Source: Armatimonadota bacterium | GTDB lineage: Bacteria; Bacteroidota; Ignavibacteria; OLB7 | NCBI GenBank assembly: GCA_020850315.1 | Contig: JADZEY010000020.1 | Span: forward strand, 21,618 to 85,617 | Length of the DNA stretch: 64,000 nucleotides | Direction: 5' to 3' | Shown: in pieces, positions 1 through 64,000 of the stretch | Layout of the letters: each line of letters begins with the position of its first letter | How positions within the stretch are numbered: the stretch's first letter is position 1 | Translations under genes and position numbers: made by a program | Notes under the pieces: generated by a model | Seen by the model: the letters and a program-made list of their open reading frames with translations, nothing else | What the model was told of the DNA's origin: nothing | Databases searched by the model: none

Positions 1-740
1 CCAGGCCGCAACCATACTCAGCCGTCATGATCTCCTTGGCATACCGTGGCGAGACGGTGTTGACCGCGTCGGCATACGCGATTCCGGCCTTCAGGAAGTT
101 GGTTTTGCCAGCGTGCTGCATTGCTGGGGCAAGGTGTTCTGGCAGCCCAGTTTTGGCAAAGATGCTTGCCGGAAACACCCCCTGGTAGGCCATATTGTGG
201 ATTGTCAGCACAGTGCGGGCGTGGGCGAACATTGATTCCTTGCCGTACAACTCCTTCATGAACATCGGTATCAGTGCCGTCTGCCAGTCGTTGCAGTGGA
301 TAACATCCGGTTTCCACCCCAGCCGCAAGCAGGTTTCCAGGGCAGCTTTTGCAAAGAAAATGAAACGCTCGTCGTTGTTGGGGAAGTCCTTCCCGGTTTT
401 GGGGTCGGTGTAGATTCCCTTCAGCGGCTCCAAATACTTGTCGTTGGTGACAAGATAGACCTGTACTTTTGCGCGGGCATTCACAACCTGCGAGCTTTTT
501 ACAACGGCTATCGTCTCCTCCCCGGCAACTTCCAGAGGGATTTCCTTCAGCCGTTTAATTTCATGGATTCGGTTCCGGCGTTCGGAAACGGAGCCATATT
601 TGGGGATAATCAGGCGAACATCGTGGCCCAGCTCGGTAAGTGCCAACGGAAGCGCGGCGCTGACATCGGCCAGCCCCCCGGTTTTTGCGAAGGGCAGAAC
701 CTCGCTGGTGATAAATAGGATACTAAGGCTTTTTGCCATG
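1..740 (-). CDS. glgA: Glycogen/starch synthase (GT5), partial; C-terminus runs off the window start
   Basis: Own translation of the minus frame from the ATG at 738-740 gives MAKSLSILFITSEVLPFAKTGGLADV... then ...GWKPDVIHCNDWQTALIP...TIHNMAYQG...NFLKAGIAYADAVNTVSPRYAKEI, which are classic GlgA motifs. It is absent from the ORF track because it is truncated by the window edge. Confidence 0.8.
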
Positions 741-853
741 TGTGAGTATGGGAACGGAAGGGAAGTTCTTTTGCGAAACGGGCAAATATACGGAATGCCC
801 GTGGCTGGGCGTGGCGGTTTTCGGGGACGGAAACGTTAGTTTTTGCTATCCAA

Positions 854-2485
854 GTGGTTGCTTTGCGCTGGCAATCGGCTATGTTTGCCTTCCGCTACCG
901 TGTATATGCTGGCTCTGTTTATGGAATACTGACTCTTCAAGATTATCACACTCCTTCTACTTTTCCTTCAACTATGGGCACTGTTCGGGAACTGTTTGCA
1001 AGCTCCATTTTCCCACGGCTCAACTGCCGCCCTTTCCTGCGGGACGCTGCGTACTCTGCCGCAATTCGTGGGTTAATCCACGATGGGGTGGTGGGGGGCT
1101 TTGTGCTGTTCGATGGCGACGCGAACGATGCCCGCGAAACCGCACGCCAGATACAGGAACTTGCCGAAGGGAAACTGCTGCTGGCCGCCGATTGCGAGGA
1201 CGGCATCACCATGCGGTTCCCGGGCGGGACGGAGTTCCCAAGCATGATGGCGCTGGGCGCGGCAAACGACCTTTCGGTGACCTACACCGTTGCCCAAAGC
1301 ATCGCCGATGAAATGCGCGACCTGGGGATACTCTGGAATTTTGCTCCCGTTGCCGACATCAACACCAACCCCGACAATCCAATTATCAACATCCGCGCCT
1401 TTGGCGGAACGCCCAAGTTGGTACAGGAACACGTGGTGGCGTATCTGCGCGGAATCCAAGACCGTGGGGTGGCCGCCTGCGCCAAGCATTTCCCGGGCCA
1501 CGGCGATACCTCGCTGGATTCCCACCGCGAACTCCCCTCGCTTCCGTTCGATGCAAAACGATTGTGGCAGGTGGAGCTTCGGCCATTTGCCGAGGCTGTC
1601 CGCTGCGGGGTTCGCTCCATCATGTCGTCGCACGTTGCCGTTCCGGCGCTGGACCCATCCGGCGCGCCGGCATCCCTTTCCCCAATTTTGACCGAGCGGC
1701 TGCTGCGCCACGAGCTTGGCTACGATGGCATAGTTGTCACCGATGCGCTGGATATGCACGCCATTACCAACGGATGGAGCGATGCCGAGGCTTCGGTGCT
1801 GGCGTACCTTGCCGGAAACGATGTGCTGGAAACTATGCCGGACCCACGTGCCACCCTTGAAGCATTGTGCCAAGCTGCCAAGTCGGGGCATATTTCAGCA
1901 AAACGGATTGCGAAAACCACTCAACGGTTGGCCAAGTTGCGGGAATGGATTGAGAGCAAATCCAACGCCCCACGCTCCACCCCGCAGTCGCGTGCGCTCT
2001 ACGCGCTGGAAGCTGCACGGCGCTCGTTGCGGGCTAATGGCGAGTTTACTCACCCCGGCGCCCCCCTGTTTGTGCTTGGCTTCACCGATACTCTGGACAA
2101 TCCGAAGCCGGAGGAGTGGTTCCTCTACTTCTCAAGCTGGTATCCTGACGATGCCGATGTTGCAGTGGTGACGCGGGAGGTCAGCCCGAAGGAGCAAGCA
2201 GAGATCAGAGCGAAAATTGAAGGAGCAGGGGGGCTGCTGTTGGCGTTGTTCGTGAAACCACGCGGCTACGCCGGAACCGTTGGATTAAGCAACGACCAGA
2301 TGGAGCTTCTGCGGGACCTTCCGTTGCGGCCAACCGCCTTGCTGAATTTTGGCAACCCCTATTTGCTCACCGATATAGAAACCACGCTTCGGATTGATGC
2401 CTTCTCCGCATCCTCCCCCAGCCTTGCTGCCTCCATCGAGTACCTTTCCCGCGCCCACAGCGACCTGCTTCCGCATCGGCAATGA
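854..2485 (+). CDS. Glycoside hydrolase family 3 beta-N-acetylhexosaminidase (NagZ-like)
   Basis: 543-aa ORF containing KHFPGHGDTSLDSHRELPSL, the GH3 N-terminal catalytic motif. An alternative start at 974 (MGTV...) is possible. Confidence 0.8.
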   Translation: MVALRWQSAMFAFRYRVYAGSVYGILTLQDYHTPSTFPSTMGTVRELFASSIFPRLNCRPFLRDAAYSAAIRGLIHDGVVGGFVLFDGDANDARETARQIQELAEGKLLLAADCEDGITMRFPGGTEFPSMMALGAANDLSVTYTVAQSIADEMRDLGILWNFAPVADINTNPDNPIINIRAFGGTPKLVQEHVVAYLRGIQDRGVAACAKHFPGHGDTSLDSHRELPSLPFDAKRLWQVELRPFAEAVRCGVRSIMSSHVAVPALDPSGAPASLSPILTERLLRHELGYDGIVVTDALDMHAITNGWSDAEASVLAYLAGNDVLETMPDPRATLEALCQAAKSGHISAKRIAKTTQRLAKLREWIESKSNAPRSTPQSRALYALEAARRSLRANGEFTHPGAPLFVLGFTDTLDNPKPEEWFLYFSSWYPDDADVAVVTREVSPKEQAEIRAKIEGAGGLLLALFVKPRGYAGTVGLSNDQMELLRDLPLRPTALLNFGNPYLLTDIETTLRIDAFSASSPSLAASIEYLSRAHSDLLPHRQ

Positions 2486-2491
2486 GGGGAA

Positions 2492-2530
2492 GGGTGAAAA
2501 GTGAAGAGTGAAGGGTGAAAAGTGAAGGAG
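2492..2530 (+). repeat. Half copy of the heptamer repeat element: (RRGTGAA)x5 immediately after the nagZ-like stop
   Basis: The sequence reads gggtgaa aagtgaa gagtgaa gggtgaa aagtgaa. It matches the purine-rich arm of the composite repeats at 45844, 46994, 52811 and 57757. Confidence 0.7.
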
Positions 2531-2678
2531 GGGAAGGCAGGTTATCAGCACTTTCCTATCTGTCATTCCTGCGGAAGGGGGAGCGGATAGGTCGGTTGTG
2601 GGAGGGGAGGTGAAATTTTTCAGGGGGAAGCAGGGGGTGCGGTAACATCAGATAACACACCACCAACTGCCTGTGCGC

Positions 2679-2686
2679 TACTTTTG
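2679..2686 (+). promoter_or_regulatory. Candidate Bacteroidetes-type -7 promoter element (TACTTTTG, matching TAnnTTTG) upstream of the P5C dehydrogenase gene
   Basis: An exact TAnnTTTG match lies about 50 nt upstream of the ATG at 2735. Confidence 0.3.
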
Positions 2687-2734
2687 CAGCGATTATCGAA
2701 CGTCCTTCAACTAAACCACAAGCACCAACAATCC

Positions 2735-4357
2735 ATGGCCAAGAAGCTGAAAGAGTACGCCCCGACGACCTACCAAGATTTTGCCAAACCGGCTGTTGCA
2801 AAAAAACAGCACGACGCAATCGTTGCCGTGCGGAAAAAATTTGGGAAGAAGTACCCGCTGATTATTGACGGCAAAAAAGTGATGACCGAGAACAGCCATC
2901 CTTCGGTCAATCCCGCAGCCACTTCGGAAGTACTTGGCAACTTCTCGATGGCCACCCAAGCGCACGCCGAATCAGCAATCCAAGCCGCCGCAAAAGCATT
3001 TCAGAAATGGAAAAACGTGCCGCCAGCCGAGCGCGCAGCCTACTTGTTCAAGGCCGCCGAAGTGATCCGCCAGCGCCGCAACGAGATCAACGCTTGGATG
3101 ATTAGCGAAGTCGGCAAAAACTACCTTGAAGCCGATGCCGACACCGCCGAAGCCATTGACTTTCTGGAGTTCTACGGTCGCGAGATGCTTCGCTACTCCG
3201 GCCCGCAGCCGGTTACGCAAAACCCTGGCGAGCAGAACCAGTTGGTCTATCTTCCGCTTGGTGTTGGCGCGGTGATCCCACCGTGGAACTTCCCGTTTGC
3301 CATTTTGGTCGGCATGACCAGTGCCGCGATTGTCACCGGCAACACCGTCGTTCTGAAACCAAGCAGCGACTCCCCAATGATGGGCTGGCTGTTCGTGGAG
3401 ATACTGAACTCGCTTGGATTACCGAAGGGCGTTGTGAACTTTATTCCGGGCGATGGTGGCGAGATCGGCGATTACATTGTTGACCATTCGCAGATTCGGT
3501 TCATCAGCTTCACCGGCTCGGCGGGCGTTGGCAAACGGATTTACGAACGCGCCAGCCGCACCCCCGACAACCAATTGTGGCTGAAGCGCGTGGTGGCCGA
3601 GATGGGGGGGAAGGATGCCATCATCGTGGATAGCGAGGCAGACCTTGAGGATGCCGCAAACGGCGTTGTTGCTGCGGCCTTCGGGTTCCAGGGGCAGAAA
3701 TGCTCCGCCTGCTCGCGCGCGATTGTTGACCGGAAGGTCTATGATCAGTTCGTGCAGATGGTGAAAGAGCGGGTGGAAAAAATTGAGGTGGGCGACCCGA
3801 AGGAGAACAAAGCGATGGGCCCAGTGGCTAGCCAGCGGGCATTCAACACCATCCAGAAGTATATCGAAATTGGGAAGGGGGAAGGGAAGCTGGTTGCTGG
3901 CGGAAACATTGTGGAAGGGGCGCCCGGTTGGTATATCCAGCCAACGGTGATTGCCGACGTGAAGCCCGGAGCAACCATTGAGCAGGAGGAGATTTTTGGC
4001 CCGGTGCTGGCAATCATCAAAGCCCGTGATTTTAACGACGCGCTGAACATTGCCAACGGAACCAAATATGGACTAACCGGCGCGGTTTATACCGAAAACA
4101 AGGAGAAGCTGGAGCGTGCGGCAAACGAGTTTTTTGTTGGCAACCTCTATCTGAACCGCAAGTGTACCGGAGCGTTAGTTGGTGTGCACCCGTTCGGCGG
4201 CTTTAACCTTAGCGGAACCGACAGCAAAGCCGGCGGGCGCGATTACCTGCTGCTGTTCCTGCAAGCCAAATCAATCGCCACAAAGGTAAAAACTGCGCTG
4301 GTGGGGAAGAAGAATGCAAAGAAAAGCGTGGCCCAAAAAGCCATTGCTACAAAGTAG
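2735..4357 (+). CDS. pruA: 1-pyrroline-5-carboxylate (L-glutamate gamma-semialdehyde) dehydrogenase
   Basis: Aldehyde dehydrogenase fold with an N-terminus (MAKKLKEYAPTTYQDFAKP...KKYPLIIDGKKV) typical of RocA/PruA-type P5CDH. Start chosen at the internal Met of ORF 2684..4357. There is an unusual Lys-rich C-terminal tail. Confidence 0.85.
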   Translation: MAKKLKEYAPTTYQDFAKPAVAKKQHDAIVAVRKKFGKKYPLIIDGKKVMTENSHPSVNPAATSEVLGNFSMATQAHAESAIQAAAKAFQKWKNVPPAERAAYLFKAAEVIRQRRNEINAWMISEVGKNYLEADADTAEAIDFLEFYGREMLRYSGPQPVTQNPGEQNQLVYLPLGVGAVIPPWNFPFAILVGMTSAAIVTGNTVVLKPSSDSPMMGWLFVEILNSLGLPKGVVNFIPGDGGEIGDYIVDHSQIRFISFTGSAGVGKRIYERASRTPDNQLWLKRVVAEMGGKDAIIVDSEADLEDAANGVVAAAFGFQGQKCSACSRAIVDRKVYDQFVQMVKERVEKIEVGDPKENKAMGPVASQRAFNTIQKYIEIGKGEGKLVAGGNIVEGAPGWYIQPTVIADVKPGATIEQEEIFGPVLAIIKARDFNDALNIANGTKYGLTGAVYTENKEKLERAANEFFVGNLYLNRKCTGALVGVHPFGGFNLSGTDSKAGGRDYLLLFLQAKSIATKVKTALVGKKNAKKSVAQKAIATK

Positions 4358-4380
4358 GCCACAGGCGTATCAGAACACCA

Positions 4381-4408
4381 GAAAGCCCTGCATCATGCAG
4401 GGCTTTCT
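4381..4408 (+). terminator. Stem-loop terminator after the P5CDH gene
   Basis: Perfect inverted repeat aaagccctgca-tca-tgcagggcttt. Confidence 0.5.
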
Positions 4409-4503
4409 GCGTATGTTATGCGCGGTTCTTGTAACCACCTTCCTGCACTGCTTGTTGTTCCTTCCGTCCTTCCCATCAACTATTCTCAAAACGGAGTATT
4501 CCT

Positions 4504-6366
4504 GTGAAACGCATCTATCGGTTGATCCCTCTTGCTGCCGCAATTCTGCTGGTTCCGTCGGTTGCCACATCGCAAGCAATCAACACGCGCAGCATCATCC
4601 GCGAAAAGCTGAAGGTGCTGCCGGAGCATCTTCGGGAATCCCAGCAAGCCGAAAGCCCAGCAGGGTTGGAAGAGGCTCTGCGGAAATTCCTTTCTGCCGG
4701 GCAGGAGATGGCCGTCAGCAACGACAGCTCGCCTGAATCGGAAGTTCATGCAGCAATCAATCCAACCGATAGCAACAACATTGTTGTCTCGCCGATTCGC
4801 TATGCTGGGCAAAGCTTTACTACGCCAATCTACTACACCAAAGACTTCGGGAAATCATGGAAGAAAAGCTCGTTCAACCCCCTTCCAACCGAAAGTGCGG
4901 CGACGATTTTAGGCGGTGGCGATCCGTTGTTCGCTTTTGATGCCAACGGGCGGTTGTACTACTCGTGGATCAATCTCTACGCCGTCAACTTCGATTTCAG
5001 CGATATGCGCTGGGCACTCTCGTGGGCATACTCCGATGATGGTGGGGCAACATGGATGCACAACGCCTCCATGCAAATCGCGTTTAGTTCTGGAATCAGC
5101 TTGGTTGGCGGCGGCAATGCGGCTATTTATGATAAGCAATGGCTTGTCTGCGACCTGACCAATGGCCCACGCCGCAACACCCTGTATGCTGCATTTCTTG
5201 AAGGAGGTTTATCAGGGGAAGAAGTGAAGATTGGCTTGCGCGTAAAACCCCCGGGCGACGCGCCATTTACCACCACCAGCACCCGTGTTTCCGGCGAAGA
5301 CTTCAAGCAAGTTCAGTTCACCAGCATTCAGGTTGACCGTGGCGGCGGCGTTCACGTCTCCTTCTTTGGGACAAAGGATGACAAGAACTGGGCGATGTGG
5401 CATACCGTCTCAACCGATGGAGGGACCAGCTTCCCAGCCGCAAACAAGATTAGCGATGTTGTTTTTCCCGGGCAGTTCGATCCCGAACTTGCTGAGAATC
5501 CAAATAAAACCATGGACTCCATCACCGGAATTTTGGCCCAACGGATGTACCCCTGCCCTCACATCGCCATTGACAACGGAACCGGCCCGCACGCCGGAAC
5601 CATCTATGCTGTGTGGACTGCCAACGGCATTACCAGTAAGCTGAGCCGTGGCTTGGATATTTACTACTCCCGCTCCGGCGATAACGGCACAACCTGGTCG
5701 CCAGCGGTGGTGCTGAACAACAACAACGACGAAACGCCAACAAGCCAGTTCTATCCCAGCATCAGCGTTAGCCCGCAAGGGTTTGTGGCCGTTACGTGGT
5801 ACGACCGCCGCAGCGACACCCGCGACCGCAACACCAGCTACTACATGACCTACTCGTTCGATGGCGGCGCCACCTTCATCAATGATTTTGCCGTGACCGC
5901 TGCTGTCTCCGACTTCGCCACCGTTGGCCGCCGCAACGGTGGATTTGGCGTTGGCGAGTACACGCAAGTGCTAACCACCAGCGGCTATGCAATCCCCGTT
6001 TGGGCCGATGGACGCACCGGAAATGGTGATTTGAATATCCTTGCAGCGTTCGTTCCGCTTTCGCCAGAAGGGGGGATCAGTGGTGTGGAGCGTTCGGGGG
6101 CCGTAACCGCTGGGATGAACATCCGCCGCCTTGAGCTTCGCGGCGAACAACTGGCGATAGACTGCACGGTGGATCATGCAATCAGCACACGGCTCCATGT
6201 GGTCAATATGCTTGGCCAAGAAGTTGCTACGGTGGATGGTGGGCTGATGCCGCCCGGCGAACACGTGCTGCTTGCAGACCTATCGGGCTTGCCATCGGGA
6301 CGCTACTTCGTCCGGTTGGAAGGGGAAAGCGGCGTGGTTTCTGCCTCGTTCGTGCTGGCCAGATAA
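4504..6366 (+). CDS. Secreted BNR/Asp-box repeat protein (sialidase-like beta-propeller) with a T9SS C-terminal sorting domain
   Basis: Signal peptide MKRIYRLIPLAAAILLVPSVATSQ. Repeated S-x-D-x-G-x-T-W motifs (SDDGGATW, SRSGDNGTTW, STDGGTSF). The C-terminal ~80 aa beta-rich domain ending ...GRYFVRLEGESGVVSASFVLAR is typical of Por/T9SS CTDs. Confidence 0.7.
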   Translation: MKRIYRLIPLAAAILLVPSVATSQAINTRSIIREKLKVLPEHLRESQQAESPAGLEEALRKFLSAGQEMAVSNDSSPESEVHAAINPTDSNNIVVSPIRYAGQSFTTPIYYTKDFGKSWKKSSFNPLPTESAATILGGGDPLFAFDANGRLYYSWINLYAVNFDFSDMRWALSWAYSDDGGATWMHNASMQIAFSSGISLVGGGNAAIYDKQWLVCDLTNGPRRNTLYAAFLEGGLSGEEVKIGLRVKPPGDAPFTTTSTRVSGEDFKQVQFTSIQVDRGGGVHVSFFGTKDDKNWAMWHTVSTDGGTSFPAANKISDVVFPGQFDPELAENPNKTMDSITGILAQRMYPCPHIAIDNGTGPHAGTIYAVWTANGITSKLSRGLDIYYSRSGDNGTTWSPAVVLNNNNDETPTSQFYPSISVSPQGFVAVTWYDRRSDTRDRNTSYYMTYSFDGGATFINDFAVTAAVSDFATVGRRNGGFGVGEYTQVLTTSGYAIPVWADGRTGNGDLNILAAFVPLSPEGGISGVERSGAVTAGMNIRRLELRGEQLAIDCTVDHAISTRLHVVNMLGQEVATVDGGLMPPGEHVLLADLSGLPSGRYFVRLEGESGVVSASFVLAR

Positions 6367-6627
6367 TCCCCTCGGGCAAAAAAAAATTACGGGGGGGGGT
6401 GAGAACTTTCGCCCCTTTCGTTGTCTTTACCAGTGACACTGCGTCGCTACTTGGGATGCCATCAGAAACTATCTCGGCTGAGATCGGCGAATCCGGTTTG
6501 GAGGGTACTGCGAACGAATCCAACGGATAGGCTTCCACAGAGTGCGAACAACCGGCACAATTTCACCAGTGCCGGCTTGGATACAAAAAGCGGTTCCCCC
6601 ACACAACCGCATCCACGGTCTTCCCAT

Positions 6628-6668
6628 CTGCTTCGGCTGATACCTCAGCCGAAGCATTTTTTTTGCTG
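6628..6668 (+). terminator. Rho-independent terminator in the BNR/atuA-like intergenic region
   Basis: cttcggctga-tacc-tcagccgaag followed by T7. Confidence 0.5.
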
Positions 6669-6727
6669 GTTTTGTGCGCCACCAGCCCTTTTTCATTTCA
6701 ACATACCTGATCCCACGGCGGAAATGG

Positions 6728-6735
6728 TAGCTTTG
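6728..6735 (+). promoter_or_regulatory. Candidate -7 promoter element TAGCTTTG (TAnnTTTG) upstream of the atuA-like gene
   Basis: Exact motif match about 50 nt upstream of the ATG at 6787. Confidence 0.3.
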
Positions 6736-6786
6736 CCCAAGATTGTTCCACTTGAAAGCAAACCATAGCAATCCAACCGAACGCAC

Positions 6787-8154
6787 ATGAAGGACATGAT
6801 CCGTATCGCCTCCGGGCAAGGCTTCTGGGGCGACCTGCTGACCGCACCGATTGACCAAGTAAACAACGGCCCCATTGATTATCTGATGATGGATTATCTG
6901 GCCGAAGTCACCATGTCCATCGTCCAAAAGCAGAAACTGAAAGATCCGAAATTGGGCTACGCCAAGGACCTTATCTCCACGATTGATGCAATCCTGCCGC
7001 AGCTTGTGCAGAACAACATCAAGCTGATTACCAACGGCGGCGGGGTGAACCTTGAGGCCTGCCGCGATGCCATCATGGAGGTTGCCCGCAAGCATGGACT
7101 AAGCGTGAACGTTGGCGTGGTGACGGGGGATAACATCCTGGAGAACATTGACGAGCTGGCCGCGCAAGGGGCCGAACTGCGGAACATGGAGAACGGCGAA
7201 ACGATGGAAGGCATCCGCTCGCGGCTCCTTTCGGCCAACGTCTATCTGGGCGCGGCCCCGATTGTGGAGGCGTTGCGTGGCGGCGCGCAGATTGTTATCA
7301 CCGGGCGCACCACCGACACCGGCCTTTGCTTGGCCCCGATGATCCATGAATTTGGCTGGAGCATGGACGACTGGGATCGGATTGCCGCAGGGACCATTGC
7401 CGGCCATATCATCGAGTGCGGCGCGCAATCCAGCGGCGGCAACTACATGGAAGATTGGGAGAACGTCCCCGACATGGCCAACATCGGTTTCCCGATTGTG
7501 GAGGCGTACCCCAGCGGTGAGTTCGTTGTGACCAAGCACCCCGGAACCGGCGGGCGTGTTTCGCGAGGGACCGTGGCCGAGCAGTGCTTGTACGAAATCG
7601 GCAACCCGACCGAGTACATCACCCCCGACGTAGTCGCCGATTTCACCACCATCAACCTTGAAGACTTGGGGAATGACCGCGTTCGGGTGCATGGCATCAA
7701 GGGGAAGCCAAACACGCCGTTCTTCAAAGTCTCCATGAGCTACTCCGACGGCTACTCAGCCTTTGCCACGCTTACCTACGCTTGGCCTGATGCAATCCGC
7801 AAGGCCAAAGCCGGCGATGCAATTCTGCGGGCGCGGCTGCAGAAACTTGGGTTGAAGTTCGATGAGGTTCTGACCGAATTTGTTGGCTACAACGCCTGCC
7901 ACGGCCCGTTATCCGAATCCGCCAACCCCGACCCGGAAGAGGTGATGATGCGCGTTGGTGTTCGCGGGCCCGACTTCAAAGCGGTGGAGCGATTCGGAAA
8001 GGAGATTGCCCCGCTGATTTTAACCGGCCCGCCCAACGTCACCGGATTTGCTGGGGGCCGCCCACGCCCCAGCGAGGTTGTGGCCTACTGGCCAGCACTG
8101 ATTGATAAAACCCTGATAACCCCCCGCGTGAAGGTGGAAGTTGTGGAAGCCTAA
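6787..8154 (+). CDS. AtuA-like protein (DUF1446, acyclic terpene utilisation family)
   Basis: The N-terminus [16 protein letters not shown]...[15 protein letters not shown] matches the conserved DUF1446/AtuA N-terminal signature. Confidence 0.65.
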
Positions 8155-8189
8155 ACTACCCGAAGCGGAGGGTGATGAATAGTGAGTTC

Positions 8190-8236
8190 AAAAAAAGCGG
8201 CAGGAGGTTCATCACTCCTGCCGCTATCTTTTTTTG
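8190..8236. terminator. Bidirectional rho-independent terminator between convergent genes
   Basis: A7-gcggcaggagg-ttcatcac-tcctgccgc-tatcT7. It lies between the atuA-like stop (8154) and the tlpA-like stop (8271). Confidence 0.6.
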
Positions 8237-8270
8237 TTGCCTTTGGGCTTTGGTGAAGCCCAGCTCACCA

Positions 8271-8915
8271 TTACAACGCTGGCTCAATCGCTTTGCGGAA
8301 GGTTGCTTCGTCGCGCCCGCCAACCATGGTGTTGATGATCTCCCCTTTGCGGTTCACCACAAAGGTTGTTGGCACGCCACGAATCCCGCCGTAGGCACTT
8401 TCCAACGTCTGCTCGTCGTCGGCAATCACCAACGGATATGCAAGGCTGTTCTTTTGGGCGAAGTTGTTCACGTGGTCAATCACCGACCCGCCGCCGGGGG
8501 CTTGTTCCCCCACATTGATGCCGATAATCTCGAACCCTTTCGGGCCAAGCTCATTCCGTAGTTTCACAAGGTCAGGAAGTTCGCGGCGGCACGGAGGGCA
8601 CCATGTTCCCCAAAAGTTCACCAGCACCACTTTCCCCTGGTACTCCTCCAGCGAATGCTCCTTCCCATCGCTGCCTACCCATGTGAAGTTTGCTGCCATT
8701 TTTCCCTCTTTTTTCTGCACTCCCTTCAGCGGCGCAACGTTTGCTACTGCGGCTGTGGTTGTTCCGGTAGCGGGGGGGGCAGCCGCAGGCGTTTGGGAAG
8801 GTTGTGACTCAGCGGCTGGTTGGGAATCGTTGCGGGTTAGCGCGCCATCGGCTTTGTTCGATTTGCAGCCAACCACAGCCAACGTGGCAACCGCAAGCAC
8901 CATCAGTGATTTCAT
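8271..8915 (-). CDS. Thiol:disulfide oxidoreductase lipoprotein, TlpA/ResA-like thioredoxin fold
   Basis: Lipoprotein signal MKSLMVLAVATLAVVGC and a WCPPC active site (VVLVNFWGTWCPPCRRELP). Start set at the internal Met, because the upstream part of the ORF-track translation looks non-coding. Confidence 0.8.
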   Translation of the reverse strand: MKSLMVLAVATLAVVGCKSNKADGALTRNDSQPAAESQPSQTPAAAPPATGTTTAAVANVAPLKGVQKKEGKMAANFTWVGSDGKEHSLEEYQGKVVLVNFWGTWCPPCRRELPDLVKLRNELGPKGFEIIGINVGEQAPGGGSVIDHVNNFAQKNSLAYPLVIADDEQTLESAYGGIRGVPTTFVVNRKGEIINTMVGGRDEATFRKAIEPAL

Positions 8916-9009
8916 AGTGTTGATTATTGAGTTGAAGAAGTTCGGCGTGGAAATGGACTGGTTGCCATGCCCGATACTCTGCTCTGGTAAAGTCCTCCAC
9001 GATGATGCA

Positions 9010-9888
9010 TCACCACCGTGCCAGTTGTGCAATTTTTTCTTGGGGAACGTTTGCGGCGATTGCGATTGCAAGGTCGCCATACTTGCCAATGGAAAGGGAT
9101 TGCCCGCTGCCCGACGACTCCATCAGTGTTTCCCCCGCTGCCAGTTTCTGGGCCGCATCCTGCGTCACGTAGAACTGCTTCCCCTGCTGCAGCAACTGCC
9201 ACGGTAGCTGAAGCACGTACATCGTCTGCTGGCCCGAACGGTACACCAAGTGGGCAACCGCAACATTACCGTGATTGCTGACAAAGCCTCCCGCCAATGC
9301 AAGCTGCGTTGTTGGAAATTTTACGGCATAGCGTACCCCGCGCTCCTTAAAAAACTCCGATAGCTCCTCCTTGCTGTCGGTTTCCATCTCCGGCTTCACT
9401 TGGCCGCTAATCAGTGCTGCAACGTTGGAGTTTGCGGCGTTAAAAAGATTCAGCGCGGGAACAGGCTTTCCGCTTGGGGCTGACGCACGGGCGGGGGATT
9501 GAATTGGAAGCGTGGTGGAGGGCTGCTCGGGGCGGTTCAGCAGAAGGATTGCCCCGGCTAGAGCCAATCCCGCCCCCGCAAGCATTCCCCAAGCCCCAAA
9601 TCGCGATGAAGGAGTGCGATCAGCATTGGCCGTGGCCAGCGCAGCAGCATCGCGAACCACGTTTTGTGCGGTGGGTGCGGCTTCCGGCGGCGCGTTGATT
9701 CCCCCAAGCTGGCGTGGTTCGGAAATCGGTTGGGCGGCGCGTTCGCTTACGTTCATCCGCGCAGCCAGCTCGCGCTCGAACGTTGTTTTGCAGTCGTCGC
9801 ATGGGGCTTCGGTTGGGTTCGGTTGGTTCCCGTCGGGGTGATCCTCCACCCACGCGGTTATCTGATTATGAAACTCTTGAGCGGTCAT
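9010..9888 (-). CDS. Putative anti-sigma factor with an N-terminal zf-HC2-like domain, one transmembrane segment and a periplasmic C-terminal domain
   Basis: MTAQEFHNQITAWVEDHPDG...APCDDC has the H-x3-C-x2-C arrangement of zinc-finger anti-sigma factors. A hydrophobic segment (GAWGMLAGAGLALAGAILLL) follows. No ECF sigma gene is adjacent. Confidence 0.5.
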   Translation of the reverse strand: MTAQEFHNQITAWVEDHPDGNQPNPTEAPCDDCKTTFERELAARMNVSERAAQPISEPRQLGGINAPPEAAPTAQNVVRDAAALATANADRTPSSRFGAWGMLAGAGLALAGAILLLNRPEQPSTTLPIQSPARASAPSGKPVPALNLFNAANSNVAALISGQVKPEMETDSKEELSEFFKERGVRYAVKFPTTQLALAGGFVSNHGNVAVAHLVYRSGQQTMYVLQLPWQLLQQGKQFYVTQDAAQKLAAGETLMESSGSGQSLSIGKYGDLAIAIAANVPQEKIAQLARW

Positions 9889-10080
9889 TTGAATGTTGCT
9901 GAGCGATTGTTCCCGGCAAAAGTACAGAACTGCGGGGAAAGGCTTGCGGGGTGATTGCGTCCGTGAGAAGCAACAGTCCGTTGTTGTGGGGGGAAGCGGT
10001 GGCGGGGCAATGGAGCAAATCCGCCACCTGCCTGTATATTGCGCCCCCGAAAGCCTAACCGATCACCGGCCCGTACCTGA

Positions 10081-12309
10081 ATGTTTGTCGGACGCGAAGA
10101 CGAAATCCATCGAATCCATCAATGCCTTGCCGCAACTGCTCAATCCACTGGTGGCGGGGCCGGAAACCCAGCATCAATCATTGCCATGTACGGGCTGTTC
10201 GGTGCCGGAAAAACCACACTGCTGCGGCGGGTTCGGCGAATTGTTGAAAACGAACGGCTGGCCGATGCCATGTTGGTGATTAACGAAGACGTTACCACCA
10301 CCTCGCTGCCGGAGTTCGTCTATCACCTTGCCACCGGTTTCATTTCGCTTGACCCAGCCATTCCCCGGTTTTTTATTGACGAGACCGATGCCCGCCGCCG
10401 CCGCTACTTGCAAATTATGGGGCGGTTGGGGGCCGACACCATGCCGCTGCTGACCAAACTCCGTACCGAGCTTCACCAGCAATCAAGCCACCCAACCCCG
10501 GAAGGAAAAGCGATTGAGAGTGAGTTGCTGATGCTGGAACACGCCGTGAAAAACCAGTTCAACAACCCCGACGACCAGCGGCTGACGTTGGACACCGGAA
10601 ACGTCCTTGCCGAGTCGTTCATTGTGGATTTGATGAACACCATGTTTCCGCTGACCGACCAGATTGAATCGCTTGAGGCATATCTGCACACCGGGCAAAC
10701 CCCCAAACGGATTGTGGTGGTGATTGATACTTTCGAGAAAATCACCCCACTGCTGAACCCCTGGCTTCTGGAATCCTTGCTGCCATATCTGTACGAAAAA
10801 CGCTTTGGCGATTTCCATTCCTACCGCACGCCATACCTTCCTGCGGGGACGTTCGTGCGGGAGTTCTTCGACGTTCGGTTTGTGATTGCCGGGCGCGAAC
10901 GGTTGTCGCTGACGGATCTTGAACGTCGCTGGGATCGGTATCGCGAGGCGTTGATGGAAATCCCAATCGGGCCGTTCAGCCGCGATGAGCTTGCCGAATT
11001 TTTGCGGATCAGCGGGTTCAATCCAGAAGAGGTATCCGACCGCGTGATGGAGCTGACGCAAGGGCTTCCTTACTTGGTGACGCTCTGGAGCGATGCTGCA
11101 CGCGCCAGCAGCGAGGGGGCCGAGCAATCGTTTGTGAACGCGCTGGCCGAGCAACGGATTTTTTGGTACAAAACCGACCAGCAACGGGAATGGATCCGCG
11201 CCGCCGCCTTCCTTGATTGGTTCGATGCCGATGCCTTGCGCTGTTTCCCAGCCGTTGGCCCCGATGCCGAGCGGGCGTTTGAGTATCTGCGCAACTCTAG
11301 CGAGGTTTCCCGGCCCAGCCAAACAACGGCGGGGAAGTACGAACTGCACGGGATCATCCGCGACGCGCTGCGCCAAGCCACATTCCAGCAAAGCAGCGAG
11401 CGGGGCCAGGCGTTTCTTGAATCGGCCACGGCCTTCCAGAACGCTTGGGGGGTGCTGGCACGGTTCGATTTTGTGGAGCGTGATCTGCTTCGCCGTCTTG
11501 CATTTTTTGCGTGGTTCGATGCCGAGGCAATCCGCCGCTACTGTGGTGGCCAGGCGCACCGGGTCAACGCCATGATTGCTGCCGCCCCCGACCTTTTTTT
11601 GCCAACCAACGGAACTGGCCATCGCCTTGCCCCCGATGCGGCCCAAGTGCTGGAACGCTACAATCGCCGCGCCGAAGCCGACACCTACCAGCAACGGCTG
11701 CAAGAAGTGGAAACGCTGTGGCAAGCGCGGAAGCAGGAACTGGAATCGCAGCTGCACGAACGCCGCCAACGCCTTGCCAGCATCCAAGAAGAACTCCGGT
11801 TCAAGAACGCCGAACGGAAGATGAAAGCGGAGCTGCACCACTCAACACGGGGGACGATGGGGGTGTTGGAGTCTGATCTGCAAACCGCCCGCAAACGCCG
11901 CCGCCAGGGCCTGACCGACCGCGAAGCGGTGATTGCACGCACCAGTTTTTTCTTCATGGTGCTCTGTTTTCTGGTCTTCTTGTTCGTCCGCTCAATCTCG
12001 TTCGATCCCGTCACCCAGCAGCTTATCCGGACCGCCGCGCTGGTGCTGACGTTGCTGTTCGTCTTTGTGTTCGCGCTGATGCTGGGGCGCATCCTGTACC
12101 TGCGAAGCCGCAAAAAGGAGCTTCGGGATCTGCGGGAAGATGAGCTGTCAACCGAAGAACGATTGGCCAGCAAGCGGTACGAGCTTCACACGCTTGGCGC
12201 GGAAGCCGAGGTGGCCGAACGCTCCATTGCCGCGCTGAATGATGAAGCCGCGCTGATCCGCAGCCAAATTGAACAGCTGGAAAAAAGCATAGCGGCCCCC
12301 TACGTCTAA
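10081..12309 (+). CDS. STAND-like P-loop NTPase with a C-terminal coiled-coil and transmembrane hairpin
   Basis: The N-terminus has FVGREDEIHRIHQCL followed by Walker A GLFGAGKTTLL, then Walker B RIVVVIDTFEK, helical repeats, coiled-coil segments and two hydrophobic helices (FFFMVLCFLVFLFV and AALVLTLLFVFVFALMLG). Confidence 0.6.
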   Translation: MFVGREDEIHRIHQCLAATAQSTGGGAGNPASIIAMYGLFGAGKTTLLRRVRRIVENERLADAMLVINEDVTTTSLPEFVYHLATGFISLDPAIPRFFIDETDARRRRYLQIMGRLGADTMPLLTKLRTELHQQSSHPTPEGKAIESELLMLEHAVKNQFNNPDDQRLTLDTGNVLAESFIVDLMNTMFPLTDQIESLEAYLHTGQTPKRIVVVIDTFEKITPLLNPWLLESLLPYLYEKRFGDFHSYRTPYLPAGTFVREFFDVRFVIAGRERLSLTDLERRWDRYREALMEIPIGPFSRDELAEFLRISGFNPEEVSDRVMELTQGLPYLVTLWSDAARASSEGAEQSFVNALAEQRIFWYKTDQQREWIRAAAFLDWFDADALRCFPAVGPDAERAFEYLRNSSEVSRPSQTTAGKYELHGIIRDALRQATFQQSSERGQAFLESATAFQNAWGVLARFDFVERDLLRRLAFFAWFDAEAIRRYCGGQAHRVNAMIAAAPDLFLPTNGTGHRLAPDAAQVLERYNRRAEADTYQQRLQEVETLWQARKQELESQLHERRQRLASIQEELRFKNAERKMKAELHHSTRGTMGVLESDLQTARKRRRQGLTDREAVIARTSFFFMVLCFLVFLFVRSISFDPVTQQLIRTAALVLTLLFVFVFALMLGRILYLRSRKKELRDLREDELSTEERLASKRYELHTLGAEAEVAERSIAALNDEAALIRSQIEQLEKSIAAPYV

Positions 12310-12440
12310 CGGTGCGGCACGCTCACATCCTGCCAACGTTCCTCACTGCATCCTAACCGGTGCTTCGCCGTAGCCGCCGGCGGTCGTATCTTCAAAACCA
12401 ATTCATCAAACCTTCAGGGTAGAAAGATAGAGGTGATGCC

Positions 12441-13793
12441 ATGAAACAACTCCATGTGCTGCTGTTGCTCCTTCTGTCGGTTGTTGGCGTTGTTGGGGTG
12501 GGTGCCCCAGCGGCGGCGCAGCAGAAAGTTTTTGTTGTTGAGATTACCGGCGAAGTGGATATGGGGCTTCCCCCCTACGTCCGCCGTGTTATCAGCGACG
12601 CCACCCAGCAGAAAGCTGCGGCAATCGTCTTCCATATCAACACGTTCGGCGGGCGGGTGGATGCCGCCACCGAAATAAAAGATGCCATCCTGAACTCCAC
12701 CATCCCCACCCTTGCGTTTATTGATAAACGCGCTATCTCCGCCGGGGCCTTGATTGCCCTATCCTGCCAAAAAATTACGATGACCCCGGGCGGTGCAATC
12801 GGGGCGGCAACGCCGGTGTATCAATCGGGGGAGAAGGCATCGGAGAAAGTGGTGAGTTACATGCGGGGCGAAATGCGTGCCACCGCCGAACGCCACAAAC
12901 GGAACCCAGACATTGCCGCAGCAATGGTTGATGAAAACTTCACCCTGGCCGACACTTCGCTGAAAAAAGCTGGCCAGCTGCTGACGCTCACCACCGAGGA
13001 AGCCATGAAGGTTGGATACTGCGATTTCGAGACGGAAAGTCTAGACTCCGTCCTTGCCAATTTTGGATACGCCAACATCGAATACCAACGCCCGCAGCAG
13101 ACTTGGAGCGAGCAGTTGGTGAAGTTCCTGACAAACCCAATCGTGAGTTCGCTGCTGATTATGATCGGCCTTGCCGGAATTTTTTACGGCGTGAAAACCG
13201 GGCATTTGGGGATGGTTGCTGGCGTGGGTGTTGCTGCAATCGCACTCTTCTTTGGGGCGCAGTATCTGGTGGACCTTGCCAGCGCGATTGAGGTGCTGAT
13301 GTTTATCGCGGGGGTGGTGCTGTTGGCCGTGGAAATTTTTGTGATACCTGGCTTTGGGGTCACAGGGATCATGGGGATTCTGCTGATGATCGGCAGCTTG
13401 TTTCTGGCACTCATCGGCAGGTTTGATCTTGTCTCCTACGATTCGCTCACCGTTCCACTGTACACGTTGGCGGCATCACTGGTTGGGCTGGGGGTTCTTG
13501 TTGCGCTGATGATAAAATATCTTCCGCAGTCCAGCGCGTTCAACAAGTTTGTGCTGCAAACCACGCAAAGCTCGGCGGAAGGCTACGTCAGTGGCCCCGA
13601 TTATTCGGGACTGCTGGGCGCAACTGGCCAAGCCATGACCACGCTTCGCCCCGCCGGAACCGCACTGTTCAACAGCAATCGGTTCGATGTGATTACCGAA
13701 GGGGATTACATCAGTGCTGGCGAGGCGGTGGCGGTGGTGCGGGTGGAGGGGCGCAAAATTATCGTCCGGCGGACAGCCGGGGGAACGACCTGA
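12441..13793 (+). CDS. NfeD-family membrane-bound ClpP-class serine protease (long form)
   Basis: Signal peptide, a ClpP-like domain (VFVVEITGEVD...IVFHINTFGGRVDAATEI...AISAGALIAL), four or five TM helices and a C-terminal OB-fold (...VITEGDYISAGEAVAVVRVEGRKIIV). Confidence 0.8.
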   Translation: MKQLHVLLLLLLSVVGVVGVGAPAAAQQKVFVVEITGEVDMGLPPYVRRVISDATQQKAAAIVFHINTFGGRVDAATEIKDAILNSTIPTLAFIDKRAISAGALIALSCQKITMTPGGAIGAATPVYQSGEKASEKVVSYMRGEMRATAERHKRNPDIAAAMVDENFTLADTSLKKAGQLLTLTTEEAMKVGYCDFETESLDSVLANFGYANIEYQRPQQTWSEQLVKFLTNPIVSSLLIMIGLAGIFYGVKTGHLGMVAGVGVAAIALFFGAQYLVDLASAIEVLMFIAGVVLLAVEIFVIPGFGVTGIMGILLMIGSLFLALIGRFDLVSYDSLTVPLYTLAASLVGLGVLVALMIKYLPQSSAFNKFVLQTTQSSAEGYVSGPDYSGLLGATGQAMTTLRPAGTALFNSNRFDVITEGDYISAGEAVAVVRVEGRKIIVRRTAGGTT

Positions 13794-13822
13794 AGGTTCT
13801 CACACGTTCAACCCAGTAGAGA

Positions 13823-15631
13823 ATGCCGAACAACTCCATCTGCTCCGAACACCATTGGCTTGCTGCAATCCAGCAAGCCTTTCTTTCTTCCCCCCAGTTG
13901 TTGCTTGGCGGAATCAAACGGCGTGTGGGATTCTTCCGGCTGCATTCCCTTGCTCTTCTTCTTCCGGTGGCCGCAGCTGCACAAACCGACGCGCCCCCGC
14001 CAGTATCCCCGATAGCATCTCCGACAGCATCCCCGGCAACCTTGCCCGACACGATTCGCCCCTTCATTCTGCGTGCTGTGGTGATTGACCGCCGGAACGT
14101 GTTCGACACCAGTGGGCGGGACTTTCCGCTGGTGACCGGCTTGCTGAACTCACTCCATGTTGTCACGAAGGAGCAGGTGATTCGGCACGAGGTCTATCTG
14201 CGCCCGGGCGACACCGTCACCCAGAAAAAGGTGGATGAGATTGAGCGGAATTTGCGTGCCATCGGCATCTTCCAGAACGTCATCTTGCAACCGGTGCTGG
14301 CCGATAGCGCGGCCCCCACCGCAACCTCCACCAAGAGCCTTCCATACGGCGATCTTTCCATCATCACTCGTGATGGCTGGTCCACGCAGCTTGGGTTCAG
14401 CGCAAGCACCGGCGGGAACGCGCAGCAGTACTCACTTTCCCTGAACGAGGTCAATCTGGCGGGGCTTTCGTACCAGGCCAGCGTTGGCGGTGATTACTCA
14501 TCGGTGAACGACCGCGGTTGGGGAATCAACGGGACGCTGGCGGACCCGAATATCTTTGGAAGCCATATCCAAGCCAGCGGGAAGTTCAGCCTTTCCAAGC
14601 TGGATAACGTGGGCGTTCTTTCGGTTGGCCGCCCCTACTTCTCCGACTACAGCCCGTGGGGATTCGGGACCTCCATTTCCTACCTTGACGGGATCAACTA
14701 CTTGTACAGCCACAGCCCGACGGTGCGTGCCACTGGCATTCCGATTCGCACGCTGGACGCTGGCGGGTGGTACGGCGGATCGCGCGGGGGGGATCGGGAC
14801 CTGTTCCGTTGGGCCATCTCACTTGCCTACGACCGCACGCTTCGCGACTCGCTTCAGGAGCTTCGCCCGGCGTTCGAGAACAGCGTACGCGCTTTTGCTG
14901 GAATCGCCTCACTGCGTCGCCAATTTGTTCGGATGGATGATGTGCAGTATCACGGCCAGGTGCTGGCTCCGGTTGGCGCAATGGGGGGGGCGTACATCGG
15001 AAAAATCTCACCGCACAATGGCGGGCTGGATAACATCTTGTATGTGGGGGGTGAGGTGCGGCAGGCTGGCGGAAACCGGCACGTTTATGGTTTTGCCGCG
15101 TTGCAGGCGGGAACCGGATTTGTGCAGAAGGAGACCCGATTCACCCTGCAACGGGCGGTAGCCAGCGGTGTGTGGTGTGTTGGGCCGGGGGCGTTCACCG
15201 GGCGATTTGAGCAAAGCACGGTCTGGCGTTGGCCCCGCTACATCGCTACCACGCTGGATAACCTCAGCGGGCTGCGTGGCTACCAAGTGTATGGGCTTGT
15301 GGGGGATAATCGTTTGCTGTTCAATCTGGAGTACAGCGTGCTTCCCGATTGGCAGTTTCTGTTCTTCAAGATTGGTGCTGCGGCGTTCTTCGATATCGGC
15401 GCAATCTGGAATCAGTCGGAAAAATTATCCAGCACCCGTTTCCACTCTAGCGCAGGGCTTGGCGTGCGGATCACGAACTTGCGTGTTGCGTTGGGGCGTG
15501 GGGTGATTCGGATTGACTTTCCCTACAACTTCGACCACAAGAAGTTCACGCAAGTGGTGTTCAGCACCGAAACCCCGTTCGATGCCTTCGGCGTTCTTGA
15601 CACCCCCGCGCCCGGGGCATTTTTGCCGTGA
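13823..15631 (+). CDS. Omp85/BamA-family outer-membrane protein (POTRA plus surface-antigen beta-barrel)
   Basis: POTRA-like segment (VTKEQVIRHEVYLRPGDTVTQKKVDEIERNLRAIGIFQNV) followed by a beta-barrel with C-terminal aromatic residues. The true start is probably the TTG near 13898, which gives a signal peptide LGGIKRRVGFFRLHSLALLLPVAAAAQ. Confidence 0.7.
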   Translation: MPNNSICSEHHWLAAIQQAFLSSPQLLLGGIKRRVGFFRLHSLALLLPVAAAAQTDAPPPVSPIASPTASPATLPDTIRPFILRAVVIDRRNVFDTSGRDFPLVTGLLNSLHVVTKEQVIRHEVYLRPGDTVTQKKVDEIERNLRAIGIFQNVILQPVLADSAAPTATSTKSLPYGDLSIITRDGWSTQLGFSASTGGNAQQYSLSLNEVNLAGLSYQASVGGDYSSVNDRGWGINGTLADPNIFGSHIQASGKFSLSKLDNVGVLSVGRPYFSDYSPWGFGTSISYLDGINYLYSHSPTVRATGIPIRTLDAGGWYGGSRGGDRDLFRWAISLAYDRTLRDSLQELRPAFENSVRAFAGIASLRRQFVRMDDVQYHGQVLAPVGAMGGAYIGKISPHNGGLDNILYVGGEVRQAGGNRHVYGFAALQAGTGFVQKETRFTLQRAVASGVWCVGPGAFTGRFEQSTVWRWPRYIATTLDNLSGLRGYQVYGLVGDNRLLFNLEYSVLPDWQFLFFKIGAAAFFDIGAIWNQSEKLSSTRFHSSAGLGVRITNLRVALGRGVIRIDFPYNFDHKKFTQVVFSTETPFDAFGVLDTPAPGAFLP

Positions 15632-15732
15632 AGGTTTGGGGGAGAACTCCATTGATGCTTCGGCAAGCTCAGCATGAACGGGGGCAAGCTCAGCATGAGC
15701 AGGGTGGTGAGGTAGCAGTTATTGAGCAAAAA

Positions 15733-15764
15733 CAACGGCCCGCCATCTCACTGGCGGGCCGTTC
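15733..15764. terminator. Bidirectional stem-loop terminator between the omp85 gene (+) and the ompA-family gene (-)
   Basis: aacggcccgcca-tctcac-tggcgggccgtt. Confidence 0.55.
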
Positions 15765-15792
15765 TGATTTGCGTTGGCTAAAAGGCTTTTGC

Positions 15793-17751
15793 TTACCGCC
15801 GTGGCACAATCTCAATCACTACCGTGCGGTTGTAGAAACGTTGCTCGGCAAGGTTGTTATTGAACGGTGCGCGGCGTTCGTCCTCGCCAAAGCCGTAGGT
15901 GTCGAACGTCACGGTTTTGCCTTGCCGCTGAAGCTCTTCGGTCAAGATTTTCTGTGCTGTTTCGGCGCGGCCTTGCGATAGCTTGTCGTTGTACTCCGGC
16001 GTTCCGGTGATGTCGGTGTGGCCGTGGATAATCACTGTCGCGCCGTCGGGTACTGCTGGGGCAACCGTGCTCACAAGGAAGTCCTTGTAGGTCTCCATCG
16101 TTTTCGATTGATCGAACTCGAACAAGATGGAGTAGCGCGTTGCCACTTCCTCCTCGTCGGGATCCACCACCAACCGGAACTCCTTCGGCTGCGGCGTGAT
16201 TGTCTCACCGTTTTTTGTGGAGATCGTCACTTTCGCGGTGTAGCGACCTTCGGTGGCCCCTGCCAGCAACTCTTTTGGGTCAATCCGAATCTGGTCGCCA
16301 GTCCCCTGATACTTCTTGGTGGTGCCGTTGCGGTCGGTGATCTCGGCAGTCCACATGGCAACGTCGCCAGTGGAAGCAACCCGCAGAATCACTTCCTGCG
16401 CTGGATCCTTCTCAACCGCGTTGATGAACACTGGCTTGTTCATGTCGTCGGGCGAACCGTTCAACTCCACACGGTAGTTTTCTGCATCCACCAAGGTCTT
16501 ATCCTCGCCCTGTGTGGATCCGCTTCCGCTGCGGGCGGTTGGCATTGCGCGCCCTTCGGTGGCGATTCGTGCGGGGTCAATGCTGAAGGTGGAGGTCAGA
16601 TAGTTCTTCACGTTCTCGGCCATCTGCTTTCCGGCATTGGCATCGCCGTTGGCAGAACCAACCAGCTTGACAGAAGATGATGGATTGCGGCGCAGACGGT
16701 CGCCATAGACGTTCAGCACGTTGTAGTACACCTCCATTTGGCGGCGCGAGCGTGTTACCAACGGATCGTTCCCGCCGGTTTCGATTCCCGGCTTAATCAG
16801 TTGTTCTTCGCGGAAGTTTCCGGCATCGGCACTGGAAAGGCGTTTGTAGCGTGAGGGGACATCGGTGGAGCCAGCGTCGAAGAAGACGTAGTTCCGCATC
16901 GGGAAGGTCTCGTTGATACGGCGGCTTCCGGGGATGACGCTTGGCGCGCTCACCACAAAATCGGCTTCTCCCGGTTTCAGTTCATCAATCGGTGTTGGCG
17001 GAACACTGCTGAATTTCAGCGCGATTCCGGCGCGAACGGTGTTCTCTTTGAAATCGGTTAGGTCGTTGTCGGCAGCGTCAATAAAATTTTGGAAGCCGAG
17101 GCGGAACTGAGCGAATGGTGTCACCACAATTTGGGTTCCGGGGCCGGGGCCTTGTAGCGGGATGTCGTATCCCAACCCAAGCTGCGCGCCAATCAGGAAG
17201 CTGCGGATGTTTGCGATCTCCTGCGACGAACTCAGCGTGGTATCGGGGGTGCTGAATTTCACTGTTTGCTCCGATCCCTTCGCCACGTTGATCCCGAAGC
17301 TGGGGCCAACAATGGCATGGAAAAAGCGATTGCCAAGATTCACCCGCAGTGCTGGTTCGATGGAGATGTAGGCTGGGCTAAGGCTTACGTCCTGTGTGAA
17401 GGAGCGGAGTGTGGTGTCGGGAAGCAGCCACGCGGTTCCGGTTGCTTGGTCGAAATCCACAGCACGGTTGTCGTAGCCAATTCCCAAGTTGAAGCCAAGA
17501 AGCGAGCCGGGGTTATACTCCAACAGCCCCCCCAATGCCAAACCCAATCCCGAACCGCTGTTCAGCCGCTGAACCCCATCAAACCCCACAAGCCCATCGC
17601 CCCCCACCATGTTGAGGTTTGCCCCGGCGAACAATCCGTACCACCAGTTTCCCCAACGTTGGTCGGGGCTGGTTTCCTGTGCGTTGGCGGTTGCTGCCGT
17701 TGCGATCGCTGCCAGCAGAATAACCGCCTGATAAATCTTGAGATGCTTCAT
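15793..17751 (-). CDS. Outer-membrane protein with a C-terminal OmpA-like peptidoglycan-binding domain
   Basis: Start at MKHLKIYQAVILLAAIATAATANAQ (ATG complement at 17749-17751). The C-terminus ...IHGHTDITGTPEYNDKLSQGRAETAQKIL...RRAPFNNNLAEQRFYNRTVVIEIV is a canonical OmpA domain. The upstream 175 codons of ORF 15793..18276 are non-coding. Confidence 0.8.
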   Translation of the reverse strand: MKHLKIYQAVILLAAIATAATANAQETSPDQRWGNWWYGLFAGANLNMVGGDGLVGFDGVQRLNSGSGLGLALGGLLEYNPGSLLGFNLGIGYDNRAVDFDQATGTAWLLPDTTLRSFTQDVSLSPAYISIEPALRVNLGNRFFHAIVGPSFGINVAKGSEQTVKFSTPDTTLSSSQEIANIRSFLIGAQLGLGYDIPLQGPGPGTQIVVTPFAQFRLGFQNFIDAADNDLTDFKENTVRAGIALKFSSVPPTPIDELKPGEADFVVSAPSVIPGSRRINETFPMRNYVFFDAGSTDVPSRYKRLSSADAGNFREEQLIKPGIETGGNDPLVTRSRRQMEVYYNVLNVYGDRLRRNPSSSVKLVGSANGDANAGKQMAENVKNYLTSTFSIDPARIATEGRAMPTARSGSGSTQGEDKTLVDAENYRVELNGSPDDMNKPVFINAVEKDPAQEVILRVASTGDVAMWTAEITDRNGTTKKYQGTGDQIRIDPKELLAGATEGRYTAKVTISTKNGETITPQPKEFRLVVDPDEEEVATRYSILFEFDQSKTMETYKDFLVSTVAPAVPDGATVIIHGHTDITGTPEYNDKLSQGRAETAQKILTEELQRQGKTVTFDTYGFGEDERRAPFNNNLAEQRFYNRTVVIEIVPRR

Positions 17752-18077
17752 CCCATTTCTCCTGTGTTCATGAATGAATTGATGCCCGGGTCGGCATGGC
17801 GTATCCGGACACCCTTGCAGTAGGGAACAAGAACCAAGTATGCTCCTGAAGCTGATACGATAAAAACCTTGCAGAAGTATAACCCTAACGCCCGATTGAA
17901 CACAAGGGGAATGTCGTGCAAAGTGTAAGAGTTTTAGGATAACCTTGGCCGTAGCATTGGTGAGGGGGAAGGTCAAAAAATAGCCGGGGGTATCTGAGAA
18001 CGTTAGATCTGCTGGAGGTGTTTGGCCAATTACTTGGAGTGCCAAAGTAACCGCAAGCCGCATCGCTGGTCGGAAAA

Positions 18078-18115
18078 AACGCATCCCCACCGATACACGG
18101 CGCATCAGTGGGGAT
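18078..18115 (-). terminator. Rho-independent terminator for the di-haem gene on the minus strand
   Basis: Reverse complement reads ccatccccac-tgatgcgccgtgtatcg-gtggggatg followed by TTTTTT. Confidence 0.5.
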
Positions 18116-18179
18116 GGAAATAGAGCATCACACAGGGGTAGGGATATGATTACTTCATATCCGGCACATGCGCCCTGCC

Positions 18180-19562
18180 TTACAACGACTCCAAAAACAC
18201 AATCAGCGCGTCGCGATCGGCGCGGGGTAGTTGTTGAACGTAGTTGCGTGCTGCTTCGGCTTCGCCGCCGTGCCACAGGATTGCTTCCATCAGATCGCGG
18301 GCGCGGCCATCATGCAGGAAGAACGTGTGGCCGCTTACGATGCGGGTCAGCCCGATTCCCCACAATGGCGGGGTTCGCCACTCGCGTCCGTCGGCAAGAT
18401 AGTCGGGGCGATTGTCGGCAAGCCCTTCCCCCATATCGTGAAGCAGCAGGTCGGTGTAGGGATGGATGATTTGGTTGGAAAGATAAGGTGCATCGGGTGC
18501 AACCCCGGTGTGTAAAGTTTCAATGTGGCAGCTGTTGCAGTTGGCCGCACGGAACACAACTTCGCCACGCTGAACCTTGGGGTCATTCAGCACGCGGCGT
18601 GCCGGAACGGCAAGGGTTGCGGTGTAGTGGGCGGCGGCTTTCAATGTTTGCAAGTCAACCTCAGGATCATTACTGCTGGTGTCGCATTGGGGTTGGCCGT
18701 GGCAGGTTTCCAGCGTGAACATTGTGCTGGTGATCCCCATATCGTTGTTGTAGGCTGCGGCGGCCTGCTGCAGAAGGCTTGGCGTGTTGGCTTTCCAGCC
18801 AAACCTCCCAATCGTGGTGTTGTTTGCTTGTGCATCCCAAACGTAGTTGGCGCGCCCGCTGATTCCATCACCGTTCTGATCGCTTGGATCGGCATTGGCA
18901 AGCAATGCTGATTCCGGAATCGCCTCCAACAGACCCAAGCCAAACACTGGCGGGGCAACACGTGGGGAAAGCATCATTCCAGCGGGGATGGGGCGGTAGG
19001 AAGAGGCCACAACATAGCGCGGTTCACGTAGTGTGTAGGGCAGCCCATCGGCAAACGTTCCTTGCCGATCAATGTAGGTGACGCTCACTTTCCCTTCGGC
19101 TGGGATTCCGAACACGCCGCGATCCTGCAACTGCCCACCGAACCCCGGAACAGGATTTGGTCCCCCCTGATTGTCGGCACCGGGAATGCTGATGCGGAAG
19201 AGCATCGAGCTGAAATTTTCGCCGGCGAACGGTGGACGGCCGCGCCCATCGCGGGCATGGCAGCTGATGCAGGAAGTGTTGTTATAGACCGGCCCCAAGC
19301 CAGCATTGACGCTGGCCGGGGCCGTGACGAATGTTGCTTCGAACGCGGCATCCCCTTCAACATGGAGGTTAAACGCATCTCCATCAAGGTTGGGCGCGGG
19401 GAAGGAGAAGGCCGCGCTGGAGGCGTTAATGATGGTTGTTTGGCCACCGGAACGTGCGTCGGTAGTTGTTGGCGGGGTTGGCTCGGTTGTGGAATCGTTG
19501 CCACATCCGGCAACCAGTACCAAGCCCAGCAGAGCAGTTGTAGAATAGCGAGAAAGTGCCAT
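18180..19562 (-). CDS. Di-haem cytochrome c peroxidase-like lipoprotein (DUF1111 / thiol oxidoreductase family)
   Basis: Lipoprotein signal ...LVLVAGC. Two CxxCH haem-binding motifs (CISCHA, CNSCHI). It sits directly downstream of an imelysin gene, which is the known imelysin/peroxidase pairing. Confidence 0.75.
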   Translation of the reverse strand: MALSRYSTTALLGLVLVAGCGNDSTTEPTPPTTTDARSGGQTTIINASSAAFSFPAPNLDGDAFNLHVEGDAAFEATFVTAPASVNAGLGPVYNNTSCISCHARDGRGRPPFAGENFSSMLFRISIPGADNQGGPNPVPGFGGQLQDRGVFGIPAEGKVSVTYIDRQGTFADGLPYTLREPRYVVASSYRPIPAGMMLSPRVAPPVFGLGLLEAIPESALLANADPSDQNGDGISGRANYVWDAQANNTTIGRFGWKANTPSLLQQAAAAYNNDMGITSTMFTLETCHGQPQCDTSSNDPEVDLQTLKAAAHYTATLAVPARRVLNDPKVQRGEVVFRAANCNSCHIETLHTGVAPDAPYLSNQIIHPYTDLLLHDMGEGLADNRPDYLADGREWRTPPLWGIGLTRIVSGHTFFLHDGRARDLMEAILWHGGEAEAARNYVQQLPRADRDALIVFLESL

Positions 19563-19577
19563 GGCTACTCGTGGAAA

Positions 19578-20642
19578 TTATGGTAGAAGCGTTTTGGTTA
19601 CTTCATTATCGAAGGTGGCTTGCAGTGTACGCACAGCGGCTTGCGCAGCCTCGACAGCGGTTTTGTTGCTGAAAATCGCTTGGCCAAACGATGGCTGCAT
19701 TGCGCCAATCGCCGCGATTGCCGCATCAATTTCGGTGCGAACACGAACGTCCAGCGTGCTATCCTTTGCCACGACTAATTGGCTGATTCCTTTGCCGCTG
19801 TTGGTTCCGTAGGTTCCTACATATATGTTCTTTACGCTGCGGATGTTGTCCTGGAAATCAGCGTTGGAGTTGTTGCTGAACTGCGATTCTTCCAGCGTGC
19901 GGTCTTGCAGTGTAAATGGGTCGTTGATCTTGCCGTTGGCAACTTCATCGCAGATAGCGGCCATGCCACCGATGATATCCTCTAGCCCGCTCCGTTGCGA
20001 GGTGTAGATGGTGCTGCTTCCGCCAGCATTTGCAAGCTGTGCAGCAAAGTTGTCGCCGGTGGCTTCCCATGATTGGCGCAGCTGTGCGGTTGCCCCCTTG
20101 AAGCTTTGGGTCACGGCCACCAGATACTCAATCTCACGCGTGGTCATTGCTGAGGCTGGCTTTGTTTCGCTGGTTCCAAAGATCAAATACTCGATGGTGT
20201 GGAAGCCTTTCAGTGTTCCTTCTAAGCCATCAATGTATCCCTTGGTAAGGGTAGCACTGCTGGCAAGCACGGCATCTAAATCTACTTTGTTCACCGGCCA
20301 GCTATCAATGCTTGGGTCAATCCCTTTGGTGTCAACCGGGCCGAACAGAAATCCTTCGCTTTGTTCCCACGGGCGGCGTGCATCGCGCCAAGCCTGGCGT
20401 GCGGCCTCCAGCTTTGCATCGGTGATGCCAGTTTGCAGTGCGGCAACTGCATCGGCAAGCACTTGGGCTTTTTGGTCAAGCTCGATGTAGGTAGGAAGGA
20501 TCACCTTGTAGGCAACGTCGTTCAGAACGGCTGAGACCTTCTGCTCATCGGTATCCACTGGCTCGGTGGTGGAGTCGCTACAAGCCGCAACGGCAATTGC
20601 CAACAACGCAGCTGCAAATGGGATATGGAATCGGTAGTTCAT
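19578..20642 (-). CDS. Imelysin-family lipoprotein (IrpA / peptidase M75-like)
   Basis: Lipoprotein signal MNYRFHIPFAAALLAIAVAAC. Imelysin-like helical bundle motifs (...ARQAWRDARRPWEQSEGFLFGP...GFHTIEYLIFG). Confidence 0.75.
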   Translation of the reverse strand: MNYRFHIPFAAALLAIAVAACSDSTTEPVDTDEQKVSAVLNDVAYKVILPTYIELDQKAQVLADAVAALQTGITDAKLEAARQAWRDARRPWEQSEGFLFGPVDTKGIDPSIDSWPVNKVDLDAVLASSATLTKGYIDGLEGTLKGFHTIEYLIFGTSETKPASAMTTREIEYLVAVTQSFKGATAQLRQSWEATGDNFAAQLANAGGSSTIYTSQRSGLEDIIGGMAAICDEVANGKINDPFTLQDRTLEESQFSNNSNADFQDNIRSVKNIYVGTYGTNSGKGISQLVVAKDSTLDVRVRTEIDAAIAAIGAMQPSFGQAIFSNKTAVEAAQAAVRTLQATFDNEVTKTLLP

Positions 20643-20724
20643 GGTAGGAATTGGTTGTTAGGTTTCGGTTAAAGGAAGGAAGAATCTTGACTCCTTCGTA
20701 ATGCAGTTGTAACTCAGTAGTAGT

Positions 20725-22032
20725 TCAAAACTCCACCCCCATTCCCAGCCCAAACGTTTGTTCGACGTTATCGGTGGGAATGCCAAGTGTGCGGTTTGTG
20801 AAGTCAGCTTTGAATGTGAGGTTATGGTTCAGGCGGTAGTTTAGGCCCACGGTCCAGACCTTCCGTTCCCATCGCGGGTTGTCAAAAATTCCTTCGGCAA
20901 CCTTGTGCATGGTGTCGTAGTATTCATATCGCCCAAATAGGTGCAATGCTGGCTGGGTTCCCTCTTCACCATGCTCTTCTTCCTTCTGCTTGCGGGTTAC
21001 TTCCTCGGTTGGTTCCCCCTCGGGTATTGCTGCTTTTGCCGGAGTGTAGAACCATGGCAGGATATCATACCCCGCTTCGGCAAACCAGCCAAGCGCCGCG
21101 CTGCCAACGGGGGAGCGTTTCACGTTGAGGTTGTTGGAAAGATTGCGATTAGCTTTTGAGACTGCTCCGGCGTTTTCTAACCCGCCATACAATGCCATTG
21201 CGCGTGCAAGGAATGGACCTTCTTGGAGTGTGCCATGCAGTTCGCCAATGGTGACGTGAGCCGGAACTGTCAGGTCTGGCTTTGGGCGGTTATCGGCACT
21301 GTTGCCGAAGTATCCGCTGGCTCCAACCGAAGCTCCATCGCTTACCTGGTAATCAACCCGCCCCACCACTGCCATGTTCTCGGCGTTAATCATCTCGAAC
21401 TTCCCTTGATGCCCTCGCACAATCCAATTTGCCGAGCTGAATCCGGTGGCATCCAAGCCATTGACCAGTTGTGCACGATACCGCAGCCCACTCCACTGGC
21501 CAAACACCTCAATCCCTGTTTCGTGCCATGTTGCCGGGATCATGTTGAACTCCATCTCCGAGCGTGCAACCGTGAAGTAATCGCCTGGTTCGTAGGCAGA
21601 GTTTGTTAGCCCGATAGGAACGTAGAAATGCCCCACGCGCAGGTTGAATTCCGGAGCGAATTCAAGTATTGCGGCCAGCTTTTCCACCACAACTTCACCA
21701 CCTTTCTCAATCTCCTGCTCGTATTCGCCGAACTCCTCCAGCTTATCGAACTCCATAGTGCTTCCGGTTCCACCATGCTCGAACTCAATCTCTGCTTCCA
21801 GTTTGATCTTGTCGCTCACACGGTACTCCGGCTCGATTGCAAACCGTTCTAAGTCGAACGCTGCACGGCGTGGAAGGTCGGTATCCCACCAAAACTTGTA
21901 GTAGTTAATGATGCCGTATCCTTCTACCGAGAAGCGGTCAAGCTGTGCGGTTGCCGATTGAGTAAGTATGCTGATGCCTGTAAGTATCAGTAGAGGCAGT
22001 TGCCAACGGTAGCGGGAAAGAGGTATGGACAT
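20725..22032 (-). CDS. Outer-membrane beta-barrel protein, putative porin (phosphate-selective porin O/P-like)
   Basis: Signal peptide MSIPLSRYRWQLPLLILTGISILTQSATAQ and a beta-strand-rich composition ending in a C-terminal aromatic residue (...LGMGVEF). Family assignment is tentative. Confidence 0.5.
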   Translation of the reverse strand: MSIPLSRYRWQLPLLILTGISILTQSATAQLDRFSVEGYGIINYYKFWWDTDLPRRAAFDLERFAIEPEYRVSDKIKLEAEIEFEHGGTGSTMEFDKLEEFGEYEQEIEKGGEVVVEKLAAILEFAPEFNLRVGHFYVPIGLTNSAYEPGDYFTVARSEMEFNMIPATWHETGIEVFGQWSGLRYRAQLVNGLDATGFSSANWIVRGHQGKFEMINAENMAVVGRVDYQVSDGASVGASGYFGNSADNRPKPDLTVPAHVTIGELHGTLQEGPFLARAMALYGGLENAGAVSKANRNLSNNLNVKRSPVGSAALGWFAEAGYDILPWFYTPAKAAIPEGEPTEEVTRKQKEEEHGEEGTQPALHLFGRYEYYDTMHKVAEGIFDNPRWERKVWTVGLNYRLNHNLTFKADFTNRTLGIPTDNVEQTFGLGMGVEF

Positions 22033-22129
22033 ACAGTTGTTGTGTAGAAAAAAGAGCAGCAATTGGATTCGGTAGATCCGGGAGCCACAAACTTAACTAC
22101 CTGCTAATCTAAACTAAGTCCAAAAATGT

Positions 22130-22171
22130 AATAGTTTCTTATTTGAACTTAATCCAAATAAGAAACTACTA
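22130..22171. promoter_or_regulatory. AT-rich perfect inverted repeat (14-bp arms, 10-bp spacer) in the divergent porin/TonB-receptor promoter region; candidate operator
   Basis: tagtttcttatttg-aacttaatc-caaataagaaacta. It directly abuts the candidate -7 element TATCTTTG at 22170-22177. Confidence 0.45.
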
Positions 22172-22177
22172 TCTTTG
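22170..22177 (+). promoter_or_regulatory. Candidate -7 promoter element TATCTTTG upstream of the TonB-dependent receptor gene
   Basis: TAnnTTTG match 43 nt upstream of the start at 22220. Confidence 0.3.
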
Positions 22178-22219
22178 CTCCCGATTCAACAATCAGCACG
22201 ACTTCCAGCATAGTCCCAG

Positions 22220-24598
22220 ATGCCCGTATTCTACTCCTATTTGCAGTTTCCCCTATTGACGATCCATTGGCAGCGCCTGTTGGGGGGCTTCTGTTTATTG
22301 GCCTGTCTTCTTAGTGCGCAAGCTGTTGCCCAAACCATTCATACTGTTCAGGGAGTTATTGTTGATGAACAAGGTGATCCGCTCCCTTTCTGCACAGTTC
22401 GATTGGTTGGTCAGCAGAAGGGGGGCGACCGCCACACTACCACCACAGCAAACGGGGAGTTTGCGCTCACGGTTGATGATGATGAAGTGTATACCCTTAC
22501 AGCAACACGGGTCGGATTCTATGCTGAAACCATCCCCGTGAGATTCCCCACACCTACACCCGCACAGCCAGTCCGTATTGTGCTTCGGGAGCAATCGTTG
22601 GCCACAAGTGAGGTTGTGGTGACGGCTACCCGTTCGGTTCGCGAACTATCCACGTCGCCAACTTCTGCGACGGTTGTCACCGCACGTGAGATGCGTTCGC
22701 AAGGGGCAAGGCTGCTCGGCGAGGTGCTTGCCGAGCAGCCTGGGCTGGCCATCATCAATGACCACGGGCAAGGGGTACAGATGCAAGGGCTTGACCCAGC
22801 CTACACGCTGATTCTGATTGATGGCGAGCCAGCCGTTGGCCGCACAGCCGGAACCATGAGCCTTGATCGCTTTATGGTTGGTGATTTGGAAAGAGTGGAG
22901 ATTGTGAAAGGCCCTTTTAGCTCACTCTACGGCAGCGAAGCACTGGCTGGAGTGATAAACCTTATTTCCCGCAGGCCAGGGCGTGTTCCGCAATTGTCGG
23001 GATCGGCTGAATACGGAACCAATGGCAGGCGAAATTTTACCCTGAACGGCGAAGGAAAGATTGGTGAGGTGGGGGTGCGGCTTTTTGGTGGCTATCTCGG
23101 CTCCGATGGCTATGATCTAGACCTCTCCAGTCTGTCGCCAACCGTTGCCCCGTTCAATAACTACTCACTTTCTGCGCTGGCCGCATCCCCTCTTACTTCT
23201 GCGATTGATCTTTCCATCAGCGGCAAATTCTCTGCCGAGCGAAGCAGTAGCCAAACTGAGTTAGTGTTGAGCGCAGATACAGTCCTATTTGATGACCGAG
23301 GGCAATTAGATGAATTCAATATCTCTGGTAAAATCGGCTATGCTGTTAGTTCAACATTGCGCCTTCAAAGCAGCTTCTATACCGCACGCTATGCAACCGA
23401 AAGCACCCTTACTTCGCCAACCGACACTGCTTTTGCGAACTACTACCGTAGCATCTTCGATCAAGGGCTAACCAAAGGGGAAATTGTCGCTGACTGGTCT
23501 CCAAATGCAGAGCACTACCTGACTGTGGGGGGAGGTATTGCTGCCGAATCGGTGGAAGCTGAATTGATTGCCGGCGGGGTTCGCACCGCAACCAACGCCC
23601 ATCTGCTGGCACAACATCAGTGGCAACCCAATGCTGAGTTCGGGCTTGTTGCTGGCGTTCGGTTTGATTCCCACAGCGACTATGCTGCACGCCTTAGCCC
23701 GCGGCTTTCACTTCTCTACAAGCCTATCGAGTGGGGAACGGTGCGCTTTTCGGCAGGAAGCGGTTTCAAGGCACCGACATCTCAGCAACTCTATCTCGAC
23801 TTTACTAATCCCACCGTTGGCTACAGCGCATTTGGTGCTGTGGGATTGATGGATGCAGTCAATCGTCTGCGTGATGCAGGGGAGATTCAACGAATGCTGC
23901 GTGACGTGGAAGGTAGCACAGTGCTTCGCCCGGAAAGCTCTATCTCGCTTGGCATGGGATTGCAGGCCGCCCCTCATCCCACTCTGCGCCTGACGCTCGA
24001 CCTTTTCCATAATCGTATTCATGACCTTATTGAAGCCACCGCATTTGCCGTAAAAACCAATGGCCAATATGCTTTTAGTTACTTCAATCTGGAGCGTGTG
24101 GTGACGCAAGGGGCAACCGCCGAGGCCAGTTGGGAGCCGCTGACTGGGCTGACACTTGCAGCCTCCTATCAATTCCTTGATTGCTTTAGTGTGGAAGAAC
24201 AGGAAAGCATTACACGAGGTGATATTCAAAAGGTGGGAGCCACCGGACAGGTTCGCGCTGTGCAGCTGGTGGAGTATGGCGGATTGTTCAATCGTTCGCG
24301 GCATAGCGGCACGCTACGCATTAGCTATAACGATACTGCCACTGGCATCGAGGCTGCACTTCGCAGCACCTTGCGTGGCCGCTACGGCTATGCCGATGCT
24401 AACAGCAATGGCGTGTTGGATGATGCTACCGAGTATCACGCTGGCTACATGCTCTGGAATGCTTCAGTAAGCAAACAGCTTGGCTCATGGCTAACAGCTT
24501 TTGCCACCGCCGAAAACCTTCTTGACCACACCGACCCACAACTCCCCGAGCTTCCCGGAAGGCTGCTTGGCTTGGGGATTCGCGTGGAGTTCCGATAA
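22220..24598 (+). CDS. TonB-dependent outer-membrane receptor (probable haemin receptor, HmuR-like)
   Basis: Signal peptide, a carboxypeptidase-regulatory-like N-terminal domain, a plug domain (...ATRSVRELSTSPTSATVVTAREM...) and a beta-barrel with a C-terminal ...GIRVEF. Followed by an HmuY-like gene and a haem ABC importer. Confidence 0.85.
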   Translation: MPVFYSYLQFPLLTIHWQRLLGGFCLLACLLSAQAVAQTIHTVQGVIVDEQGDPLPFCTVRLVGQQKGGDRHTTTTANGEFALTVDDDEVYTLTATRVGFYAETIPVRFPTPTPAQPVRIVLREQSLATSEVVVTATRSVRELSTSPTSATVVTAREMRSQGARLLGEVLAEQPGLAIINDHGQGVQMQGLDPAYTLILIDGEPAVGRTAGTMSLDRFMVGDLERVEIVKGPFSSLYGSEALAGVINLISRRPGRVPQLSGSAEYGTNGRRNFTLNGEGKIGEVGVRLFGGYLGSDGYDLDLSSLSPTVAPFNNYSLSALAASPLTSAIDLSISGKFSAERSSSQTELVLSADTVLFDDRGQLDEFNISGKIGYAVSSTLRLQSSFYTARYATESTLTSPTDTAFANYYRSIFDQGLTKGEIVADWSPNAEHYLTVGGGIAAESVEAELIAGGVRTATNAHLLAQHQWQPNAEFGLVAGVRFDSHSDYAARLSPRLSLLYKPIEWGTVRFSAGSGFKAPTSQQLYLDFTNPTVGYSAFGAVGLMDAVNRLRDAGEIQRMLRDVEGSTVLRPESSISLGMGLQAAPHPTLRLTLDLFHNRIHDLIEATAFAVKTNGQYAFSYFNLERVVTQGATAEASWEPLTGLTLAASYQFLDCFSVEEQESITRGDIQKVGATGQVRAVQLVEYGGLFNRSRHSGTLRISYNDTATGIEAALRSTLRGRYGYADANSNGVLDDATEYHAGYMLWNASVSKQLGSWLTAFATAENLLDHTDPQLPELPGRLLGLGIRVEFR

Positions 24599-24664
24599 AG
24601 AAAACTTCTAACTGACCACATCAATATCCTAACCAACCCGGGCCAACAGGAGAGGCCCATAACC

Positions 24665-25258
24665 ATGATGCTTACTCGTTATTTCTCTGCCGCTTTTCTT
24701 GCTAGTGCTATCGGCCTTGCATCGTGCGGCGACGACGCAGTTGTTGAGCCAACGCCCACGCCAACCCAGGTTGCAACCACCGCCAAGGATATTCCTGGCG
24801 ACACCGCCAACACTGGCCATTACACCTTCTACCGCCTAAGCGATAGCAGCATTGTCTCGCTGGCGGATTCGGCAACAACCAAGTGGGATATTGCCTTCCG
24901 TGGCACCTCCATCATTGTCAACAGCGGCAGCAGTGGCCCCGGTACAGCCGCCGGGCAAGTGCTGACAGGCGTTGACTTTGACACGCTGAGCATGGCCCCA
25001 GAAGCCGGCTACAATGTTGATGCTCCGAACACGCCAGCCCTGGGTAAAACGTGGTACTCCTACAATCCCACCAACCACCTGATCTCCATTGTCCCCGGCA
25101 AAATTTTTGTGCTGAAAACGGCCGATGGCAAGTATGCAAAGCTGCAACTGTTGGGCTACTACAAAGGCGCGCCAGCTTCGCCAAAACCGGAAGAGCCAGC
25201 CCGATTTTTCACCTTCAAGTACGTGATCCAAAAAGATGGATCAAGGAAGCTGAAGTAA
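24665..25258 (+). CDS. HmuY-like haem-binding lipoprotein
   Basis: Lipoprotein signal (...AIGLASC), size ~197 aa, a WDIAFRG motif and a position immediately after the TonB receptor, as in Bacteroidetes hmuYR loci. Confidence 0.55.
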   Translation: MMLTRYFSAAFLASAIGLASCGDDAVVEPTPTPTQVATTAKDIPGDTANTGHYTFYRLSDSSIVSLADSATTKWDIAFRGTSIIVNSGSSGPGTAAGQVLTGVDFDTLSMAPEAGYNVDAPNTPALGKTWYSYNPTNHLISIVPGKIFVLKTADGKYAKLQLLGYYKGAPASPKPEEPARFFTFKYVIQKDGSRKLK

Positions 25259-26205
25259 TGGTGCGAACAATCAATCGTTCCGGTGCGTGGCCATTCTTGC
25301 TGGCGGTGATTCTTGCAATGGCTGCTTGCCAAAAGCAGGATGCTGAGCAAGGGGTGAAGTCAACTTCGGCACAGGAGGATTTAGCAAAAAAAGAACGGAT
25401 CATCACGCTTGGTGGGCCGGTGACAGAGGTGGTCTATGCGCTTGGTGCGGGGGATCAAGTGATTGCTACCGACATCAGCAGCACGTGGCCAGCGGCGGTG
25501 GCATCACTGAAAAAAATTGGCTACCAGCGGACTCTTTCTGCCGAAAATATCATCGCCTTGGGGCCAACGCTGATCCTTGCTTCGGCGGAGGCAGGGCCGC
25601 CAGCAGCGATTGAGCAGTTGCGGGCATCGGGGATTCGGATAGAGGTGATACCATCGGAGCACTCACTTGCCGGAGCCAAGCAGAAGATTGATGCGGTGGC
25701 AAAAGTTTTGGGCTTGGAGGAATCCGCAAAGCACCTACGCGATACCATCGCCCGCTACGCTGTGGCTGCCGACTCGCTTCAGCGATTGGCCGCCGCAGGT
25801 TCCCCGGCAAAAATCTTGTTCATCTACGCTCGCGGGGCTGGCGCATTGCAGGCATCGGGAAAAGGAACCGCTGCCGATGCGATGCTTGCCGCGTCTGGCT
25901 TGCGCAACGTGGTGACGGAGTACGATGGCTACAAGCCGCTAACCCCCGAAGCAATCGTTGCAGCTAACCCGCAAGTGGTGCTGATGACTACCAGCGGGCT
26001 GCAAAGCATCAGCGGGAAAGAAGGGCTGCTGAAAGCAGTCCCTGCGCTTGCCCAAAGCGATGCGGGGCGCGCCGGGCGGATTGTTGCAATGGATGATGAA
26101 TTACTGTTGGGCTTTGGCCCCCGCTCTGGCCAAGCAATTCTGGAGTTGCGCCGCAAGATTGATTCGGTGCAAGCAATGCAATCACCAACCGCTGCCCGAT
26201 TGTGA
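25258..26205 (+). CDS. Periplasmic haemin/siderophore-binding protein of an ABC transporter (HmuT/FecB-like)
   Basis: Start MVRTINRS overlaps the upstream stop (TAATG). Class III substrate-binding-protein fold (...RIITLGGPVTEVVYALGAGDQVIATD...). Confidence 0.85.
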   Translation: MVRTINRSGAWPFLLAVILAMAACQKQDAEQGVKSTSAQEDLAKKERIITLGGPVTEVVYALGAGDQVIATDISSTWPAAVASLKKIGYQRTLSAENIIALGPTLILASAEAGPPAAIEQLRASGIRIEVIPSEHSLAGAKQKIDAVAKVLGLEESAKHLRDTIARYAVAADSLQRLAAAGSPAKILFIYARGAGALQASGKGTAADAMLAASGLRNVVTEYDGYKPLTPEAIVAANPQVVLMTTSGLQSISGKEGLLKAVPALAQSDAGRAGRIVAMDDELLLGFGPRSGQAILELRRKIDSVQAMQSPTAARL

Positions 26206-27299
26206 ACCGTTCGATTGCACTTCCCACACGCCGCCGCGCTTCCCAACGTATCCACGGCCGCCTTACAACACCACGATTGTTGCAAGGTGGGTTGATGTTG
26301 CTGCTGGTTGTTGTGGTTATGGCCGCCGTTGGCATCGGTGCTGTGGGAATTTCGCCCGCCCAAGTGGTTGCCATTGTGCTTCAGCAGATTGGCATTGATC
26401 TGGGGGGGAGTTTCGGCATGAATCAATCGGGAGTGCTGTTGGGGGTGCGCTTGCCACGTGTGTTGTTGGGGGTTCTGGTTGGTGGCGCGCTTGGCGCGGC
26501 TGGGGCCGCTATGCAAGGGCTGTTTCGCAATCCGCTTGCTGACCCCGGCTTGATTGGGGTCAGCAGTGGGTGCGCGTTGGGGGCTGTGCTTTGCATCGTT
26601 GTTGGCAATGCAATGTTCCCTGCGTTCCTGAATCAACTTGGGCTGTACGCCCTTCCGGTGGCTGCCTTTGTTGGCGGGCTCTTGGCCACGTTGCTGGTCT
26701 ATCGAATCTCCGCACGTAGCGGAATCCGAAGCGTTAGCACAATGCTGCTTGCTGGGATTGCGGTGAACGCCCTGGCAGGTGCGGCCATTGGCCTTTGCAC
26801 CTACCTTGCCACCGATGCCCAACTTCGCAACCTCACTTTCTGGAGCTTGGGAAGCCTTGCCGGGGGAACTTGGGAGACGCTATCGGTGGTTGCCCCGCCG
26901 ATACTGCTTACCCTGCTGCTGCTGCCCCGTTTTGCGCGGCAGTTAAATATGCTGGCATTGGGGGAAGGTGAGGCAGCTCATCTTGGAGTTTCCATCAACC
27001 AGTTGAAATGGCGGGTGACGGGGTTGTGTGCGTTGGCGGTTGGCGCTTCCGTCTCGATGACCGGATTGATCGGCTTCATCCCCTTGATTGCACCTCACCT
27101 TGTGCGCCTCTCTATCGGTCCCGACCATCGCCATTTGATCCCTTGCTCAACATTGCTTGGCGCAGGCTTGCTGGTTGGCGCAGACCTTGCTTCGCGCATG
27201 GTTGTCTCGCCAGCCGAGCTTCCAATCGGCATTATTACCGCCATTGTTGGAGCCCCGTTCTTCTTGTGGCTATTGATGCGCGAGCAGCGAATAGCCTAA
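26202..27299 (+). CDS. Iron/haemin ABC transporter permease (FecCD family)
   Basis: Polytopic membrane protein with FecCD family motifs (...[30 protein letters not shown]...). The start overlaps the preceding gene by 4 nt. Confidence 0.9.
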   Translation: [365 protein letters not shown]

Positions 27300-27411
27300 G
27301 CAAGAAACGCCGAAACCTACCTGCGGCGCGGCCCAAGCGGTTGCCGCCACCCATGCTGAAAACCGCAGTTGAAAACAGCACATTCATTATCGCCGAACCA
27401 GCAAAGCACCA

Positions 27412-28245
27412 ATGGCACTGCAAGCCCGAAACATCACTGTTGAACGCTCCGGCAAACGATTGCTGGACTCCGTTTCCCTTTCGATTAACTGGGGGGAAGT
27501 TGTGGCATTGATTGGCCCGAACGGAGCCGGGAAATCAACCCTGCTGAAAACGTTCAGTGGCACGCTGAACCCAACACACGGCGCGGCTACCTTTGCCGGA
27601 CGTGAGTTATGGGAGTTAAGCCCAGCCGAACGCGCAAGGGTGATTGGGGTGCTGCCGCAGGAGTCGTCGCTGAGTTTGCCCTTCACAGCAATGGAGGTTG
27701 TGGCCATTGGATGCCAAGCTGGCGGAGCCGATGGGGCCCAGGCCGAGCAGATTGCACGCCAAGCATTGGCCGACGCTGACGTTGAGCATCTATCCGAGCG
27801 AATCTACACCACCCTTTCCGGTGGGGAGCGGCAGCGGGTTCACCTTGCCCGCGTGCTGGCTCAGTTGTGGCGTTCGCGCAATCGCGAACGGTACTTTCTG
27901 TTCGATGAACCCACCAGCAGCTTGGACCTTGCACACCAGCACCGGATGCTAAGTGTTGCCCGCCAGTGCGCTGCCGAAGGCGCCGGGGTGTTGGTGATCT
28001 TGCACGACCTGAACCTTGCCGCACAGTATGCAGATCGGATTGCCCTGCTGCACCACGGAGCACTAACCGCCGAAGGCACGCCGGATCACGTGCTGACCCC
28101 CGATGTGCTAGACCCCGTGTTCCAAGTTACCACCTGCGTCTTCCGCCACCCCGGGCTTCCCTGCCCGCTGATTGGTGCGTTTGGCAAGCAAAGCATTGTG
28201 GATGCCGGTATCCCTCACGACTTCATGCAACCAAGTTCAACATAA
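27412..28245 (+). CDS. Iron/haemin ABC transporter ATP-binding protein
   Basis: Walker A GPNGAGKST, ABC signature LSGGERQRV and Walker B FLFDEPTSSLD. Confidence 0.9.
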   Translation: MALQARNITVERSGKRLLDSVSLSINWGEVVALIGPNGAGKSTLLKTFSGTLNPTHGAATFAGRELWELSPAERARVIGVLPQESSLSLPFTAMEVVAIGCQAGGADGAQAEQIARQALADADVEHLSERIYTTLSGGERQRVHLARVLAQLWRSRNRERYFLFDEPTSSLDLAHQHRMLSVARQCAAEGAGVLVILHDLNLAAQYADRIALLHHGALTAEGTPDHVLTPDVLDPVFQVTTCVFRHPGLPCPLIGAFGKQSIVDAGIPHDFMQPSST

Positions 28246-28266
28246 CCTTCCATAAGGAACACAATA

Positions 28267-29343
28267 ATGACGGACACAGCAACCGTAAGCCCAGCCACAA
28301 CCGAGCAGCTTACCGAACTTCGCGCCGCGTGGGACGCACTGCGCCAAGAACAACCTAACCTCCGTATCCGCGACGCTGCACGCCAACTTGGCGTAAGCGA
28401 AGCCCAACTGCTGGCCACCAACTGTGGCCACACCGTGCAGCGATTGCAGGCAGATTGGGGGCAGCTTCTGCTGAAACTGGAATCGCTGGGCCAGGTGATG
28501 GCGCTTACCCGCAACAACCATGCAGTCCACGAAAAAGTTGGGACTTACCACAGTGCTTCGGTCAACGGGCTGATGGGTTTAGTGGTAGATCGTGACATTG
28601 ATCTGCGGGTGTTTTTCAGCCACTGGGAATATGGCTTTGCCGTCACCGAAGAAGGGAAAGGTGGGGTGCGCCGTAGCCTGCAATTCTTCAGTAAACATGG
28701 CGAGGCAGTCCACAAAGTCTATCTGCGCGAAGACTCCAACGCGGCGGCGTATGATGAGCTTGTGAGCCAGTACCGCAGCGAAGATCAATCAGGGCTGATA
28801 GAGGTCACAGACCAACCCATCACCGCCGACCGCCCCGATCAGGAGATTGATTTTGCGGGATTGTACAGCGAGTGGCGCGCCATGGAGGACACACACCAAT
28901 TCTTTGGAATGCTACGCAAGTACAACGTTGGCCGCGTGCAGGCACTGCGCAATGCCGAAGCAGACCTTGCGCGCCCAGTTGCGCTGGATTCCATCCACCG
29001 CGCACTAATCATTGCAGCCCAGGAACAGCTTGGGATTATGGTGTTTGTCAACAGCCCCGGCGTGGTGCAGATACACTCCGGCCCAGTGGAGCGGATTGTG
29101 GTGACCGGGCCATGGGTGAATGTGCTTGACCCAGGGTTCAACTTGCACTTGCGCCAGGATGCAATCGCATCGGCTTGGATTGTCCGAAAGCCAACAACCG
29201 ATGGCGTTGTCACCTCGCTGGAAGTCTTCGATGAAGCAGGGGAGACAATCGCCCTGATGTTCGGCGAACGGAAGCCGGGCAAACCGGAGTTGCCGGGATG
29301 GAGAGCGATTGTGGAGCGGTTGGAAGCTGAGGCAGCAGCATAA
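28267..29343 (+). CDS. Haemin-degrading / haem-trafficking protein of the HmuS/ChuS/HemS family
   Basis: 358-aa two-repeat architecture immediately downstream of the haem ABC importer. The N-terminus ...LRIRDAARQLGVSEAQLL... is typical of ChuS/HemS. Confidence 0.8.
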   Translation: MTDTATVSPATTEQLTELRAAWDALRQEQPNLRIRDAARQLGVSEAQLLATNCGHTVQRLQADWGQLLLKLESLGQVMALTRNNHAVHEKVGTYHSASVNGLMGLVVDRDIDLRVFFSHWEYGFAVTEEGKGGVRRSLQFFSKHGEAVHKVYLREDSNAAAYDELVSQYRSEDQSGLIEVTDQPITADRPDQEIDFAGLYSEWRAMEDTHQFFGMLRKYNVGRVQALRNAEADLARPVALDSIHRALIIAAQEQLGIMVFVNSPGVVQIHSGPVERIVVTGPWVNVLDPGFNLHLRQDAIASAWIVRKPTTDGVVTSLEVFDEAGETIALMFGERKPGKPELPGWRAIVERLEAEAAA

Positions 29344-29361
29344 CATCAGCCAAACATCCAC

Positions 29362-29392
29362 GGCCCGCCCACACTGGCGGGCCATTTTTTTG
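29362..29392 (+). terminator. Rho-independent terminator after the hmuS-like gene
   Basis: ggcccgcc-cacact-ggcgggcc followed by T7. Confidence 0.6.
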
Positions 29393-29496
29393 CACAACAC
29401 AGAAATGGTGTGGAAACCTTCCAACACCCTGTGTTATCTTGATGCTGCAACACATTCAACACATTCAACACCTGCCCTTAAGGAGAGCAATCAACT

Positions 29497-31557
29497 ATGC
29501 GATTTCTTGCCACAATGCTGTTTACGGTGTGCGGTTCCGTTAGCCTGTTATTTGCCCAGCAGCGCGACACTGCACGGGTTCCCATCGACACGTTAAAAAC
29601 GTACCGACTTGGCGAGATCGTTGTTCGCGGGGAGCAGGAAGCAACGGTCTCCACCTCCACCATCCAGCGAATCCCCGCCGCAAAAATTATTGCCAGCGAT
29701 GCGCCCACCGCCGACCGGCTTGCGGTAATCATGCCAGCAACCCGCGTACAAACCAACTCACGGGGTGAGGCAATCCTCTACATGCGTAACGCTGGCGAAC
29801 GCCAAACGGCCATTTTTCTGGATGGTGCATTAATCAATATCCCCTGGGATAACCGGCTAGATCTAAGCCTGATTCCGATGAACAGCGTTGGCGGGGTGAC
29901 GCTCTCGCAAGGGGTAGCATCGGTACTCTACGGGTCGAACATCTTGGGGGGAGCTGTGGAGTTTGTTTCGCAGGAGCTTGCCACGCCGGGTTACTTGACC
30001 GATATCGGCGTTGCTGGCGGGAATGATGGCTACTACTCAATCCAAGCAATGCACACCGGGAACTTGGGGGTGTTTAACTACATTGCTTCGGCTAACCTTA
30101 TGCGGCGCGACGCGCTGTCATTCCCCGATAGCTCGGTGTTCCAGGCCGACGGCGAAACTCCATTTCTGCACAACCAATTCAATGCCGACCAACGGACCAA
30201 CACCGACTCGCGAATCTTCAACACCTACGCCCGTGGCGAACTGAAGCTGGCAGAGCGGGCCTCGTTGGGGCTTTCCACCTCGTTCATTGATGCAAGCAAA
30301 GGGGTTGCGCCGGAAGGTCACGTTCCCGATGCACGATTCTGGCGATATCCAACATGGCGGAACCTTTCGGTGGTGCTGAACGGTGATGCCGAGTTTGGCG
30401 AAAACAGCCAGTGGAATCTGCGGGGCGCGGTTTGGGCAACATCCTTCGCCCAGACGATTGACCAGTTTGACGATGCAACCTACGCCGTGCGGAACACCAG
30501 TCAGGAAGATGAAGATATGACGTTGGGAAGCCGGGTTGTGGTTGGCCACACAATCGGCGATGGCGACGTAACCATCACCGCTGCTTTGAACGCCTTGCAA
30601 TCTGCACACGACCAGCGCGATAACGAAGTTGACTCCACCGGAACCGTAATCCCAGCGCCCACGGCACAGTACAAACAACAGAACATCAGCACCGGCCTTG
30701 AAGCTACCGTGCAGCTTATGCCAACGCTGCAAGCGGTTGTGGGGGTGGGATACGACATGATGAGCACCCCGCTGACGGGGGATAAACCAGAGCGCGACCC
30801 GTTCACCGATTGGAGCGGCACCGTAGGGGTGCGATGGACGGTAAGCGATGCGGTGGCCGTGCGTGCTTCGGCGGGCCGCCGCACACGGTTCCCAACCATG
30901 CGCGAACTGTTCGGGGAAGCACTGCGCCGATTCCTTGTGAACCCCGACCTGAAGCCGGAAAATGCAGCCCTGTTTGAAGCTGGTGCCGAAGGGAAAGGGG
31001 CCGGCGGCCAGTGGGGGCTGACGGCATTTGCCAGCGATGTTAGCAACACCATTGACCAACGCAACATCGACACGTTAGGTGGACGCAAACGGCAGCGCAT
31101 CAATCTTTTAGGAAGCACTACCTACGGTGCCGAACTGACTGGTGGAATCCACCTTCTGGAGCGGCTGAACTTGGACGGCCATTTCACCTTTATGCACACC
31201 CGCGCCAGGGTGACATCAAGCACCGGAGCCGATTCCACATCCTACCTTTCCGAGAAACCGGAGTATGTGGGAACCATTGCTGCATCCTACAACTTCCCGT
31301 TTGGCCTAACCCCTGCCGTCGAGCTTCAGCTAACCGGCCAGGCGTTCACGCTGAATGATGATAACCGCTTCATCGCGCTTGGCACCTCGGGGTTGGTGAG
31401 CGCGCGGCTTTCGTGGCAGACGATGATTCCAGGTTTGGAGAGCGTCACCACACTGTTTGTTCGGGTGAACAACATTGCCAACACAGCGGTGCTTCCGCAG
31501 CTTGGATTGCCAGCGGTGGGGCGTGAGCTTCAAGCCGGGGTGCGGGCATCATTCTGA
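29497..31557 (+). CDS. TonB-dependent outer-membrane receptor (second copy)
   Basis: Signal peptide MRFLATMLFTVCGSVSLLFAQ, a plug domain, a beta-barrel and a C-terminal ...GVRASF. Confidence 0.85.
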   Translation: MRFLATMLFTVCGSVSLLFAQQRDTARVPIDTLKTYRLGEIVVRGEQEATVSTSTIQRIPAAKIIASDAPTADRLAVIMPATRVQTNSRGEAILYMRNAGERQTAIFLDGALINIPWDNRLDLSLIPMNSVGGVTLSQGVASVLYGSNILGGAVEFVSQELATPGYLTDIGVAGGNDGYYSIQAMHTGNLGVFNYIASANLMRRDALSFPDSSVFQADGETPFLHNQFNADQRTNTDSRIFNTYARGELKLAERASLGLSTSFIDASKGVAPEGHVPDARFWRYPTWRNLSVVLNGDAEFGENSQWNLRGAVWATSFAQTIDQFDDATYAVRNTSQEDEDMTLGSRVVVGHTIGDGDVTITAALNALQSAHDQRDNEVDSTGTVIPAPTAQYKQQNISTGLEATVQLMPTLQAVVGVGYDMMSTPLTGDKPERDPFTDWSGTVGVRWTVSDAVAVRASAGRRTRFPTMRELFGEALRRFLVNPDLKPENAALFEAGAEGKGAGGQWGLTAFASDVSNTIDQRNIDTLGGRKRQRINLLGSTTYGAELTGGIHLLERLNLDGHFTFMHTRARVTSSTGADSTSYLSEKPEYVGTIAASYNFPFGLTPAVELQLTGQAFTLNDDNRFIALGTSGLVSARLSWQTMIPGLESVTTLFVRVNNIANTAVLPQLGLPAVGRELQAGVRASF

Positions 31558-31583
31558 TTGCCGGCAGTGGCGGAATGAAAAAC

Positions 31584-31619
31584 AATAAGCGGTGGCATCG
31601 GGAGATGCCACCGCTTATT
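31584..31619. terminator. Bidirectional terminator between the TonB receptor gene (+) and the ferritin-like gene (-)
   Basis: aataagcggtggcatc-ggga-gatgccaccgcttatt. Confidence 0.6.
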
Positions 31620-31645
31620 TGTATCACTATCCCGCCGTGTGCGCG

Positions 31646-32086
31646 CTACCGGACTACATCCGGTTTTAGCATTTTCTCCACTTCCTCAATGTGTCCCGTC
31701 TCCTCCTGAATTTGCATCTCCAAAAACAGCCGCAGCCCCAAATGCTCCGGCATCGCCTCGATGTCCCGAAGCAGATCAGCGTATGCCCCCCACGCGGCTT
31801 TCTCAAGATTTAAGGCGGCCTTCAGCATCTCGTTCAGTGTGTCGAAGCTCCAGGGGAATTGGTCGGCTGCCGGGAAGGTGCGCGGCGTTCCCCCCAACGA
31901 GGTGATTTTATCACCCACCAATGTGGCGTGGGCAACCCCTTCGTTCGCTTGCTCCCGCAGCCATCCCACGATTGGAATCATCGAATGGCCATAGATGAAG
32001 TAAGAATAATGGAGGTACATCATCGTGCCGGAAAGCTCCAGTGCCAGAATGCTGTTTAACCGTTCGCAGATTTGTTCGTTGGTCAT
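31646..32086 (-). CDS. Ferritin-like superfamily protein (bacterioferritin-like four-helix bundle)
   Basis: Start at MTNEQICERLNSILALELSGTMMYLHYSY... with the E/H-containing helices typical of the ferritin fold. The upstream 31 codons of the ORF-track entry are judged non-coding. Confidence 0.65.
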   Translation of the reverse strand: MTNEQICERLNSILALELSGTMMYLHYSYFIYGHSMIPIVGWLREQANEGVAHATLVGDKITSLGGTPRTFPAADQFPWSFDTLNEMLKAALNLEKAAWGAYADLLRDIEAMPEHLGLRLFLEMQIQEETGHIEEVEKMLKPDVVR

Positions 32087-32245
32087 GGCTGCTGTTGATT
32101 TAGTGACTTGTTTCCCTGCCTGCCAGGTTGCGGCGAAGATACGAACAACAACGGCTGAACAATAACCGCCACCCCACACTTTTTCGGCTCACACGTTGGT
32201 TGGCTGATAGCGGTGAGTTAGCTTGTGGCCAGTTGGTGGGAACGT

Positions 32246-33193
32246 ATGTTCGATGCTTCGTCATCCTCGGAACTTGAACCCAACAACATTCCTCAAACTC
32301 TTCTTCAGCATATGCAGATCGGACACTATCAAATTCACCTGATTGAAACGTGCCGCTTCGCCTTGGATGGCGGCGCAATGTTTGGCGTTGTTCCAAAAAA
32401 TCTGTGGGCCAAAGCCTACCCCCATGTTGATGACCAAAACCGGATTGCAATGGCTGCGCGGGCGTTGCTGATTCGGGGGGAAGGAAGGGTGGTGGTGGTG
32501 GATGCCGGGTGTGGCGAGAAGATGGGGGAGAAGCTGCAAAGCATCTACGCTCTTGATAACAGCCGCTACACCCTGGCCGATGGACTGGCCCAGCATGGAG
32601 TTCGTCCGGAGGATGTCACCGACTTCATCTACACCCACCTTCACTTCGATCACGCTGGCGGCTCCACCCAGTTGGATGCTTCGGGGCACGTTGTCCCCAC
32701 ATTCCCGAACGCACGGCATTACGTCCAGCGCCAACAGCTTGATTGGGGACGAAACCCCACCGATAAAGACCGCGCCAGCTTCATGCCAGAAAACTGGGAG
32801 CCAGTGGCAGAGCATGGGTTGTTGCAGGAGCTTGATGGCGATGGCGAGTTGTTCCCGGGGATTGAGTTGCGAACCATGCACGGCCACACCCGTGCCATGC
32901 AGCTTGTGGTTGTGCGGGATGATTCCGCCACGGCCCAGCAACCGGCAGGGCTTGTGTATTGTGCCGATTTAATCCCCACCCGCGCCCACCTTCCATTCCC
33001 CTACGTGATGGGCTACGACAACTTCCCGCTGACCTCACTGCAAGAAAAGCAATCGTTTATCCCCGAAGCCTACGAACGCCGCTGGCTGCTCTGTTTCGAG
33101 CATGACGCGTTCACCGACGCGGTGCAGATTGCGCCTGGGAAGAAAGGGTTCCAGATTGCCAGCGAGCATCAGTTGTCCATTGCCCCCCGCTAA
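32246..33193 (+). CDS. Metallo-beta-lactamase-fold hydrolase
   Basis: HxHxDH motif (THLHFDHAGG) plus downstream His/Asp ligands. The start could instead be the MQIGHYQIHLIE Met at 32312. Confidence 0.8.
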   Translation: MFDASSSSELEPNNIPQTLLQHMQIGHYQIHLIETCRFALDGGAMFGVVPKNLWAKAYPHVDDQNRIAMAARALLIRGEGRVVVVDAGCGEKMGEKLQSIYALDNSRYTLADGLAQHGVRPEDVTDFIYTHLHFDHAGGSTQLDASGHVVPTFPNARHYVQRQQLDWGRNPTDKDRASFMPENWEPVAEHGLLQELDGDGELFPGIELRTMHGHTRAMQLVVVRDDSATAQQPAGLVYCADLIPTRAHLPFPYVMGYDNFPLTSLQEKQSFIPEAYERRWLLCFEHDAFTDAVQIAPGKKGFQIASEHQLSIAPR

Positions 33194-33214
33194 AATTTCC
33201 CTTGCTGATCATCC

Positions 33215-33484
33215 ATGCTTGTAAAAACCGTCACCGTCCGCAACCGTGCTGGGATTCACACACGCCCGGCGGCCACCATTGTGAAAAAGGCATCGCAGTA
33301 CCGCTGCGAATTCTTTATTGTGAGGGATGGCTTCCGCATAAACGGAAAAAGCATCATCGGCGTGATGATGCTTGCCGCCGAGCAAGGCTCCGAACTTCAG
33401 CTTGAGTTCGACGGCCCCGACGAAGCCGCCGCCGCCGAAGACCTTGTGGGATATTTTGAGCGGAAGTTTGATGAGGAGTTTTAG
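33215..33484 (+). CDS. ptsH: HPr-family phosphocarrier protein
   Basis: 89 aa with GIHTRPAA around the phosphorylatable His and conserved downstream KSIIGVMML. No EI or EII genes are nearby. Confidence 0.85.
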   Translation: MLVKTVTVRNRAGIHTRPAATIVKKASQYRCEFFIVRDGFRINGKSIIGVMMLAAEQGSELQLEFDGPDEAAAAEDLVGYFERKFDEEF

Positions 33485-33552
33485 CGTAGAGGTAGTTGGT
33501 AAACCTCAGGCTTGCCAGTAGCACTATTTCCGCCAGCAATTATCAAAAACGA

Positions 33553-33592
33553 GGCGACATCGGACAGTAATTGTCCGATGTCGCTTTTGTTT
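33553..33592 (+). terminator. Rho-independent terminator after ptsH
   Basis: ggcgacatcggaca-gtaatt-gtccgatgtcgc followed by TTTTG. Confidence 0.6.
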
Positions 33593-33766
33593 AGTCGTAG
33601 GTTTGCAGCGTCATAGATCAGGTGAATGGAGGTGCAATTGAACGTGGCGCGTATACCAGCAAAGTTGTGAAAGAACCAAAACTAACAGAAAGAGCAATCA
33701 ATGACGGGAGGATTGACCGGCGGGCAATCCGACTACAATACCAACAACCAAACCAATCAGACGACC

Positions 33767-34279
33767 ATGGCGAACGCAACCAAGCAACGGAAAACCATTT
33801 CGATTCGCGAACCGTTCATCAGCCTTATGGTTCACGGAGCAACCTATGAGGGGATTGCCAGCTTACCGAAACGGTACGCTAGCGACTTCGTACCGAGTTC
33901 CGGCAGCAAAGACCTTGAAGTTCGCTCTTGGCAAACCAACTACCGGGGGCCGATCCTACTTCATGCGTCGAGGGACAAGACCACGCTTGAATACTTCGGC
34001 TGCAAAGCCGAAGCATTCCCTCACCGCGGGTGCGTGGTAGCGATTGCGAACCTTATTGATGTTCGGCCTATGCGTAAGCAGGACGTAGCACGGAGTGGTG
34101 GGTCTTATGATAGCTCCTGTTTTGTGTGGGAACTTGCCGACATCACCCCCATAACGCCGACACCGGTACTCGGAAAAGTTGGGTTCTTCTATATCGGACT
34201 ACCGAACCAGCAAGAGAAAGAAGTCCGGCAGTGGCTAAAGAAGAATGGCTTTGCTACTTCCGATGGTGCACTTGAATAG
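33767..34279 (+). CDS. ASCH-domain protein
   Basis: From the internal Met MANATKQRKTISIREPFISLMVHGATYEG...EVRSWQTNYRGPILLHAS. This matches the ASCH beta-barrel signature (sIRqPw..li..G.K..E.RsW.t.yrGpllIHA). Confidence 0.6.
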   Translation: MANATKQRKTISIREPFISLMVHGATYEGIASLPKRYASDFVPSSGSKDLEVRSWQTNYRGPILLHASRDKTTLEYFGCKAEAFPHRGCVVAIANLIDVRPMRKQDVARSGGSYDSSCFVWELADITPITPTPVLGKVGFFYIGLPNQQEKEVRQWLKKNGFATSDGALE

Positions 34280-34551
34280 TCAATAACTATACTCGGGACA
34301 ATGGAGTTTGCGAGAATCCTCGTCCTGTAATTCCCGCACAAGCGGGAGCCGATAGGCCTGCGAAGCGCGTCCATGCGGGGTAGCAACCCACTCAGCTTTG
34401 TAGAAGTTCACACACTCCTTTTATCTGAGTATAAGGGAGACAAGACCAGAAGCATCCGCTCCTCGAAGCGGATGCTTCATTTCCCCCCCCCGGTTGTACC
34501 GAGATTTTTCACACCCCTGCGGCCACTACTCCTTCTGCTAACTTTGCGCCC

Positions 34552-35871
34552 TTGCAACTCTCCAAACATATCGGGACCGCTGCGTGGTCTGCTGCCGATA
34601 AAGCACTCTACGTGTTGATTGGCCTTGCCTTCATCCTTCCGCAAAAGGTGATTGGCGAACATAATTGGGGGGTGGCAACGCTGGCCCAAGCCGGCCTAAC
34701 GATCATCTACATGCTCTCGGATGGGTTCGCGCTGCAAGCGTTGGTGAACTTCGGGATGACCGAGTCGCGCCGCCGCCAAGCACTGACCATCTCGGCGGTG
34801 CTGCACGTGGGGTTTATCGCGCTCTGCACCGCCACCGTGTACTTCGCCCGAACCTGGTGGGCCAGCGTCCTGAACGAGCCTGATCTGATCCCCACGCTGG
34901 AGCTGTTTCCCCTTGTCGCGCTTGGGTTTTTGCTGCGGAACTACTTCCTGAAAATCTCCCAACTCCACATTGATACCCGCGCCACATTCCTGATTGATGC
35001 TGCGTGGATTGGAACCACTGTGCTGCTGGTGCTGCATGGCTGGGCCAACGCTTGGATGAACACCGCCGAGGATATGATGCTCATCAGCGCGGCATCCGCC
35101 GGGGCTTCCTCGCTGATGGGGCTGATGCTGTACGCCCGCCGCATCCGGTTTGCCCGAACGATTGACCGCGAACTGCTGCGGGAGATGGTTCGCTTTGGCC
35201 GCACCCAGATGCTCTCGGCAGGAACGCTGGCGCTGCAAACGCAGGGGGATTACCTTCTGCTAAAGCTGTTCGTAAGCTCGTCGGTGGTTGGCAACTATGA
35301 TGCTGCAAAGAAGTTGTTCCGTGGCTTCGAGGCGCTTCGCGATGCGGGTTCGCTGTTTGTCTATCCGGCGGTTGCACGGCTGAAATCGCAGGGGAGGGAA
35401 GGGGAGATGGTGCTGTTGGTGGAGAAGATGATCGGCTTCATGACGCTGCTTGCCGTTCCGGTGGTGGTGGTTGTCTGGATTGGCCCAACGGCGCAACTGT
35501 TTGAACTGATCTACCGCGGAAAGTACCAGCAGGCGGCCTTCATCTTCCAGCTGATGTGCCTTGCTGGATTGGCAATCCCGTTCAGCATGAACATCAACGT
35601 GCTGAACGGCCTTAGCCAGGCCCGGGCACTGCTGCGGGTGATCCTGATGTCGGCAGCGATCTTCTTCCTCAGTGGGTTGGCCCTGGTTCCGATGCTTGGT
35701 GTCCATGGCATGGCCATCACCATTGCCCTCAGCTATGTTGCGCTTGGCGCGTTTAGCACCCGTGCGGTAAAGAAGTTCGTCCCCTTCAGCATCCGCGGCG
35801 CGTTTGGCCGCTGGCGCGATGCTGTGGAGTTTATCCGGCGGCAGTGGAGGAAAAGAAGGAGAGTGGGGTAG
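34552..35871 (+). CDS. Polysaccharide/oligosaccharide flippase (MOP superfamily, Wzx-like)
   Basis: About 12 TM helices and an N-terminus ...AAWSAADKALYVLIGLAFILPQ typical of the polysaccharide biosynthesis protein family. Confidence 0.7.
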   Translation: MQLSKHIGTAAWSAADKALYVLIGLAFILPQKVIGEHNWGVATLAQAGLTIIYMLSDGFALQALVNFGMTESRRRQALTISAVLHVGFIALCTATVYFARTWWASVLNEPDLIPTLELFPLVALGFLLRNYFLKISQLHIDTRATFLIDAAWIGTTVLLVLHGWANAWMNTAEDMMLISAASAGASSLMGLMLYARRIRFARTIDRELLREMVRFGRTQMLSAGTLALQTQGDYLLLKLFVSSSVVGNYDAAKKLFRGFEALRDAGSLFVYPAVARLKSQGREGEMVLLVEKMIGFMTLLAVPVVVVVWIGPTAQLFELIYRGKYQQAAFIFQLMCLAGLAIPFSMNINVLNGLSQARALLRVILMSAAIFFLSGLALVPMLGVHGMAITIALSYVALGAFSTRAVKKFVPFSIRGAFGRWRDAVEFIRRQWRKRRRVG

Positions 35872-35916
35872 TGGTCAGTGGGCAGTAGTCAGTGGTCAGT
35901 GGTCAGTGGTCAGTAG
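35862..35916 (-). repeat. Reverse-oriented half copy of the repeat element: (GTGGTCA/GTAGTCA)n, the complement of ACTGACC
   Basis: gagtggggta gtggtca gtgggca gtagtca gtggtca gtggtca gtggtca gtag, followed by G6CT5. It overlaps the flippase stop codon. Confidence 0.7.
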
Positions 35917-36013
35917 GGGGGCTTTTTATCAATCATGTTCTATCAGCCGATTTCCGAGCTTCAAGCAATTCAATGCCAACGATTTCCAATCTCCGATAAC
36001 CTGATTCCCAACT

Positions 36014-38155
36014 ATGCTTCAAGCAATTCAATACCAAAAAACTGGCGAGCTTCACGTTAAAGAACTTCCCGCCCCGGAACTGAAACCGGGGATGATTCTG
36101 GTCCGCACTGCTGCCTCGCTGATCTCGGCCGGAACCGAGCGCACCTCGGTGGCAACGGCGCAAGCCTCGATGCTGACCAAAGCCCGCACCCGCCCCGATC
36201 TGGTGAAACAGGCGATGGATATGGTGAAGAAGGAGGGGCTGATGAACACCGTCGAAAAAATCCGCACGCGGCTGGATAGCTACAAGGCGTTGGGCTACTC
36301 CGCCGCCGGCGTTGTGGTGGCCAGTGCCTGCGATGGCTTCGCCCCCGGCGACCGCGTTGCCTGCGCCGGTGCCGGCTACGCTTCCCATGCCGAGGTGATT
36401 GCCGTCCCGAAAAATCTTGCCGTAAAAATCCCCGATGGAGTCAGCTTCGAGCAAGCTGCGTTCACCACGTTGGGCGCCATTGCGTTGCAAGGGGTTCGGC
36501 AGGCAAAAATTTCTTTGGGCGAGTCGGTGGCAGTGGTTGGTTTGGGGTTGCTTGGCCAACTAACGGTGCAGCTGTTGAAGGCCGCTGGCTGCCGTGTGAT
36601 CGGCCTGGACATCAACGAACATCTGTTCGCCGCTGCACGCCAGTTCGGTGCCGATGCGGTTGCCCACAGCGGTGGCGGCGCGGCGCAAGCAATCGAAAGT
36701 TTCACGCGCGGAATCGGTGCCGATGCCGTTATCATCACCGCCGGAACCAACAGCAACGCCCCGATGGAGCTTGCAATCGCCTCGGCACGGAAGAAAGGAC
36801 GGGTGGTGGTGGTGGGTGCTGTGGGGATGGACATCCCACGAGCAGGATTTTTTGAGAAGGAGCTGGAGATCACCATCTCATGCAGCTACGGCCCGGGCCG
36901 CTACGACCCCACGTACGAAGAGGAAGGGCACGATTACCCCGTTGCTTTTGCACGCTGGACCGAAGGGCGCAACCTTCAGGCAATTTTGGATTTCATGGCT
37001 GCCGGAAGCCTGGATGTTTCGGCGATGATAACCCACCGATTCCCGATTACCGAAGCCGGAAAAGCCTACGACATCATCACCGGAAAAACGCCGGAGCCAC
37101 ACGTCGGCATCATCCTGCATTATCCCGAACGGAAGGAATCGCTGGTGCGCACGGTGCAGGTGCATCCGGCCACGCTGGCCGCCGGGGCGTTGGGGGTTGC
37201 GTACATCGGCGCGGGAAATTTTGCGCAAAGCTATCTGATTCCCCCAACCCAAAAAGCTGGGGCGCGGATGCTTGCCGTGGCCACTTCCACGGCAGTGAAT
37301 GCCCGTTCGGTTGCCGAAAAATTTGGCTTCCAGCAGGCCACCACCGACGTTGACGCAGTGCTTGCCAACCCAGAGGTCCACGCGGTGTTCATCGCCACCC
37401 GCCACGACACCCACGGCGAGTACGTGGCGCGTTCGTTGCAATCTGGCAAGCAAGTGTTTGTGGAGAAGCCGTTGGCGATTAATCGTGAGGAGCTTGAGAA
37501 GATTCGGGAGTTGGCCGAGCAGGGGCGCGGGCGGGTGATGGTTGGCTTCAACCGCCGTTTCTCCAAGCCGTTGGTGGATATGCAAAAAGTGTTCGCCAAC
37601 AGTGGCGAGCCGTTGGCGATGATGTACCGTGTGAACGCTGGGTTCATCAAGCCGGACAACTGGATTCAGGCACCGGCGCAAGGTGGGCGCATCATTGGTG
37701 AGGGATGCCATTTCATTGATTGCATGCAGTTTATGACCGGCGGAGCGCGCCCGGTAAGCGTCCATGCTGCGGCCATTGGCAGCAACAACACGCAGGTGCG
37801 GAATGCCGATAACGTCGCAATCACCATCCGCTTCAGCGATGGATCCATCGGGACGCTGCTGTACCTTGCCAACGGCGACCCCTCGGTCCCCAAAGAATAC
37901 TTCGAGGTGTTCGGCGGGGGGATGACGGCAATCATGCAGAATTTTTCCACCGTTGCAACCTCACGCGGGCGGAAGACAAAAGTGGAGAAATACAACGGCG
38001 ACAAAGGGCACAGCCAGGAAGTAGCAGAAACGATTGCAGCGATGAAATCGGGCGGGCCAATGCCGATCAGTTTCCAAAGCCTGCACGACACAACGCTGGC
38101 CACAATCGCCGCGCTGGAATCGCTGGCAACGGGGGAGGTTGTTCAGATAGGCTAG
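36014..38155 (+). CDS. Bi-domain oxidoreductase: N-terminal zinc-type alcohol dehydrogenase (MDR) domain fused to a C-terminal Gfo/Idh/MocA NAD(P)-binding oxidoreductase domain
   Basis: MDR N-terminus (...GAGYASHAEVIAVPKN...VVGLGLLGQL) then a Gfo/Idh/MocA Rossmann segment (VAYIGAGNFAQSYLIP...VFIATRHDTHGEYVARSLQSGKQVFVEKP). Confidence 0.8.
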   Translation: MLQAIQYQKTGELHVKELPAPELKPGMILVRTAASLISAGTERTSVATAQASMLTKARTRPDLVKQAMDMVKKEGLMNTVEKIRTRLDSYKALGYSAAGVVVASACDGFAPGDRVACAGAGYASHAEVIAVPKNLAVKIPDGVSFEQAAFTTLGAIALQGVRQAKISLGESVAVVGLGLLGQLTVQLLKAAGCRVIGLDINEHLFAAARQFGADAVAHSGGGAAQAIESFTRGIGADAVIITAGTNSNAPMELAIASARKKGRVVVVGAVGMDIPRAGFFEKELEITISCSYGPGRYDPTYEEEGHDYPVAFARWTEGRNLQAILDFMAAGSLDVSAMITHRFPITEAGKAYDIITGKTPEPHVGIILHYPERKESLVRTVQVHPATLAAGALGVAYIGAGNFAQSYLIPPTQKAGARMLAVATSTAVNARSVAEKFGFQQATTDVDAVLANPEVHAVFIATRHDTHGEYVARSLQSGKQVFVEKPLAINREELEKIRELAEQGRGRVMVGFNRRFSKPLVDMQKVFANSGEPLAMMYRVNAGFIKPDNWIQAPAQGGRIIGEGCHFIDCMQFMTGGARPVSVHAAAIGSNNTQVRNADNVAITIRFSDGSIGTLLYLANGDPSVPKEYFEVFGGGMTAIMQNFSTVATSRGRKTKVEKYNGDKGHSQEVAETIAAMKSGGPMPISFQSLHDTTLATIAALESLATGEVVQIG

Positions 38156-38228
38156 TTGACCGCCCAAGCCAGCGAGCATTCCCTCAAGTAAATCAAGATC
38201 ATTTTCGGCCTGCACAAGGCCAAAAACT

Positions 38229-38279
38229 AACGCCAGCCAACACTCTCCTCTCTCTCATTCTGGAGTGCTGGCTGGCGTT
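38229..38279. terminator. Long bidirectional hairpin terminator between the oxidoreductase gene (+) and the 271-aa gene (-)
   Basis: aacgccagccaacactc-[loop]-gagtgctggctggcgtt with an A-run upstream and, on the minus strand, a T-run downstream. Confidence 0.55.
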
Positions 38280-38306
38280 GTTGTTCTGGTGAGCTTTTCG
38301 TTGTGC

Positions 38307-39122
38307 TTACTCAAGCCCGGGCGATGCCACTGGTGGCTCGATTTTCCGAACCGTCGTTACGGTATCTATCTGGGTTGGGGCTATCGCTTCCACTTGGGCG
38401 GGGAGCGTGGTGACAACTGTGTTCAGCAGCGGCTGTGCGGTAATGGCTGCTCTATTGTTCTGTCGCTGAGGCGGCATGATGGTGGTGGTGCGTGGCTCCA
38501 CTGGTTCGCTTGCAACCACACGGCTTGGGCGGCGGTTGGTGGCGATTCGGCTACCACGTGGTTCCACTGCTGGGGCCTGGATTGCCACAACTTCTTCGTA
38601 CGTCAGCCCAGAATTGTCAATCCATTGTTTCAGCTCCGGCGCGTCAATCTGGCGGATTGCCGCGAAGTGGTAGCGGCTGTTGATTTCCTCGGCAACCTTG
38701 CGTCCCAGCGATTGCTCCACCAAATACCCCACCGCGCAGATGTTCCCGTCCAGGTCAATAAACACTGGCTCCCACGCGCCGGGATGTTCGTAGTTCATGG
38801 GGTATTCACCACGCTGCCAGTAATCGCGAAGCCGGTCAAGATTGCGGGCGCGTTCGGCTTGCAGTTCGGGCCTCATCCAGCTTGCGTCGTGGCTGCGCAG
38901 CAACCCCTCCACTGCTTGTATCCGGCGCGTGTGGTTGGCGTGTTGCAGCGCAAGGTCGCCTTTGATTTCTGGGGATAGCTGGTTGAATTGAATATCGGTG
39001 GTGATGATTGTTGAGGGGCGGTTGCCCACAACTTCGGACGGAGGAATCGGTGTGGTGCTGCTGAAGAATGATGCCAGCGAAACGATGCCAGCAGCAATGG
39101 CGGATACGATTGGAATGTTCAT
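38307..39122 (-). CDS. Hypothetical secreted/membrane-anchored protein (271 aa); last gene of the unknown operon
   Basis: N-terminal hydrophobic signal/anchor MNIPIVSAIAAGIVSLASFF with protein-like composition. The opposite-strand ORF 38265..38978 has an antisense-like composition (C/H/W/R rich). No family recognised. Confidence 0.5.
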   Translation of the reverse strand: MNIPIVSAIAAGIVSLASFFSSTTPIPPSEVVGNRPSTIITTDIQFNQLSPEIKGDLALQHANHTRRIQAVEGLLRSHDASWMRPELQAERARNLDRLRDYWQRGEYPMNYEHPGAWEPVFIDLDGNICAVGYLVEQSLGRKVAEEINSRYHFAAIRQIDAPELKQWIDNSGLTYEEVVAIQAPAVEPRGSRIATNRRPSRVVASEPVEPRTTTIMPPQRQNNRAAITAQPLLNTVVTTLPAQVEAIAPTQIDTVTTVRKIEPPVASPGLE

Positions 39123-39334
39123 GGTCTGCGTCTCTCCTTTCGGTTGTTTGGATCAAGATTCTGGTCTGTTCTGTTTCCATCAGCACAACTCCATCAGCAC
39201 AAACTGCTTTCACGACGCAGGGGATGTTGTGGCGTAACATGGGGGACACGATGAAATTTTGCGTGCAAAAAAACGCCGAGGGGGTCAGCCACGGCGAAAG
39301 AATGGAGAAGGTGATGCGGCTACTCAGTCTCTCA

Positions 39335-39682
39335 TCACCAAAGCATCCATCGGGGTCTTTCCGGCGGGGGCTGTTCCACAAAAACATCATCACCATCCAC
39401 CACCACCTTGTAGGTTTTCAGCCGGGCCCCGCCAACAACTGGGTTGCCTGTCCGGAGGTCGTAGGTCCAGCCGTGCAGCGGGCAAGCAACGGTGCAATCT
39501 TCAATAAAGCCATCGGCAATTGCAGGTGCGTGCTGGTGGGGGCAGATATTGCTGACGGCATAGACCACGCCATCAATCCGGAACAGAGCAAGCTCGGTAT
39601 CATCATCCAACCAAACGCGGGTTCCGCGCCGGCTGGATAATTCACGAATCGAACACACACGAAGCAGTTGAGGTTCGGACAT
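39335..39682 (-). CDS. Rieske [2Fe-2S] domain protein (NirD / small Rieske ferredoxin-like)
   Basis: CPH-x16-CPLH ligand boxes: NICPHQHAP...VACPLHGWTY. Confidence 0.85.
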   Translation of the reverse strand: MSEPQLLRVCSIRELSSRRGTRVWLDDDTELALFRIDGVVYAVSNICPHQHAPAIADGFIEDCTVACPLHGWTYDLRTGNPVVGGARLKTYKVVVDGDDVFVEQPPPERPRWMLW

Positions 39683-39735
39683 ACGGGGAAACTCGGGGGA
39701 GGGGAATCAGTTGGGTTAACGTTCTACATCTGTTG

Positions 39736-42700
39736 TTAAATCTCCACCGCATCCGCATACACAACCCGGCGGCCATAGCGGCGTTGGGAGATTGTTTGGC
39801 CCGCCCCGCCTCCGGTTTTGTAGGCTACCTCCATGTTGATATGCCGCTCGTATTCCTTCACCACCAAACGGTACGGACGGCTGCCGCGTGGTTCGGGAAG
39901 GGTGATTACGCCGCTCCAGAGCAGCGGAGCTAAGTCGTCGGTGATCTTGTGCGGAAGCAGTTGGATGTCCGCATCCGGCACCGGAACCCATCCCAAATCG
40001 GGGTCGCTGATGTCGCTGCGGCGGGTCTCGACAATCACCTCGAAATCCCCACCATCGCGCTGTGCTTCGGATTTGTTGAACGTGGGGCCAGCAATGGCAA
40101 CACCAATTTTCCGTGGATTCCCTGCGTCGGGGCCGATGGTCATCAGACGGTCGGGGGCAATCTGTGCGAAGTCGGCAAGCACCACCCGCGAGACGAACGC
40201 ATTCTTCACGCTGTTCGGCTGGTACCGCACCAACGCCAGCCGGATAAATGGATAGTAGCTTGGCCCAACATCAATCTGGATATCGCAATACCAGAGCTGG
40301 CGGACTTCATCATACTCCACTTTATGCCCCAACACCGCCAGCGTCGGCTTGGCGGGGATGTAGCTGAGTTCGGGCATGATGGCCAATTCAGCCTTGTCGG
40401 CAAACTCAAGCTCCCGCACCGCTTTCACCCGCGCCTCAGCTTGCGAAAAGTCCAACCGTGGTTGCAGGCTCTTCATGTACAGATCAGCCTTCCGCCACGT
40501 TCCCTTTTTTGCTTCCCCTTGTTCCATGGCCTCTTTTTTTGCGGTCTCTTTTTTTGCGACCTCCTTTTCTGCGGTCTCACTCCCCTGCTTCTTTTTGGTG
40601 TTCAGATAGGCTTGCACAATCGCTTCGTGCTGCTCGGAGGTTGCCAGCGTGGTTTTTTCGGCGGGTTCCTCGCTGCCGGGAATTTCTTCCAGCGACACGC
40701 CGTAGCGATCCTGATGCCACGCCTTGAAGTCGGCGGCTTTCGGGCTTCCGGTGGGGGGGAAGGATGACCAAATTGGATCGGCCCCCCACTGGGTGACGTA
40801 GGGGAGGTACTGCTTCGGGATGTCGGAAAACGCCCCAGTCCAGATCAGCACTCCAAGCCGTTCTTCGTCGCCGGAACTGAACCACGGGCGGTCCAGATAG
40901 ACCCGCAACCCGCCCCCTTTCCGCGCACTGGCAACCGTGGCCCCTTCGGCCTTGGATCCCCAGCCAAATGTTGGAAGGATGTACAGGAGCTTTGGGGCAT
41001 CGGGGCGGGCCGAACTCAAGATTTTTTTCTCCACCATCTCCGAATTCCGCGAGATGTTGTTCTCCACTTTTTGCGGATCATCTGGGTCCGGTTTCAGCAA
41101 TTCCGGCGGCAGATATTCACGGAACCGAGTGGTGGCGTTGATGAAGTAGCGGACCTTCCGGTACTTGGTGTCGCCGAACTCATGCCGCCGCTCGAAATAG
41201 ATATGTGGAGCCTTCGGGTCGTCAACCAACAGCTCACAGACGGTAGCCTTGCCGGGGATCATCTCCCACTTCGGCTTCGATAACGGATCCACTGGTTCTT
41301 CCCACTCGGCGCGGACCTCGGCCCGTGCTGTGGATTTGCAACTGAGCAGCAGTTTGTCGGCCAGCGTGGCGTAGGTGTTCCCAAGAAATTTGCGAACACC
41401 CAAGCTGTCGAACTTCGGGACCCCAAGTGGTTGCTGCGTTGCGTGCACAAACTCTATCGTCCGGTACGGGGTCAGCATCCAAAGCCGCCCGAACTGTGCC
41501 ATTGTGGCAAGCTGCGATAGCGCCGGTGGGTTCAGCTCCTCAATCCAGCTCCAAGCTCCCAACAGCTTCAAGGCTTTTTTCCCGAACACCGATGCGTAGC
41601 GGCAACGGAAAACATCACCTTTGGGAAGGAAGAGGGTGAGCATCCGTTCGCTCGCGCTCCACTCCGGCAGCTTCCCTGCGGCTCCTTCGCGCAGTTGCAA
41701 TCGGAAGGGGAGTTTCTGATACCACTCCCCGCCATCCCCGAAGGCAATCGCCACCGCACCGTTTGGCGCGGAAAGCGGTGGGCCGGGGATTGCAGCTATC
41801 GGCTCGGCCTCCCCTTTGGCCGGAATCATCATCACTTTTCCGGCGGGAATCCCCGGCACGTTGAAGAAGATCACCCCCTCGGCAAGCGGGTCGGGGAGGT
41901 AGGGAAGCTCCCCGATCTGAGTCTCGGTTGCGATTGGGTTGGGCGGGTTCTTGTCCGATGCCGAACCGATCTGTTGGAATCGCCCCTCCTTGCTGGCAAT
42001 CAACTCATACTGTGCTATCAGCGTTGCGTCGTTGGCCAAATCGTCCGCCGGAAGGTCGAACACTCCGTGCGTCTCGGCATCAAGCTGGGCAATGGCTGGC
42101 GGTGTGATGTGGCGTTGGCTGGCGGCATCGGTTGGGGTGGTGTCCAGCGGCTGGCTGCTGTTCATGCTGCGGATCACCAGCCGCTCCAACGATTCGCCGG
42201 GAAGCGTATCAATCGCCTGCTTCAGCACCACAAACGGGTGCGAGACCGGCTCGAATCGGCGATAGATCACCGGCGGCGTTGCCCACTGGGTGTCCGATTG
42301 CGGAAGCGATTTCACGGTTGGCCCGTTCCCTGCCAAATCCACCGCACGGATGCGAATCCGGTACTCCCTCCCGAACCGCAGCATCGGAAGCGACCCCGGG
42401 ATCACGTGGAAGCTGGTCCGGAGTTTGAAGTCGTCGGAAAATTCGTTCGGCGCACGGACTACCTTGCCGTCGTTATCCACCGCCGCGCCGGGGCGTGGGA
42501 CGCTTAGGCTCCACCCTTCCCATGTCCCCATGGATTCGGCCAGGAACAGGTCGTTGGAGGAACCATCGGATGATTCCGTTGTTGCCGTTTGGATGAACCC
42601 TTCATCCTGATGCTCCTCGGCAATGCCAGCCCCGGTGAACTCATACCGCCCTGTCCGCTGGTGCAGTGAGAACCACTGGTTGGCCCCAACATCCAGCACG

Positions 42701-43986
42701 TCCACACGATAGCCACGGATAAGGTCCTCGGCGTAGAACAACGGATCTGTCCCCGACTCCAACTCCGTCCGTTTCTGCGTTGCCGATTTCAGTATTCCCG
42801 CCAGCCGCAGTGCCCTTCCCGTTCGGACGATGGAGATGCCGCCGGTGCGTGGGGCGGGGATGCTGCTGTTGGTGGGGGAGTCGGTGGTGGCGCGCCCCTG
42901 GCGTGCCGAAAGGTTGTAGGCAGCGTTGTGCAGCTTCATCGCCATCCCCTGAACATCCACTTGGACTAAGTGGTAGGCGGGTTGCTTCTGCTGGTCGTTC
43001 GGCAGGGGGTCGCTAAGGCGTATCGCGCCGCTTTCGGCAACCTCCGGCATTGCTGGGCGCGGCTGGGCGATAAATCCGGCATCGAAATACTTGAAGGCGG
43101 TACGCGGCGTGCGGTCCTTTTTGGGCAGCGAAGGAAGGCCGCTTGGCCAGATTGGGATCACTTTGATTTGCCCCGTTGCCGGAAACGCCCCGCCGCTGGG
43201 GATCACCTCCAGATCGAACACCAACCCAAGCCTGCGAAGCATTGATGGATACGCCCCCAACATCGCTACCATCTGGTGGAAATCCAGCTCCGGCGGGTTG
43301 ATAACGCTTTTGCGATGCTGCCCTGTCCGCACAACATTCACCTTGTTGTGAACCGCCGGGGTGTCCGGATCTTTCTTGTTTTTTGGAGCAAAGAAATGCT
43401 GAAGCTGCGCAAAATCTGTGGCGGGGTCTGGGGGGCCGGGGGGGATTGCGCCTAACTTCCTCATCACGGGACGGAACGTCTCGATGATGTTCTTCTCCGG
43501 GGTGGTTCCCACGGTGGAGTTCACCAGTGGATTGCGGTAGGTGTTGATTGGCCCAAGCTGCTTGGCAAGCTCCTCCACGCTGGGGAATTCTTCCGACGCA
43601 CCAAATGCTTGATAGACCTGTTTCAGATAGCCCAGCACGTTGGCCATTGGGTAGCTGAAAATCAAGCGGTTATCCAGCTGATCGAATTGGTACGGGCGGA
43701 CGTAGGTTGTTTTGGGGAACAGTGCTTTCCAGAGCTTCGATTCGGCGGCCAGATTGGGGGCGGGAAGGAATGGTTTGCAGGTGAAAGTGCTGCCGCCAAC
43801 GCTGGCCTGAAACTCCAGTTTGGCCAGCGTGGCGGGCCAATCCAGAAAATCATTGAACTGGCCAAGCTGCTCCGGGATAACATCGGTCTTCAGTTGCGGC
43901 GCAACAACAACGGAAAGGATTGGGTTGCCGCTTCCTTTGGCAATGCTGCGTGGCAGTGCTGTCCATAATATGCTTTGCTCGATCAT
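39736..43986 (-). CDS. Giant hypothetical protein (1416 aa) with no recognisable catalytic motifs, signal peptide or TM segments
   Basis: Uninterrupted 4.25-kb ORF with balanced protein-like composition. The antisense ORFs over it have typical GC-artefact composition. It has no Walker A, HExxH, YD/RHS or CxxCH motifs, and contains an internal K/E-rich low-complexity stretch (KKKQGSETAEKEVAKKETAKKEAMEQGEAKK). Confidence 0.7.
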   Translation of the reverse strand: MIEQSILWTALPRSIAKGSGNPILSVVVAPQLKTDVIPEQLGQFNDFLDWPATLAKLEFQASVGGSTFTCKPFLPAPNLAAESKLWKALFPKTTYVRPYQFDQLDNRLIFSYPMANVLGYLKQVYQAFGASEEFPSVEELAKQLGPINTYRNPLVNSTVGTTPEKNIIETFRPVMRKLGAIPPGPPDPATDFAQLQHFFAPKNKKDPDTPAVHNKVNVVRTGQHRKSVINPPELDFHQMVAMLGAYPSMLRRLGLVFDLEVIPSGGAFPATGQIKVIPIWPSGLPSLPKKDRTPRTAFKYFDAGFIAQPRPAMPEVAESGAIRLSDPLPNDQQKQPAYHLVQVDVQGMAMKLHNAAYNLSARQGRATTDSPTNSSIPAPRTGGISIVRTGRALRLAGILKSATQKRTELESGTDPLFYAEDLIRGYRVDVLDVGANQWFSLHQRTGRYEFTGAGIAEEHQDEGFIQTATTESSDGSSNDLFLAESMGTWEGWSLSVPRPGAAVDNDGKVVRAPNEFSDDFKLRTSFHVIPGSLPMLRFGREYRIRIRAVDLAGNGPTVKSLPQSDTQWATPPVIYRRFEPVSHPFVVLKQAIDTLPGESLERLVIRSMNSSQPLDTTPTDAASQRHITPPAIAQLDAETHGVFDLPADDLANDATLIAQYELIASKEGRFQQIGSASDKNPPNPIATETQIGELPYLPDPLAEGVIFFNVPGIPAGKVMMIPAKGEAEPIAAIPGPPLSAPNGAVAIAFGDGGEWYQKLPFRLQLREGAAGKLPEWSASERMLTLFLPKGDVFRCRYASVFGKKALKLLGAWSWIEELNPPALSQLATMAQFGRLWMLTPYRTIEFVHATQQPLGVPKFDSLGVRKFLGNTYATLADKLLLSCKSTARAEVRAEWEEPVDPLSKPKWEMIPGKATVCELLVDDPKAPHIYFERRHEFGDTKYRKVRYFINATTRFREYLPPELLKPDPDDPQKVENNISRNSEMVEKKILSSARPDAPKLLYILPTFGWGSKAEGATVASARKGGGLRVYLDRPWFSSGDEERLGVLIWTGAFSDIPKQYLPYVTQWGADPIWSSFPPTGSPKAADFKAWHQDRYGVSLEEIPGSEEPAEKTTLATSEQHEAIVQAYLNTKKKQGSETAEKEVAKKETAKKEAMEQGEAKKGTWRKADLYMKSLQPRLDFSQAEARVKAVRELEFADKAELAIMPELSYIPAKPTLAVLGHKVEYDEVRQLWYCDIQIDVGPSYYPFIRLALVRYQPNSVKNAFVSRVVLADFAQIAPDRLMTIGPDAGNPRKIGVAIAGPTFNKSEAQRDGGDFEVIVETRRSDISDPDLGWVPVPDADIQLLPHKITDDLAPLLWSGVITLPEPRGSRPYRLVVKEYERHINMEVAYKTGGGAGQTISQRRYGRRVVYADAVEI

Positions 43987-44074
43987 CGTTTGCTCCGTGT
44001 GATAAATGCCCCCTGAAATTACACGACTTGCCGAGAAGAGTGAGTAGGGTAGAGGTGGAGAAAACCGAAACGGA

Positions 44075-44085
44075 GGGGGGGGGGG
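44075..44085. repeat. G11 (C11 on the coding strand) homopolymeric tract between the 253-aa gene and the giant gene
   Basis: cggagggggggggggaagcg. It lies in the 105-bp spacer between the stop at 44091 and the giant gene start at 43986. Confidence 0.8.
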
Positions 44086-44090
44086 AAGCG

Positions 44091-44851
44091 CTACCCCACC
44101 ACAATTTTCCGAACCCGTTGTTGAAGGTTCAGCCCGTTGTTATCGCCCCAGGCGGTTTCGTAGTTGTTGGTGAATCCCAACTGGCCGTAGCCGCGCACTT
44201 CGGCAATTTGCGATTCTTCGTCAAGGTCATCGAAATCATCCACCGTTTGGGTGAAGCCAGGATGCTCGTCGTACTTGGCAGGGTTCACCACGGCGAACAC
44301 TTGCGGCGGATCCAGCGGCATCGGCTGGTTTGCCACGGTTGGCCACGCATCTTCTGGCCGCACAATCACTTCGCCGTTTTTGAACATCGCTTTTTTTGTC
44401 AGGATGAACCGCCCCTCATCCTCAACATGGAACTCTGCTTCTGTGGCAAGGGTGCTGCATTTCAGCAGGAACTCGCACAGCAGATAAGCATTGAACTCGT
44501 TATCGGCAACGTGGGTGATCCCGCTGGCAACCGAGCCATCGCGAACGCCCCCCCAGCGGACAGTGAACAACCCTTCTTCCTCCATTGCCCGGATTGCCGC
44601 AAGCTCATCCTGAAGCTCAATTTTTTTGGCCAGCAGCCGCTTCCGGAAATGGTAGCGCGCCACGTGGTAGGGCATTTCGGGTATGTGATCGTAATTCGGG
44701 AACAGGATGTACCGCTTCAGCCCGATGCGGTCGCAACTCCAGATAAATTCGGAGTTGTACCAGTGCTGCAATCGGGCAAGCTCCTTCCAGATAGCACTGG
44801 GCAGAAGGTCCCCACCGGTGTCGGGAACGTAGTAGCGAAGTGCGCGTGGCA
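44091..44851 (-). CDS. Hypothetical protein (253 aa); first gene of the operon containing the giant protein
   Basis: Start MPRALRYYVPDTGGDLLPSAIWKELARLQHWYNSEF... (complement of ATG about 44849-44851), 25 bp downstream of the ribE stop. The N-terminal 116 codons of ORF 44091..45200 overlap ribE and are non-coding. The antisense ORF 43920..44861 was rejected. Confidence 0.55.
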
Positions 44852-44875
44852 TAGTGTGTGATTGCGGCGATTGAT

Positions 44876-45508
44876 TTAGTACCCCAATTCTTTCAGCCGC
44901 TGCTCGGTCAGCCCGCTGTTGGCTGGGGCCACAAGGTTGCGGATGTACTTCCCCAGCATGTCGAACTCTATATTGACCGAGTCCCCTTCGCGCAGGTCGC
45001 GGAAGGTTGTTGCCGAGAAGGTGTGGGGGATGATGGAAACCATGCAGGCCCCTTCCCGCACCTGCGCCGCCGTCAGCGAAACGCCGTTGATGGCAATGGA
45101 CCCCACCGGAATCACCAGCGGCGCGAAATCGTCGGGATAGCCAACCCAGTACAGCCACGAGCTTTCGCGGGTGGCGGCCTCGATCACTCTTCCAACACAA
45201 TCCACGTGGCCCTGCACAAAATGCCCGCCAATCCTGTCGCCAACCCGCAGTGCCCGCTCAAGGTTCACGGGGGTTCCGTTGGTGAAACTCCCCAGCGTGG
45301 TCTTCTTCAGCGTCTCCTCCACAGCAACCACCGCGAACCAATCGGGCCCGCGCTCCACCACGGTTTGGCAGCATCCATTCAGGGCAATGGAGTCGTCAAT
45401 GTCTAGGTCGTCCATCACGCGGCTTCCGGTGACTTCAAGGCGCACCGAACCTCCATCGCGAGTTGCCCTGCGGATGGTTCCGATCTCTTCCACTAATCCG
45501 GTGAACAT
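44876..45508 (-). CDS. ribE: Riboflavin synthase alpha subunit
   Basis: MFTGLVEEIGTI... and the duplicated-barrel architecture are diagnostic of riboflavin synthase (RibE/RibC). Confidence 0.95.
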   Translation of the reverse strand: MFTGLVEEIGTIRRATRDGGSVRLEVTGSRVMDDLDIDDSIALNGCCQTVVERGPDWFAVVAVEETLKKTTLGSFTNGTPVNLERALRVGDRIGGHFVQGHVDCVGRVIEAATRESSWLYWVGYPDDFAPLVIPVGSIAINGVSLTAAQVREGACMVSIIPHTFSATTFRDLREGDSVNIEFDMLGKYIRNLVAPANSGLTEQRLKELGY

Positions 45509-45535
45509 GGCTGGTGTGTGTGGTTTTGATGCTGC

Positions 45536-45814
45536 CTAACTGTATTTCAGCATAGCGATTTCATCCTCAATCACCTCACGCAGTGCTGGCTTGATAAAAC
45601 GATCATCAATCCCAATCGAGTGAAGCGACCGGGCGATGACGTGGATGCGCCTTCCCATATCGTGGCGGCGGTTGACAAGGATCACGCGTTGGCTTTTAAC
45701 AGTGCAGAGACCTCCATCGAAGTCCCCAAGTTCCGAGCGGATGGCAAGGCCCATCTCCTGTGCGAGCATCTTCAGCTCGTCGTAAATTTCTTGGTGAGTC
45801 ATAGGTGATGGCAA
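45536..45814 (-). CDS. Small conserved hypothetical protein (92 aa)
   Basis: Protein-like composition (MPSPMTHQEIYDELKMLAQEMGLAIRSELGDFDGGLCTVK...). Its stop lies 28 bp before the ribE start. Confidence 0.45.
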   Translation of the reverse strand: MPSPMTHQEIYDELKMLAQEMGLAIRSELGDFDGGLCTVKSQRVILVNRRHDMGRRIHVIARSLHSIGIDDRFIKPALREVIEDEIAMLKYS

Positions 45815-45843
45815 AATAAAATTTTGGGGGTGTTGGGCAAGAG

Positions 45844-45922
45844 GGAATGGTGAATGGTGAATGGTGAATGGTGAATGGTGAATGGTGAATGAAGCATGGC
45901 CTCTTTGCTACTGACCACTGAC
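45844..45922 (+). repeat. Composite heptamer repeat element (full copy): (TGGTGAA)x6, an 18-bp linker, then (ACTGACC)x2
   Basis: agggaatggtgaatggtgaatggtgaatggtgaatggtgaatggtgaatg aagcatggcctctttgct actgaccactgacc. It sits in the divergent region between the 92-aa gene and hemH. Confidence 0.8.
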
Positions 45923-45990
45923 CAATCCCCCAAACCGCATTATTTTCAACTACAGACACCCCCTCTTCCCCTGAAACCGTATTTTCCCGC

Positions 45991-47013
45991 ATGGAACAGA
46001 TCGGAGTGATCTTGCTGAATCTTGGCGGCCCCGACTCGCTTGAGGCGATCCGCCCGTTTTTGCGTAATCTTTTTCTTGACCCAGAGATCATCAAAATCCC
46101 GCTGCCGGGGCCGTTGGGAAGGCTGTTCCCACGGCGGTTGTTTGCGGAGTTCGTCTCGTGGCGGCGCACCCCAAAAGTGCGGCCCAACTACCAGCAGATT
46201 GGGGGGAAGTCGCCGTTGGTGGAGCGGACAGTGGAGCAAGCCGAAGCCTTGCAGGCGGAGCTGAACCGCCGATTTGCTGGGAAGGCACAGTTCCATGTGA
46301 AGTTAGGGATGCGCTACTGGCATCCGTTCACGGTGGTTGCCGCCCAGGAGTTCCGGCGGCAGGGGATTCGCAACGTTTTTCTGCTGCCGCTCTATCCACA
46401 GTATTCCCGCACCACAACTGGCTCCAGTGCAAAGGAGTGGCGTGATCTTCATCGGGACAACTTTGGCCGTTGCTTCCGGGTGAAATCGGTTCGCGATTAC
46501 TACCGCCACCCGCAGTACATCGCCTCGATTAACGAGCGCATCGAAGCCACGCTGCAAGCAAAATTCACTCAGGCCGAGCGGCGCAACCTTCATATCCTGT
46601 TCTCGGCCCACGGCACTCCAGTTTCCGAAGTAGAAACTGGCGATCCGTATTCAGGGCAAATTCGGAAAACTGTGGAGTTAGTGATGCAGCTTCGGGGGAA
46701 CGACTATCCCCACCACCTCTCGTTCCAAAGCCGTGTTGGCCCGGTGGAGTGGTTGCAGCCGTACACGCAGGATAAACTTGCTGAGTTAGGGAAAAGCGGA
46801 GTGAAAAGCCTGCTGGTGGTTCCTGTGGCGTTCGTCACCGATCACATCGAGACGCTGCATGAGATTGACATCGAGCTTCGCGAAGAAGCCGAACATGCAG
46901 GCATCGAAAAATATGAAGTGATGTACGCCCTGAACGCCGAACCCCCGTTCATCGCCGCCCTTGCTGATGTTGTAGAAGCGAGGTATGTGGGAAGGATGAA
47001 GAGTGAAGAGTGA
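45991..47013 (+). CDS. hemH: Ferrochelatase
   Basis: Ferrochelatase family: ...GVILLNLGGPDSLEAIRPFLRNLFLDPEII... and C-terminal ...VPVAFVTDHIETLHEIDIE. The last five codons (MKSEE) are encoded by the heptamer repeat. Confidence 0.9.
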   Translation: MEQIGVILLNLGGPDSLEAIRPFLRNLFLDPEIIKIPLPGPLGRLFPRRLFAEFVSWRRTPKVRPNYQQIGGKSPLVERTVEQAEALQAELNRRFAGKAQFHVKLGMRYWHPFTVVAAQEFRRQGIRNVFLLPLYPQYSRTTTGSSAKEWRDLHRDNFGRCFRVKSVRDYYRHPQYIASINERIEATLQAKFTQAERRNLHILFSAHGTPVSEVETGDPYSGQIRKTVELVMQLRGNDYPHHLSFQSRVGPVEWLQPYTQDKLAELGKSGVKSLLVVPVAFVTDHIETLHEIDIELREEAEHAGIEKYEVMYALNAEPPFIAALADVVEARYVGRMKSEE

Positions 47014-47172
47014 AGGGGGGTGAAGGATGAAGGATGAAGGATGAAGGGTGAAGGATGAAGGGTGAAGGATGAAGAATGAAGAATGAAGAATGAAGAATGA
47101 AGAATAGTCTCTTCGCTACTGACCACTGACTACTGACCACTGACTACTGACCACTGACCACTGACTACTGAC
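46994..47172 (+). repeat. Composite heptamer repeat element (longest copy): (GAAGRRT)x~15, linker agtctcttcgct, then (ACTGACC / ACTGACT)x~9
   Basis: gaaggatgaagagtgaagagtgaaggggggtgaaggatgaaggatgaaggatgaagggtgaaggatgaagggtgaaggatgaagaatgaag(aatgaag)x4 aatagtctcttcgct actgaccactgactactgaccactgactactgaccactgaccactgactactgacc. It fills the entire hemH-hemY spacer and overlaps the hemH stop. Confidence 0.85.
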
Positions 47173-47177
47173 CCACA

Positions 47178-48536
47178 TTGCCTACCTCTCACATCATCAT
47201 CGGCGGCGGAATCTCTGGCGCGGCACTGCTCCATTACTTGGCGTTGGCCGGGAAGGATGTTTTGTTGTTGGAAAAAGGGAAACGGCTTGGCGGGGTGATT
47301 GGCACGCACCGGAACGATGCCGGAGCATTGATTGAAACCGGCCCGAACAGCACCCAAACCAGCAACCCCGATCTTCTTGATCTCATCGAATCATTAGGAT
47401 TGCGTGGCCAGATGCTGGAGGCCAACCCGATTGCCCGCAACCGCTACATCCTTCGTGATGGAAAGCTCTATCCGGTGCCAGCGTCGCCCCCAGCATTTCT
47501 CCGCTCCTCACTCTTCTCCCTGCCGGCCAAATTGCGATTGCTTCGCGAGCCGTTTATTGGCCGGGCTGCGGTTCAGGAGGAGTCGGTGGCGGAGTTCGTG
47601 CGGCGGCGGATTGGATCGGAGTTTTTGGAGTATGCCATCAACCCGTTTGTCTCGGGGGTGTATGCTGGGCGACCCGAGCGGTTATCGTTGCGGCACGCCT
47701 TCCCCAAGCTGCACAAGCTGGAAGCAGAGCACGGCAGCTTGATCCGTGGCGCAATTCGTGGCGGGCGGGCGCGGTGGCAAGCGGCGCGGCGCGGCGAAGT
47801 CCCCCGTGACCGTGCCAAGCTGGTATCCTTCCAGCAAGGGATGGAAACGCTTCCTGCGGCAATCGAGCAGCGGTGGCGCGGTCGCATCCGGTTGGGCGTT
47901 GCGGTGCAGCGTTTGCAGCGGGATGCCGACGGCTGGGTGGCTGTTTCCAACGCAGGGGATTTTCGGGTCGCAAGGGTGATACTGGCAACCGACGCAACCA
48001 CAGCGGCCACGCTGCTTCAGCCGCATCACCCGGGCGCGGCGCAGTCGTTGCGCGAAATTGAGTATCCCCCCGTTGCCGTTGCCGTCAGCCTTTATCGCCG
48101 TTCCGATATTCAGCACCCGTTGGATGGCTTCGGGATGCTGATCCCCGAAGTTGAGAAGCGAAAAATTTTAGGGGTGATCTTCTCTTCAACGCTCTTCCCG
48201 CACCGCGCACCGGAAGGGATGGTTGCCTTGACGACGTTCATCGGTGGGGCGCGCCAACCGGAGCTTCCACTGCTTGGTCAGGATCGGCTGGCTGAGCTTG
48301 TCTATGCTGAACACGCTGCGTTGCTGGGCGCGCTGGCGCCGCCATGTTCGTTCAATCTAACCGCTTGGGAGCGGGCAATCCCGCAGTACAACGTAGGCTA
48401 CGGCGGCGTGCTGGATTCCATTGCTGATGCCGAGATTGCCTTACCAGGATTGCATCTGCTGGGAAATTATCGTGGCGGCGTTTCGGTGGCCGATTGCATC
48501 CAATCGGCCCGAAATCTTGCAGCCGCAATCGCATAA
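47178..48536 (+). CDS. hemY: Protoporphyrinogen / coproporphyrinogen III oxidase (HemY family, FAD-dependent)
   Basis: N-terminal FAD dinucleotide-binding motif IIGGGISGAALLHYLA...LLLEKGKRLGGVIGT, size 452 aa, and position between hemH and hemB. The start is a TTG immediately after the repeat. Confidence 0.8.
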   Translation: MPTSHIIIGGGISGAALLHYLALAGKDVLLLEKGKRLGGVIGTHRNDAGALIETGPNSTQTSNPDLLDLIESLGLRGQMLEANPIARNRYILRDGKLYPVPASPPAFLRSSLFSLPAKLRLLREPFIGRAAVQEESVAEFVRRRIGSEFLEYAINPFVSGVYAGRPERLSLRHAFPKLHKLEAEHGSLIRGAIRGGRARWQAARRGEVPRDRAKLVSFQQGMETLPAAIEQRWRGRIRLGVAVQRLQRDADGWVAVSNAGDFRVARVILATDATTAATLLQPHHPGAAQSLREIEYPPVAVAVSLYRRSDIQHPLDGFGMLIPEVEKRKILGVIFSSTLFPHRAPEGMVALTTFIGGARQPELPLLGQDRLAELVYAEHAALLGALAPPCSFNLTAWERAIPQYNVGYGGVLDSIADAEIALPGLHLLGNYRGGVSVADCIQSARNLAAAIA

Positions 48537-48648
48537 ATCCTAACCTCACAATCACCCACAACAATCACCCACAGTTGCGGGGCCACGCGCCAGCCGCTGG
48601 GGGAAGAAAAAAAATCAATCAACAAGCAAGCAACAACCAATACCCTGC

Positions 48649-49629
48649 ATGGACCCTTTGATTGCACGCCCGCGCCGGCTGCGCCGCACCCCCGCAATGC
48701 GGGAGCTTGTGCGGGAGACCCTGCTTCACCCGGCAAACTTCATCTACCCGTTGTTCATTCTTCCGGGGAATGGGGTTCGCAACCCTGTTGGATCCATGCC
48801 GGAGGTGTTTCAACTGTCGGTGGATCAGGCATTGCAGGAGTGCGAGGAGCTTCTGGAGCTTGGGGTTCGCTCGGTGATCCTGTTCGGCATTCCCGATGCG
48901 AAGGACAGCGTGGGATCGGGGGCATATGCCAGCGATGGAATCGTGCAGCAGGCAACCCGCGCAATCAAGCAGCGGTTCCCGGAAATGCTGGTGATCGCGG
49001 ATGTTTGCTTGTGCGAGTACACCGACCACGGCCACTGCGGGCTGCTGCACGGCCAGGAAATTTTGAACGATGAAACGGTGGAGCTTCTGGTTCGCGCTGC
49101 TATCAGCCAGGCCGATGCCGGGGCAGATATTGTTGCACCGTCGGACATGATGGATGGGCGGATTGCGGCAATTCGGGAAGGGCTGGATGGCGCTGGGTTC
49201 CAAAATATCCCCGTCATGTCCTACGCTGTGAAATATGCCAGCAGTTTCTACGGCCCTTTCCGCGACGCTGCTGGTTCGGTTCCAACATTTGGCGACCGCC
49301 GCACCCACCAAATGGACCCCGCCAACTTCCGCGAAGCACTGAAAGAAGTTCAGCTTGACCTTGCCGAAGGGGCCGACATCATCATGGTGAAACCCGCCAT
49401 GCCATGCCTTGATGTAATCCGGGAAGTGAGCATCATCACGGATGTTCCGGTTGCTGCCTACCAAGTGAGCGGTGAGTACGCCATGCTTCACGCCAGCGCG
49501 GCCAACGGCTGGACTAACCTTGAACTCACCATGATGGAGTCGCTGACGGCAATCCGCCGCGCGGGCGCTTCCATCATCATCACCTACTTCGCTAAACGCG
49601 CAGCAAAACAGCTTCAGGCAAATCGCTAA
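48649..49629 (+). CDS. hemB: Porphobilinogen synthase (delta-aminolevulinate dehydratase)
   Basis: RPRRLRRTPAMRELVRET near the N-terminus, the cysteine-rich zinc site VCLCEYTDHGHCG and the active-site lysine region. Confidence 0.95.
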   Translation: MDPLIARPRRLRRTPAMRELVRETLLHPANFIYPLFILPGNGVRNPVGSMPEVFQLSVDQALQECEELLELGVRSVILFGIPDAKDSVGSGAYASDGIVQQATRAIKQRFPEMLVIADVCLCEYTDHGHCGLLHGQEILNDETVELLVRAAISQADAGADIVAPSDMMDGRIAAIREGLDGAGFQNIPVMSYAVKYASSFYGPFRDAAGSVPTFGDRRTHQMDPANFREALKEVQLDLAEGADIIMVKPAMPCLDVIREVSIITDVPVAAYQVSGEYAMLHASAANGWTNLELTMMESLTAIRRAGASIIITYFAKRAAKQLQANR

Positions 49630-49651
49630 ACCCTATCAACCAACAGACTCC

Positions 49652-50944
49652 ATGCTTGATTTCAGCCAGAGCAACGCCCTTTTCTCACGCGCCCAAAACG
49701 TCATTCCTGGCGGGGTGAACTCACCCGTCCGCGCATTCAAGGGGGTGGGGGGAACTCCACTATTTTTTGAGCGTGCCGAAGGGGCATATCTGTTTGATGC
49801 CGACGGAAACCGTTTTGTGGATTACGTCGGTTCGTGGGGGCCGTTCATCCTGGGGCATGGCCATCCTTCCGTCCGCGAAGCAATCCACCGCCAGACCGAC
49901 CTGGCCACCAGTTTCGGCGCGCCCTCGCGGCTGGAGGTGGAGCTTGCCGAACTGCTGACAGGGCTGATCCCTGGGCTGGAGTTGGTTCGGTTGGTCAGCA
50001 GCGGGACCGAGGCAACAATGTCGGCAGTGCGGGTTGCGCGTGGGTTCACCGGGCGCGAGAAGTTCATCAAGTTTGAAGGCTGCTACCACGGTCACGGCGA
50101 TTCCTTTTTGATTAAAGCTGGCAGCGGGATGTTGACCCACGGCAACCCAAGCTCGCCCGGCGTAACCAGCGGCGCGGCTGCCGACACATTGGTGGCAACG
50201 TTCAACAACATCGCTTCGGTTCGCCAGCTGTTCGATAGCAACCCGGGTGAGATTGCTGCGGTGATCATCGAGCCAGTGGCGGGAAACATGGGTGTTGTTG
50301 CCGCAACGCCGGAGTTCCTTCTGGAATTGCGGGACCTCTGCAGCAAGCATGGCACGTTGTTGATTTTTGACGAAGTGATGAGCGGTTTCCGGGTTGCGTT
50401 GCGTGGCGCGGGGTCCATCTACGGCATCACGCCAGACCTGTACACGTTCGGGAAAATCATCGGTGGTGGGTTGCCTGTGGGGGCCTACGGCGGGGCGCGT
50501 GCGGTGCTGGAGGTTGTCTCCCCGTTGGGTCCTGTCTATCAGGCCGGGACCTTAAGCGGGAATCCATTGGCGGTGGCGGCTGGGATTGCAACGTTGCGCA
50601 CATTGATAGAAAACAATCCTTACCAACAGATAGATAGTGCGGCTGTAACCATCGCCGATGCCCTGCGTGCAAGCGCGGGCCGTCACGGAATCCCCTTGCA
50701 GGTCAACCGCGTTGGTTCGATGCTGACAGCGTTTTTTGCCGCCGAACCAGTTGGTGATTACGCAAGCGCGGTGGCCAGCAGCACAGCACAGTTTGCCACG
50801 TTCTTCCATGCAATGTTGCAACGTGGGGTCTATCTGCCGCCGTCGCAGTTCGAGGCATGGTTTGTTAGCATGGCGCATGGTGATGCGGAGATTGAGCTCA
50901 CAATCCAAGCTGCCGAGCGGGCAATGCAGGAACTTGCTGGATAA
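49652..50944 (+). CDS. hemL: Glutamate-1-semialdehyde 2,1-aminomutase
   Basis: MLDFSQSNALFSRAQNVIPGGVNSPVRAF... is the canonical HemL N-terminus. The PLP-lysine region is FGKIIGGGLPVGAYGG. Confidence 0.95.
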   Translation: MLDFSQSNALFSRAQNVIPGGVNSPVRAFKGVGGTPLFFERAEGAYLFDADGNRFVDYVGSWGPFILGHGHPSVREAIHRQTDLATSFGAPSRLEVELAELLTGLIPGLELVRLVSSGTEATMSAVRVARGFTGREKFIKFEGCYHGHGDSFLIKAGSGMLTHGNPSSPGVTSGAAADTLVATFNNIASVRQLFDSNPGEIAAVIIEPVAGNMGVVAATPEFLLELRDLCSKHGTLLIFDEVMSGFRVALRGAGSIYGITPDLYTFGKIIGGGLPVGAYGGARAVLEVVSPLGPVYQAGTLSGNPLAVAAGIATLRTLIENNPYQQIDSAAVTIADALRASAGRHGIPLQVNRVGSMLTAFFAAEPVGDYASAVASSTAQFATFFHAMLQRGVYLPPSQFEAWFVSMAHGDAEIELTIQAAERAMQELAG

Positions 50945-51052
50945 CTGGGAATAACTATCAGGGGAACGCGATCCGATTCCCGGCAACTAACCGCGCCACA
51001 AGGAAGACGAAGCCCTGTTACACCTATCAGCGTATCTGACCCAAGCACTTCT

Positions 51053-51634
51053 ATGTATTTTCGCGATCCCGAGGCCATCCTCATTCCGATGAACGTTTTC
51101 AACAACGGTGTTGCCAAGCTGCTGGCAACGCCTTCCGTCTCCTTTTCGGATTCTTCTGTGACTATTCGACAACTTCAGCCGCACGACATCGTGGAGTGGC
51201 TTCGTATGCGCGAAGCATTATGGCCCCAAGAAGATGCTGCCGACATTGTTAGCGGCCTTGCCGACTATCTGCTGCCGGCCAGCCCTTGCGCTGTCTTCGT
51301 GTGCGAACCCGAGCCGGGGCGTTTGGTGGGATTTATTGAAATCGCCATCCGCAGCTACGCCGAAGGGTGCCGCACCGACCGCGTTGGATATGTGGAAGGT
51401 TGGTGGGTGGATGAAGAATATCGGCAAAACGGAGTTGGGGGAAAGCTGATGCAAGCCGCCGAAGCCTGGGCGCGCCTGCATGGATGCGACGAGATGGGGT
51501 CCGACGCTGTGGTGGAGAATTCCGGCAGCCAGCAGGCTCATCAACACCTTGGCTACCAAGTTTCCGAAACGTTAGTTCATTTCCGCAAGCCGCTAACCAG
51601 CAAGGGGGATCGGATACCGTTGGATATCCGATAG
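51053..51634 (+). CDS. GNAT-family N-acetyltransferase (AAC(6')-like)
   Basis: GNAT core ...VGYVEGWWVDEEYRQNGVGGKLMQAAEAWARLHGCDEMGSDA with an acetyl-CoA-binding Q/RxxGxG/A motif. Confidence 0.7.
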   Translation: MYFRDPEAILIPMNVFNNGVAKLLATPSVSFSDSSVTIRQLQPHDIVEWLRMREALWPQEDAADIVSGLADYLLPASPCAVFVCEPEPGRLVGFIEIAIRSYAEGCRTDRVGYVEGWWVDEEYRQNGVGGKLMQAAEAWARLHGCDEMGSDAVVENSGSQQAHQHLGYQVSETLVHFRKPLTSKGDRIPLDIR

Positions 51635-51656
51635 CCATCACCGTTCCACTATTGCC

Positions 51657-52043
51657 ATGACCGAATCGAATCCTTCAGCACCCACGTTCTTCCTCCGCTC
51701 GCAACCAGACATCCAGCAAGGGTGTGTTGACTTCCATTGGGGAAGCATGTGGTGGTTTGGCAGCCACGATTTGGGGAATACCACCGGCGTAACAATGGGG
51801 TTGATGACAATGAAACCCGCCGCCACAAACGACCGTCACTTCCACCCAAATTGCGAAGAGGTTCTCTACTTACAGCAGGGATTGCTGGAGCATCGGATTG
51901 GGGAAGAAATAGTCCGCCAGCAACCGGGTGAGTTTCTGACCATCCCCGCAAACACGCCGCACAGCAGCACCAACATTGGGGAAGAGGAGGCCAAGCTGAT
52001 TATCGCCTTCTCATCCGCTGCGCGAGAATTTATCCCCTGTTAG
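51657..52043 (+). CDS. Cupin-domain protein
   Basis: Two-motif cupin signature (...HFHPNCEEVLYLQQG... and ...PANTPHSSTNIGEE...). Confidence 0.7.
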   Translation: MTESNPSAPTFFLRSQPDIQQGCVDFHWGSMWWFGSHDLGNTTGVTMGLMTMKPAATNDRHFHPNCEEVLYLQQGLLEHRIGEEIVRQQPGEFLTIPANTPHSSTNIGEEEAKLIIAFSSAAREFIPC

Positions 52044-52102
52044 ATGTTCCCGGCCATTGAATGCTTGGAACGCTGGCAACACCAACATAACCAAGCATCT
52101 CC

Positions 52103-52813
52103 ATGCGCAACACTGCACCGATTGCTTCCCAGAAACTGTTCCTGATAGCCTTGCTTGCCGTTGCCGCAATGGCGGCCGGATGCAGCCACACCAATAATCT
52201 TGCCAAGTATCACCTGCACGGTAAGCCCGCAATGTTCCGCGCCTCCGCTTCCGGGGGCGGCTCTTCTTCGGTCAGTATCAACAACCCAACCGATAGCTGG
52301 ATTGGCGACATCGCCGCCATTGCTGGCTCGATTGCCCTAAGCTCCCAAGCACAAAAAAAATTAGAGAAGGCTATCAACCCCGATTCGCTGGCGGCCAGCT
52401 TGGCCGTTGGGGTGCGCCAGTCGGCCATTGATTACTTCCAGCTTCGCCCGCCAGTGGACCCCAGCGAAACCCCAGAGTATTTGGTGGAGATTGAGTTGAC
52501 CGACTACGCACTCCATTCCGGTACAGAAGGGGTTGCTGCGGGGGTGACAGGGGAAGTGCGGATTGTTCACATTGCCACCGGAGAGATTGTTTGGGAGAAT
52601 TGGGAGACAACAGTGATACCGCTTTGGGGAAGCTCCTCCGGTTCGGATAAGCGGGAAGTGGATGCCGCAAGCAGCGGAAGCAACGCCGTTGGGCTGTTCA
52701 ATCTGGAAGAAGAAGAAATTCGCCGCATCCTGAATGATGGCGCGTTGGCCGTTGGGCGTTATCTTGGCGACGAACTTCGCGAAGACCTTGCTGAAATGTT
52801 CGAGGAAGAATGA
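52103..52813 (+). CDS. Hypothetical lipoprotein
   Basis: Lipoprotein signal MRNTAPIASQKLFLIALLAVAAMAAGC. No family recognised. Confidence 0.5.
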   Translation: MRNTAPIASQKLFLIALLAVAAMAAGCSHTNNLAKYHLHGKPAMFRASASGGGSSSVSINNPTDSWIGDIAAIAGSIALSSQAQKKLEKAINPDSLAASLAVGVRQSAIDYFQLRPPVDPSETPEYLVEIELTDYALHSGTEGVAAGVTGEVRIVHIATGEIVWENWETTVIPLWGSSSGSDKREVDAASSGSNAVGLFNLEEEEIRRILNDGALAVGRYLGDELREDLAEMFEEE

Positions 52814-52897
52814 ATGGAGAATGGAGAATAGGTTCTTCGCTAATGACTACTGACTAATGACTAATGACCTCCTCTTGCAACTGACCACTGACTCACA
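52811..52897 (+). repeat. Composite heptamer repeat element (full copy): (GAATGGA)x2-3, linker ggttcttcgct, then (AATGACT/ACTGACT)x4 and ctgaccactgac
   Basis: tgaatggagaatggagaatagg ttcttcgct aatgactactgactaatgactaatgacc tcctcttgca actgaccactgactcac. It fills the whole spacer between the lipoprotein gene and the next gene. Confidence 0.8.
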
Positions 52898-52902
52898 ACT
52901 CA

Positions 52903-53625
52903 ATGCTGCAACGATCTTTACTACTACTGCTGCTGTTCATGCTGTGCTCGGGTGGGGTAGCGTTAGCGCAATCCACCGGTGGGGACTCACCTGACACAAG
53001 CTACATCCCCGAGCCTGCCTACCCCGATACGTTGGCCATGGAACCCGACACTGACATCACCTACGAGCCAGACTTTGTTGATGGCTACGCTTTTGGTTTG
53101 TACGCCGGGTTCACTGCCGAAAAGCCGGGATTGGATCTTGCAAAATTGGATCCGCAGCTTACTGGCACCTTGGTGATGTATGGTGGTGAGTACTCGGTGC
53201 TGATGGGGGAGTGGTACGTCAACTTCAGCACGGTTGGGTCTCATCTGTACGACCTAAGCAGTGCCTACGATAACTTCACGCTGGATTACAGCGGCTACGG
53301 AACCGGCTACGAAACCTCATTTTTCAAAAACACCTTCACCTTCCGCGCTGGTGCCGATGCGGGAACAGGAACTTTGAAGATGATAAAACGCACCAACCTT
53401 ACCGACTCCACTGGCCATGATCTGTTAGAGGATTATCGCCGCGAGGACTTCTTCTACATCCGCCCGTCGGCCAGCATTGGGGTGCCGATACTGCAAGTGT
53501 TTTTGCTTCGGTTGGCTGGTGGATACATGATGGCGTTTGGGCCAGAGCGTGTGCGCGACCTCAACAATTTCAGCTACGGCCTCCACCTTCTGTTTACGGT
53601 TCGGATGCCCACATTTCGATTCTGA
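52903..53625 (+). CDS. Secreted hypothetical protein, paralog 1 (beta-rich, possibly outer membrane)
   Basis: Signal peptide MLQRSLLLLLLFMLCSGGVALAQ, an acidic/tyrosine-rich N-terminal region, and a C-terminal region alignable to the next gene (e.g. ...MIKRTNLTDSTGHDLLEDYRREDFFYIRP... versus ...MIKKRPDIIDSTGRQILERYRDEDYFLLRP...). Confidence 0.5.
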   Translation: MLQRSLLLLLLFMLCSGGVALAQSTGGDSPDTSYIPEPAYPDTLAMEPDTDITYEPDFVDGYAFGLYAGFTAEKPGLDLAKLDPQLTGTLVMYGGEYSVLMGEWYVNFSTVGSHLYDLSSAYDNFTLDYSGYGTGYETSFFKNTFTFRAGADAGTGTLKMIKRTNLTDSTGHDLLEDYRREDFFYIRPSASIGVPILQVFLLRLAGGYMMAFGPERVRDLNNFSYGLHLLFTVRMPTFRF

Positions 53626-53693
53626 GACACTCAGCAATTCATGCACGTTCCACCGCAAATAACTGATATTAACCACACCGGAGATACATCCAG

Positions 53694-54482
53694 ATGAACC
53701 GACTTCTTCTTTCCCTTTTCACCGTTTTGGTGTGCGCTGCAATCCCAGCCGCTGCCCAGATGGACGACGGCGGCGGCGACGGCAGCAGCCAAGACGACTC
53801 CATCACCGTTGACAGCTTGTACAACGAGCCGATGGAGCCCGACACCGCCTACCAGTACAGCGACCCGTACGACAGCGGCGACCAAGGCTATGGCTACAGC
53901 GATGAAGGGGAGTACGACTACAACAGCTACGACTACGAGCCAACCTTCTTCTCCACACGCAACGGGTTGATGGTTGGCCCAACGATTCAGTTCACCGAGC
54001 TTCGCCCCAAGGATCTGGATCCTGACCTCAGCGGTGAGTTCGTCTTTTTTGGGGGGGAGATCATCGCGGCGGTGAACGGGTTTTTGCTTGGCGGCGGGTG
54101 GTCTAGCGCCACACTGTATGATTTATCGCCGAAGTATGATGAGCTATCGCTCAGTTCGGGCGGCTTCATCATCGGCTACGACCAACAGTTCTGGTACCAG
54201 AAATTCTCCATTCGCCCAACGGTGATGATTGGTGGAGGTGAGATTACCATGATCAAAAAACGCCCGGATATCATTGACTCCACTGGCCGCCAGATACTGG
54301 AGCGGTATCGCGATGAAGACTACTTCTTGCTCCGCCCAGGAATCAGCCTTGGGTTTGCCCCGAACCAATTTTTCGACATCCGCCTGACAGCCGACTACAA
54401 CTATCCAATCGGTGGTGATAAGGTGAGCGATCTGCGGAAGCTGAACTATGGGTTGGCACTGATGATTGGGCTGGGGAGATAG
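53694..54482 (+). CDS. Secreted hypothetical protein, paralog 2 (tandem duplicate of the preceding gene)
   Basis: Signal peptide MNRLLLSLFTVLVCAAIPAAAQ, a highly acidic D/Y/G/S-rich N-terminal segment and a conserved C-terminal domain shared with paralog 1. Confidence 0.5.
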   Translation: MNRLLLSLFTVLVCAAIPAAAQMDDGGGDGSSQDDSITVDSLYNEPMEPDTAYQYSDPYDSGDQGYGYSDEGEYDYNSYDYEPTFFSTRNGLMVGPTIQFTELRPKDLDPDLSGEFVFFGGEIIAAVNGFLLGGGWSSATLYDLSPKYDELSLSSGGFIIGYDQQFWYQKFSIRPTVMIGGGEITMIKKRPDIIDSTGRQILERYRDEDYFLLRPGISLGFAPNQFFDIRLTADYNYPIGGDKVSDLRKLNYGLALMIGLGR

Positions 54483-54504
54483 CTCCTATCAACAACATTC
54501 CCCA

Positions 54505-54550
54505 ACAAAAAAGCCTTCCGAACTCTCTTCGGAAGGCTTTTACTTTTTCT
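54505..54550. terminator. Bidirectional rho-independent terminator
   Basis: A6-gccttccgaa-ctctc-ttcggaaggc-ttttacttttt. It lies between paralog 2 (+) and the sugar transferase gene (-). Confidence 0.65.
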
Positions 54551-54570
54551 ACATCTGTGATTCCCTTTTT

Positions 54571-55371
54571 TCACCACGCCCCTTGCCGGCGGAAGACAAC
54601 AGCAAGCGTTTTAATTAGGATGATACAATCGCTCCATAACGTTTGCTTGCGGATATACTGCATATCCAACATCACCCGCTCATGGAATCCCAGCATATTC
54701 CTTCCGCTGATCTGCCACAACCCAGAGATGCCAGGGCGAACCAGTTCATAAATCTGAAGATTATGGCCGTAGTCTTCGATTTCACGGGGAAGAATCGGGC
54801 GCGGGCCAACAAGGCTCATGGTTCCTTGCAGAACATTCAGCAGTTGGGGAAGTTCATCAAGGCTGGTGCGGCGAAGGAAGTTTCCAACGGTAGTTACGCG
54901 GGGGTCTTGGCGCAGCTTCCGGTAGGTGTTCCATTGGTGCTGGGCGGTGGGATTTTCGCGCAGGTAGTGGCGCAGCATATCGTCCGAGTTGTGGTACATC
55001 GAACGGAACTTATACATCCCGAAGATGCCGCCACCTTCCCCAATCCGTTTTTGCCGGAAGAGGATGGGGCCCGGTGAGTCAATCTTGATTGCAATGGCGA
55101 TAATCGCCATGGCCGGAAGAATGACCGGCATCAACAGCAGTGTGATGGCAAGATCAAACGCCCGTTTCACAACTTGCTGGAATGGGGTAAGCACCGGCTG
55201 AAACGCCAGATGGATGATGGGCTCTGAGCGGTGAATCGGCTCCGTTGTGGAAACACTGATTCCGTCAGTAGTTCGGTTAACCCGAAAATCGTAATCACGG
55301 GGCAATGTTGCGGCGGTTGCTTGCAATGGTTGCCGGCGGTACGTCTTTTGGTGCGTGCTTTCGATATTCAA
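54571..55371 (-). CDS. Undecaprenyl-phosphate sugar phosphotransferase (bacterial sugar transferase, WbaP/WcaJ C-terminal-domain type)
   Basis: ...[57 protein letters not shown]...[22 protein letters not shown]... is the diagnostic motif set of this family. Confidence 0.85.
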
Positions 55372-56050
55372 AACCGTGCCGAAGTCGTTGAATGGGAGTT
55401 ACACAAGCGACAATGCCCGCTTGGACACTGGTCACGATGTACATTGCTCCGATAGGCGTGCTCACAAAAAATGGTTGGAAAGGACATCTTCAGTCACGGC
55501 ACTACTGCACCGGTGCTGATTCTGGACATGCTTGCGGAAATCCCCCACAGATAGAATGGAATCGCGAGGACTACCCCCGCACAACCCGAAACTGTGTGAA
55601 ATTGGGAATTTCATGCGGAAGAGCCGTACCAAATATATTTCTGAAGATTTCCTTCTGAATAATGAATTGCCTGCCGGAATCAAGCACAGTTTCGACTCTG
55701 CTGCCGAAGTATGCTTGGTGGCACAGCAATCTTTCCGTAACCAACAACAGGCGGTTGCCCGTGGTGTGTGATTCCAAGATTCCTAATCCCCTTGTTGGCC
55801 TGTGCAATCACAAATGCCGCGCAATTTAGGAAGGATTGCCCTTCCAATCGTTGGCTATTGCACAATTTTTATTGCTGTCCCGCTACTGAAATGCAGAACG
55901 ACCCGAAAAGTTTCGTGGCGGATTGTGTGCGTTGTTGGCACCGGTGGCCGCAGCAATGCCCGCAAAATACACAGGAACGCCACCAAGCCAACCCCCGTAA
56001 CCGAAGAATACCAAAGCATTCTGCAACGCTTGCCCACTATCTTTGCCCCC

Positions 56051-56806
56051 ATGCACTTCTTTTTTTCCGATGCTCACTTGGGATTGGGCCAGCCCGCTGC
56101 AAGCCGCCAGCGGGAACAATCTGTGCTTCAGTTCCTTCGGATGGTTGGCCAGCAAGGGGCCGAGTCGCTGTTTATTGTTGGCGATCTGTTCGACTACTGG
56201 TTCGATTACCGGACGGTAATCCCCCGCCAGTTCGTCCGAACCTTAGCAGCAATCGCGGAGTTGGTGGATGCTGGCATCCGTGTGGAGTATGTGATCGGCA
56301 ATCATGATTTTGGCCACCGCGATTACTTCCAGAACGAGCTTGGCGTGGTGGTTCATGCTGGCGATGTTGCCACCACGCTTGCGGGGCGGCACTGCTACAT
56401 CAGCCACGGTGACGGCAAAGCGTTCAACGACACCGGATATCTGATCCTGAAAAAAATCTTGCGCGCACGTGCTTCCAACATACTGTTCCGCGCTATCCAT
56501 CCCGATATTGGCATCGGCCTTGCCATGTGGGCTTCCCGGCGAAGTCGCGATTATACTTCCCAAAAAAATTATGGAGCCAAAGGGCTTGATTCCGAAAAAA
56601 CCGGCGAGTCGGATGGGCTGTATGCTTTTGCCGAGAAGAAAATCCTGCACGAAGGTTTCCAACTTGTGGTGATGGGCCACAGCCACATGCCACGCCGTGT
56701 GGAGTTGGAAGGAGGGACGTACATCAACCTAGGCGCGTGGCTGAAGGATCGCTACTACTTGCGGCTCAGCGATGATGAGCTGATCTTCCAGCCGTTTGCC
56801 GGATAG
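56051..56806 (+). CDS. Calcineurin-like metallophosphoesterase, LpxH-like (UDP-2,3-diacylglucosamine hydrolase family)
   Basis: Start at MHFFFSDAHLG (ATG 56051) with metallophosphatase motifs DxH...GDLFD...GNHD. The upstream 83 codons of ORF 55802..56806 are judged non-coding. Confidence 0.7.
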   Translation: MHFFFSDAHLGLGQPAASRQREQSVLQFLRMVGQQGAESLFIVGDLFDYWFDYRTVIPRQFVRTLAAIAELVDAGIRVEYVIGNHDFGHRDYFQNELGVVVHAGDVATTLAGRHCYISHGDGKAFNDTGYLILKKILRARASNILFRAIHPDIGIGLAMWASRRSRDYTSQKNYGAKGLDSEKTGESDGLYAFAEKKILHEGFQLVVMGHSHMPRRVELEGGTYINLGAWLKDRYYLRLSDDELIFQPFAG

Positions 56807-56857
56807 ATCCTTGACGGCAACGAAAGGGTGGTGGCAAGCGGCGGATGCTTGGTTCAC

Positions 56858-57751
56858 TTACGAGCCCACCTCACGGTTGGCCCCCAACACCCGGAACTGC
56901 ACCAGCGAAACCGCAAGGATCAGAAGGAACGCCACGTAGGCAACTGCCGAGGCATACCCCATCATGTCGCTTCGCTCGAATGCGTGTTCATACACCTGAT
57001 AGACCAACGTTGTGGTGGCGTTCAGCGGCCCCCCTTTGGTCATCACATACACCTCGGTAAACACTTGGAAGGAGCGGATGGTGTTGATGACGATGATAAA
57101 CAACAGCATTGGCCGAATCCCCGGCAGCGTCACGGTGCGGAACTGCTGCCACTGCGCCGCCCCATCCAGCGATGCAGCTTCGTACAGGTCGTTGGGAATG
57201 GTTTGCAGCGCGGCCAAAAACAGCACCGTGTAGTAGCCAATGGCAATCCAGACATCCATTGCCATGATTGCTGCCAGCGCCGTTCCCGTGTTCAGCAGCC
57301 ACCCCTGTTTGGGCCAGGGAAGCCCCACCATTTGTAGCAGGCTGTTGATGTAGCCATCGTGGCTGTACAGGTTGGTGAAAATCAGCGAGAGCACCACAAT
57401 GCTGGTGACCGATGGGATAAAATAGCCGCTGCGGTAGAACCCTTTCCAGGCAATGTTGTTGTTCAGCAACACCGCCAGCAGCAACGCGAAAATGGTGGTG
57501 AACGGAATCGTCCCAACAACAAAAATCAACGTGTTGACAAACGCCTTCCAGAAAATTTCATCCCCCAACAACCGCGAGTAATTGGCAAGTCCAACCCACG
57601 TCATCTGGTTGCTGAGGGTCTTGTAGCTGGTGAAGCTGAGATAGAAAGAGTAAAGAAGTGGCCACAGCCAAAACAGCCCAAGCGTCAGCAGCCAGGGTGA
57701 AAGAAATCCCCACGTGATGGAGCGGCTTTCTAAACGATACGTTCGGGACAT
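56858..57751 (-). CDS. Carbohydrate ABC transporter permease (MalF/UgpA-like), apparently orphan
   Basis: Six TM helices and the EAA-like loop region ...LYEAASLDGAAQWQQFRTVTLPGIRP.... Start at MSRTYRLE; the first 24 codons of the ORF-track entry are translated repeat sequence. No partner SBP, ATPase or second permease is adjacent. Confidence 0.8.
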   Translation of the reverse strand: MSRTYRLESRSITWGFLSPWLLTLGLFWLWPLLYSFYLSFTSYKTLSNQMTWVGLANYSRLLGDEIFWKAFVNTLIFVVGTIPFTTIFALLLAVLLNNNIAWKGFYRSGYFIPSVTSIVVLSLIFTNLYSHDGYINSLLQMVGLPWPKQGWLLNTGTALAAIMAMDVWIAIGYYTVLFLAALQTIPNDLYEAASLDGAAQWQQFRTVTLPGIRPMLLFIIVINTIRSFQVFTEVYVMTKGGPLNATTTLVYQVYEHAFERSDMMGYASAVAYVAFLLILAVSLVQFRVLGANREVGS

Positions 57752-57756
57752 GATCG

Positions 57757-60050
<2,294 letters not shown>

Positions 60051-60067
60051 TTAAGGCAAATACAACC

Positions 60068-60514
60068 ATGTTCCTTTTCTTCGCAATCCTGGTTATCACG
60101 CTACTGTTGGCGGTGGCACTTATCATTATGGTGCTGCTTCAGCCAAGCAAAGGCGGGGGCGCCAGCGGTGCTTTTGGTGGGCTGGGGTCAACCCTGGGCT
60201 CAACGTTCGGTTCGCGCCGTACCCTTGATTTTTTGGCCAAAGGGACAGTGTGGGTGGCTGGCATCATTGCCGCGCTGGCACTTCTCAGCAATATGTTCCT
60301 GATCCCACGGGGTGAGGTTGCAACCACCAAGAATCCAATCTCCACCGAGACAACGGTTCCAAGTGTCCCTGGATTGCCAGCACCGGTGGCCCCGGCCAAC
60401 CCTGCTCCGGCAGCAACGCCAGCACCAACCAATGCTGCGCCAAGCACCACTCCGGCACCATCCGCCACCCCGGCCCCGCCGCCAACTACCCCGGCCCCGG
60501 CGCAAGGGAAGTAA
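60068..60514 (+). CDS. secG: Preprotein translocase subunit SecG with a Pro/Ala/Thr-rich C-terminal extension
   Basis: MFLFFAILVITLLLAVALIIMVLLQPSKGGGASGAFGG...FGSRRTLDFLAKGTVWVA matches the SecG two-helix signature. The ~60-aa tail is low-complexity PAPT-rich. Confidence 0.8.
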   Translation: MFLFFAILVITLLLAVALIIMVLLQPSKGGGASGAFGGLGSTLGSTFGSRRTLDFLAKGTVWVAGIIAALALLSNMFLIPRGEVATTKNPISTETTVPSVPGLPAPVAPANPAPAATPAPTNAAPSTTPAPSATPAPPPTTPAPAQGK

Positions 60515-60536
60515 AACGTAAGATTCCTACTATTTG

Positions 60537-60580
60537 AATGCCGCTCTGGATAAACATCCGGAGCGGCATTTGTTGTTTAT
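60537..60580 (+). terminator. Rho-independent terminator after secG
   Basis: aatgccgctctgga-taaacat-ccggagcggcatt followed by tgttgttt. Confidence 0.55.
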
Positions 60581-60726
60581 GCTGACGCGAAGCAGGGAAA
60601 ACACAAGCCAATTGAAAAATAGGTAGCCCAAGACGGCAGCTTGCAGACAAGATAGAACCGAAGGTGTACAAGTACGGGTTTTTATAGCAGCCTTTAGTTT
60701 GATATTGCCAGAAAAACTGTCCAGAG

Positions 60727-60764
60727 AACAAAGCGGTGTGGGAACAACTTCCCACACCGCTTTG
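60727..60764. terminator. Stem-loop (possible terminator for the convergent lipoprotein gene)
   Basis: acaaagcggtgtgggaa-caac-ttcccacaccgctttgt. The T-run is weak on both sides. Confidence 0.35.
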
Positions 60765-60787
60765 TTGTACCGCTTTTGCCCGATCAA

Positions 60788-61816
60788 TTACTTGATGGAA
60801 AGGCTCCCCATCATTTTGTCGAATGCTGGGCCGTACAAATCTTGCTGCGGGCGATACCAGTTCATGGTGACGCGGATGATTTTGCTGCCAGCCATTGCAA
60901 AGTATGCACGGCTGGAGACATCCTTGCCGCCGCTGTAATTGAAGACGTAGCCTTTTTTCCCGCCAACGCTGGCCGCCGAAGGGGCGCGTCCGCCGTAGTT
61001 TTTCTTCAGTTGATCAACGGCTTGTTCCAGCGTCATCCCTTTGGGGTCAATCTGGTCAACCATCACGTAGCTGTCAACGCGGGTTCCGATAAACTGCTTT
61101 CCGTTGCCTGCGCTAATTGCTTTGAAATTCGCCGGATAGCTGATGCTGTATCCCGGGCCGCTGAAGGGCTTCATCTCTGCCGATGGTGGGTCGCTCACAA
61201 TCGAATCGCGGACTGCGCCACCGGTTGTGTCGCCCGGTGCTGGTGTGGGGGGGGCGGCGGCCATTTTGCCAGGCTTGAAGCTGGCCATCACTTGGTCGAA
61301 AATTGGCTTGTAGTTGTCCCAAGCCCCGATCACCCCAACTTCCATGTAGCTGACAACGTCGCCATCCATCACGTAGAAACGTTCGCTGGTGTACTTGGTG
61401 TCGCCAGCTTCAAAGCTGTAGCTTAATTTTTTTGCGGCCATACCGTTCAGGTTTGCGTCTTCCGGGCCTTTCACCACGCCAGCATCAAACTGCCCGGTGA
61501 ACTCCTTGATGTTGGCATCCATTGCTGGTTGCCCGCCCGGCAGCGCGCCAACAACGATCTTCGCGCCCCGCTCGCCGCCGGGGGTGAAACTGGTGAAGGC
61601 ATCGTACAAGTTTTTCCCGCTGTAAAAAGCGGCGGTTACCCCTTGCTGTTGGGTTTCGGTCCAGCCTTCCGGGTATTTCACCCCAAACTTCAAGATTGGG
61701 TCGCTGTACTCGGTGTAATTTTTCACTTCCGGCTTTGGTTCCTCCTTTCCGCCGCAGCCAACAAGCAGCGTGGCAAGAAGAACGGGGGGAAGGAGAAATG
61801 CTGTGAGTTTTTTCAT
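60788..61816 (-). CDS. Hypothetical lipoprotein with an internal duplication
   Basis: Lipoprotein signal MKKLTAFLLPPVLLATLLVGC. Two similar halves separated by a Pro/Ala-rich linker (AAAPPTPAPGDTTGG). Confidence 0.5.
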   Translation of the reverse strand: MKKLTAFLLPPVLLATLLVGCGGKEEPKPEVKNYTEYSDPILKFGVKYPEGWTETQQQGVTAAFYSGKNLYDAFTSFTPGGERGAKIVVGALPGGQPAMDANIKEFTGQFDAGVVKGPEDANLNGMAAKKLSYSFEAGDTKYTSERFYVMDGDVVSYMEVGVIGAWDNYKPIFDQVMASFKPGKMAAAPPTPAPGDTTGGAVRDSIVSDPPSAEMKPFSGPGYSISYPANFKAISAGNGKQFIGTRVDSYVMVDQIDPKGMTLEQAVDQLKKNYGGRAPSAASVGGKKGYVFNYSGGKDVSSRAYFAMAGSKIIRVTMNWYRPQQDLYGPAFDKMMGSLSIK

Positions 61817-61945
61817 GGTTGTCTAAACTCCTGAATGATGTGTTGAAGGAATGTCAAATGTCGCGTGTCGAATGCGGAATGCGGAATGATGAAGAGCAAG
61901 GCGCGGACGGATTCGGTTGCCGCGCTAAAGTACAACGCCGAAGGC

Positions 61946-63025
61946 TTACAACCAGCGTTTGCGGCGGAAGTAGATGAACATCCCGACGGCTGTCACCGCC
62001 ATTACCCCCCAAGCAAACAAGTATCCATATGGCCACTCAAGCTCTGGCATAACATGGAAATTCATCCCATACACCCCGGCGATGAAGGTGAGTGGAAGGA
62101 AGAAGGTGGAGAAAAGGGTAAGCACCTTCATGATCTCGTTCATCCGGTTGGAGTTCATCGAAAGGTAGCCGTCAAGCAGTCCTGTCACTACGTCACGGTA
62201 GGATTCGGCAAGCTCGCTGGCGCGCACCAAATGGTCATAGACGTTCCGGTAGTAGGCGATTTCAACATCGGCAATCAAATCGAACTCACCGCGTGCCAAC
62301 CGGCTTACCATCTCCCGCTGGTAGCTGGTGATGCGGCGCAGCTGGAACAGCCGCCGTTTCATTGCCAAAATATGCGCCAGAGTGCGGCGCGAACTGCTGT
62401 GAAAAACTTCGGTTTCCAGTTTATCCATCTCGGCATCGAACTCATCCAGCGTTATCGCATACTGGTCAACGATGTCGTGCAGGATGATGTGGTACAAGTA
62501 ATCGGGGCCACGTTTCACCGATCCCGGGTTCCGTTCGCAGTGGGCAATGGCACGCTGGATGGAAGGTGAGTGGTAGTAATGGTGGGTGACGATGTAGCGT
62601 TCCCCCAGGAAGGCGTTCAACTGCCCTGTGTGGATGTTGTGGCCACTGCTGGAAATCCTTCGGCGGGGCGGCTGTGATTGCTGCTGGTTCCCGTCGTCGT
62701 GGTTTGCATTTGTGCTGTGTGGGCTGCCCCCGTGCTGATCTATAATCGGGTTGATGATGCAGAAGAGGTAGTGTTCGTAATCCTCCACCTTCGGCAAGTG
62801 ATCTTCGTCACGCTGGCTTTCGCGCTGGTGGCGGCAATCCTGGACTGCAAGGTGGTGGAAGCGGAAGGTCTGTTCCAGTATCAGCCGCTCTTCCTCTTCG
62901 GTTGGGTTCTCCAAATCCACCCACAACACCAGGGAGGTATCACTGCTTGCCAACAACCCCGGGACTTCTTCAACTGTTGCGTGGCGCATCGGCTGCGCGG
63001 CGGTACTGGCAACCACACGGATCAT
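61946..63025 (-). CDS. corA: Magnesium/cobalt transporter CorA
   Basis: The C-terminal YGMNF...MPEL motif and two TM helices (...FFLPLTFIAGVYGMNFHVMPELEWPYGYLFAWGVMAVTAVGMFIYFRRKRWL) are diagnostic. Confidence 0.9.
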   Translation of the reverse strand: MIRVVASTAAQPMRHATVEEVPGLLASSDTSLVLWVDLENPTEEEERLILEQTFRFHHLAVQDCRHQRESQRDEDHLPKVEDYEHYLFCIINPIIDQHGGSPHSTNANHDDGNQQQSQPPRRRISSSGHNIHTGQLNAFLGERYIVTHHYYHSPSIQRAIAHCERNPGSVKRGPDYLYHIILHDIVDQYAITLDEFDAEMDKLETEVFHSSSRRTLAHILAMKRRLFQLRRITSYQREMVSRLARGEFDLIADVEIAYYRNVYDHLVRASELAESYRDVVTGLLDGYLSMNSNRMNEIMKVLTLFSTFFLPLTFIAGVYGMNFHVMPELEWPYGYLFAWGVMAVTAVGMFIYFRRKRWL

Positions 63026-63963
63026 TCTTCTTCCTCCGGGGCAGTCATTTGTTCCTCAGGGGCCAGCAGTGGGGTGGCGGCAGTGGGGTCGTCCAGCCGC
63101 CCACGCAGCTTAAAGTAGAGTTGCGCTGTTGGCCGCCATTCAATTCTCATGCGGCGCATCACTTCTTCGATGGTGGCCCCTTTGTCCACCATTATCAGGC
63201 CCGCAGTGTGGCGCAGCGAGAACGGGGTAAGCCGGTGGTCACGTTCGCGTTTCACCCCGCTGGATTTTAGCCAACGGCTAACGGCTTCGCGAATCCCGCG
63301 CGAGGTCATCCGGTGGCCCTGGGTTCGGTTGCTCATGCTGGCAAACAACGGCGCAGCTTCCTGGCGGATGCCATCGGGGTAGCGGCGGCGAAGGTAGCCC
63401 TCCAACGCATCGTACACATCGGGGGGGACGGGCACGGTTTCATCTTTCACGGTGCGTCCTTTCCCCTGAACGCTGATATAGTAATCGCCGGAAGCGCGTG
63501 GCTTGATGTCGCCAACGTCGGCGTACAAACATTCCCGCTCGCTTAAGGCGCACCCCACCATGATTCGGATAATGGCGTAATCGCGCGCGCCTTGCAGCTT
63601 GCTGCAATCCACACTCTGCAGAAGTGTTTGCAGCTCGGCATTGGTCAAAAAAGTGCGGGAATGTTTGGATGGACGACGGCCACCAACCACCCGTTTTGCG
63701 GGGTTGTTGGCAAGCACGCCAACGTCAATCAGATACTGGCAGAAGCGGCGAAGCGCGGTCATGTAGGTTGCTACCGAGACGTTTTGGAGTTTTTTTCGCT
63801 CCACCAAGTAGCGTTTGTACCGTTCAACATCCCGCACGCGGAAACGGAATTTTTTATCCACCGGGAACCACTTGATGAAATCCCGCAAGGCACGCTGGTA
63901 CGTTCCGCGCGTCTCGGGGCTTTTCCGTTCGCACTCCTTCAGGAATCCTTCGTAGTGATCCAC
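63022..63963 (-). CDS. Tyrosine site-specific recombinase (XerC/XerD/integrase family)
   Basis: N-terminal SAM-like core-binding domain plus a catalytic domain with ...RLTPFSLRHTAGLIMVDKGATIEEV...TAQLYFK (R, H-x-x-R and Y catalytic residues). The stop overlaps the corA start (ATGA). Confidence 0.75.
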   Translation of the reverse strand: MDHYEGFLKECERKSPETRGTYQRALRDFIKWFPVDKKFRFRVRDVERYKRYLVERKKLQNVSVATYMTALRRFCQYLIDVGVLANNPAKRVVGGRRPSKHSRTFLTNAELQTLLQSVDCSKLQGARDYAIIRIMVGCALSERECLYADVGDIKPRASGDYYISVQGKGRTVKDETVPVPPDVYDALEGYLRRRYPDGIRQEAAPLFASMSNRTQGHRMTSRGIREAVSRWLKSSGVKRERDHRLTPFSLRHTAGLIMVDKGATIEEVMRRMRIEWRPTAQLYFKLRGRLDDPTAATPLLAPEEQMTAPEEEE

Positions 63964-64000
63964 CAGTTCTTTCAGCGTAAGCTGGACTGGCTCTATGGTT

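Follow-up and report, generated by a model that had tools for sequence, protein, structure and literature searches.

The window, by which we mean the whole 64-kb stretch of DNA analyzed here, carries two adjacent genes on the same strand, one encoding a P-loop NTPase of 742 amino acids (aa) and the other an NfeD protein of 450 aa, with a spacer of 131 nucleotides (nt) between them (Table 1). Both open reading frames (ORFs) are as the sequence-only reading of this DNA had given them. In the Kapaibacterium-like clade, genes for a PorE/OmpA-like protein and a sensor kinase neighbor the NTPase gene, along with one for a polytopic protein that weakly matches a putative glycosyltransferase family. 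The region has an unremarkable base composition, and no tRNA or Rfam features were found in it.

Table 1. Features of the NTPase-NfeD region (positions in the window; A1 and A2 are the NTPase alignments of 28 and 58 sequences)
Feature	Position	Strand	Basis
Single-pass membrane protein, 292 aa, divergently transcribed, common only to the window and L011	9010..9888	-	Context only
Membrane-anchored STAND-class P-loop NTPase, whole gene	10081..12309	+	ORF, alignment, AF2 model, fold matches
Walker A GLFGAGKT, residues 38-45	10192..10215	+	Fits GxxxxGK[ST]; G38, G41, G43, K44 invariant in A1
Walker B strand IVVVIDTFEK, residues 211-220	10711..10740	+	D216, T217, E219, K220 invariant in A1
Sensor-1 G271-R272-E273	10891..10899	+	R272, the STAND Sensor-1 arginine, invariant in A1 and A2
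GLPL-like motif G328-L-P330 in helical domain, a STAND hallmark	11062..11070	+	A1
Descending 72-residue helix, residues 536-607, first coiled-coil stalk arm	11686..11901	+	DSSP on AF2 model
Transmembrane hairpin, helices 613-638 and 643-668, 4-residue loop FDPV	11917..12084	+	AF2 model, hydropathy
Ascending helix, residues 669-738, second stalk arm	12085..12294	+	AF2 model
Extreme C-terminal P-Y-V, within conserved family motif E-P-[YF]-[VI]	12298..12306	+	Alignment
Bipartite promoter-like motif GCATCC-N15-CGTAG in NTPase-NfeD spacer	12348..12373	+	Same place in L011, L001, L003
Long-form NfeD (NfeD1b/long STOPP) membrane serine protease	12441..13793	+	Pfam, PH1510 alignment
NfeD predicted signal peptide, residues 1-26 (...GAPAAA)	12441..12518	+	Hydropathy, sequence; cleavage inferred
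NfeD putative catalytic Ser100, aligned to PH1510 Ser97	12738..12740	+	PH1510 alignment (PMC4208085); invariant in 121/121 homologues
NfeD putative catalytic Lys136, aligned to PH1510 Lys138	12846..12848	+	PH1510 alignment (PMC4208085); invariant in 121/121 homologues
NfeD membrane domain, five predicted transmembrane helices (own reading)	13131..13523	+	Pfam NfeD_membrane, residues 235-358; hydropathy
NfeD C-terminal OB-fold ("partner-binding") domain, predicted cytoplasmic	13608..13772	+	Pfam NfeD, residues 390-444; topology inferred
Omp85-like outer-membrane protein, most constant neighbor of NfeD	13823..15631	+	Weak Omp85/POTRA matches

The NTPase motifs quoted in the sequence-only reading were all recovered (FVGREDEIHRIHQCL at residues 2 to 16 and the Walker A and Walker B sequences of Table 1), and A1 shows a conserved family start, MFVGR. 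The Walker A residues G41, G43, and K44 remain invariant across A2. In Walker B (VVVID216-T-F-E219-K220), a threonine directly follows the invariant D216, and the acidic residue E219 stands at +3; a helical insert of ∼110 residues separates Walker A from Walker B. Within the GLPL-like motif, G328 is invariant and L329 and P330 are present in ≥90% of the A1 sequences. The Walker A, Sensor-1, and GLPL-like motifs, together with fold matches to CED-4, Cdc6, NLRs, and MalT, place the NTPase in the STAND class, as had been proposed, and the structural alignments to CED-4 and NLRs (∼480 columns) cover the NBD, HD1, WHD, and HD2. Compared with the STAND/AP-ATPases (CED-4, Apaf-1, plant NLR NB-ARC, MalT, and bacterial Avs) and their AAA+ relatives Orc1/Cdc6, however, the window NTPase has no N-terminal effector, no TPR, LRR, or WD40 sensor, and no helix-turn-helix (HTH; its absence had been noted before); its Walker B reads D-T-x-E-K rather than DD/DE, it adds the ∼110-residue insert, and its C terminus is a coiled-coil stalk bearing a membrane hairpin. 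In the AF2 model (pLDDT 86.3), the chain starts directly at the NTPase domain, and neither an effector domain nor a repeat-type sensor is present. The "helical repeats" that had been described were not borne out: residues 424 to 531 form helices, yet no array of the TPR, LRR, or WD40 type was seen. An assignment as an Avs or bacterial NLR defense protein was rejected, since the three-part build (effector, NTPase, and repeat sensor) is absent and the neighbors are envelope and metabolic genes.

Hydropathy and the AF2 model agree with the earlier description of the C-terminal module as coiled coils around two transmembrane helices. The hydrophobicity peaks that predict these helices lie at residues 623 to 641 and 654 to 672 and recur at the corresponding position in the majority of the 58 family members, and the first stalk arm is modeled with a pLDDT mostly of 87 to 96, falling to 68 across its last ∼7 residues. 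KAP (PifA and Kidins220) and YobI/Tmn proteins are likewise P-loop NTPases anchored in the membrane by a transmembrane helix pair, and weak KAP_NTPase and YobI-ATPase matches were obtained for 8/58 and 3/58 family members, respectively. In YobI/Tmn, two transmembrane helices are inserted in the P-loop domain, and KAP proteins carry four such helices (PMC13001434). A KAP or YobI/Tmn identity was rejected because the hairpin of the window NTPase (residues 613 to 668) lies far outside the core (residues ∼1 to 300), ∼400 residues after it, at a coiled-coil tip. The order of an NTPase head, a helical stalk, a two-helix membrane hairpin, and a returning C-terminal helix is found in mitofusins, atlastins, and bacterial dynamin-like proteins, which are GTPases of the dynamin superfamily. 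The analogy is one of topology only; the window NTPase has an AAA+/STAND-type fold, and fold comparison detected no homology to dynamin-superfamily proteins.

Homologues of the NTPase are numerous (1,605 cluster representatives at E < 1e-3, 541 at <1e-10, and 108 at <1e-30) and mostly match over the full length, at 700 to 750 aa; the hairpin (residues ∼600 to 670) and the C-terminal motif are retained down to ∼16 to 25% identity. Pfam returned only subthreshold matches of the window NTPase to AAA_16, ATPase_2, AAA_22, and nSTAND6, all within residues 2 to 85, with AAA_16 highest among the STAND-type models (21.6 bits, where the cutoff is 32.6). Across the 58 family members, the STAND-type models gave E values of 1e-4 to 1e-7, all below gathering thresholds, and PADLOC gave no match for the window NTPase; the family could be assigned to no curated family. 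The NTPase represents a STAND-class ATPase family that is widespread yet undescribed and has a fixed architecture, and this family is the main interest of the locus. Its predicted parts run from a nucleotide-binding domain with the helical insert, through a helical domain with the GLPL-like motif, a winged helix, and a second helical domain, to an antiparallel coiled-coil stalk of ∼70 residues with the hairpin at its tip and, finally, the E-P-[YF]-[VI] motif. By analogy with other STAND proteins, the NTPase would be a nucleotide-dependent switch that oligomerizes at the inner membrane, with the stalk and hairpin either anchoring it in the membrane or forming its sensing element.

The second gene is, as had been stated, a long-form NfeD, canonical in type and with its Ser100/Lys136 dyad intact, with Pfam matches to NfeD1b_N (E = 9.7e-57), NfeD_membrane (E = 1.3e-18), and the NfeD OB domain (E = 1.1e-11) and a match to the N-domain of PH1510 (E = 1.3e-15). 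It is predicted to be an active protease with a signal peptide, a periplasmic ClpP-like domain containing Ser100 and Lys136, five transmembrane helices (our own reading of four hydropathy peaks, with the stretch 279 to 327 split in two), and a cytoplasmic OB domain; the NfeD/STOPP literature suggests a likely role in envelope protein processing or quality control. The same three-part build is found in the long STOPP/NfeD1b proteins of the stomatin-paired systems PH1510/PH1511 of Pyrococcus horikoshii and YqeZ/YqfA of Bacillus subtilis (PMC4208085, PMC2636767). Unlike in those systems, no SPFH gene is adjacent, and the constant neighbor is instead the Omp85-like gene, which follows NfeD in 8/9 independent NfeD loci, a far steadier association than that of NfeD with the NTPase. 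Pfam scans of the ∼45 ORFs of the window found no Band_7/SPFH domain, the window and 33 related loci, translated in six frames and searched by phmmer with Escherichia coli QmcA, HflK, and HflC, gave only the E. coli positive controls, and an SPFH gene was absent next to NfeD in 9/9 independent related loci. Across the full set of 35 related loci, no SPFH gene was seen. The claim that NfeD has no SPFH gene nearby therefore stands, and, judged by these sequences, an NfeD1b without SPFH is the norm at the loci compared in the Kapaibacterium/Ignavibacteria-like lineage, where an SPFH gene could lie elsewhere in the genome.

The NTPase, NfeD, and Omp85-like genes occur in the same order and on the same strand only in the window/L011, L001, L013, L003, and L018 (L numbers denote related loci), all from one Kapaibacterium-like subclade of about five species-level lineages, and the identities of the three proteins drop in the same order across the syntenic loci. 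In L018, NfeD has no protease domain, consists of the membrane and OB parts only, and starts 30 nt after the NTPase gene. One observation runs against independence of the two genes: their same-strand adjacency persists at NTPase identities of 48 to 95%, even with the protease-less NfeD of L018.

Each gene is also found without the other. L037/L038 and L023 keep the flanking cluster (PorE/OmpA-like protein, ∼543-aa polytopic protein, NfeD, and Omp85-like protein), and L037/L038 also keep the downstream HAMP-PAS kinase; no NTPase gene or remnant was found in these clusters. L024 likewise has NfeD and the Omp85-like gene without the NTPase, and L025 has NfeD alone, giving four NfeD lineages that lack the NTPase, the nested L037 included. 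L037 is sister to the NTPase-bearing L013 in both the NfeD tree and the Omp85-like tree; its nesting within the NTPase-bearing clade indicates that the NTPase was lost from this locus, although relocation could explain the absence instead, the comparison being at the level of the locus. The NTPase without NfeD was seen at at least 10 loci (L005/L006, L007, L008, L009, L010, L015 to L017, L021, L022, and L026); no NfeD gene lies within 6 to 10 kb of NTPase orthologues elsewhere, and those at 33 to 40% identity sit among unrelated housekeeping genes. Only 34 NTPase clusters stand against >120 NfeD clusters at ≥48% identity, and no NTPase match comes from a contig equal in length to the 3.40-Mb, 3.15-Mb, or 463-kb contigs that bear close NfeD homologues. 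The adjacency, which the ancestor of one subclade probably had, was by this reading lost at least twice. The sequence-only reading had made conservation of the adjacency in relatives one of the refutation tests of its two-gene module: it is kept in one subclade but absent from L037/L038, from L023, and from distant orthologues, and a dedicated module is not upheld, since each gene occurs alone and the adjacency is not conserved wherever either occurs. With a probability of about 0.55, we favor the reading that the NTPase and NfeD are inner-membrane proteins that function independently, that their proximity reflects common ancestry in a cell-envelope gene cluster particular to the lineage, and that they form no dedicated two-gene system.

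A functional link confined to this subclade is rather unlikely. Here, the NTPase and NfeD, possibly with the Omp85-like protein, would form an envelope-spanning module in which the NfeD OB domain binds the coiled coil or EPYV tail of the NTPase, replacing SPFH and coupling ATP-dependent oligomerization to the periplasmic protease. The conserved gene order and strand, the survival of the pairing with the short NfeD of L018, and the lack of SPFH at every locus are consistent with such a module. In the FloA-NfeD clamp of Staphylococcus aureus, the cytoplasmic OB domain of NfeD binds the coiled coil of its SPFH partner (PMC11222466), and, by predicted topology, the OB domain would share the cytoplasmic face with the NTPase stalk; the NTPase has a predicted membrane-proximal coiled coil of the type bound by the OB domain, and a physical link is therefore plausible. 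This clamp is the only mechanistic basis for seeing the NTPase tail as a substitute for SPFH, an idea that is not supported: unlike FloA, the NTPase contains no SPFH/PHB domain (Pfam and fold matches), and its pairing with NfeD is not conserved. The otherwise intact clusters without the NTPase (L037/L038 and L023), its absence beside NfeD in L024 and L025, and the orthologues far from any NfeD gene also argue against a module. Moreover, the stalk and C-terminal motif are equally present in family members without an NfeD neighbor and are therefore not NfeD specific.

The promoter-like motif between the two genes (conserved form GCATC[CT]-N15/16-CGTAG) is a further argument against coupling. The CGTAG element also occurs upstream of NfeD in the NTPase-less L037, and NfeD appears to have its own promoter, separate from the NTPase. 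In the window, no terminator was found in the stretch from the NTPase gene to NfeD, and read-through transcription is therefore possible.

The sequence-only reading had also proposed a role in defense, and for the window NTPase the data do not support it. PADLOC models, including Tmn, did not match it; Pfam scans found no defense, integrase, or transposase gene within 45 kb; and no homologues were found on plasmids, phages, or viral contigs. With a dN/dS ratio of 0.068, against 0.074 for NfeD and 0.070 for AtuA, the NTPase is under strong purifying selection, and its ratio equals that of a metabolic neighbor. It also codiverges with its neighbors, keeps stable positions across several species of other subclades, and has neither an effector domain nor a repeat-type sensor. 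We thus consider it very unlikely that the NTPase is an antiphage or abortive-infection STAND protein, in which a trigger would cause oligomerization and the clustered hairpins would disrupt the membrane or recruit a trans-encoded effector, with NfeD being incidental. In favor of such a role are the STAND fold common to the NTPase, Avs, and NLR immune proteins, the differing presence of the NTPase between sister lineages, and distant homologues (26 to 28% identity) of the same architecture in defense-like islands. L032 is flanked by HsdS and an AriA/PtuA/GajA-like ATPase and by HsdR, and its homologue weakly matches mad8 (E = 1.2e-4); L030/L033 lie beside IS110, a PD-(D/E)XK nuclease, REase-ARP, and a WYL/WCX regulator. 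A conserved upstream protein of 179 to 212 aa, common to L030 and L031, matches no family and by our own reading has a PD-(D/E)xK-like motif. It is possible, if quite doubtful, that the NTPase founds an undescribed and widely distributed family of STAND ATPases of a "stalk-and-hairpin" type, with the inner membrane as what they sense or act on, that these are defense genes in some lineages (with the small PD-(D/E)xK-like-motif protein or in type I restriction loci), and that the Kapaibacterium-like clade has an ancestral OB-to-coiled-coil coupling with an SPFH-less NfeD. If this were true, the NTPase would take the place of the stomatin scaffold, driven by ATP, in an envelope-spanning NTPase-NfeD-Omp85 module.

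There is little probability that the NTPase is a housekeeping signaling or assembly ATPase of the inner membrane, involved in regulatory partner switching or envelope biogenesis and functionally unconnected to NfeD. No partner is conserved across all subclades, the support comes purely from gene context, and two of the neighbors concerned, of 600 to 650 aa and 140 aa, match no family. The strong purifying selection is consistent with a housekeeping function, as are the envelope protein and sensor kinase genes beside the NTPase in the Kapaibacterium-like clade. In another subclade, the NTPase lies in a conserved gene set that comprises a protein of ∼600 to 650 aa, an RsbW/SpoIIAB-like HATPase_c_2 kinase, the NTPase, and a single-pass membrane protein of 140 to 153 aa; the full set is present in L005/L006 and L010, and L015 and L029 have only the downstream 140-aa gene.

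ORF calling returned both reading frames exactly as they had been read from the sequence, one for the NTPase (a STAND-class P-loop protein) and one for NfeD, and the next ORF, on the same strand, encodes an Omp85-like outer membrane protein. GC content across the NTPase-NfeD region (0.57 to 0.58) is no different from that of the remaining window, no tRNA genes or Rfam matches were found in scans of the whole window, and the other genes are of chromosomal housekeeping or envelope type, including genes for AtuA, a redoxin, OmpA-like proteins, NAD-dependent DNA ligase, CorA, and haem uptake and haem biosynthesis. The nearest public relatives are metagenome-assembled genomes (MAGs) labelled Chlorobiota, Chlorobi bacterium CHB2 or Candidatus Kapaibacterium (Bacteroidota).

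Features of the window and of related loci from other genomes or contigs (L numbers)
Feature	Locus	Position	Strand	Remarks
NTPase	window	10081-12309	+	742 aa
NTPase residues 739-742	window	12295-12306	+	C-terminal motif
NfeD	window	12441-13793	+	450 aa
Omp85-like	window	13823-15631	+	602 aa
Divergent gene	window	9010-9888	-	292 aa
Haem uptake cluster	window	22220-29343		TonB-dependent receptor, HmuY, periplasmic binding protein, FecCD permease, ABC ATPase, HemS/ChuX
Large ORF	window	39736-43986	-	1416 aa; no Pfam match at E<=0.01
Haem biosynthesis cluster (separate)	window	45991-50944		ferrochelatase, protoporphyrinogen-oxidase-like, ALAD, GSA aminotransferase
Three consecutive ORFs	window	52103-54482	+	236, 240 and 262 aa; 5' of sugar transferase gene; no Pfam match
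GCATC[CT]-N15/16-CGTAG	window	12348-12373
GCATC[CT]-N15/16-CGTAG	L011	12391-12416
GCATC[CT]-N15/16-CGTAG	L001	2787-2813
GCATC[CT]-N15/16-CGTAG	L003	8209-8234
NTPase-NfeD spacer	L011	12230-12482
Short NfeD	L018	12277-13077		266 aa
RsbW-like/NTPase set	L005	3716-8741
RsbW-like/NTPase set	L010	3516-8792
Distant homologue with 179-212-aa partner	L030	4913-7663
Distant homologue with 179-212-aa partner	L031	1562-4550
Distant homologue with 179-212-aa partner	L033
Restriction locus with NTPase homologue	L032	2156-13373

The NTPase proved to have the STAND-class fold and the C-terminal coiled coil with two transmembrane helices that the sequence-only reading had claimed. Pfam gave sub-threshold matches to AAA_16, ATPase_2, AAA_22 and nSTAND6 (residues 2 to 85), an NCBIfam search gave no meaningful match, and the family profile had no significant match among PDB sequences. 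Conservation in an alignment of 28 NTPase sequences spans the entire protein, with Walker A residues G38, G41, G43 and K44, the end of the Walker B strand (D216-T-x-E219-K220), sensor-1 (G271-R272-E273), a GLPL-like G328-L-P330, and E-P-Y-V at the extreme C terminus being invariant. The AlphaFold2 model has high confidence (mean pLDDT, 86.3; pTM, 0.63) and shows an α/β nucleotide-binding domain carrying a helical insert (approximately residues 95 to 205), helical and winged-helix-like modules that reach residue 531, one 72-residue helix (536 to 607), and two helices coinciding with hydrophobic peaks (613 to 638 and 643 to 668), the second of which continues unbroken to residue 738. Because of this helix order and these peaks, the C-terminal third is modelled as two antiparallel helices that form a stalk tipped by a membrane hairpin. 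The position of the transmembrane helices rules out a KAP/YobI (Tmn-like) protein, and the absence of an HTH from the Pfam results and the AlphaFold2 model rules out a transcriptional-regulator STAND.

In all domains of life, innate immunity and cell death have STAND ATPases as their core switches. A word-indexed search yielded 34 clusters of the NTPase; when 1.84 billion cluster representatives were searched exhaustively with a profile, 1605 matched at an E value of <1e-3, 541 at <1e-10 and 108 at <1e-30, mostly of 700 to 750 amino acids and aligned end to end, and a metagenome scan with the 28-sequence alignment found 7 loci. Among 58 family representatives, with identities down to approximately 16%, Walker A is present in 57, the hydrophobic pair at approximately residues 600 to 670 in most, and an E-[PS]-[YF]-[VI]-like motif recurs at or near the C terminus. 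Pfam matches over these 58 members are weak and scattered (AAA_16, AAA_22, NPHP3_N, nSTAND5/6, NACHT, NB-ARC and KAP_NTPase). The family is thus coherent and of fixed architecture, is captured by no curated model, and is a more novel element than the proposed NTPase-NfeD system; a large STAND family that lacks a fused effector and carries a fixed membrane-hairpin stalk where others have a repeat sensor would represent a new wiring of switch to membrane. The C-terminal motif is kept from 95% to approximately 20% identity and could serve as a tail for docking or autoinhibition, or as a tag for recognition.

NfeD is a long-form protein, as claimed earlier, with NfeD1b_N (E = 9.7e-57), NfeD_membrane and C-terminal OB "partner-binding" domains in Pfam. 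The protease domain of Pyrococcus horikoshii PH1510, which has been crystallised, aligns with it (E = 1.3e-15), Ser100 and Lys136 falling on the catalytic Ser97/Lys138 dyad (PMC4208085), and both residues are invariant in 121 of 121 close homologues. Hydropathy and sequence point to a signal-peptide-like segment at the N terminus, and four hydropathy peaks after the protease domain were read by us as five hydrophobic helices; on these grounds, the protease domain is predicted to be periplasmic and the OB domain cytoplasmic.

Operons of NfeD and SPFH genes are frequent, with 229 of 353 SPFH1 genes so arranged (PMC2636767) and occurrences in more than 350 genomes (PMC4208085). The sequence-only reading had seen no SPFH gene nearby, and Pfam likewise found no Band_7/SPFH domain in the approximately 45 ORFs of the window. 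Authentic Escherichia coli QmcA, HflK and HflC (NC_000913) served as phmmer queries and as positive controls that cross-detected each other at 1e-8 to 1e-15; in six-frame translations of the window and 33 related loci, they recovered only the controls. Approximate QmcA, HflC and FloA probes had no match either, a weak negative, and the called genes of L037 and L038, which lay outside the phmmer set, carried no Band_7 annotation. An adjacent SPFH gene is absent from all independent NfeD loci examined (window/L011, L001, L003, L013, L018, L023, L024, L025 and L037), and the "orphan" state of NfeD is therefore a property of the lineage, not a peculiarity of the window.

The NTPase, NfeD and Omp85-like genes follow one another on one strand in the window, L011, L001/L012, L013, L003/L014/L028 and L018, with NTPase identities to the window protein of 95%, 60%, 56%, 55% and 48% for the five related groups, respectively (L027, grouped with L003/L014/L028, ends inside NfeD). 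The identities of all three proteins drop in the same order, indicating co-inheritance. L018, on a 3.2-Mb Chlorobiota MAG contig, encodes a short NfeD that begins 30 nt past the NTPase stop codon and consists of the membrane and OB parts only, the protease domain being deleted. The NfeD of L037/L038 is 63% identical to that of the window, as close as the L003 NfeD, and these loci share with L003 a cluster of an E1 dehydrogenase, a PorE/OmpA-like protein, a polytopic protein of approximately 543 amino acids, NfeD, the Omp85-like protein, a HAMP-PAS kinase and a response regulator; no NTPase was found in them, and the 190-nt gap holds no remnant of one. L023 also lacks the NTPase but has an approximately 544-amino-acid homologue next to NfeD and the Omp85-like gene, L024 has an M16 peptidase, NfeD and the Omp85-like gene, and L025 has NfeD alone. 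In neighbour-joining trees of both NfeD and the Omp85-like protein, L037 and NTPase-bearing L013 are sisters within the NTPase-bearing group; in the simplest history, the NTPase was ancestrally present and then lost or relocated at least twice. NfeD has more than 120 clusters at ≥48% identity and the NTPase has 34, and no NTPase match was attributable to the 3.40-Mb, 3.15-Mb and 463-kb contigs bearing close NfeD homologues, which is indirect evidence that their genomes lack it.

A dedicated NTPase-NfeD system, the most interesting possible outcome, is weakened by these comparative data and is not established, the adjacency being confined to one clade and repeatedly lost. The pairing of NfeD with the Omp85-like gene is more constant: this gene, with a weak POTRA match, lies 3' of NfeD at eight of the nine independent loci, whether or not the NTPase is present (window, L001, L003, L013, L018, L023, L024 and L037). 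To our knowledge, such a pairing of an inner-membrane NfeD protease with an outer-membrane Omp85-family protein has not been described. The locus thus presents a long-form NfeD that is maintained lineage-wide without an adjacent SPFH gene and travels with an Omp85-like gene, which bears on the question of NfeD function.

NTPase orthologues of 33 to 40% identity occupy other contexts: between a hexapeptide transferase gene and an amidase-TatA-purQ-purS-pssA-psd block in four Chlorobiota MAGs; 3' of the aspartyl-tRNA synthetase gene in another case; and, in a subclade, in a conserved set with a protein of approximately 600 to 650 amino acids without a family match, a 135-amino-acid RsbW/SpoIIAB-like kinase, and a 140- to 153-amino-acid single-pass membrane protein (L005 and L010; L015 and L029 have the downstream small gene only). 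A full-length relative of 21% identity lies among HU, OTCase and glycosyltransferase genes. The amidase-to-psd block is directly 3' of the NTPase in L008, L009, L021 and L022 and approximately 2.7 kb 3' of NfeD in L025 (an Ignavibacteria contig), and may be a trace of an older common neighbourhood. The small membrane protein is rich in Lys, Ala and Gly. L015 (DASPKH010000385.1), with the same small gene as L005 and L010 and an NTPase 40% identical to that of the window, is a contig of 4.1 kb that was assigned, probably in error, to a "Patescibacteria group bacterium" bin.

The NTPase-NfeD spacer measures 131 nt in the window and approximately 100 nt in L001 and L003. A bipartite promoter-like motif, GCATC[CT]-N15/16-CGTAG, lies 62 to 72 nt 5' of the NfeD start in four lineages, and its CGTAG half is also found 5' of NfeD in NTPase-less L037. 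The motif fits a separate NfeD promoter, and an alternative sigma factor could direct transcription of NfeD and the Omp85-like gene from it. Scans of the window detected no intrinsic terminator between NTPase and NfeD, one sigma-70 promoter-like match, on the opposite strand, and no Bacteroidetes-type TAnnTTTG element 5' of NfeD. The orthologous spacer in L011 is approximately 120 nt longer and contains a GC-rich hairpin (ATTCCCGC-TTTC-GCGGGAAT) and, 3' of it, a T-rich run, an arrangement resembling a terminator. For the window against L011, the NTPase, NfeD and the metabolic gene AtuA have dN/dS values of 0.068, 0.074 and 0.070, respectively; the values for the Omp85-like gene and the divergent upstream gene are 0.164 and 0.154.

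The suggestion that the window NTPase serves in defence meets evidence against it: PADLOC gave no credible match (the sole one was DndD, at E = 0.057), inheritance is vertical and constraint strong. No defence or mobile genes lie near it, and searches of plasmids, phages and viral contigs with the protein or the family profile found no homologues. Defence-associated and non-defence STAND clades are interspersed (PMC13581612), and the family itself occurs in housekeeping-like as well as defence-island settings. A distant branch (26 to 28% identity) has the same length and hairpin position and EPY[IV] at or near the C terminus. One such member, with a weak mad8 match, sits within a type I restriction locus (L032) in the order Fic, NOV_C, HsdS, AriA/PtuA/GajA-like AAA_15 ATPase, NTPase homologue, HsdR; plasmid and phage searches with it found nothing. 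Neighbours in L030/L033 are an IS110 transposase, a PD-(D/E)XK nuclease, REase-ARP and a WYL/WCX regulator (3' in L030). A conserved protein of 179 to 212 amino acids without a family match is encoded 5' of the homologue in L030 (18-nt gap) and L031, with three small conserved ORFs further 5'; we read in it a PD-(D/E)xK-like motif (PDYIAV...GEIKSPKE), and it may form an unrecognised two-gene defence system with the NTPase homologue.

We propose that the NTPase works at the inner membrane as an oligomerising switch that depends on nucleotide, and that NfeD takes part in the processing of envelope proteins without involvement of SPFH proteins or the NTPase. It is possible but unlikely (roughly one chance in five) that the stalk of the NTPase and the OB domain of NfeD are directly linked, akin to the idea that the coiled-coil C terminus replaces the SPFH partner. 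In favour of such a link, the NfeD OB domain of Staphylococcus aureus binds its partner's coiled coil (PMC11222466), and the L018 pairing retains exactly the OB-bearing part of NfeD.

The gene divergent from the NTPase, common to the window and L011 only, encodes a single-pass membrane protein without a family match and is the faster evolving (dN/dS, 0.154); its layout is anti-sigma-factor-like, yet its HxxxCxxC motif is not intact.

Follow-up and report, generated by a model that had tools for sequence, protein, structure and literature searches.

A predicted Fur-type operator in the divergent promoter region of a haem-uptake operon from a lineage known only from metagenomes

Our question was what a perfect AT-rich palindrome is doing in the short region between two divergently transcribed operons, one of which encodes a haem-uptake system. 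The palindrome lies in the window, by which we mean the whole 64-kb stretch of DNA that was analysed. A sequence-only reading of the window had claimed that it is an operator for a repressor of iron- or haem-regulated genes, either from the Fur family or another, and that it overlaps the promoter of the TonB receptor gene. This claim is supported by the gene context, by the match to a known motif, by the recurrence of the arrangement in other organisms and by a precedent in Riemerella. With a probability of roughly 0.68, we take the palindrome to be an operator of the Fur type that is built into the haem-uptake promoter and represents the Bacteroidota-type Fur box in its local form.

The perfect 14-bp AT-rich palindrome that had been reported is present. 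Its two 14-nt arms, TAGTTTCTTATTTG (22132-22145) and CAAATAAGAAACTA (22155-22168), are fully complementary, and with the spacer aacttaatc (22146-22154) they make up a 37-bp dyad at 22132-22168. The spacer has 9 nt and not the 10 first proposed, and the earlier span of 22130-22171, though correct in location, carried 2-3 surplus bases at each end. The dyad extends imperfectly to 22-nt arms (22124-22176) that are 86% complementary. The G+C content of 200-nt windows at the palindrome is 38.5-41%, compared to 50-58% around the locus and 56.5% for the whole window, so the segment is indeed AT-rich but the genome figure of 60% GC quoted with it does not hold for the window. Perfect inverted repeats with arms of at least 14 and loops of at most 20 are expected 0.005 times per window (mean of 200 local-composition shuffles), and the repeat at 22132-22168 is therefore not due to chance. 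The other four such repeats in the window (4379-4409, 31584-31619, 54509-54541 and 60727-60766) are G+C-rich perfect hairpins whose arms measure 14-18 nt and whose loops measure 1-5 nt, in the form of intrinsic terminators. The repeat studied here is the sole AT-rich one of that length, and it sits in a promoter region.

The genes on either side are as the sequence-only reading had them, a porin-like gene on the minus strand and a TonB receptor-HmuY-ABC-HmuS locus on the plus strand, and the Pfam domains agree with this (TonB receptor, HmuY, Peripla_BP_2, FecCD, ABC_tran and HemS on the plus strand). The divergent intergenic region is 187 bp long. To its right, the haem-uptake operon begins with an HmuR-like TonB-dependent receptor (22220-24598; CarboxypepD_reg, Plug and barrel domains), and continues with an HmuY-family haem-binding lipoprotein (24665-25258; PF14064) and with a periplasmic binding protein, a FecCD permease, an ABC ATPase and a HemS/ChuX haem-degrading protein (25051-29343). 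The listed start of the binding-protein reading frame at 25051 overlaps hmuY, and judging from the gene calls in the orthologous locus of the related genome L069 the true start is probably near 25260. A G+C-rich hairpin followed by a T-run at 29362-29391 on the plus strand, read from the sequence, is likely the intrinsic terminator that closes the operon. To the left, on the minus strand (18180-22032), lie the genes for the porin-like protein, an imelysin (19578-20642) and a di-haem oxidoreductase (18180-19562), an order that is identical in L069. The porin-like protein has a Porin_O_P domain, and from the ATG and signal peptide that can be read in the sequence its probable start codon is the ATG at 22032. 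By their predicted products, the two divergent operons both serve to acquire iron or haem. Further downstream of the haem operon there is a second TonB receptor (ATG at 29497) and a ferritin-like gene (31646-32179). Just upstream of this second receptor, about 2.5 copies of a tandem 9-mer, ACACATTCA, are found at 29450-29473, which could be a different regulatory site. The Pfam search of the window's reading frames found no regulator gene adjoining the haem locus and no FUR domain among 21 of them, and tblastn with E. coli Fur against the 64-kb window gave only matches with E > 3.

Inside the palindrome lies a 19-bp core that looks like a Fur box, ATTTGAACTTAATCCAAAT at 22141-22159, which we call box 1 and which with its conserved ctt and aag flanks comes to about 25 bp (22138-22162). 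It is identical to the Fur-box consensus of Riemerella anatipestifer, ATTTAGAATTATTCTAAAT, at 14 of 19 positions and has the same length, frame and ends. The five mismatches all fall in the central heptamers, where TTGAACT and AATCCAA deviate at several positions from the Bacteroidota TTAGAAT and ATTCTAA. Compared with ATTTGGAATNATTCCAAAT it has 3 mismatches, and 0.03 such matches are expected by chance. The 3-mismatch dyad matches elsewhere in the window lie in coding or unrelated sequence and were dismissed.

To score the whole window we used a position weight matrix whose training set consisted only of Riemerella sites and of the boxes that precede hmuR-like genes (loci L002-L006, described below), with no sites from the window's own clade or from a pattern search. 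Box 1 has the top score among some 64,000 positions, 21.7 bits, and this is above all of 100 local-composition shuffles (median maximum 11.3 bits, highest 20.5). Much of this score comes from the ATTT and AAAT ends, and the central heptamers are the weakest part. A weaker Fur-box-like 19-mer, box 2 (ATCTAAACTAAGTCCAAAA, 22107-22125), lies 34 bp to the left of box 1 and has the third-best score, 14.3 bits, which is not significant alone. The second-best score, 14.5 bits, belongs to AATTAGATGAATTCAATAT at 23304-23322, inside the coding sequence of the TonB receptor; it falls under the 95th percentile of the shuffles (16.1) and may be a chance match. Box 1 is the only strong site in the 64 kb, where the matrix otherwise gave just the weak box 2 and this intragenic match, and neither reading by eye nor the scan found a box before the second TonB receptor or the ferritin-like gene. 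It had been suggested that further copies of the half-site be looked for, and half-site and relaxed-dyad searches returned none in the 64 kb.

The conservation of the region among close relatives was followed in a four-way alignment of the window with L001, L069 and L070, whose receptor proteins are 82-88% identical to that of the window. The nearest genome record is L001, a metagenome-assembled genome labelled Chlorobiota bacterium (receptor 88% identical), and L069 (84%) and L070 (82%) have the same divergent gene order as the window. Beyond these three, receptor homologues reach no more than about 44% identity. The intergenic DNA varies among the four genomes except in a few invariant stretches. 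One of these is a 30-bp block at 22102-22131, which includes box 2. Another runs from 22135 to 22157 and takes in most of the left arm, the spacer and the beginning of the right arm. Between them, the outer end of the left arm (22132-22134, arm positions 12-14) is variable. In the right arm substitutions begin at 22158 and indels past 22163, and its positions 10-14 (22164-22168) are unconserved. Box 1 is identical in L001 and L069, and in L070 it differs at 22158 (A to G). The perfect arms are 12 long in L001, they are interrupted in L069 and they match at about 8 of 14 positions in L070, so that the three relatives keep only the inner 9 nt or so of each arm. On this comparison the perfect 14-bp symmetry is a local peculiarity of this genome which is not conserved, and since the outer arms are unconserved, selection acts on the inner 25 bp or so rather than on a 14-bp stem. 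For box 1 we find three of the features by which a Bacteroidota-type Fur box is recognised: a match to the lineage consensus (a 19-bp dyad, ATTTrGAATnATTCyAAAT), a place in the promoter of an iron gene and conservation in orthologous promoters.

Two predicted -7 elements flank this arrangement and point outwards. On the plus strand, TATCTTTG (22170-22177) fits TAnnTTTG, the -7 consensus of flavobacterial sigma-A (PMC9723704), and lies 42 nt before the receptor ATG at 22220. It had been claimed that the palindrome ends one base before this element, and c22169 is indeed the only base that separates the right arm from it. On the minus strand, TAAGTTTG (22088-22095), assigned to the porin/imelysin promoter, is an exact match to TAnnTTTG. 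From left to right the layout is the minus-strand -7 element, an 11-nt gap, box 2, a 15-nt gap, box 1, a 10-nt gap and the plus-strand -7 element. A promoter scan found no sigma-70-type promoter in the region. The motif TAnnTTTG occurs 21 times in the window against 20 expected, which is chance level, and the argument for promoters here therefore rests on the pattern of conservation. The plus-strand element stays TAnnTTTG in all four genomes (TATCTTTG, TATTTTTG and, in two of them, TATATTTG), with changes only at the n positions, and on the minus strand an island reading CAAAnTTA is conserved in the four genomes amid variable flanks. Because only the n positions vary, it appears that a lineage with a nearest record labelled Chlorobiota uses -7 elements of the Bacteroidota type. 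The distance from the TTTG of the box to the -7 element is 24-26 nt in the window's clade (24 here) and 19-22 nt in the Bacteroidota and metagenome examples, so here the box may be out of register with a canonical -33 element. Seen in the four related genomes together, this spacing exceeds the usual 19-21 nt. A separate observation concerns the presumed 5' leader of the receptor mRNA (22178-22219), in which the stretch CGATTCAACAATCAG is invariant in all four genomes, more than would be expected for a leader.

The hmuR-like loci L002-L006 were fetched by protein similarity to the receptor and not by any DNA pattern. In all five, a Microscillaceae metagenome-assembled genome (L002), a Cytophagaceae one (L003), two from Hymenobacter (L004 and L005) and a Cytophagales one (L006), the sequence ATTTrGAATnATTCTAAAT is found upstream of the hmuR-like gene. 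A TAnnTTTG follows the box after 6 nt in L002, L003 and L006, and L002 has a further box before a second TonB receptor (8691). Several of these loci also show a second box, TGTTTAGAATATGTCTAAAT, in the hmuR leader (about 5890-5913 in L004, about 5800-5825 in L005 and 3298-3316 in L002), which abuts the start codon in L004 and L002 and lies some 80-100 nt before it in L005. Such a leader box at the start codon is absent from the window's locus, unlike many hmuR loci of Cytophagales and Hymenobacter. In two Ignavibacteria loci, L074 and L075, the box takes the form cTTATTTAgATTTAGTCTtAaTAA and stands before the response-regulator gene that heads hmuR-hmuY, and in L074 an additional box lies immediately before hmuR. 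The left flank of the Ignavibacteria boxes, CTTATTT, is that of the window, and no -7 element was recognised next to them. The response regulator, directly upstream of hmuR-hmuY, has a GerE (LuxR-type) domain (3254-3877 in L074 and 3175-3819 in L075). This suggests a two-layer control in Ignavibacteria, with a Fur-like box before the regulator gene, a layer which the window's clade would do without.

The nearest receptors outside the clade (L071, L072, L073 and L076, 42-44% identity) sit in iron-gene clusters with no such box. A dyad before feoA in L071, TCGGACTAAATTAGTCCGA, has a frame that differs from that of box 1 and was not used. This organism is unrelated (53% G+C), and the perfect dyad found at 20-50 of the locus, TCGGACTAA-A-TTAGTCCGA, just upstream of feoA, may be a Fur-family site of its own lineage.

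A search of metagenomes for the pattern TCTTATTTG-N9-CAAATAAGA gave 45 distinct sites, most of which have unrelated spacers and resemble chance matches or terminator hairpins. Only 3 of the 45 have an adjacent TAnnTTTG, and all 3 are among the four sites with the most Fur-like spacers. One lies directly before feoA-feoB (L054), one, TCTTATTTGGAATAATTCCAAATAAGA, forms a perfect dyad of 27 bp ahead of a lipoprotein that shows a weak DUF4856 match (L040), and one precedes a protein of unknown function (L021). Taking both searches, the site recurs in other organisms at the two TonB receptors of L002 and at the feoAB of L054. This geometry, a box and then TAnnTTTG, comes back before hmuR homologues, a second TonB receptor and feoAB, and it is one of the points that support the operator reading. 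We also noted an extended dyad with a Fur-like spacer, TCTTATTTGAATTGATTCCAAATAAGA, in four metagenome bacteria of about 48% G+C (L010 6210-6236, L063 11518-11544, L056 4394-4420 and L007 6317-6343). These sites follow an mlaD gene and its terminator; they lie some 280 nt upstream of dnaA in L010, L063 and L056, and the L007 sequence ends before any downstream gene. They have no obvious iron context and do not fit an iron role, a point against the Fur reading. The list of Riemerella Fur boxes also holds a site upstream of a gene of the Mce/MlaD type.

The closest studied counterpart is that of Riemerella. Its Fur box was first defined by prediction together with mobility-shift assays on whole promoter fragments (PMC5609570), and promoter fragments that contain the predicted box are shifted by Fur, with Mn2+ in the binding reaction (PMC5609570; PMC7976709). 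At the bidirectional rhuH / rhuR-rhuA haem promoter, where rhuR-rhuA encode a haem receptor with an HmuY-type partner, deletion of the Fur box or of fur derepresses transcription (PMC11967795). In both cases a 19-bp dyad, rich in A+T, has ATTT...AAAT ends (ATTTAAAATTATTCTAAAT at hmuR, compared to ATTTGAACTTAATCCAAAT here) and sits in a short promoter region from which a TonB haem receptor operon and a divergent neighbour are read, and Riemerella also has an imelysin locus that is Fur-regulated. The window differs in that its dyad reaches perfect 14-nt arms (37 bp) and in that a second weak box stands at the other promoter, whereas in Riemerella one box serves both. Riemerella also belongs to the Flavobacteriales, whereas the window's lineage is labelled Chlorobiota.

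The classical E. coli Fur box, GATAATGATAATCATTATC, in its 7-1-7 reading TGATAATnATTATCA (Baichoo and Helmann, cited in PMC5609570), is likewise a 19-bp AT-rich dyad with a 7-1-7 layout which overlaps iron-uptake promoters, and the repression by promoter occlusion seen there when iron is bound would apply to the window site by analogy. It differs in sequence (TGATAAT-n-ATTATCA, compared to TTGAACT-t-AATCCAA in the window) and in going with a -35/-10 promoter rather than one with a -7 element of the TAnnTTTG type. The Cytophagales, Hymenobacter and Ignavibacteria boxes share with the window the downstream gene family, the box frame and the place just upstream of TAnnTTTG; the aag flank is common to L003, L005 and L074, and the ctt flank to L074 and L075. 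In the Cytophagales and Hymenobacter examples, however, 6 nt separate the box from the -7 element and the TTTG of the box is at the canonical -33 distance of 19-20 nt, compared to 10 and 24 nt in the window. The hmuYR locus of Porphyromonas gingivalis, from the same superphylum, is also an HmuY-HmuR haem-uptake locus in which a Fur homologue, PgFur/Har, is involved, but PgFur is described as a member of a non-canonical Fur subfamily (PMC6613475; PMC4222909).

From these comparisons we can outline how a Fur-type operator would work at this locus, where Fur as the binder, repression, the response to iron and the transcription start sites are what we infer from the sequence. With enough iron, one or two metal-loaded dimers of Fur would sit on the dyad centred on t22150. 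The conserved core cttATTTG-N9-CAAATaag ends 10 nt before TATCTTTG and would cover the -33/spacer part of the promoter, so that bound Fur would deny RNA polymerase access to the hmuR-hmuY-ABC-hemS operon. Under iron shortage Fur would come off and the haem operon would be transcribed. Box 2, which is 11 nt from the minus-strand -7 element, would probably play the same role for the porin-imelysin-dihaem oxidoreductase operon, which would give two operator-promoter units placed back to back, both released by the loss of iron.

One alternative is that the site is the operator of a different dimeric regulator, which could be haem-responsive, a Fur-family paralogue of the PerR or Zur kind or an unrelated repressor, and that its likeness to a Fur box comes only from its being an AT-rich dyad. 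This could account for the central positions that deviate from the Bacteroidota consensus and for a 37-bp dyad that exceeds a 19-bp box. The GerE-domain regulator upstream of hmuR-hmuY in Ignavibacteria means that other regulators act at such loci, and no fur gene was found in the 64-kb window. Yet the part of the dyad that is conserved has the length, the frame and the ends of a Fur box (ATTT...AAAT with ctt and aag flanks), and it is placed with respect to TAnnTTTG like the boxes before feoAB and other TonB receptors, which point to an iron regulon rather than a haem-specific one. The window also has no regulator gene adjoining the locus. Weighing these points, we consider a different regulator unlikely.

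A related possibility keeps the iron operator but has it rebuilt as a longer composite, in which the 37-bp dyad and the second, diverged box within a 60-bp invariant block are bound by a higher-order Fur assembly, or by a regulator of altered specificity to which the central heptamers TTGAACT/AATCCAA would belong. Such a composite would switch the two back-to-back promoters, with their unusually long distance of 24-26 nt from -33 to -7, as one unit. We find this quite doubtful.

It is also conceivable that no repressor is involved and that the dyad is only an AT-rich promoter element, -33-like or UP-like and shared by the divergent promoters, the symmetry being a by-product of promoters placed back to back. 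The Bacteroidota -33 motif TTTG does occur in the left arm and, read on the opposite strand, in the right arm as well, and the imperfect 22-nt arms reflect outward -7-like sequences, namely TACATTTT at 22123-22130 (minus strand) and TATCTTTG at 22170-22177. However, TAnnTTTG is at chance level in the window, so most promoters here would lack such a dyad, and in unrelated genomes the dyad is found again specifically ahead of iron-uptake genes. In addition, none of the nine spacer bases varies in the clade, a constancy that would be needless for a plain AT-rich spacer. A promoter element alone is therefore very improbable as an explanation.

There remains the reading of the repeat as a nucleic-acid hairpin, whether a minus-strand intrinsic terminator, an RNA element or a cruciform. 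A simple scan labels its minus strand as terminator-like, a hairpin and then CATTTTTGG, and folded as single-stranded DNA the palindrome has an energy of -10.9 kcal/mol (z = -5.5), but both of these follow from the dyad symmetry. In L001 both arms change at the twelfth position with the pairing kept (G:C to A:T), which was rejected as hairpin covariation, the outer arm being unconserved in L069 and L070. An intrinsic terminator was likewise rejected, with just 3 G-C pairs in the stem, no gene end nearby and the hairpin lost in L070, and the search of the window against Rfam gave no match at the gathering threshold (the best, rli36, has 19.7 bits against a threshold of 50, with E = 0.64, which is chance level). 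With both neighbouring genes starting here, a 9-nt loop in the perfect form, both predicted -7 elements pointing away so that the repeat is probably untranscribed, and a right arm that is interrupted in L069 and degraded to about 8 of 14 in L070 next to an invariant inner left arm and spacer, a hairpin function can hardly be entertained.

A Fur-type operator built into the haem-uptake promoter is thus the reading that we retain. The predicted site is best filed as an ordinary and expected regulatory site of the known Fur-box family in a poorly sampled lineage, and it leaves the understanding of Fur regulation unchanged. Its use lies in the annotation of iron regulons. It provides a concrete, testable map of the predicted operators and promoters of haem and iron uptake in a lineage for which metagenomes are the only source, and together with the other loci it indicates that a Riemerella-type Fur box, with the same placement relative to TAnnTTTG, extends across the Cytophagales, Hymenobacter, the Ignavibacteria and the Chlorobiota-labelled clade.

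Follow-up and report, generated by a model that had tools for sequence, protein, structure and literature searches.

Among the long simple repeats of bacteria, those with a heptamer unit show the strongest over-representation. Intergenic heptanucleotide tandem repeats have been described in cyanobacteria (STRR), Beggiatoaceae and Bacteroidetes (TAACTGA), Xanthomonas and Nostoc, and Chloroflexus (PMC4692102, PMC4679880, PMC6749651). The STRR (short tandemly repeated repetitive sequences) of heterocystous cyanobacteria and the "long simple sequence repeats" (LSSR) go back to Mazel 1990 and Mrazek 2007, as cited in PMC4692102 and PMC4679880. TAACTGA direct repeats occur in marine Beggiatoaceae, cyanobacteria, and Bacteroidetes (MacGregor 2015, PMC4679880), GGGAATC and GGGGA(C/T)T repeats in Xanthomonas and Nostoc, respectively (Rehm 2015, PMC4692102), and (GATAGRA)n heptamer satellites in Chloroflexus aurantiacus (Subirana and Messeguer 2019, PMC6749651).

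The present study concerns a stretch of 64 kb (the window), in which a sequence-only reading had proposed a previously unrecognized family of composite intergenic heptamer repeats. The claim of novelty does not stand because intergenic heptanucleotide tandem repeats are already covered by the reports cited above. The window loci share the features of the LSSR/STRR class, namely, tandem 7-nt units, several intergenic loci, and whole-unit variation. A literature search by unit sequences returned unrelated primer matches only.

Results

Sequence reading and Tandem Repeats Finder located period-7 arrays at all six places noted previously, with 2.1–16 copies each (Table 1), and seven was the dominant tandem-repeat period of the window (Tandem Repeats Finder). 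In the window, ACTGACYACTGAC had 19 matches with one mismatch or fewer (0.08 expected), and four consecutive GAA-N4 units were matched 23 times (0.02 expected). The proposed multi-locus family with two arms and a shared junction was borne out by four composites and two half copies, far above chance. The places given for them were correct; however, the arrays begin a few bases earlier than reported. The linker TCTTYGCT was said to be conserved in all full copies. It is joined directly to an A[CA]TGACY array in three of the four composites (at 45901, 47109, and 52833), whereas the copy at 57758 has no such linker and carries TTTGCAACA / TTTGCAACAG in its position. In the right arm of composite 3, most units are AATGACT; CCTCCTCTTGCA and a pair of ACTGACY units come after them. 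Throughout the arrays, each unit measures 7 nt and directly adjoins the next, in contrast to the 24- to 48-nt repeats with unique spacers of CRISPR, and the exclusion of CRISPR in the sequence-only reading was correct.

Table 1. Positions of the heptamer arrays and associated features in the window
Feature	Position	Strand	Sequence	Setting
Half copy, purine-rich	2489–2527	+	AGTGAAG/GGTGAAA units, ~5.6 copies	Begins 4 nt past the TGA stop of the + gene 854–2485
Half copy, ACTGACC/ACTGACT	35866–35916	-	(GGTCAGT)n on +, ~7 copies	First unit holds the TAG stop of the + gene 34552–35871
Composite 1, left arm	45845–45899	+	(GAATGGT)6.7 then GAATGAAGCATGG	Divergent spacer, upstream of hemH
Composite 1, linker and right arm	45901–45924	+	CTCTTTGCT + (ACTGACC)2	Array part 45910–45924
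Composite 1, brackets	45823–45830 and 45927–45934		TTTGGGGG and CCCCCAAA	Around the whole element
Composite 2, left arm	46991–47103	+	~16 purine-rich units: GAAGAGT, GAAGGAT, GAAGGGT, GAAGAAT	Encodes the last 7 codons and TGA stop (47011–47013) of hemH
Composite 2, linker and right arm	47109–47173	+	CTCTTCGCT + (ACTGACC/ACTGACT)8	Array part 47118–47173; TTG start of the protoporphyrinogen oxidase gene (47178) 4 nt downstream
Composite 2, brackets	46985–46991 and 47172–47178		ATGTGGG and CCCACAT	
Composite 3, left arm	52805–52829	+	GAATGAATGGAGAATGGAGAATAGG, only ~2.6 purine units	Holds the TGA stop of gene 52103–52813
Composite 3, linker and right arm	52833–52893	+	TTCTTCGCT + (AATGACT/ACTGACT)4, CCTCCTCTTGCA, ACTGACCACTGACT	ATG of gene 52903–53625 9 nt downstream
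Composite 3, period-7 segments	52805–52829, 52840–52868, 52880–52893			
Composite 4, left arm	57758–57794	+	(GAAAAGT)5.3	Between two minus-strand genes; the permease gene (minus-strand ATG just below 57756) has the complement (CACTTTT)n as its leader
Composite 4, right arm	57804–57829	+	GACCACT/ACTGACY, ~3.7 units	Holds the TAG stop of ligA (57813–57815, minus strand)
Weak seventh locus, absent from the earlier list	61870–61893	+	(GAATGCG)2.7 then GAATGATGAA	Spacer between two minus-strand genes

The purine-rich left arms do not pair with ACTGACY as complements. GGTGAAT in composite 1 comes closest; it matches GGTCAGT, the complement of the right arm, at 5 of 7 positions. In composite 2, the purine unit AGTGAAGAG (47002–47010) is 89% complementary to the linker CTCTTCGCT. 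Short inverted repeats bracket three of the four composites, with approximately one 7-nt match per region expected by chance, and may thus form a weak overall hairpin.

The arrays are all intergenic between predicted genes (longest open reading frames, called without a trained gene finder) and overlap these genes at stop codons only, four of which lie inside arrays. As had been proposed, the arrays fill whole spacers, extending from stop to start at the window loci. Their neighbors include heme-synthesis genes, ligA, and an ABC permease gene. On the + strand, both arms contain stops in all three frames. Therefore, a change in length adds at most a few residues to the upstream protein and, as regards phase variation, a 7-nt change would alter only a few C-terminal residues. 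The leaders of this organism are A/C-rich and G-poor, and 9 of 44 genes have a Shine-Dalgarno-like motif. The A/C-rich, G-poor ACTGACY arm resembles these leaders.

The fold z-scores of composites 1 to 4 on the + strand were -2.4, -0.2, +1.2, and -0.3, and on neither strand did the RNA structure of the window composites reach significance, apart from a weak signal at 45835. With values mostly near 0, these results agree with the view that the window copies are not palindromic. A scan for promoter-like and terminator-like sites gave none on any array in the window, which argues against a role as promoters or as intrinsic terminators (a G+C-rich stem-loop followed by a T run); a clear, ordinary terminator lies elsewhere in the window (54509–54541). 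The window contained no Rfam family at the gathering score and no tRNA or tmRNA. Sixteen related loci gave only sub-threshold Rfam matches to miRNA precursors, namely, generic long hairpins.

Three candidate explanations of sequence details were rejected. A CsrA sponge was not adopted because GGA motifs of the CsrB kind are present in GAAGGAT and GAATGGA only and are absent from GAATGGT, GAAAAGT, GAAGAGT, and GAAGAAT. A G-quadruplex was dropped because the units have no regular G-tracts. GCGAAGA upstream of two composites (46879 and 52779) was considered as a lost left half of an apical stem (described below). However, it is coding and represents ELRE codons in the palindrome CTTCGCGAAG; therefore, the likeness is probably a coincidence.

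The nearest named relatives of the window hemH are Chlorobiota and Ca. Kapabacteria MAGs. The host is an uncultured FCB-group bacterium closest to Chlorobiota/"Kapabacteria". In the NCBI taxonomy, Kapaibacteriota is a synonym of taxid 976 (Bacteroidota). Composite 3 recurs in an independent JGI metagenome contig (L194; 96% identity over 2.9 kb), and a 14-nt indel leaves the purine arm of the window copy two units shorter than that of L194. This indel bears out the expected slippage in unit number. Two further loci, L159 and L138, carry additional composite copies. In orthologous loci, arrays were missing from the matching spacers of relatives. L122, in which hemH is 86% identical and gene order is kept, has arrays in neither spacer. 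In L125, L197, and L199, hemH and the oxidase gene overlap, and 21 kb of L125 or L197 yielded no heptamer array.

Among all fetched loci, period-7 arrays numbered 269, versus 25 or fewer for any other period. Outside the lineage, the composite architecture was found in none of 142 arrays in genomes and in 1 of 147 in viral contigs, which indicates that it is largely lineage-specific. The exception (L211), (GGATGAA)4-(CACTGAC)4 located 3 nt before a start codon, is on an unrelated viral contig of 63% GC. The polarity and the junction AATAG-NN-TCTTYGCT are shared by at least five loci, three in the window together with L159 and L138. This recurrence and L211 hint at selection or a copying mechanism, a point against the explanation favored below.

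Many phyla have ACTGACY arrays, viral contigs commonly contain them as well, and their unit is present in hundreds of independent assemblies. Long hairpins built from repeats and related to the window arrays were found in several bacterial phyla. In other genomes, a hairpin element of the form (AGTCAGT)n-AGCAAAGA-loop-TCTTTGCT-(ACTGACT)n was identified, which is common in soil metagenomes. The 21-nt motif TCTTYGCTAMTGACYAMTGAC is identical in 70 metagenome loci, on contigs of 38–74% GC; one of these, the only contig so placed, is Gemmataceae by protein homology. In 28 of approximately 66 distinct loci with this motif, the stem begins exactly at TCTTTGCT, which pairs with AGCAAAGA; stems are 22–40 bp, loops are 3–33 nt, and there are 22 compensatory cells. 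As judged from its sequence, the window linker TCTTYGCT is the right half of the apical stem of this element. The window composites lack the inverted pair of complementary heptamer arrays of the hairpin family. Accordingly, the statement that the repeats are not REP/BIME-like holds for the window copies, but not for the linker and ACTGACY arm as such, which form the right half of a widespread hairpin.

Nine palindromic relatives lie between co-directional genes, eight between convergent genes, and one between divergent genes. In (GTAGTCA)n arms, GTAG is present in every unit. G.U and A.C mismatches, compared as a check for selection of the hairpins as RNA on one strand, numbered 29 and 25, too even a split to be informative. 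The phoH-pgpH spacer of six Gemmataceae carries a hairpin of 31–56 bp in all six genomes, with folding energies of -50 to -78 kcal/mol. It is built from heptamers in five: AGTAGTC (two genomes), AGTTGTC, AGCTATC, and GAAATCC; the sixth has no repeat units. In a four-genome alignment, 18 pairs were changed on both sides, versus 9.0 ± 1.9 after shuffling (0 of 500 shuffles reached 18). This hairpin fills the spacer from stop to start, as the window arrays do.

Discussion

The explanation that we favor, with a probability of approximately 60%, is that the window loci are heptanucleotide microsatellites (STRR or "long simple sequence repeats") that represent an asymmetric derivative of a hairpin element, are driven by slippage, and have a limited effect on their spacers. 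Replication slippage is the most likely origin of the window arrays, with a modest role in the spacer at most. The arrays would be a lineage-specific derivative of the widespread heptamer-array hairpin, in which the right half, TCTTYGCT and (A[CA]TGACY)n, would have been kept and the complementary left arm replaced by a purine-rich array (RRTGAAG and similar units). A plausible source of the purine array is slippage that began in the left half of the apical stem: the linker unit CTTCGCT has AGCGAAG as its complement, from which AGTGAAG is one transition away. This proposal draws on one 6/7 unit match, with the other purine units matching at 3–5 of 7 positions, and on the locus L139, in which the linker itself appears as a four-unit heptamer array.

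The difference between the window and L194 shows that array length changes in 7-nt steps through replication slippage. The absence of arrays from the spacers of relatives suggests recent gain rather than loss there. The arrays may be tolerated because stops in all frames cap protein extension and because the ACTGACY arm resembles native leaders, which are mostly without a Shine-Dalgarno sequence. Their effect would be to separate once translationally coupled cistrons and to alter a few C-terminal residues. Since the window arrays contain no stable hairpin, terminator, or promoter, the effect is most likely limited to these two consequences. The palindromic relatives in other phyla probably act via structure, not sequence.

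A broader proposal is more tentative. The window repeats could be the visible margin of a class of structured intergenic elements, "heptamer-array hairpins", that crosses phyla and is so far undescribed, although we consider this rather less likely than not to be correct. Such a class may comprise stems of 22–56 bp composed of tandem 7-nt units, often around a conserved GCAAAGA/TCTTTGC core, which extend exactly from stop to start. The orthologous site may be kept while units are replaced, both arms changing together. If true, this would imply selection on a very stable hairpin, in RNA (for example, as a cistron barrier or as a site processed by an RNase specific for double strands) or in DNA. 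It would also imply an unusual mode of evolution, in which slippage homogenizes one arm and the other arm follows. The window composite would then be a derivative without pairing that shows the outcome of released constraint.

We regard it as unlikely, but deserving of consideration, that the composites are functional RNA-level intercistronic modules in place of an ancestral coupling through a 4-nt overlap; hemH and the oxidase gene do overlap in relatives. The purine arm would possibly act as overlapping start/stop mini-cistrons (RUGA per unit) that catch terminating ribosomes, and it contains starts and stops in all three frames, whereas the ACTGACY arms contain no starts. In the GAAGGAU form, AAGGA six nt before each AUG might assist; however, most purine-unit variants lack GGA/AAGGA, and Shine-Dalgarno motifs are rare in this organism. 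The ACUGACY arm, unstructured and poor in G, might pass ribosomes to the next start codon. Native leaders are similarly A/C-rich and G-poor, and start codons lie 3–9 nt past the right arm at 47178, 52903, and L211, or, as in L159, the ATG is inside the last unit. The L159 composite folds worse than 200 of 200 shuffles (z = +2.7), but the unstructured signal varies by locus (z from -2.4 to +2.7). Translational roles were proposed by MacGregor for similarly placed TAACTGA repeats (PMC4679880). Orientation argues against the module: three of the six lineage composites are sense to the flanking genes (46991, 52805, and L159), but two are antisense to the operon (57758 and L138) and the sixth occupies a divergent spacer (45845). 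Among approximately 160 arrays elsewhere, 40 are sense and 43 antisense. Moreover, close relatives lack arrays.

Mobility, which the sequence-only reading had also suggested, appears improbable. The window copies would be decayed insertions of a non-autonomous REP/MITE-type element mobilized by a RAYT-like transposase acting on GTAG hairpins. The exact 21-nt motif is common to contigs of 38–74% GC (including the Gemmataceae contig) and this FCB-group genome, ACTGACY arrays are frequent in viral contigs, and presence or absence differs between close relatives. Every (GTAGTCA)n unit also carries GTAG, the REP tag (PMC3733652). However, comparison with the 86%-identical L122 revealed neither target-site duplications nor clean empty sites. 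Whole spacers differ, and a target-site duplication cannot be read where spacers have been replaced wholesale. No transposase adjoins the window copies, and the tandem-unit stems of 22–56 bp exceed the REP stems of 5–13 bp with unpaired GTAG (PMC3733652). The Gemmataceae hairpin stays at one orthologous site while its units turn over, indicating vertical persistence, not hopping.

There is very little to recommend a strand- or replication-polar DNA signal or protein-binding array of the KOPS/Chi type, as had been suggested from a constant orientation. The + strand, which is G-skewed and gene-rich in the window, holds every one of the four composites and five purine arms. However, the ACTGACC half copy at 35866 is inverted. 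Four composites in one orientation give a two-sided p of 0.125 (approximately 0.06–0.13 for four or five loci), and orientation is unrelated to gene direction both here and in the arrays elsewhere. KOPS and Chi are dispersed single 8-mers, mostly within genes and with a genome-wide strand skew, that are neither tandem nor length-variable. The likeness to them is limited to the apparent one-strand orientation, whereas the window arrays are tandem, intergenic, and length-variable. Their unit sequences vary freely between loci and are swapped outright at orthologous Gemmataceae sites, which argues against a sequence-specific reader, and close relatives have no arrays.

An artefact of metagenome assembly is extremely improbable: the longest array (180 nt) exceeds the typical short-read length, which makes its exact unit count uncertain, but composite 3 recurs between flanks of 96% identity in the independent JGI assembly, more copies are present in L159 and L138, and the unit occurs in hundreds of independent assemblies.

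Under the microsatellite explanation, the practical consequences for the window itself are modest. The coupling in translation of hemH with the protoporphyrinogen oxidase gene would have been broken by a 164-nt repeat that moved the two genes apart, repeat units encode the C-termini of several proteins, and these spacers may be expected to trouble gene callers and assemblers. The wider interest lies in the recurrence of ACTGACY units across many phyla and viral contigs and in the many arrays that occur as complementary inverted pairs, giving hairpins of great length that directly abut the stop and start codons. A hairpin persists at one orthologous site although its units turn over in both arms together, and this allows the importance of structure to be told apart from that of sequence. 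A concrete experimental system is thus available in the phoH-pgpH spacer of Gemmataceae.

Comparison with known repeat systems

The palindromic relatives, but not the window copies, resemble REP/BIME sequences (Di Nocera 2013, PMC3733652) in being extragenic hairpins. They are mostly located 3' of coding regions or between convergent or co-directional genes, occur in Planctomycetota and other REP-bearing phyla, and carry GTAG in their units. They differ in that their stems are composed of tandem heptamers and are several times longer (22–56 versus 5–13 bp; PMC3733652), and in that GTAG is paired and repeated, whereas the REP tag is single and unpaired. The window copies are not palindromic. 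The Chloroflexus aurantiacus satellites are likewise purine-rich heptamer tandem arrays at many loci of one genome; however, their unit is different, and a two-arm composite was not reported there (PMC6749651). The Xanthomonas and Nostoc repeats (PMC4692102) share with the window arrays intergenic heptamers near stops and starts, strain-variable length, and occasional inverted pairs capable of forming stem-loops. However, these quadruplex repeats with G-tracts favor four units, whereas the window units have no regular G-tracts.

Similar to the TAACTGA repeats (PMC4679880), the window arrays have an ACTGA core, are intergenic, and often end a few nucleotides before start codons without a Shine-Dalgarno sequence. 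Both show a scattered phylogenetic distribution, absence from relatives with the same gene order, and mixing with other heptamers. However, the window units are ACTGAC[CT]/AATGACT, with only the ACTGA core in common, and ACTGACY arrays are paired with a purine arm or an inverted arm. They also show no bias toward the forward orientation (40 to 43). A forward right arm lies upstream of a start at 47173/47178 and 52893/52903, but not at 57758, L138, or 35866.

No published description was found of the junction as half of a conserved hairpin core. The window arrays differ from the STRR in their host, which is of the FCB group and not a (heterocystous) cyanobacterium, and in a fixed architecture of two arms with a conserved junction. 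ACTGACY arrays are nevertheless present in Microcoleus, Anabaena, Tychonema, and Moorena. AATGACC units, which equal the reverse complement of STRR2 TTGGTCA, occur in other fetched loci but not in the window, the units of which are ACTGACC, ACTGACT, and AATGACT. The window arrays resemble the STRR in the placement of different heptamers side by side, the many intergenic loci per genome, and length changes in steps of 7 nt.

Results

Direct reading and Tandem Repeats Finder located period-7 arrays at all six places proposed by the sequence-only reading, and the program added a weak seventh array.

Heptamer arrays of the window and the methods by which they were identified
Feature	Position	Period (nt)	Method
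Heptamer array	2489-2527	7	Direct reading, Tandem Repeats Finder
Heptamer array	35866-35916	7	Direct reading, Tandem Repeats Finder
Heptamer array, composite	45845-45924	7	Direct reading, Tandem Repeats Finder
Heptamer array, composite	46991-47173	7	Direct reading, Tandem Repeats Finder
Heptamer array, composite	52805-52893	7	Direct reading, Tandem Repeats Finder
Heptamer array, composite	57758-57829	7	Direct reading, Tandem Repeats Finder
Weak seventh array, (GAATGCG)n	61870		Tandem Repeats Finder

Both motif classes are far above chance in the window: ACTGACYACTGAC with at most one mismatch had 19 matches against 0.08 expected, and the periodic pattern GAA-N4 had 23 against 0.02. The linker had been described as conserved. 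This was the case in three of the four composites, in which (C/T)TCTTYGCT lies immediately 5' of A[CA]TGAC, but not in the composite at 57758, which has TTTGCAACAG in place of the TCTTYGCT junction. On the + strand, every purine arm carries stop codons in all three frames, and the - strand of these arms has none. In the ACTGACY arms, each + frame contains stops, and there are no start codons. No tRNA or Rfam family was found in the window.

A gene map of simple longest-ORF calls showed that each array spans a whole spacer from stop codon to start codon, as had been claimed. The stop codons of hemH, ligA and the genes 52103-52813 and 34552-35871 lie within arrays, and the downstream start codons at 47178 and 52903 are 4-9 nt past the right arm. 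The genes around the arrays are those for riboflavin synthase, hemH, a protoporphyrinogen-oxidase-type flavoprotein, hemB, hemL, an ABC permease, and ligA. The spacer before hemB contains short A/C-rich tandem duplications at 48548-48573 and 48616-48640 (ACAATCACCCACA x2 and CAAGCAACAAC x2.3), and leader tandem duplication is thus not confined to heptamers. A period-15 tandem repeat (CTCTTTTTTTGCGGT, 3.2 copies, 40531-40578) within the 1416-residue minus-strand ORF 39736-43986 would encode five residues per unit, in frame.

The G+C content of the window is 56-57%, and the cumulative GC skew rises along it. Its ferrochelatase (hemH, 45991-47013) is identical to P0001, a GenBank MAG protein labelled 'Armatimonadetes bacterium'. 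Since the closest named relatives of this protein are from Chlorobiota and 'Candidatus Kapabacteria' MAGs (72-77% identity), we treated the host as an uncultured FCB-group bacterium, and the label of the MAG may be wrong. Leaders, taken as the 25 nt before each of 44 predicted starts, are rich in A and C and poor in G (C 31%, A 31%, T 20%, G 18%), and only 9 of the 44 genes have a Shine-Dalgarno-like motif, against a background of 9%, a pattern that fits FCB-group style translation initiation. The C-terminal tails of three ferrochelatase homologues (P0009, P0037, and P0041) vary in length and contain short peptide repeats (DPKIR..DPKIR; SEAGQSEAEQ; AGQPDAGQPD), suggesting that repeats also write the gene ends of other clade members.

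Orthologous loci were compared for the presence of arrays. L122, a contig with the same gene order and a hemH 86% identical, has no heptamer arrays in either corresponding spacer. Among more distant relatives, three have a short overlap of hemH with the protoporphyrinogen-oxidase gene, a few bases long (L125, 11043-11050; L197, 11026-11029; L199, 9976-9979), and there the two genes are probably translationally coupled; the 164-nt array between hemH (stop 47013) and the oxidase gene (47178) therefore separates in the window a gene pair that is overlapped elsewhere. No period-7 arrays were found in 21 kb of L125 and L197. L199 (hemH 73% identical) carries other arrays, (GCTGGTT)n at 8024-8073, immediately 3' of a small HTH gene's stop codon, and (GGGGAGT)n at 16496-16521. 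Window 51607-54502 is matched at 96% identity by a JGI metagenome contig that has the same composite with two extra units as a clean 14-nt indel, in agreement with the proposed slippage in unit number. Further composites with the same junction occur in L159 and L138, contigs of similar G+C. These copies indicate that the arrays are real and vary in whole units. An assembly artefact has little support because the independent JGI contig, L159, and L138 carry the same composite type.

The four composites and the five purine arms share the + strand; one ACTGACC array runs the other way. For the four composites, which had been described as constant in orientation, the two-sided probability of co-orientation is 0.125. 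With respect to transcription, the composites at 46991 and 52805 and that of L159 are sense, those at 57758 and in L138 are antisense, and that at 45845 lies in a divergent spacer. Among approximately 160 ACTGAC-type arrays fetched from other genomes, 40 were sense and 43 antisense in co-directional spacers. Nothing in the 64-kb window or these arrays supports the suggested polar element.

Folded as RNA on either strand, the four composites had z-scores of -2.4 to +1.2, only the locus at 45835 being weakly structured, and the left purine array does not pair with the right arm; the description of the arrays as non-palindromic was correct. The same-lineage composite L159 folds worse than 200 of 200 shuffles. 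Short inverted repeats bracket three composites, for example ATGTGGG/CCCACAT at the exact ends of 46991-47173; 7-nt matches are expected approximately once per region by chance. No promoter-like or terminator-like consensus was found on any array in the window, and there was no evidence that these arrays act as structure or signal. At 54509-54541, where the convergent genes 53694-54482 (+) and 54571-55371 (-) face each other, is a clean bidirectional intrinsic terminator: a 14-bp stem with an A run on one side and a T run on the other.

The right arm has a broad distribution. With one genome per species, (ACTGACY)3 occurred in at least 120 stretches, the matches listed including Cyanobacteria, Acidobacteriota, Planctomycetota, Chloroflexota, Verrucomicrobiota, Bacteroidota, Latescibacterota, and others. 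The viral collection also held at least 120 stretches, versus 36 and 18 for two control units of the same composition. Perfect tandem repeats in the fetched DNA comprised 269 arrays of period 7 and at most 25 of any other period; most period-7 units contain an ACTG/CAGT core, and many arrays are inverted pairs of (nGTCAGT)n on the left and (ACTGACn)n on the right.

The window junction TCTTYGCTAMTGACYAMTGAC was found at 70 metagenome loci (38-74% G+C), at which the dominant architecture is the palindrome (AGTCAGT)n-AGCAAAGA-loop-TCTTTGCT-(ACTGACT)n. The stem starts exactly at TCTTTGCT in 28 of approximately 66 distinct loci, with stems of 22-40 bp and loops of 3-33 nt. The arms covary at unit positions 2 (C/A) and 7 (T/C), with 22 compensatory cells, and G.T and A.C mismatches are balanced (29 vs 25), providing no pointer to RNA of one strand. 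Inverted pairs occupy co-directional (9), convergent (8), and divergent (1) spacers. Rfam had no family for the hairpin loci, only weak matches to miRNA-precursor models. On contig L110, an Acido-Lenti-1 RNA match (2293-2347; 43.3 bits, gathering threshold 37) lies approximately 5 kb from an ACTGACY hairpin.

A perfect hairpin of this family, L144 from Gemmataceae, occupies the 98-nt spacer from the phoH stop to the pgpH start, which we compared with five further Gemmataceae genomes. Variants are (AGTAGTC)n/(GACTACT)n, with one GTAGCCA/TGGCTAC unit matched across both arms, (AGTTGTC)n/(GACAACT)n, (AGCTATC)n/(GATAGCT)n, and (GAAATCC)n/(GGATTTC)n; one genome has a hairpin without repeat units. 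All six hairpins have 31-56 pairs (-50 to -78 kcal/mol). In a four-genome alignment, 18 pairs changed on both sides versus 9.0 +/- 1.9 after shuffling (0 of 500 shuffles reached 18) and at most 6 with slid partners. With few, related sequences, this paired change is supportive of structural conservation rather than proof. On a plain reading, the site appears to keep a long hairpin built from heptamer arrays while the unit sequence is free, which argues against a sequence-specific reader for the family.

Discussion

The window loci are arrays of heptanucleotides whose length changes by steps of 7 nt. They sit flush between genes, and relatives lack them in the orthologous spacers. We infer from this absence a recent gain in the window lineage rather than loss in relatives. 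Two properties may explain why the arrays are tolerated. Every frame of the array strand stops translation, and a change in length would thus affect no more than a few C-terminal residues; the ACTGACY arm also resembles the native A/C-rich, G-poor leaders with few Shine-Dalgarno-like motifs. The main effect of the arrays would be the uncoupling of neighbouring cistrons.

An RNA module for re-initiation is possible, but is weakened by the antisense (57758 and L138) and divergent (45845) copies. A parallel in L211, an IMG/VR viral contig of 63% G+C, keeps a functional reading of the window arrays alive. Its arrays fill three consecutive co-directional spacers (683-780, 1466-1527, and 2022-2120); two are hairpins, (GTGGTCA)n/(CACTGAC)n, and the third is the window-like composite (GGATGAA)4-AA-(CACTGAC)4, with ATG 3 nt later. 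A polar signal has little support. The same applies to a mobile element, which had also been suggested; the L122 spacers are simply different sequence, with no clean insertion.

The composites retain the right half of the hairpin element, TCTTYGCT and an A[CA]TGACY array, beside an unpaired purine-rich array. In L139 (1400-1430, minus strand as fetched), the four-unit array CTTTGCT CCTTGCT CTTCGCT CTTTGCT directly precedes ACTGACC units; therefore, the linker itself is an expandable heptamer unit. Its complement AGCGAAG is one transition from the purine unit AGTGAAG, and AGTGAAGAG and CTCTTCGCT are 89% complementary. We infer that the purine arm arose by slippage from the left half of the apical stem and that the original complementary left arm was lost. 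This derivation is the least secure step, as agreement with other purine units reaches only 3-5 of 7 positions. Outside the lineage, none of 142 genome arrays and one of 147 arrays from viral contigs (that of L211) had the composite form, and the architecture is largely lineage-specific.

The wider hairpin family, rather than the window arrays, deserves follow-up. In literature of incomplete coverage, no publication was found that names ACTGACY arrays, the GCAAAGA/TCTTTGC core, or concerted arm change. Intergenic heptamer repeats as such are documented, and in that sense the window arrays are not previously unrecognised. They include STRR repeats in Calothrix/Nostoc and GGGAATC in Xanthomonas and GGGGAYT in Nostoc, with occasional inverted pairs (PMC4692102); TAACTGA repeats in Beggiatoaceae, cyanobacteria, and Bacteroidetes, which often lie just 5' of start codons and which close relatives lack (PMC4679880); and (GATAGRA)n in Chloroflexus (PMC6749651). 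GTAG-tagged REPs of Planctomycetes, cyanobacteria, and Chloroflexi have an unpaired GTAG and stems of 5-13 bp (PMC3733652), in contrast to 22-40 bp at the linker-hairpin loci.

Follow-up and report, generated by a model that had tools for sequence, protein, structure and literature searches.

Between hemH (ferrochelatase) and hemY (protoporphyrinogen oxidase) in a Kapabacteria/Chlorobiota MAG, there is a run of tandem 7-nt units that overlaps the end of one gene and stops just short of the other. An earlier note had proposed that the repeat re-made the 3' end of hemH, replaced the spacer between the two genes, and might control the translation of hemY. What kind of repeat is this, what has it done to the two genes, and does the expression of hemY depend on it? 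We addressed these questions within the window (the 64-kb stretch of DNA that was analysed) and by comparing the hemH-hemY junction across related genomes.

The hemH-hemY array has two arms

The array is real, it is in heptad register, and it fills the whole gap between hemH and hemY (Table 1). It is not the single array that the earlier note had described. Instead, a 13-nt linker separates 16 purine-rich TGAAGRR units from 8 ACTGACY units, where the copy numbers are taken from a short-read MAG and may be inexact. Arm 1 has four units, a phase break of 3 nt (GGG, 47018-47020), and then 12 units of TGAAGGA, TGAAGGG, or TGAAGAA. The note was right that the repeat runs almost into hemY: arm 2 ends 4 nt before the TTG. 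The spacer between the two genes is 164 nt (47014-47177).

Such arrays are far more frequent in the window than expected. We found 9 segments with a period of 7, versus 0.02 in block shuffles, and TRF also detects period-7 arrays. Similarly, we found 19 ACTGACY doublets versus 0.08 expected. The opposite strand of the array is free of stop codons and gives rise to spurious ORFs.

The arms of the hemH-hemY array do not form a hairpin. Compared to shuffled sequences, their folding z-score was +0.38 (+0.28 in full context), so we rejected the idea of a hairpin or terminator made from the two arms. A consensus scan of the spacer found no terminator-like or promoter-like site, and across the whole 64-kb window, no Rfam family matched at the gathering thresholds.

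Table 1. Coordinates within the window of hemH, hemY, the heptad elements, and the predicted helix.
Feature	Position	Strand	Description
E0	2489..2527	+	Arm 1 units only; begins 4 nt past the stop of the GH3 gene 854-2485
E5	35876..35918	-	Has only arm 2 units and runs antisense to its neighbouring genes; begins 5 nt past the stop of ORF 34552-35871
E1	45843..45924	+	(GAATGGT)7, linker, (ACTGACC)2; located ahead of hemH, in the divergent spacer
hemH	45991..47013	+	Ferrochelatase, 340 aa; matches PF00762 and TIGR00109
Helix, left strand	46951..46991	+	Predicted; hemH codons 321-334 (IAALADVVEARYVG)
End of hemH	46990..47013	+	Last 7 codons and TGA stop in heptad register: GGA AGG ATG AAG AGT GAA GAG TGA
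E2, arm 1	46990..47104	+	16 purine-rich heptads (TGAAGAG, TGAAGGG, TGAAGGA, TGAAGAA)
E2, linker	47105..47117	+	Pyrimidine-rich, TAGTCTCTTCGCT; motif TCTTYGCTA is also in the elements at 45899 and 52830
E2, arm 2	47118..47173	+	8 heptads, ACTGACC or ACTGACT; followed by CACA and TTG 47178
Helix, right strand	47171..47209	+	Predicted; hemY from -7 to +32, a span that contains the UUG start codon
hemY	47178..48536	+	hemY-type protoporphyrinogen oxidase, 452 aa, TTG start; matches TIGR00562 from residue 6
E3	52811..52893	+	Upstream ORF 52103-52813 ends ..EMFEEE*, with its TGA within the array; arm 2 ends ~10 nt before ATG 52903
E4	57755..57829	+	Runs antisense to the genes on either side; within the reverse complement of its arm 2, ligA (57813-60050, minus strand) terminates with ..MVSGQ*

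The repeat supplies the end of hemH

HemH ends with IAALADVVEARYVGRMKSEE*. The matches to PF00762 and TIGR00109 stop at residue 330, which leaves a tail of 10 residues (RYVGRMKSEE). The array overlaps hemH by 21 nt plus the stop codon, and this overlap can be split into heptads as GGAAGGA, TGAAGAG, TGAAGAG, TGA... In sister strains, the corresponding tail is GRMKDEG*, and it is encoded by perfect heptads (GGAAGGA TGAAGGA TGAAGGA TGA). So, as the earlier note had proposed, the final residues of HemH and its TGA stop do come from repeat units. Because every unit on the sense strand contains TGA, the array necessarily supplies the stop of hemH, and it shuts all three frames within 21 nt.

The stronger claim, that the 3' end of hemH was re-made, did not hold up. 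In a relative with no array (L001, 86% identical in HemH), the protein ends with GRIRSQG*, at the same codon as GRMKSEE* in the window. Another end among the array-free relatives is AGRIRSND.., and GR[IM][RK]S was also found in two more distant relatives without the array (P0011 and P0035). The note had named an MKSEE tail in genomes without the repeat as evidence that would count against it. That exact tail was not found in them, but the colinear tails were. This colinearity suggests that the repeat rewrote the tail conservatively, rather than rebuilding it. Also, within a single cluster of HemH proteins at 90% identity or above, the tails include GRMKSEE, GRRKGEE, GRVKDEG, GRMKDEG, GIANVE, VEMANNE, and LGKSK. 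These comparisons show a tail that is apparently unconstrained and that is still colinear with the putative ancestral form, GR[IM][RK]Sxx*. Since the protein models end at residue 330 and the tails vary freely, the HemH residues that the array alters look dispensable.

hemY starts at a TTG that lacks a Shine-Dalgarno motif

The start codon of hemY is TTG 47178. There is an in-frame TGA at 47169-47171, and this TTG is the sole ATG, GTG, or TTG upstream of the GGGISG motif. NCBI's model of the protein likewise has 452 amino acids, and hemY starts with TTG in L007, L094, and L095 as well. In the 25 nt upstream of the TTG there is no SD-like motif. The earlier note's argument that there is no room for a conventional ribosome binding site or promoter is borne out, as the 4 nt from the array to the TTG can accommodate neither an SD-like motif nor a sigma-70-like promoter. 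In the window, however, just 9 of the 42 predicted gene starts are preceded by an SD-like motif and 33 are not, so the absence of one at hemY is not special.

Similar elements lie elsewhere in the window

The hemH-hemY element (E2) is one of six heptad elements in the window (Table 1). All six lie between genes with Pfam support, and any overlap with an ORF is confined to its last 5-7 codons (hemH, ligA, and ORF 52103-52813). At E0, E3, E4, and E5, the stop codon of the upstream gene is inside the array or at most 5 nt away. Three of the four two-part elements (E1, E2, and E3) share the linker motif TCTTYGCTA. Folding z-scores for further elements were +1.45 and -0.32, and E1 had -2.38. The flanking genes are involved in haem biosynthesis or encode DNA ligase, GH3, or an ABC permease; we saw no association with surface, virulence, or contingency genes.

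In relatives, the two genes overlap or nearly abut

We compared the junction to those in 9 more distant relatives, which are 65-77% identical in HemH (L004/L008 and L009-L016). In these genomes, hemH and hemY overlap by 4-17 nt or are separated by 1 nt, the junctions include ATGA and GTGA, and the HemH tails are longer. By comparison with these 9 genomes, a spacer between hemH and hemY is present only in the window's clade. Contrary to what the earlier note had supposed, no pre-existing spacer was replaced, since most relatives lack one altogether: the array itself is the spacer. The comparison shows that ancestrally, hemH and hemY were linked by direct stop/start coupling, via overlap or near-abutment, and that this has been lost in the window's clade.

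Within the clade, the junction is highly variable. The spacer is 32 nt in L094, 54 nt in L095, and 164 nt in the window; in each case, it has arm 1, a linker, and arm 2, followed by the TTG. In a sister genome that is 95% identical in HemH (L007), the arms are reversed in order and strand. Homology between the window and L007 breaks off exactly at 46991 and resumes at 47194. L001 has a spacer with no array. The contigs of L087, L093, and L216 end inside the array. Overall, the number and sequence of the units differ among close strains at hemH-hemY (the window, L007, L087, L093, L094, L095, and L216), and they also differ at E1 and E3.

A predicted helix might still couple hemY to hemH

Although the arms themselves have no predicted structure, the flanks of the array are predicted to pair with each other. 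A 32-bp helix would join hemH codons 321-334 to the start region of hemY, with the array as a loop of 179 nt. The energy of this duplex is -43.9 kcal/mol, which is the best among 1521 natural pairs of a gene's 3' end with a start region, and the best among 9137 windows across the 64 kb. As a mini-hairpin, the helix has z-scores of -6.44 and -5.49. When the full 271 nt are folded, both the MFE and the centroid structure contain it, and its pair probabilities are 0.75-0.92.

Conservation of the helix is partial. Its z-score was -3.25 in L094, -2.07 in L001, -1.60 in L007, and -0.04 in L095 (absent), so of these genomes, just the window's and L094 have a strong helix. Compensatory changes could not be scored because the sole hemY 5' end that was recovered from a sister strain (L216) is identical to the window's; the hemH strand of L087 has 3 differences, with no informative compensation. 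We also considered whether complementary flanks might be a general feature of the elements, similar to terminal inverted repeats. At the other five elements (E0, E1, E3, E4, and E5), complementary flanks were not found (z = -0.4 to +1.9), so this idea was rejected: they are a feature of the hemH-hemY element only.

If the start of hemY pairs with the end of hemH, then initiation at hemY may still need ribosomes to translate the end of hemH, and the helix may preserve translational coupling. Long-range RNA pairing couples translation in E. coli rpmI-rplT and in the coat and replicase genes of phage MS2. In those systems, as is predicted here, the downstream start pairs with the end of the upstream cistron and would open when it is translated. 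The case for hemH-hemY differs in that the pairing is predicted, a 179-nt loop of repeats lies between the strands, conservation is partial, and the predicted opening is modest. Specifically, when the hemH strand was blocked in a constrained fold, as a model of ribosome occupancy, the probability that the hemY start region is unpaired rose only from 0.31 to 0.45. The change is modest because the purines of arm 1 offer alternative partners, and we therefore regard the coupling idea as an inference and not as a result. Whatever coupling survives at hemH-hemY, if any, would rest on the helix formed by the flanks of the array, not on the repeat units.

The array fits a known class of repeats

The hemH-hemY array fits a known class, the intergenic heptanucleotide simple-sequence repeats (LSSR/STRR). 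The window has an excess of 7-nt tandem repeats, these are intergenic with contact only at the termini of ORFs, and they change rapidly between strains.

The STRR heptanucleotides of heterocystous cyanobacteria were reportedly described by Mazel et al. in 1990. They are likewise tandem intergenic heptamers with several unit families per genome, but their description is not known to include a two-part architecture or an overlap with gene ends. STRR2 (TTGGTCA) is presumably the same repeat as GGTCATT/AATGACC, which is present in E3 of the window and in L007.

The closest parallels we examined are of two kinds. TAACTGA direct repeats are intergenic heptamers in marine Beggiatoaceae, some Cyanobacteria, and Bacteroidetes (MacGregor 2015, PMC4679880). 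They share with the window's arrays the 7-nt unit and, in arm 2, the ACTGA core. They are intergenic and forward, and only a few nt separate their end from an SD-less start codon (PMC4679880), which is also the arrangement at hemY (4 nt) and E3 (~10 nt). Because they place a stop in each of the three forward frames, some sets reach into the last part of the preceding ORF (13-14 BOGUAY cases, PMC4679880). As in the window, no RNA structure is predicted from the repeats themselves, close relatives may lack the repeat in the same spacer, and contigs break at the arrays. On the other hand, the window contains no TAACTGA doublets, even with up to two mismatches, and the arm 2 unit (CYACTGA) matches at 5 of 7 bases. 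The window's arrays also have two parts, of which one arm is purine-rich, joined by a linker that is shared between elements, and the host is a member of the Kapabacteria/Chlorobiota. Finally, E4, E5, and the array of L007 are antisense, while the BOGUAY repeats are strongly biased towards the forward orientation (PMC4679880).

The heptameric repeats of Xanthomonas and Nostoc, GGGAATC and GGGGAYT (Rehm et al. 2015, PMC4692102, which cites the long simple-sequence repeats, or LSSR, of Mrázek 2007), are similar in other ways. About 90% of them are intergenic, and they lie close to where the upstream ORF ends. They are found equally often in either orientation, many arrays are paired, some are inside operons (pecE-pecF), and they vary extensively in length and sequence among close relatives (PMC4692102). 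They have no demonstrated function, and slippage was proposed as their origin (PMC4692102). Unlike the window's units, these are formed of G-tracts and make quadruplexes; TGAAGRR and ACTGACY have no G3 tracts, save for one G6 run. Also, in the hemH-hemY element, arm 1 is not complementary to arm 2.

How the arrays might have arisen

Overall, we think it probable that the hemH-hemY array is a two-part simple-sequence repeat of heptanucleotides that is driven by slippage and exchange, that it lies ahead of a TTG start that needs no SD motif, and that coupling through the helix is a possibility. The arrays would grow and shrink by replication slippage, along with exchange between copies, and would spread until they reach sequence that is under selection. 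hemY would initiate independently at its TTG without a Shine-Dalgarno motif, as most genes in the window seem to do, and the array would loop out from the predicted 32-bp helix. We infer slippage from the differences between strains.

Some observations hint that elements were copied or moved from one locus to another, which simple slippage in place would leave unexplained. Besides the linker that is common to E1, E2, and E3, junctions are somewhat more similar between paralogous sites within a genome (0.73-0.76) than between orthologous ones (0.55-0.67). In L007, both of the elements that flank hemH are reversed, its two copies share a linker that is different from the window's, and a 140-nt insert that bears a hairpin is nested in the upstream element. 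These could be taken to mean that arm 1, linker, and arm 2 together form a small non-autonomous element that is mobile or gene-converting and was inserted in either orientation, instead of growing in place. We consider this unlikely. The copies have no terminal inverted repeats or target-site duplications in common (and the complementary flanks of E2 are coding sequence), the units of the arms vary in sequence and number from locus to locus, and near-identical dispersed copies are absent, with junction identity of only 0.59-0.76. Also, the spacers of 32, 54, and 164 nt form a graded series at one junction, and the units of E3 differ between the window and L007 even though the element is orthologous in the two.

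MacGregor proposed that the TAACTGA repeats act as a platform at the RNA level (PMC4679880). By analogy, the repeat units might be a binding platform on the mRNA for S1, a cold-shock protein, a CsrA-like protein, or the ribosome, and might control the translation of hemY as part of a genome-wide post-transcriptional network. Arm 2 has the ACTGA core, its end lies close to an SD-less start at hemY and near the start at E3, the same geometry is reported for 147 of the 170 TAACTGA repeat sets (PMC4679880), the arms are unstructured, and units of the types TGAANNN and ACTGAYN recur at loci in Kapabacteria, Ignavibacteria, and Bacteroidota. But orientation relative to transcription varies, as E4 and E5 are antisense and the hemH-hemY array of L007 is reversed; L001 does without any array; and the sequences of the units change freely among strains. 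Among ACTGACY arrays on metagenome contigs, we saw no bias towards start codons (19 sense starts versus 27 antisense gene ends), in a count that used a crude ORF heuristic and in which many arrays are inverted pairs that were counted both ways. We therefore view a platform as quite unlikely.

More speculatively, the array and its closing helix could form a tunable coupling device, in which the helix would have kept hemY translation dependent on hemH once the ancestral overlap was gone, and a hypermutable and reversible loop of 3 to over 24 units sets how tightly HemH and HemY are co-expressed. This is a long shot. If it were true, the stoichiometry of the last two enzymes of the haem pathway would be heritable and quickly adjustable, and if the same logic also held for the numerous arrays elsewhere, a widespread class of repeats that so far has no function would gain one.

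We give even less credence to the number of units being a dial for hemY expression, as in contingency-type hypermutable repeats. Such repeats include those of 7 bp ahead of the hmw genes in Haemophilus influenzae and the AGAT repeats of Moraxella uspA2 (PMC4679880, PMC12721329). The array is in the leader of hemY, its length varies several-fold among strains, and the length of the loop would change the stability of the closing helix. However, hemY is a housekeeping gene for haem, and not a surface or contingency gene; similar arrays flank unrelated housekeeping genes (ligA, GH3, ABC permease); and Rehm et al. found comparable arrays without a regulatory role (PMC4692102). The differences in unit number were seen between strains only.

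It is very improbable that the array is an artefact of assembling short reads: assemblers do struggle with it, as the sister-strain contigs end inside it, but the same type of array is at the same junction in independent assemblies from several projects (L087-L093, L094, L095, L007, and L216), and both flanks read cleanly into conserved genes.

Implications

In many bacteria, heptamers between genes outnumber all other long simple repeats, and their function is still undemonstrated. As repeats that probably change by slippage and exchange, the arrays at hemH-hemY offer an unusually clean natural series: overlapping genes, arrays of 32, 54, and 164 nt, a reversed array, and a spacer without an array. 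This series provides ready constructs for testing the effects of repeats on translation. For annotation, the lesson is that repeats can genuinely encode C-termini and stop codons, which then change readily in evolution, and that assemblies break at the arrays. The series of junctions also shows how arrays of this type colonise the boundary between two genes: they capture a dispensable protein tail along with its stop codon, and they put an end to direct translational coupling.

The hemH-hemY junction

HemH ends in IAALADVVEARYVGRMKSEE, and codon register and coordinates confirm what the earlier note had observed: the repeat supplies this end and runs up to hemY. The last codons and the stop of hemH (GGA AGG ATG AAG AGT GAA GAG TGA) are in the period-7 register of the array, and after the ACTGACY units, only CACA precedes the TTG of hemY. 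Since there is an in-frame TGA at 47169, the TTG at 47178 is the sole candidate start that retains the GGGISG dinucleotide-binding motif, and the NCBI model of HemY likewise has 452 amino acids. hemY is followed by hemB and hemL. The matches of HemH to PF00762 and TIGR00109 both stop at residue 330 of 340. Period-7 arrays are far above chance in the window (9 segments vs. 0.02 in shuffles), as are ACTGACY doublets (19 vs. 0.08 expected).

Features of the window; unit numbers are approximate, as they come from a short-read MAG
Feature	Positions	Strand	Description
hemH (ferrochelatase)	45991-47013	+	PF00762, E = 5.6e-107; TIGR00109, 314 bits
hemY (HemY-type protoporphyrinogen oxidase)	47178-48536	+	TIGR00562, 315 bits, match begins at residue 6
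End of hemH in repeat	46990-47013	+	last codons and stop
Period-7 array	46991-47103		Tandem Repeats Finder
Arm 1			purine-rich; 16 units of TGAAGAG, TGAAGGG, TGAAGGA or TGAAGAA; 3-nt phase break at 47018-47020
Linker			13 nt, pyrimidine-rich, TAGTCTCTTCGCT
Arm 2	47118-47173		8 units of ACTGACC or ACTGACT
Predicted helix, hemH strand	46951-46991		41 nt before the array; codons IAALADVVEARYVG
Predicted helix, hemY strand	47171-47209		39 nt after the array; hemY -7 to +32, UUG included
Other element	2489-2527		arm 1 units only
Other element	35876-35918	-	arm 2 units
Other element	45843-45924
Other element	52811-52893
Other element	57755-57829
GH3 gene	854-2485		stop inside array or at most 5 nt away
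ORF	34552-35871		stop inside array or at most 5 nt away

The array was also said to leave no room for a ribosome binding site or promoter. The 25 nt upstream of the TTG do lack GGAG, GAGG and AGGA, and scans of the spacer for sigma-70 promoters and terminators gave no match, but these three motifs are also missing before 33 of the window's 42 predicted genes; these genes typically have leaders with much A/C and little G. The absence of a Shine-Dalgarno sequence is the norm in this organism. The whole window has no Rfam match. A terminator or a REP-like hairpin can be ruled out, as the two arms are not complementary to each other and the element's predicted fold is no more stable than those of shuffles (z = +0.38; other elements, +1.45, -0.32 and -2.38).

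The minus strand opposite the array (46842-47140) is stop-free and has spurious ORFs of 63 and 94 amino acids. Annotators could mistake these for genes; their peptides are repetitive (HSSF/ILHPS). The hemY-hemB spacer has two other repeats that are not heptads: a perfect 13-nt direct repeat at 48548-48573 (ACAATCACCCACA, two copies) and an 11-nt A/C-rich repeat at 48616-48640 (CAAGCAACAAC, 2.3 copies).

The junction in relatives

In nine relatives whose HemH is 65-77% identical (L004/L008 and L009-L016), hemH and hemY overlap by 4-17 nt (ATGA/GTGA type) or are 1 nt apart, and HemH continues for 13-19 residues past a conserved RY. In L001 (86%), the genes are separated by an unrelated 114-nt spacer without heptads; HemH ends in ..RRYKGRIRSQG, with the stop positioned as in the window. 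Within the cluster at 90% or above, L094 and L095 have short spacers (32 and 54 nt) with arm 1, linker, arm 2 and TTG in that order, while in L087, L093 and a hemY contig (L216; HemY 96%), the array is long enough to break the assembly. L007 (Chlorobiota MAG-306; HemH 95%) has the arms reversed in order and strand: its spacer is (AGTCATT)3, TGCTGGCTTTGGCTTCA, (TTTCACT)8 and TTG, and nucleotide homology to the window is lost exactly at 46991 and picks up again at 47194.

Both elements that flank hemH in L007 (9708-9939 and 11028-11123, orthologues of 45843-45924 and 46990-47173) are reversed, reading as reverse-complemented arm 2, linker and reverse-complemented arm 1, while hemH and its neighbors keep their orientation; the linkers seemingly keep theirs as well. 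In the element upstream of hemH, L007 has an insert of about 140 nt (9767-9900) between the arms, with a short hairpin (cattcccgcgaaagcgggaatc). The window lacks this insert, which could be a small element that is nested within the array.

Independent short-read assemblies of sister strains (the 3' ends of L087-L093 and the 5' end of L216) all end within the hemH-hemY array. Arrays of this type fragment MAGs, and copy numbers in contigs are uncertain. In the database protein P0130 (L094, 2518-2535; 343 amino acids, ..NEWLLL), the TGA stop inside the array was read as tryptophan under another genetic code; under table 11, the protein ends in ..VEMANNE. The record for one relative, P0039 (574 amino acids, from a 95-kb ENA contig), joins HemH to the N-terminal FAD-binding domain of HemY. 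Either this protein is genuinely fused, or its call was frameshifted where the two genes overlap.

The window's HemH is 100% identical to a MAG protein that NCBI names "Armatimonadetes bacterium," while all close relatives are labeled Kapabacteria, Kapaibacteriota or Chlorobiota. The nearest HemY relatives and an 86%-identical colinear genome are likewise labeled Chlorobiota or Kapabacteria. The NCBI label is probably wrong.

Origin of the HemH tail

In the cluster at 90% or above, HemH ends in GRMKSEE, GRRKGEE (L087), GRVKDEG (L093), GRMKDEG, GIANVE (L095), VEMANNE (L094) or LGKSK (L007). GRMKDEG and its stop are exactly three GGAAGGA/TGAAGGA heptads plus TGA, so at the DNA level, the tail is repeat sequence. 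The window's tail is nevertheless colinear with the GRIRSQG of array-free L001, and G-R-[I/M]-[R/K]-S is also found in the array-free proteins P0011 (AGRIRSNDNG..) and P0035. The claim that the repeat re-made the end of hemH was therefore overstated, and since L001 shares the truncation relative to distant HemH proteins, that cannot be attributed to the array. The array may have overwritten, or grown from, a native purine-rich 3' end, with the tail's length and residue character kept presumably because the changes were conservative and the tail dispensable. Overall, the earlier interpretation stands in part: the tail and stop lie in the repeat and there is no Shine-Dalgarno sequence, but neither a re-made end nor a special status for that absence is supported.

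Other elements in the window

In addition to this array, the window has five members of the same repeat family. Of the four copies with two parts, three have the linker motif TCTTYGCTA in common. Relative to transcription, 3 elements are sense, 2 are antisense, and 1 is in a divergent spacer. At four of the five other elements, the upstream gene's stop is within the array or at most 5 nt away. For example, the array contains the TGA of the ORF at 52103-52813 (..EMFEEE), and the end of ligA (NAD-dependent DNA ligase, minus strand; ..MVSGQ) falls within arm 2 in reverse complement. Repeat-supplied last codons and stops are therefore a general habit of the arrays in this genome and not peculiar to hemH.

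ligA is a second gene in the window with a repeat-written end, here in antisense: its last five codons and TAG stop (57813-57829) are the reverse complement of ACTGACY units. The ORF at 52103-52813 ends in ..EEE with TGA inside a heptad array both in the window (52803-52893, GAATGGA units) and in L007 (17070-17110, GAAGAGT units and no second arm). This element is orthologous in the two genomes and its units have turned over.

A predicted helix around the array

The sequences that flank the hemH-hemY array are complementary and are predicted to form a 32-pair helix (duplex energy, -43.9 kcal/mol). When gene 3' ends were paired with start regions, this duplex ranked first among the 1521 natural pairs, and of 9137 windows that cover the 64 kb, none pairs better with the hemY start region than the hemH strand does. 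Folded as a mini-hairpin, the helix has z = -6.44 and -5.49, and 0 of 200 shuffles were as stable. When all 271 nt are folded, both the MFE and centroid structures contain the helix, and its pair probabilities are 0.75-0.92. None of the other five elements in the window has complementary flanks, so the helix is a property of this junction and not of the repeat family. Equivalent mini-hairpins in relatives have z = -3.25 (L094), -2.07 (L001), -1.60 (L007) and -0.04 (L095); in the genomes with overlapping genes, 8 of 9 values were between -0.8 and +1.5 (L015, -2.31).

In its local context, the hemY start region has a predicted unpaired probability of 0.84, the second most open of 37 in the window; with the hemH strand present, it is closed (0.31-0.33). 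If the hemH strand is blocked, the probability rises only to 0.45, as the region can pair with arm 1 purines instead. As this reopening is modest, we only infer that structure-mediated coupling of hemH and hemY is plausible, and do not present it as a result.

A known class of repeats

Many heptad arrays, often in inverted pairs, are found in hemH-centered loci of Ignavibacteria, Bacteroidota and Pyrinomonadaceae. Among the matches listed in a metagenome scan for (ACTGACY)3, many are (GGTCAGT)n-loop-(ACTGACC)n between genes, and there is no clear bias towards start codons. Inverted pairs such as (GTGGTGA)n..(CTCACCA)n or (GGTCAGT)n..(ACTGACC)n are carried by Pyrinomonadaceae, Ignavibacteriae and many metagenome contigs (L046, 19402-19471 and 20155-20224; L078, 16191-16286; L057, 19345-19419; many of L096-L175). 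Such pairs would fold into long, periodic intergenic hairpins.

TAACTGA heptamers lie in forward orientation and end about 1 nt before starts that lack a Shine-Dalgarno sequence; they put stops in all three frames, 13-14 sets extend into the end of the ORF upstream, no structure is predicted, some relatives lack the repeat in the same spacer, and contigs end inside the arrays (MacGregor 2015, PMC4679880). Heptamers in Xanthomonas and Nostoc are about 90% intergenic, separated from the upstream ORF by about 28 nt, equally common in both orientations (with 70-75 convergent pairs), hypervariable among close species, transcribed, and also present inside operons; no function was found (Rehm et al. 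2015, PMC4692102). That paper cites Mrázek (2007) for two points: among long simple repeats, heptamers are the most common, and they arise by polymerase slippage. The window element matches this heptamer class, but its unit sequence is not that of TAACTGA proper. The hemH-hemY element thus belongs to an already known, function-less class of repeats, which had not previously been described in this phylum. What this junction adds is an unusually informative natural series, plus an unexpected predicted helix that closes the array.
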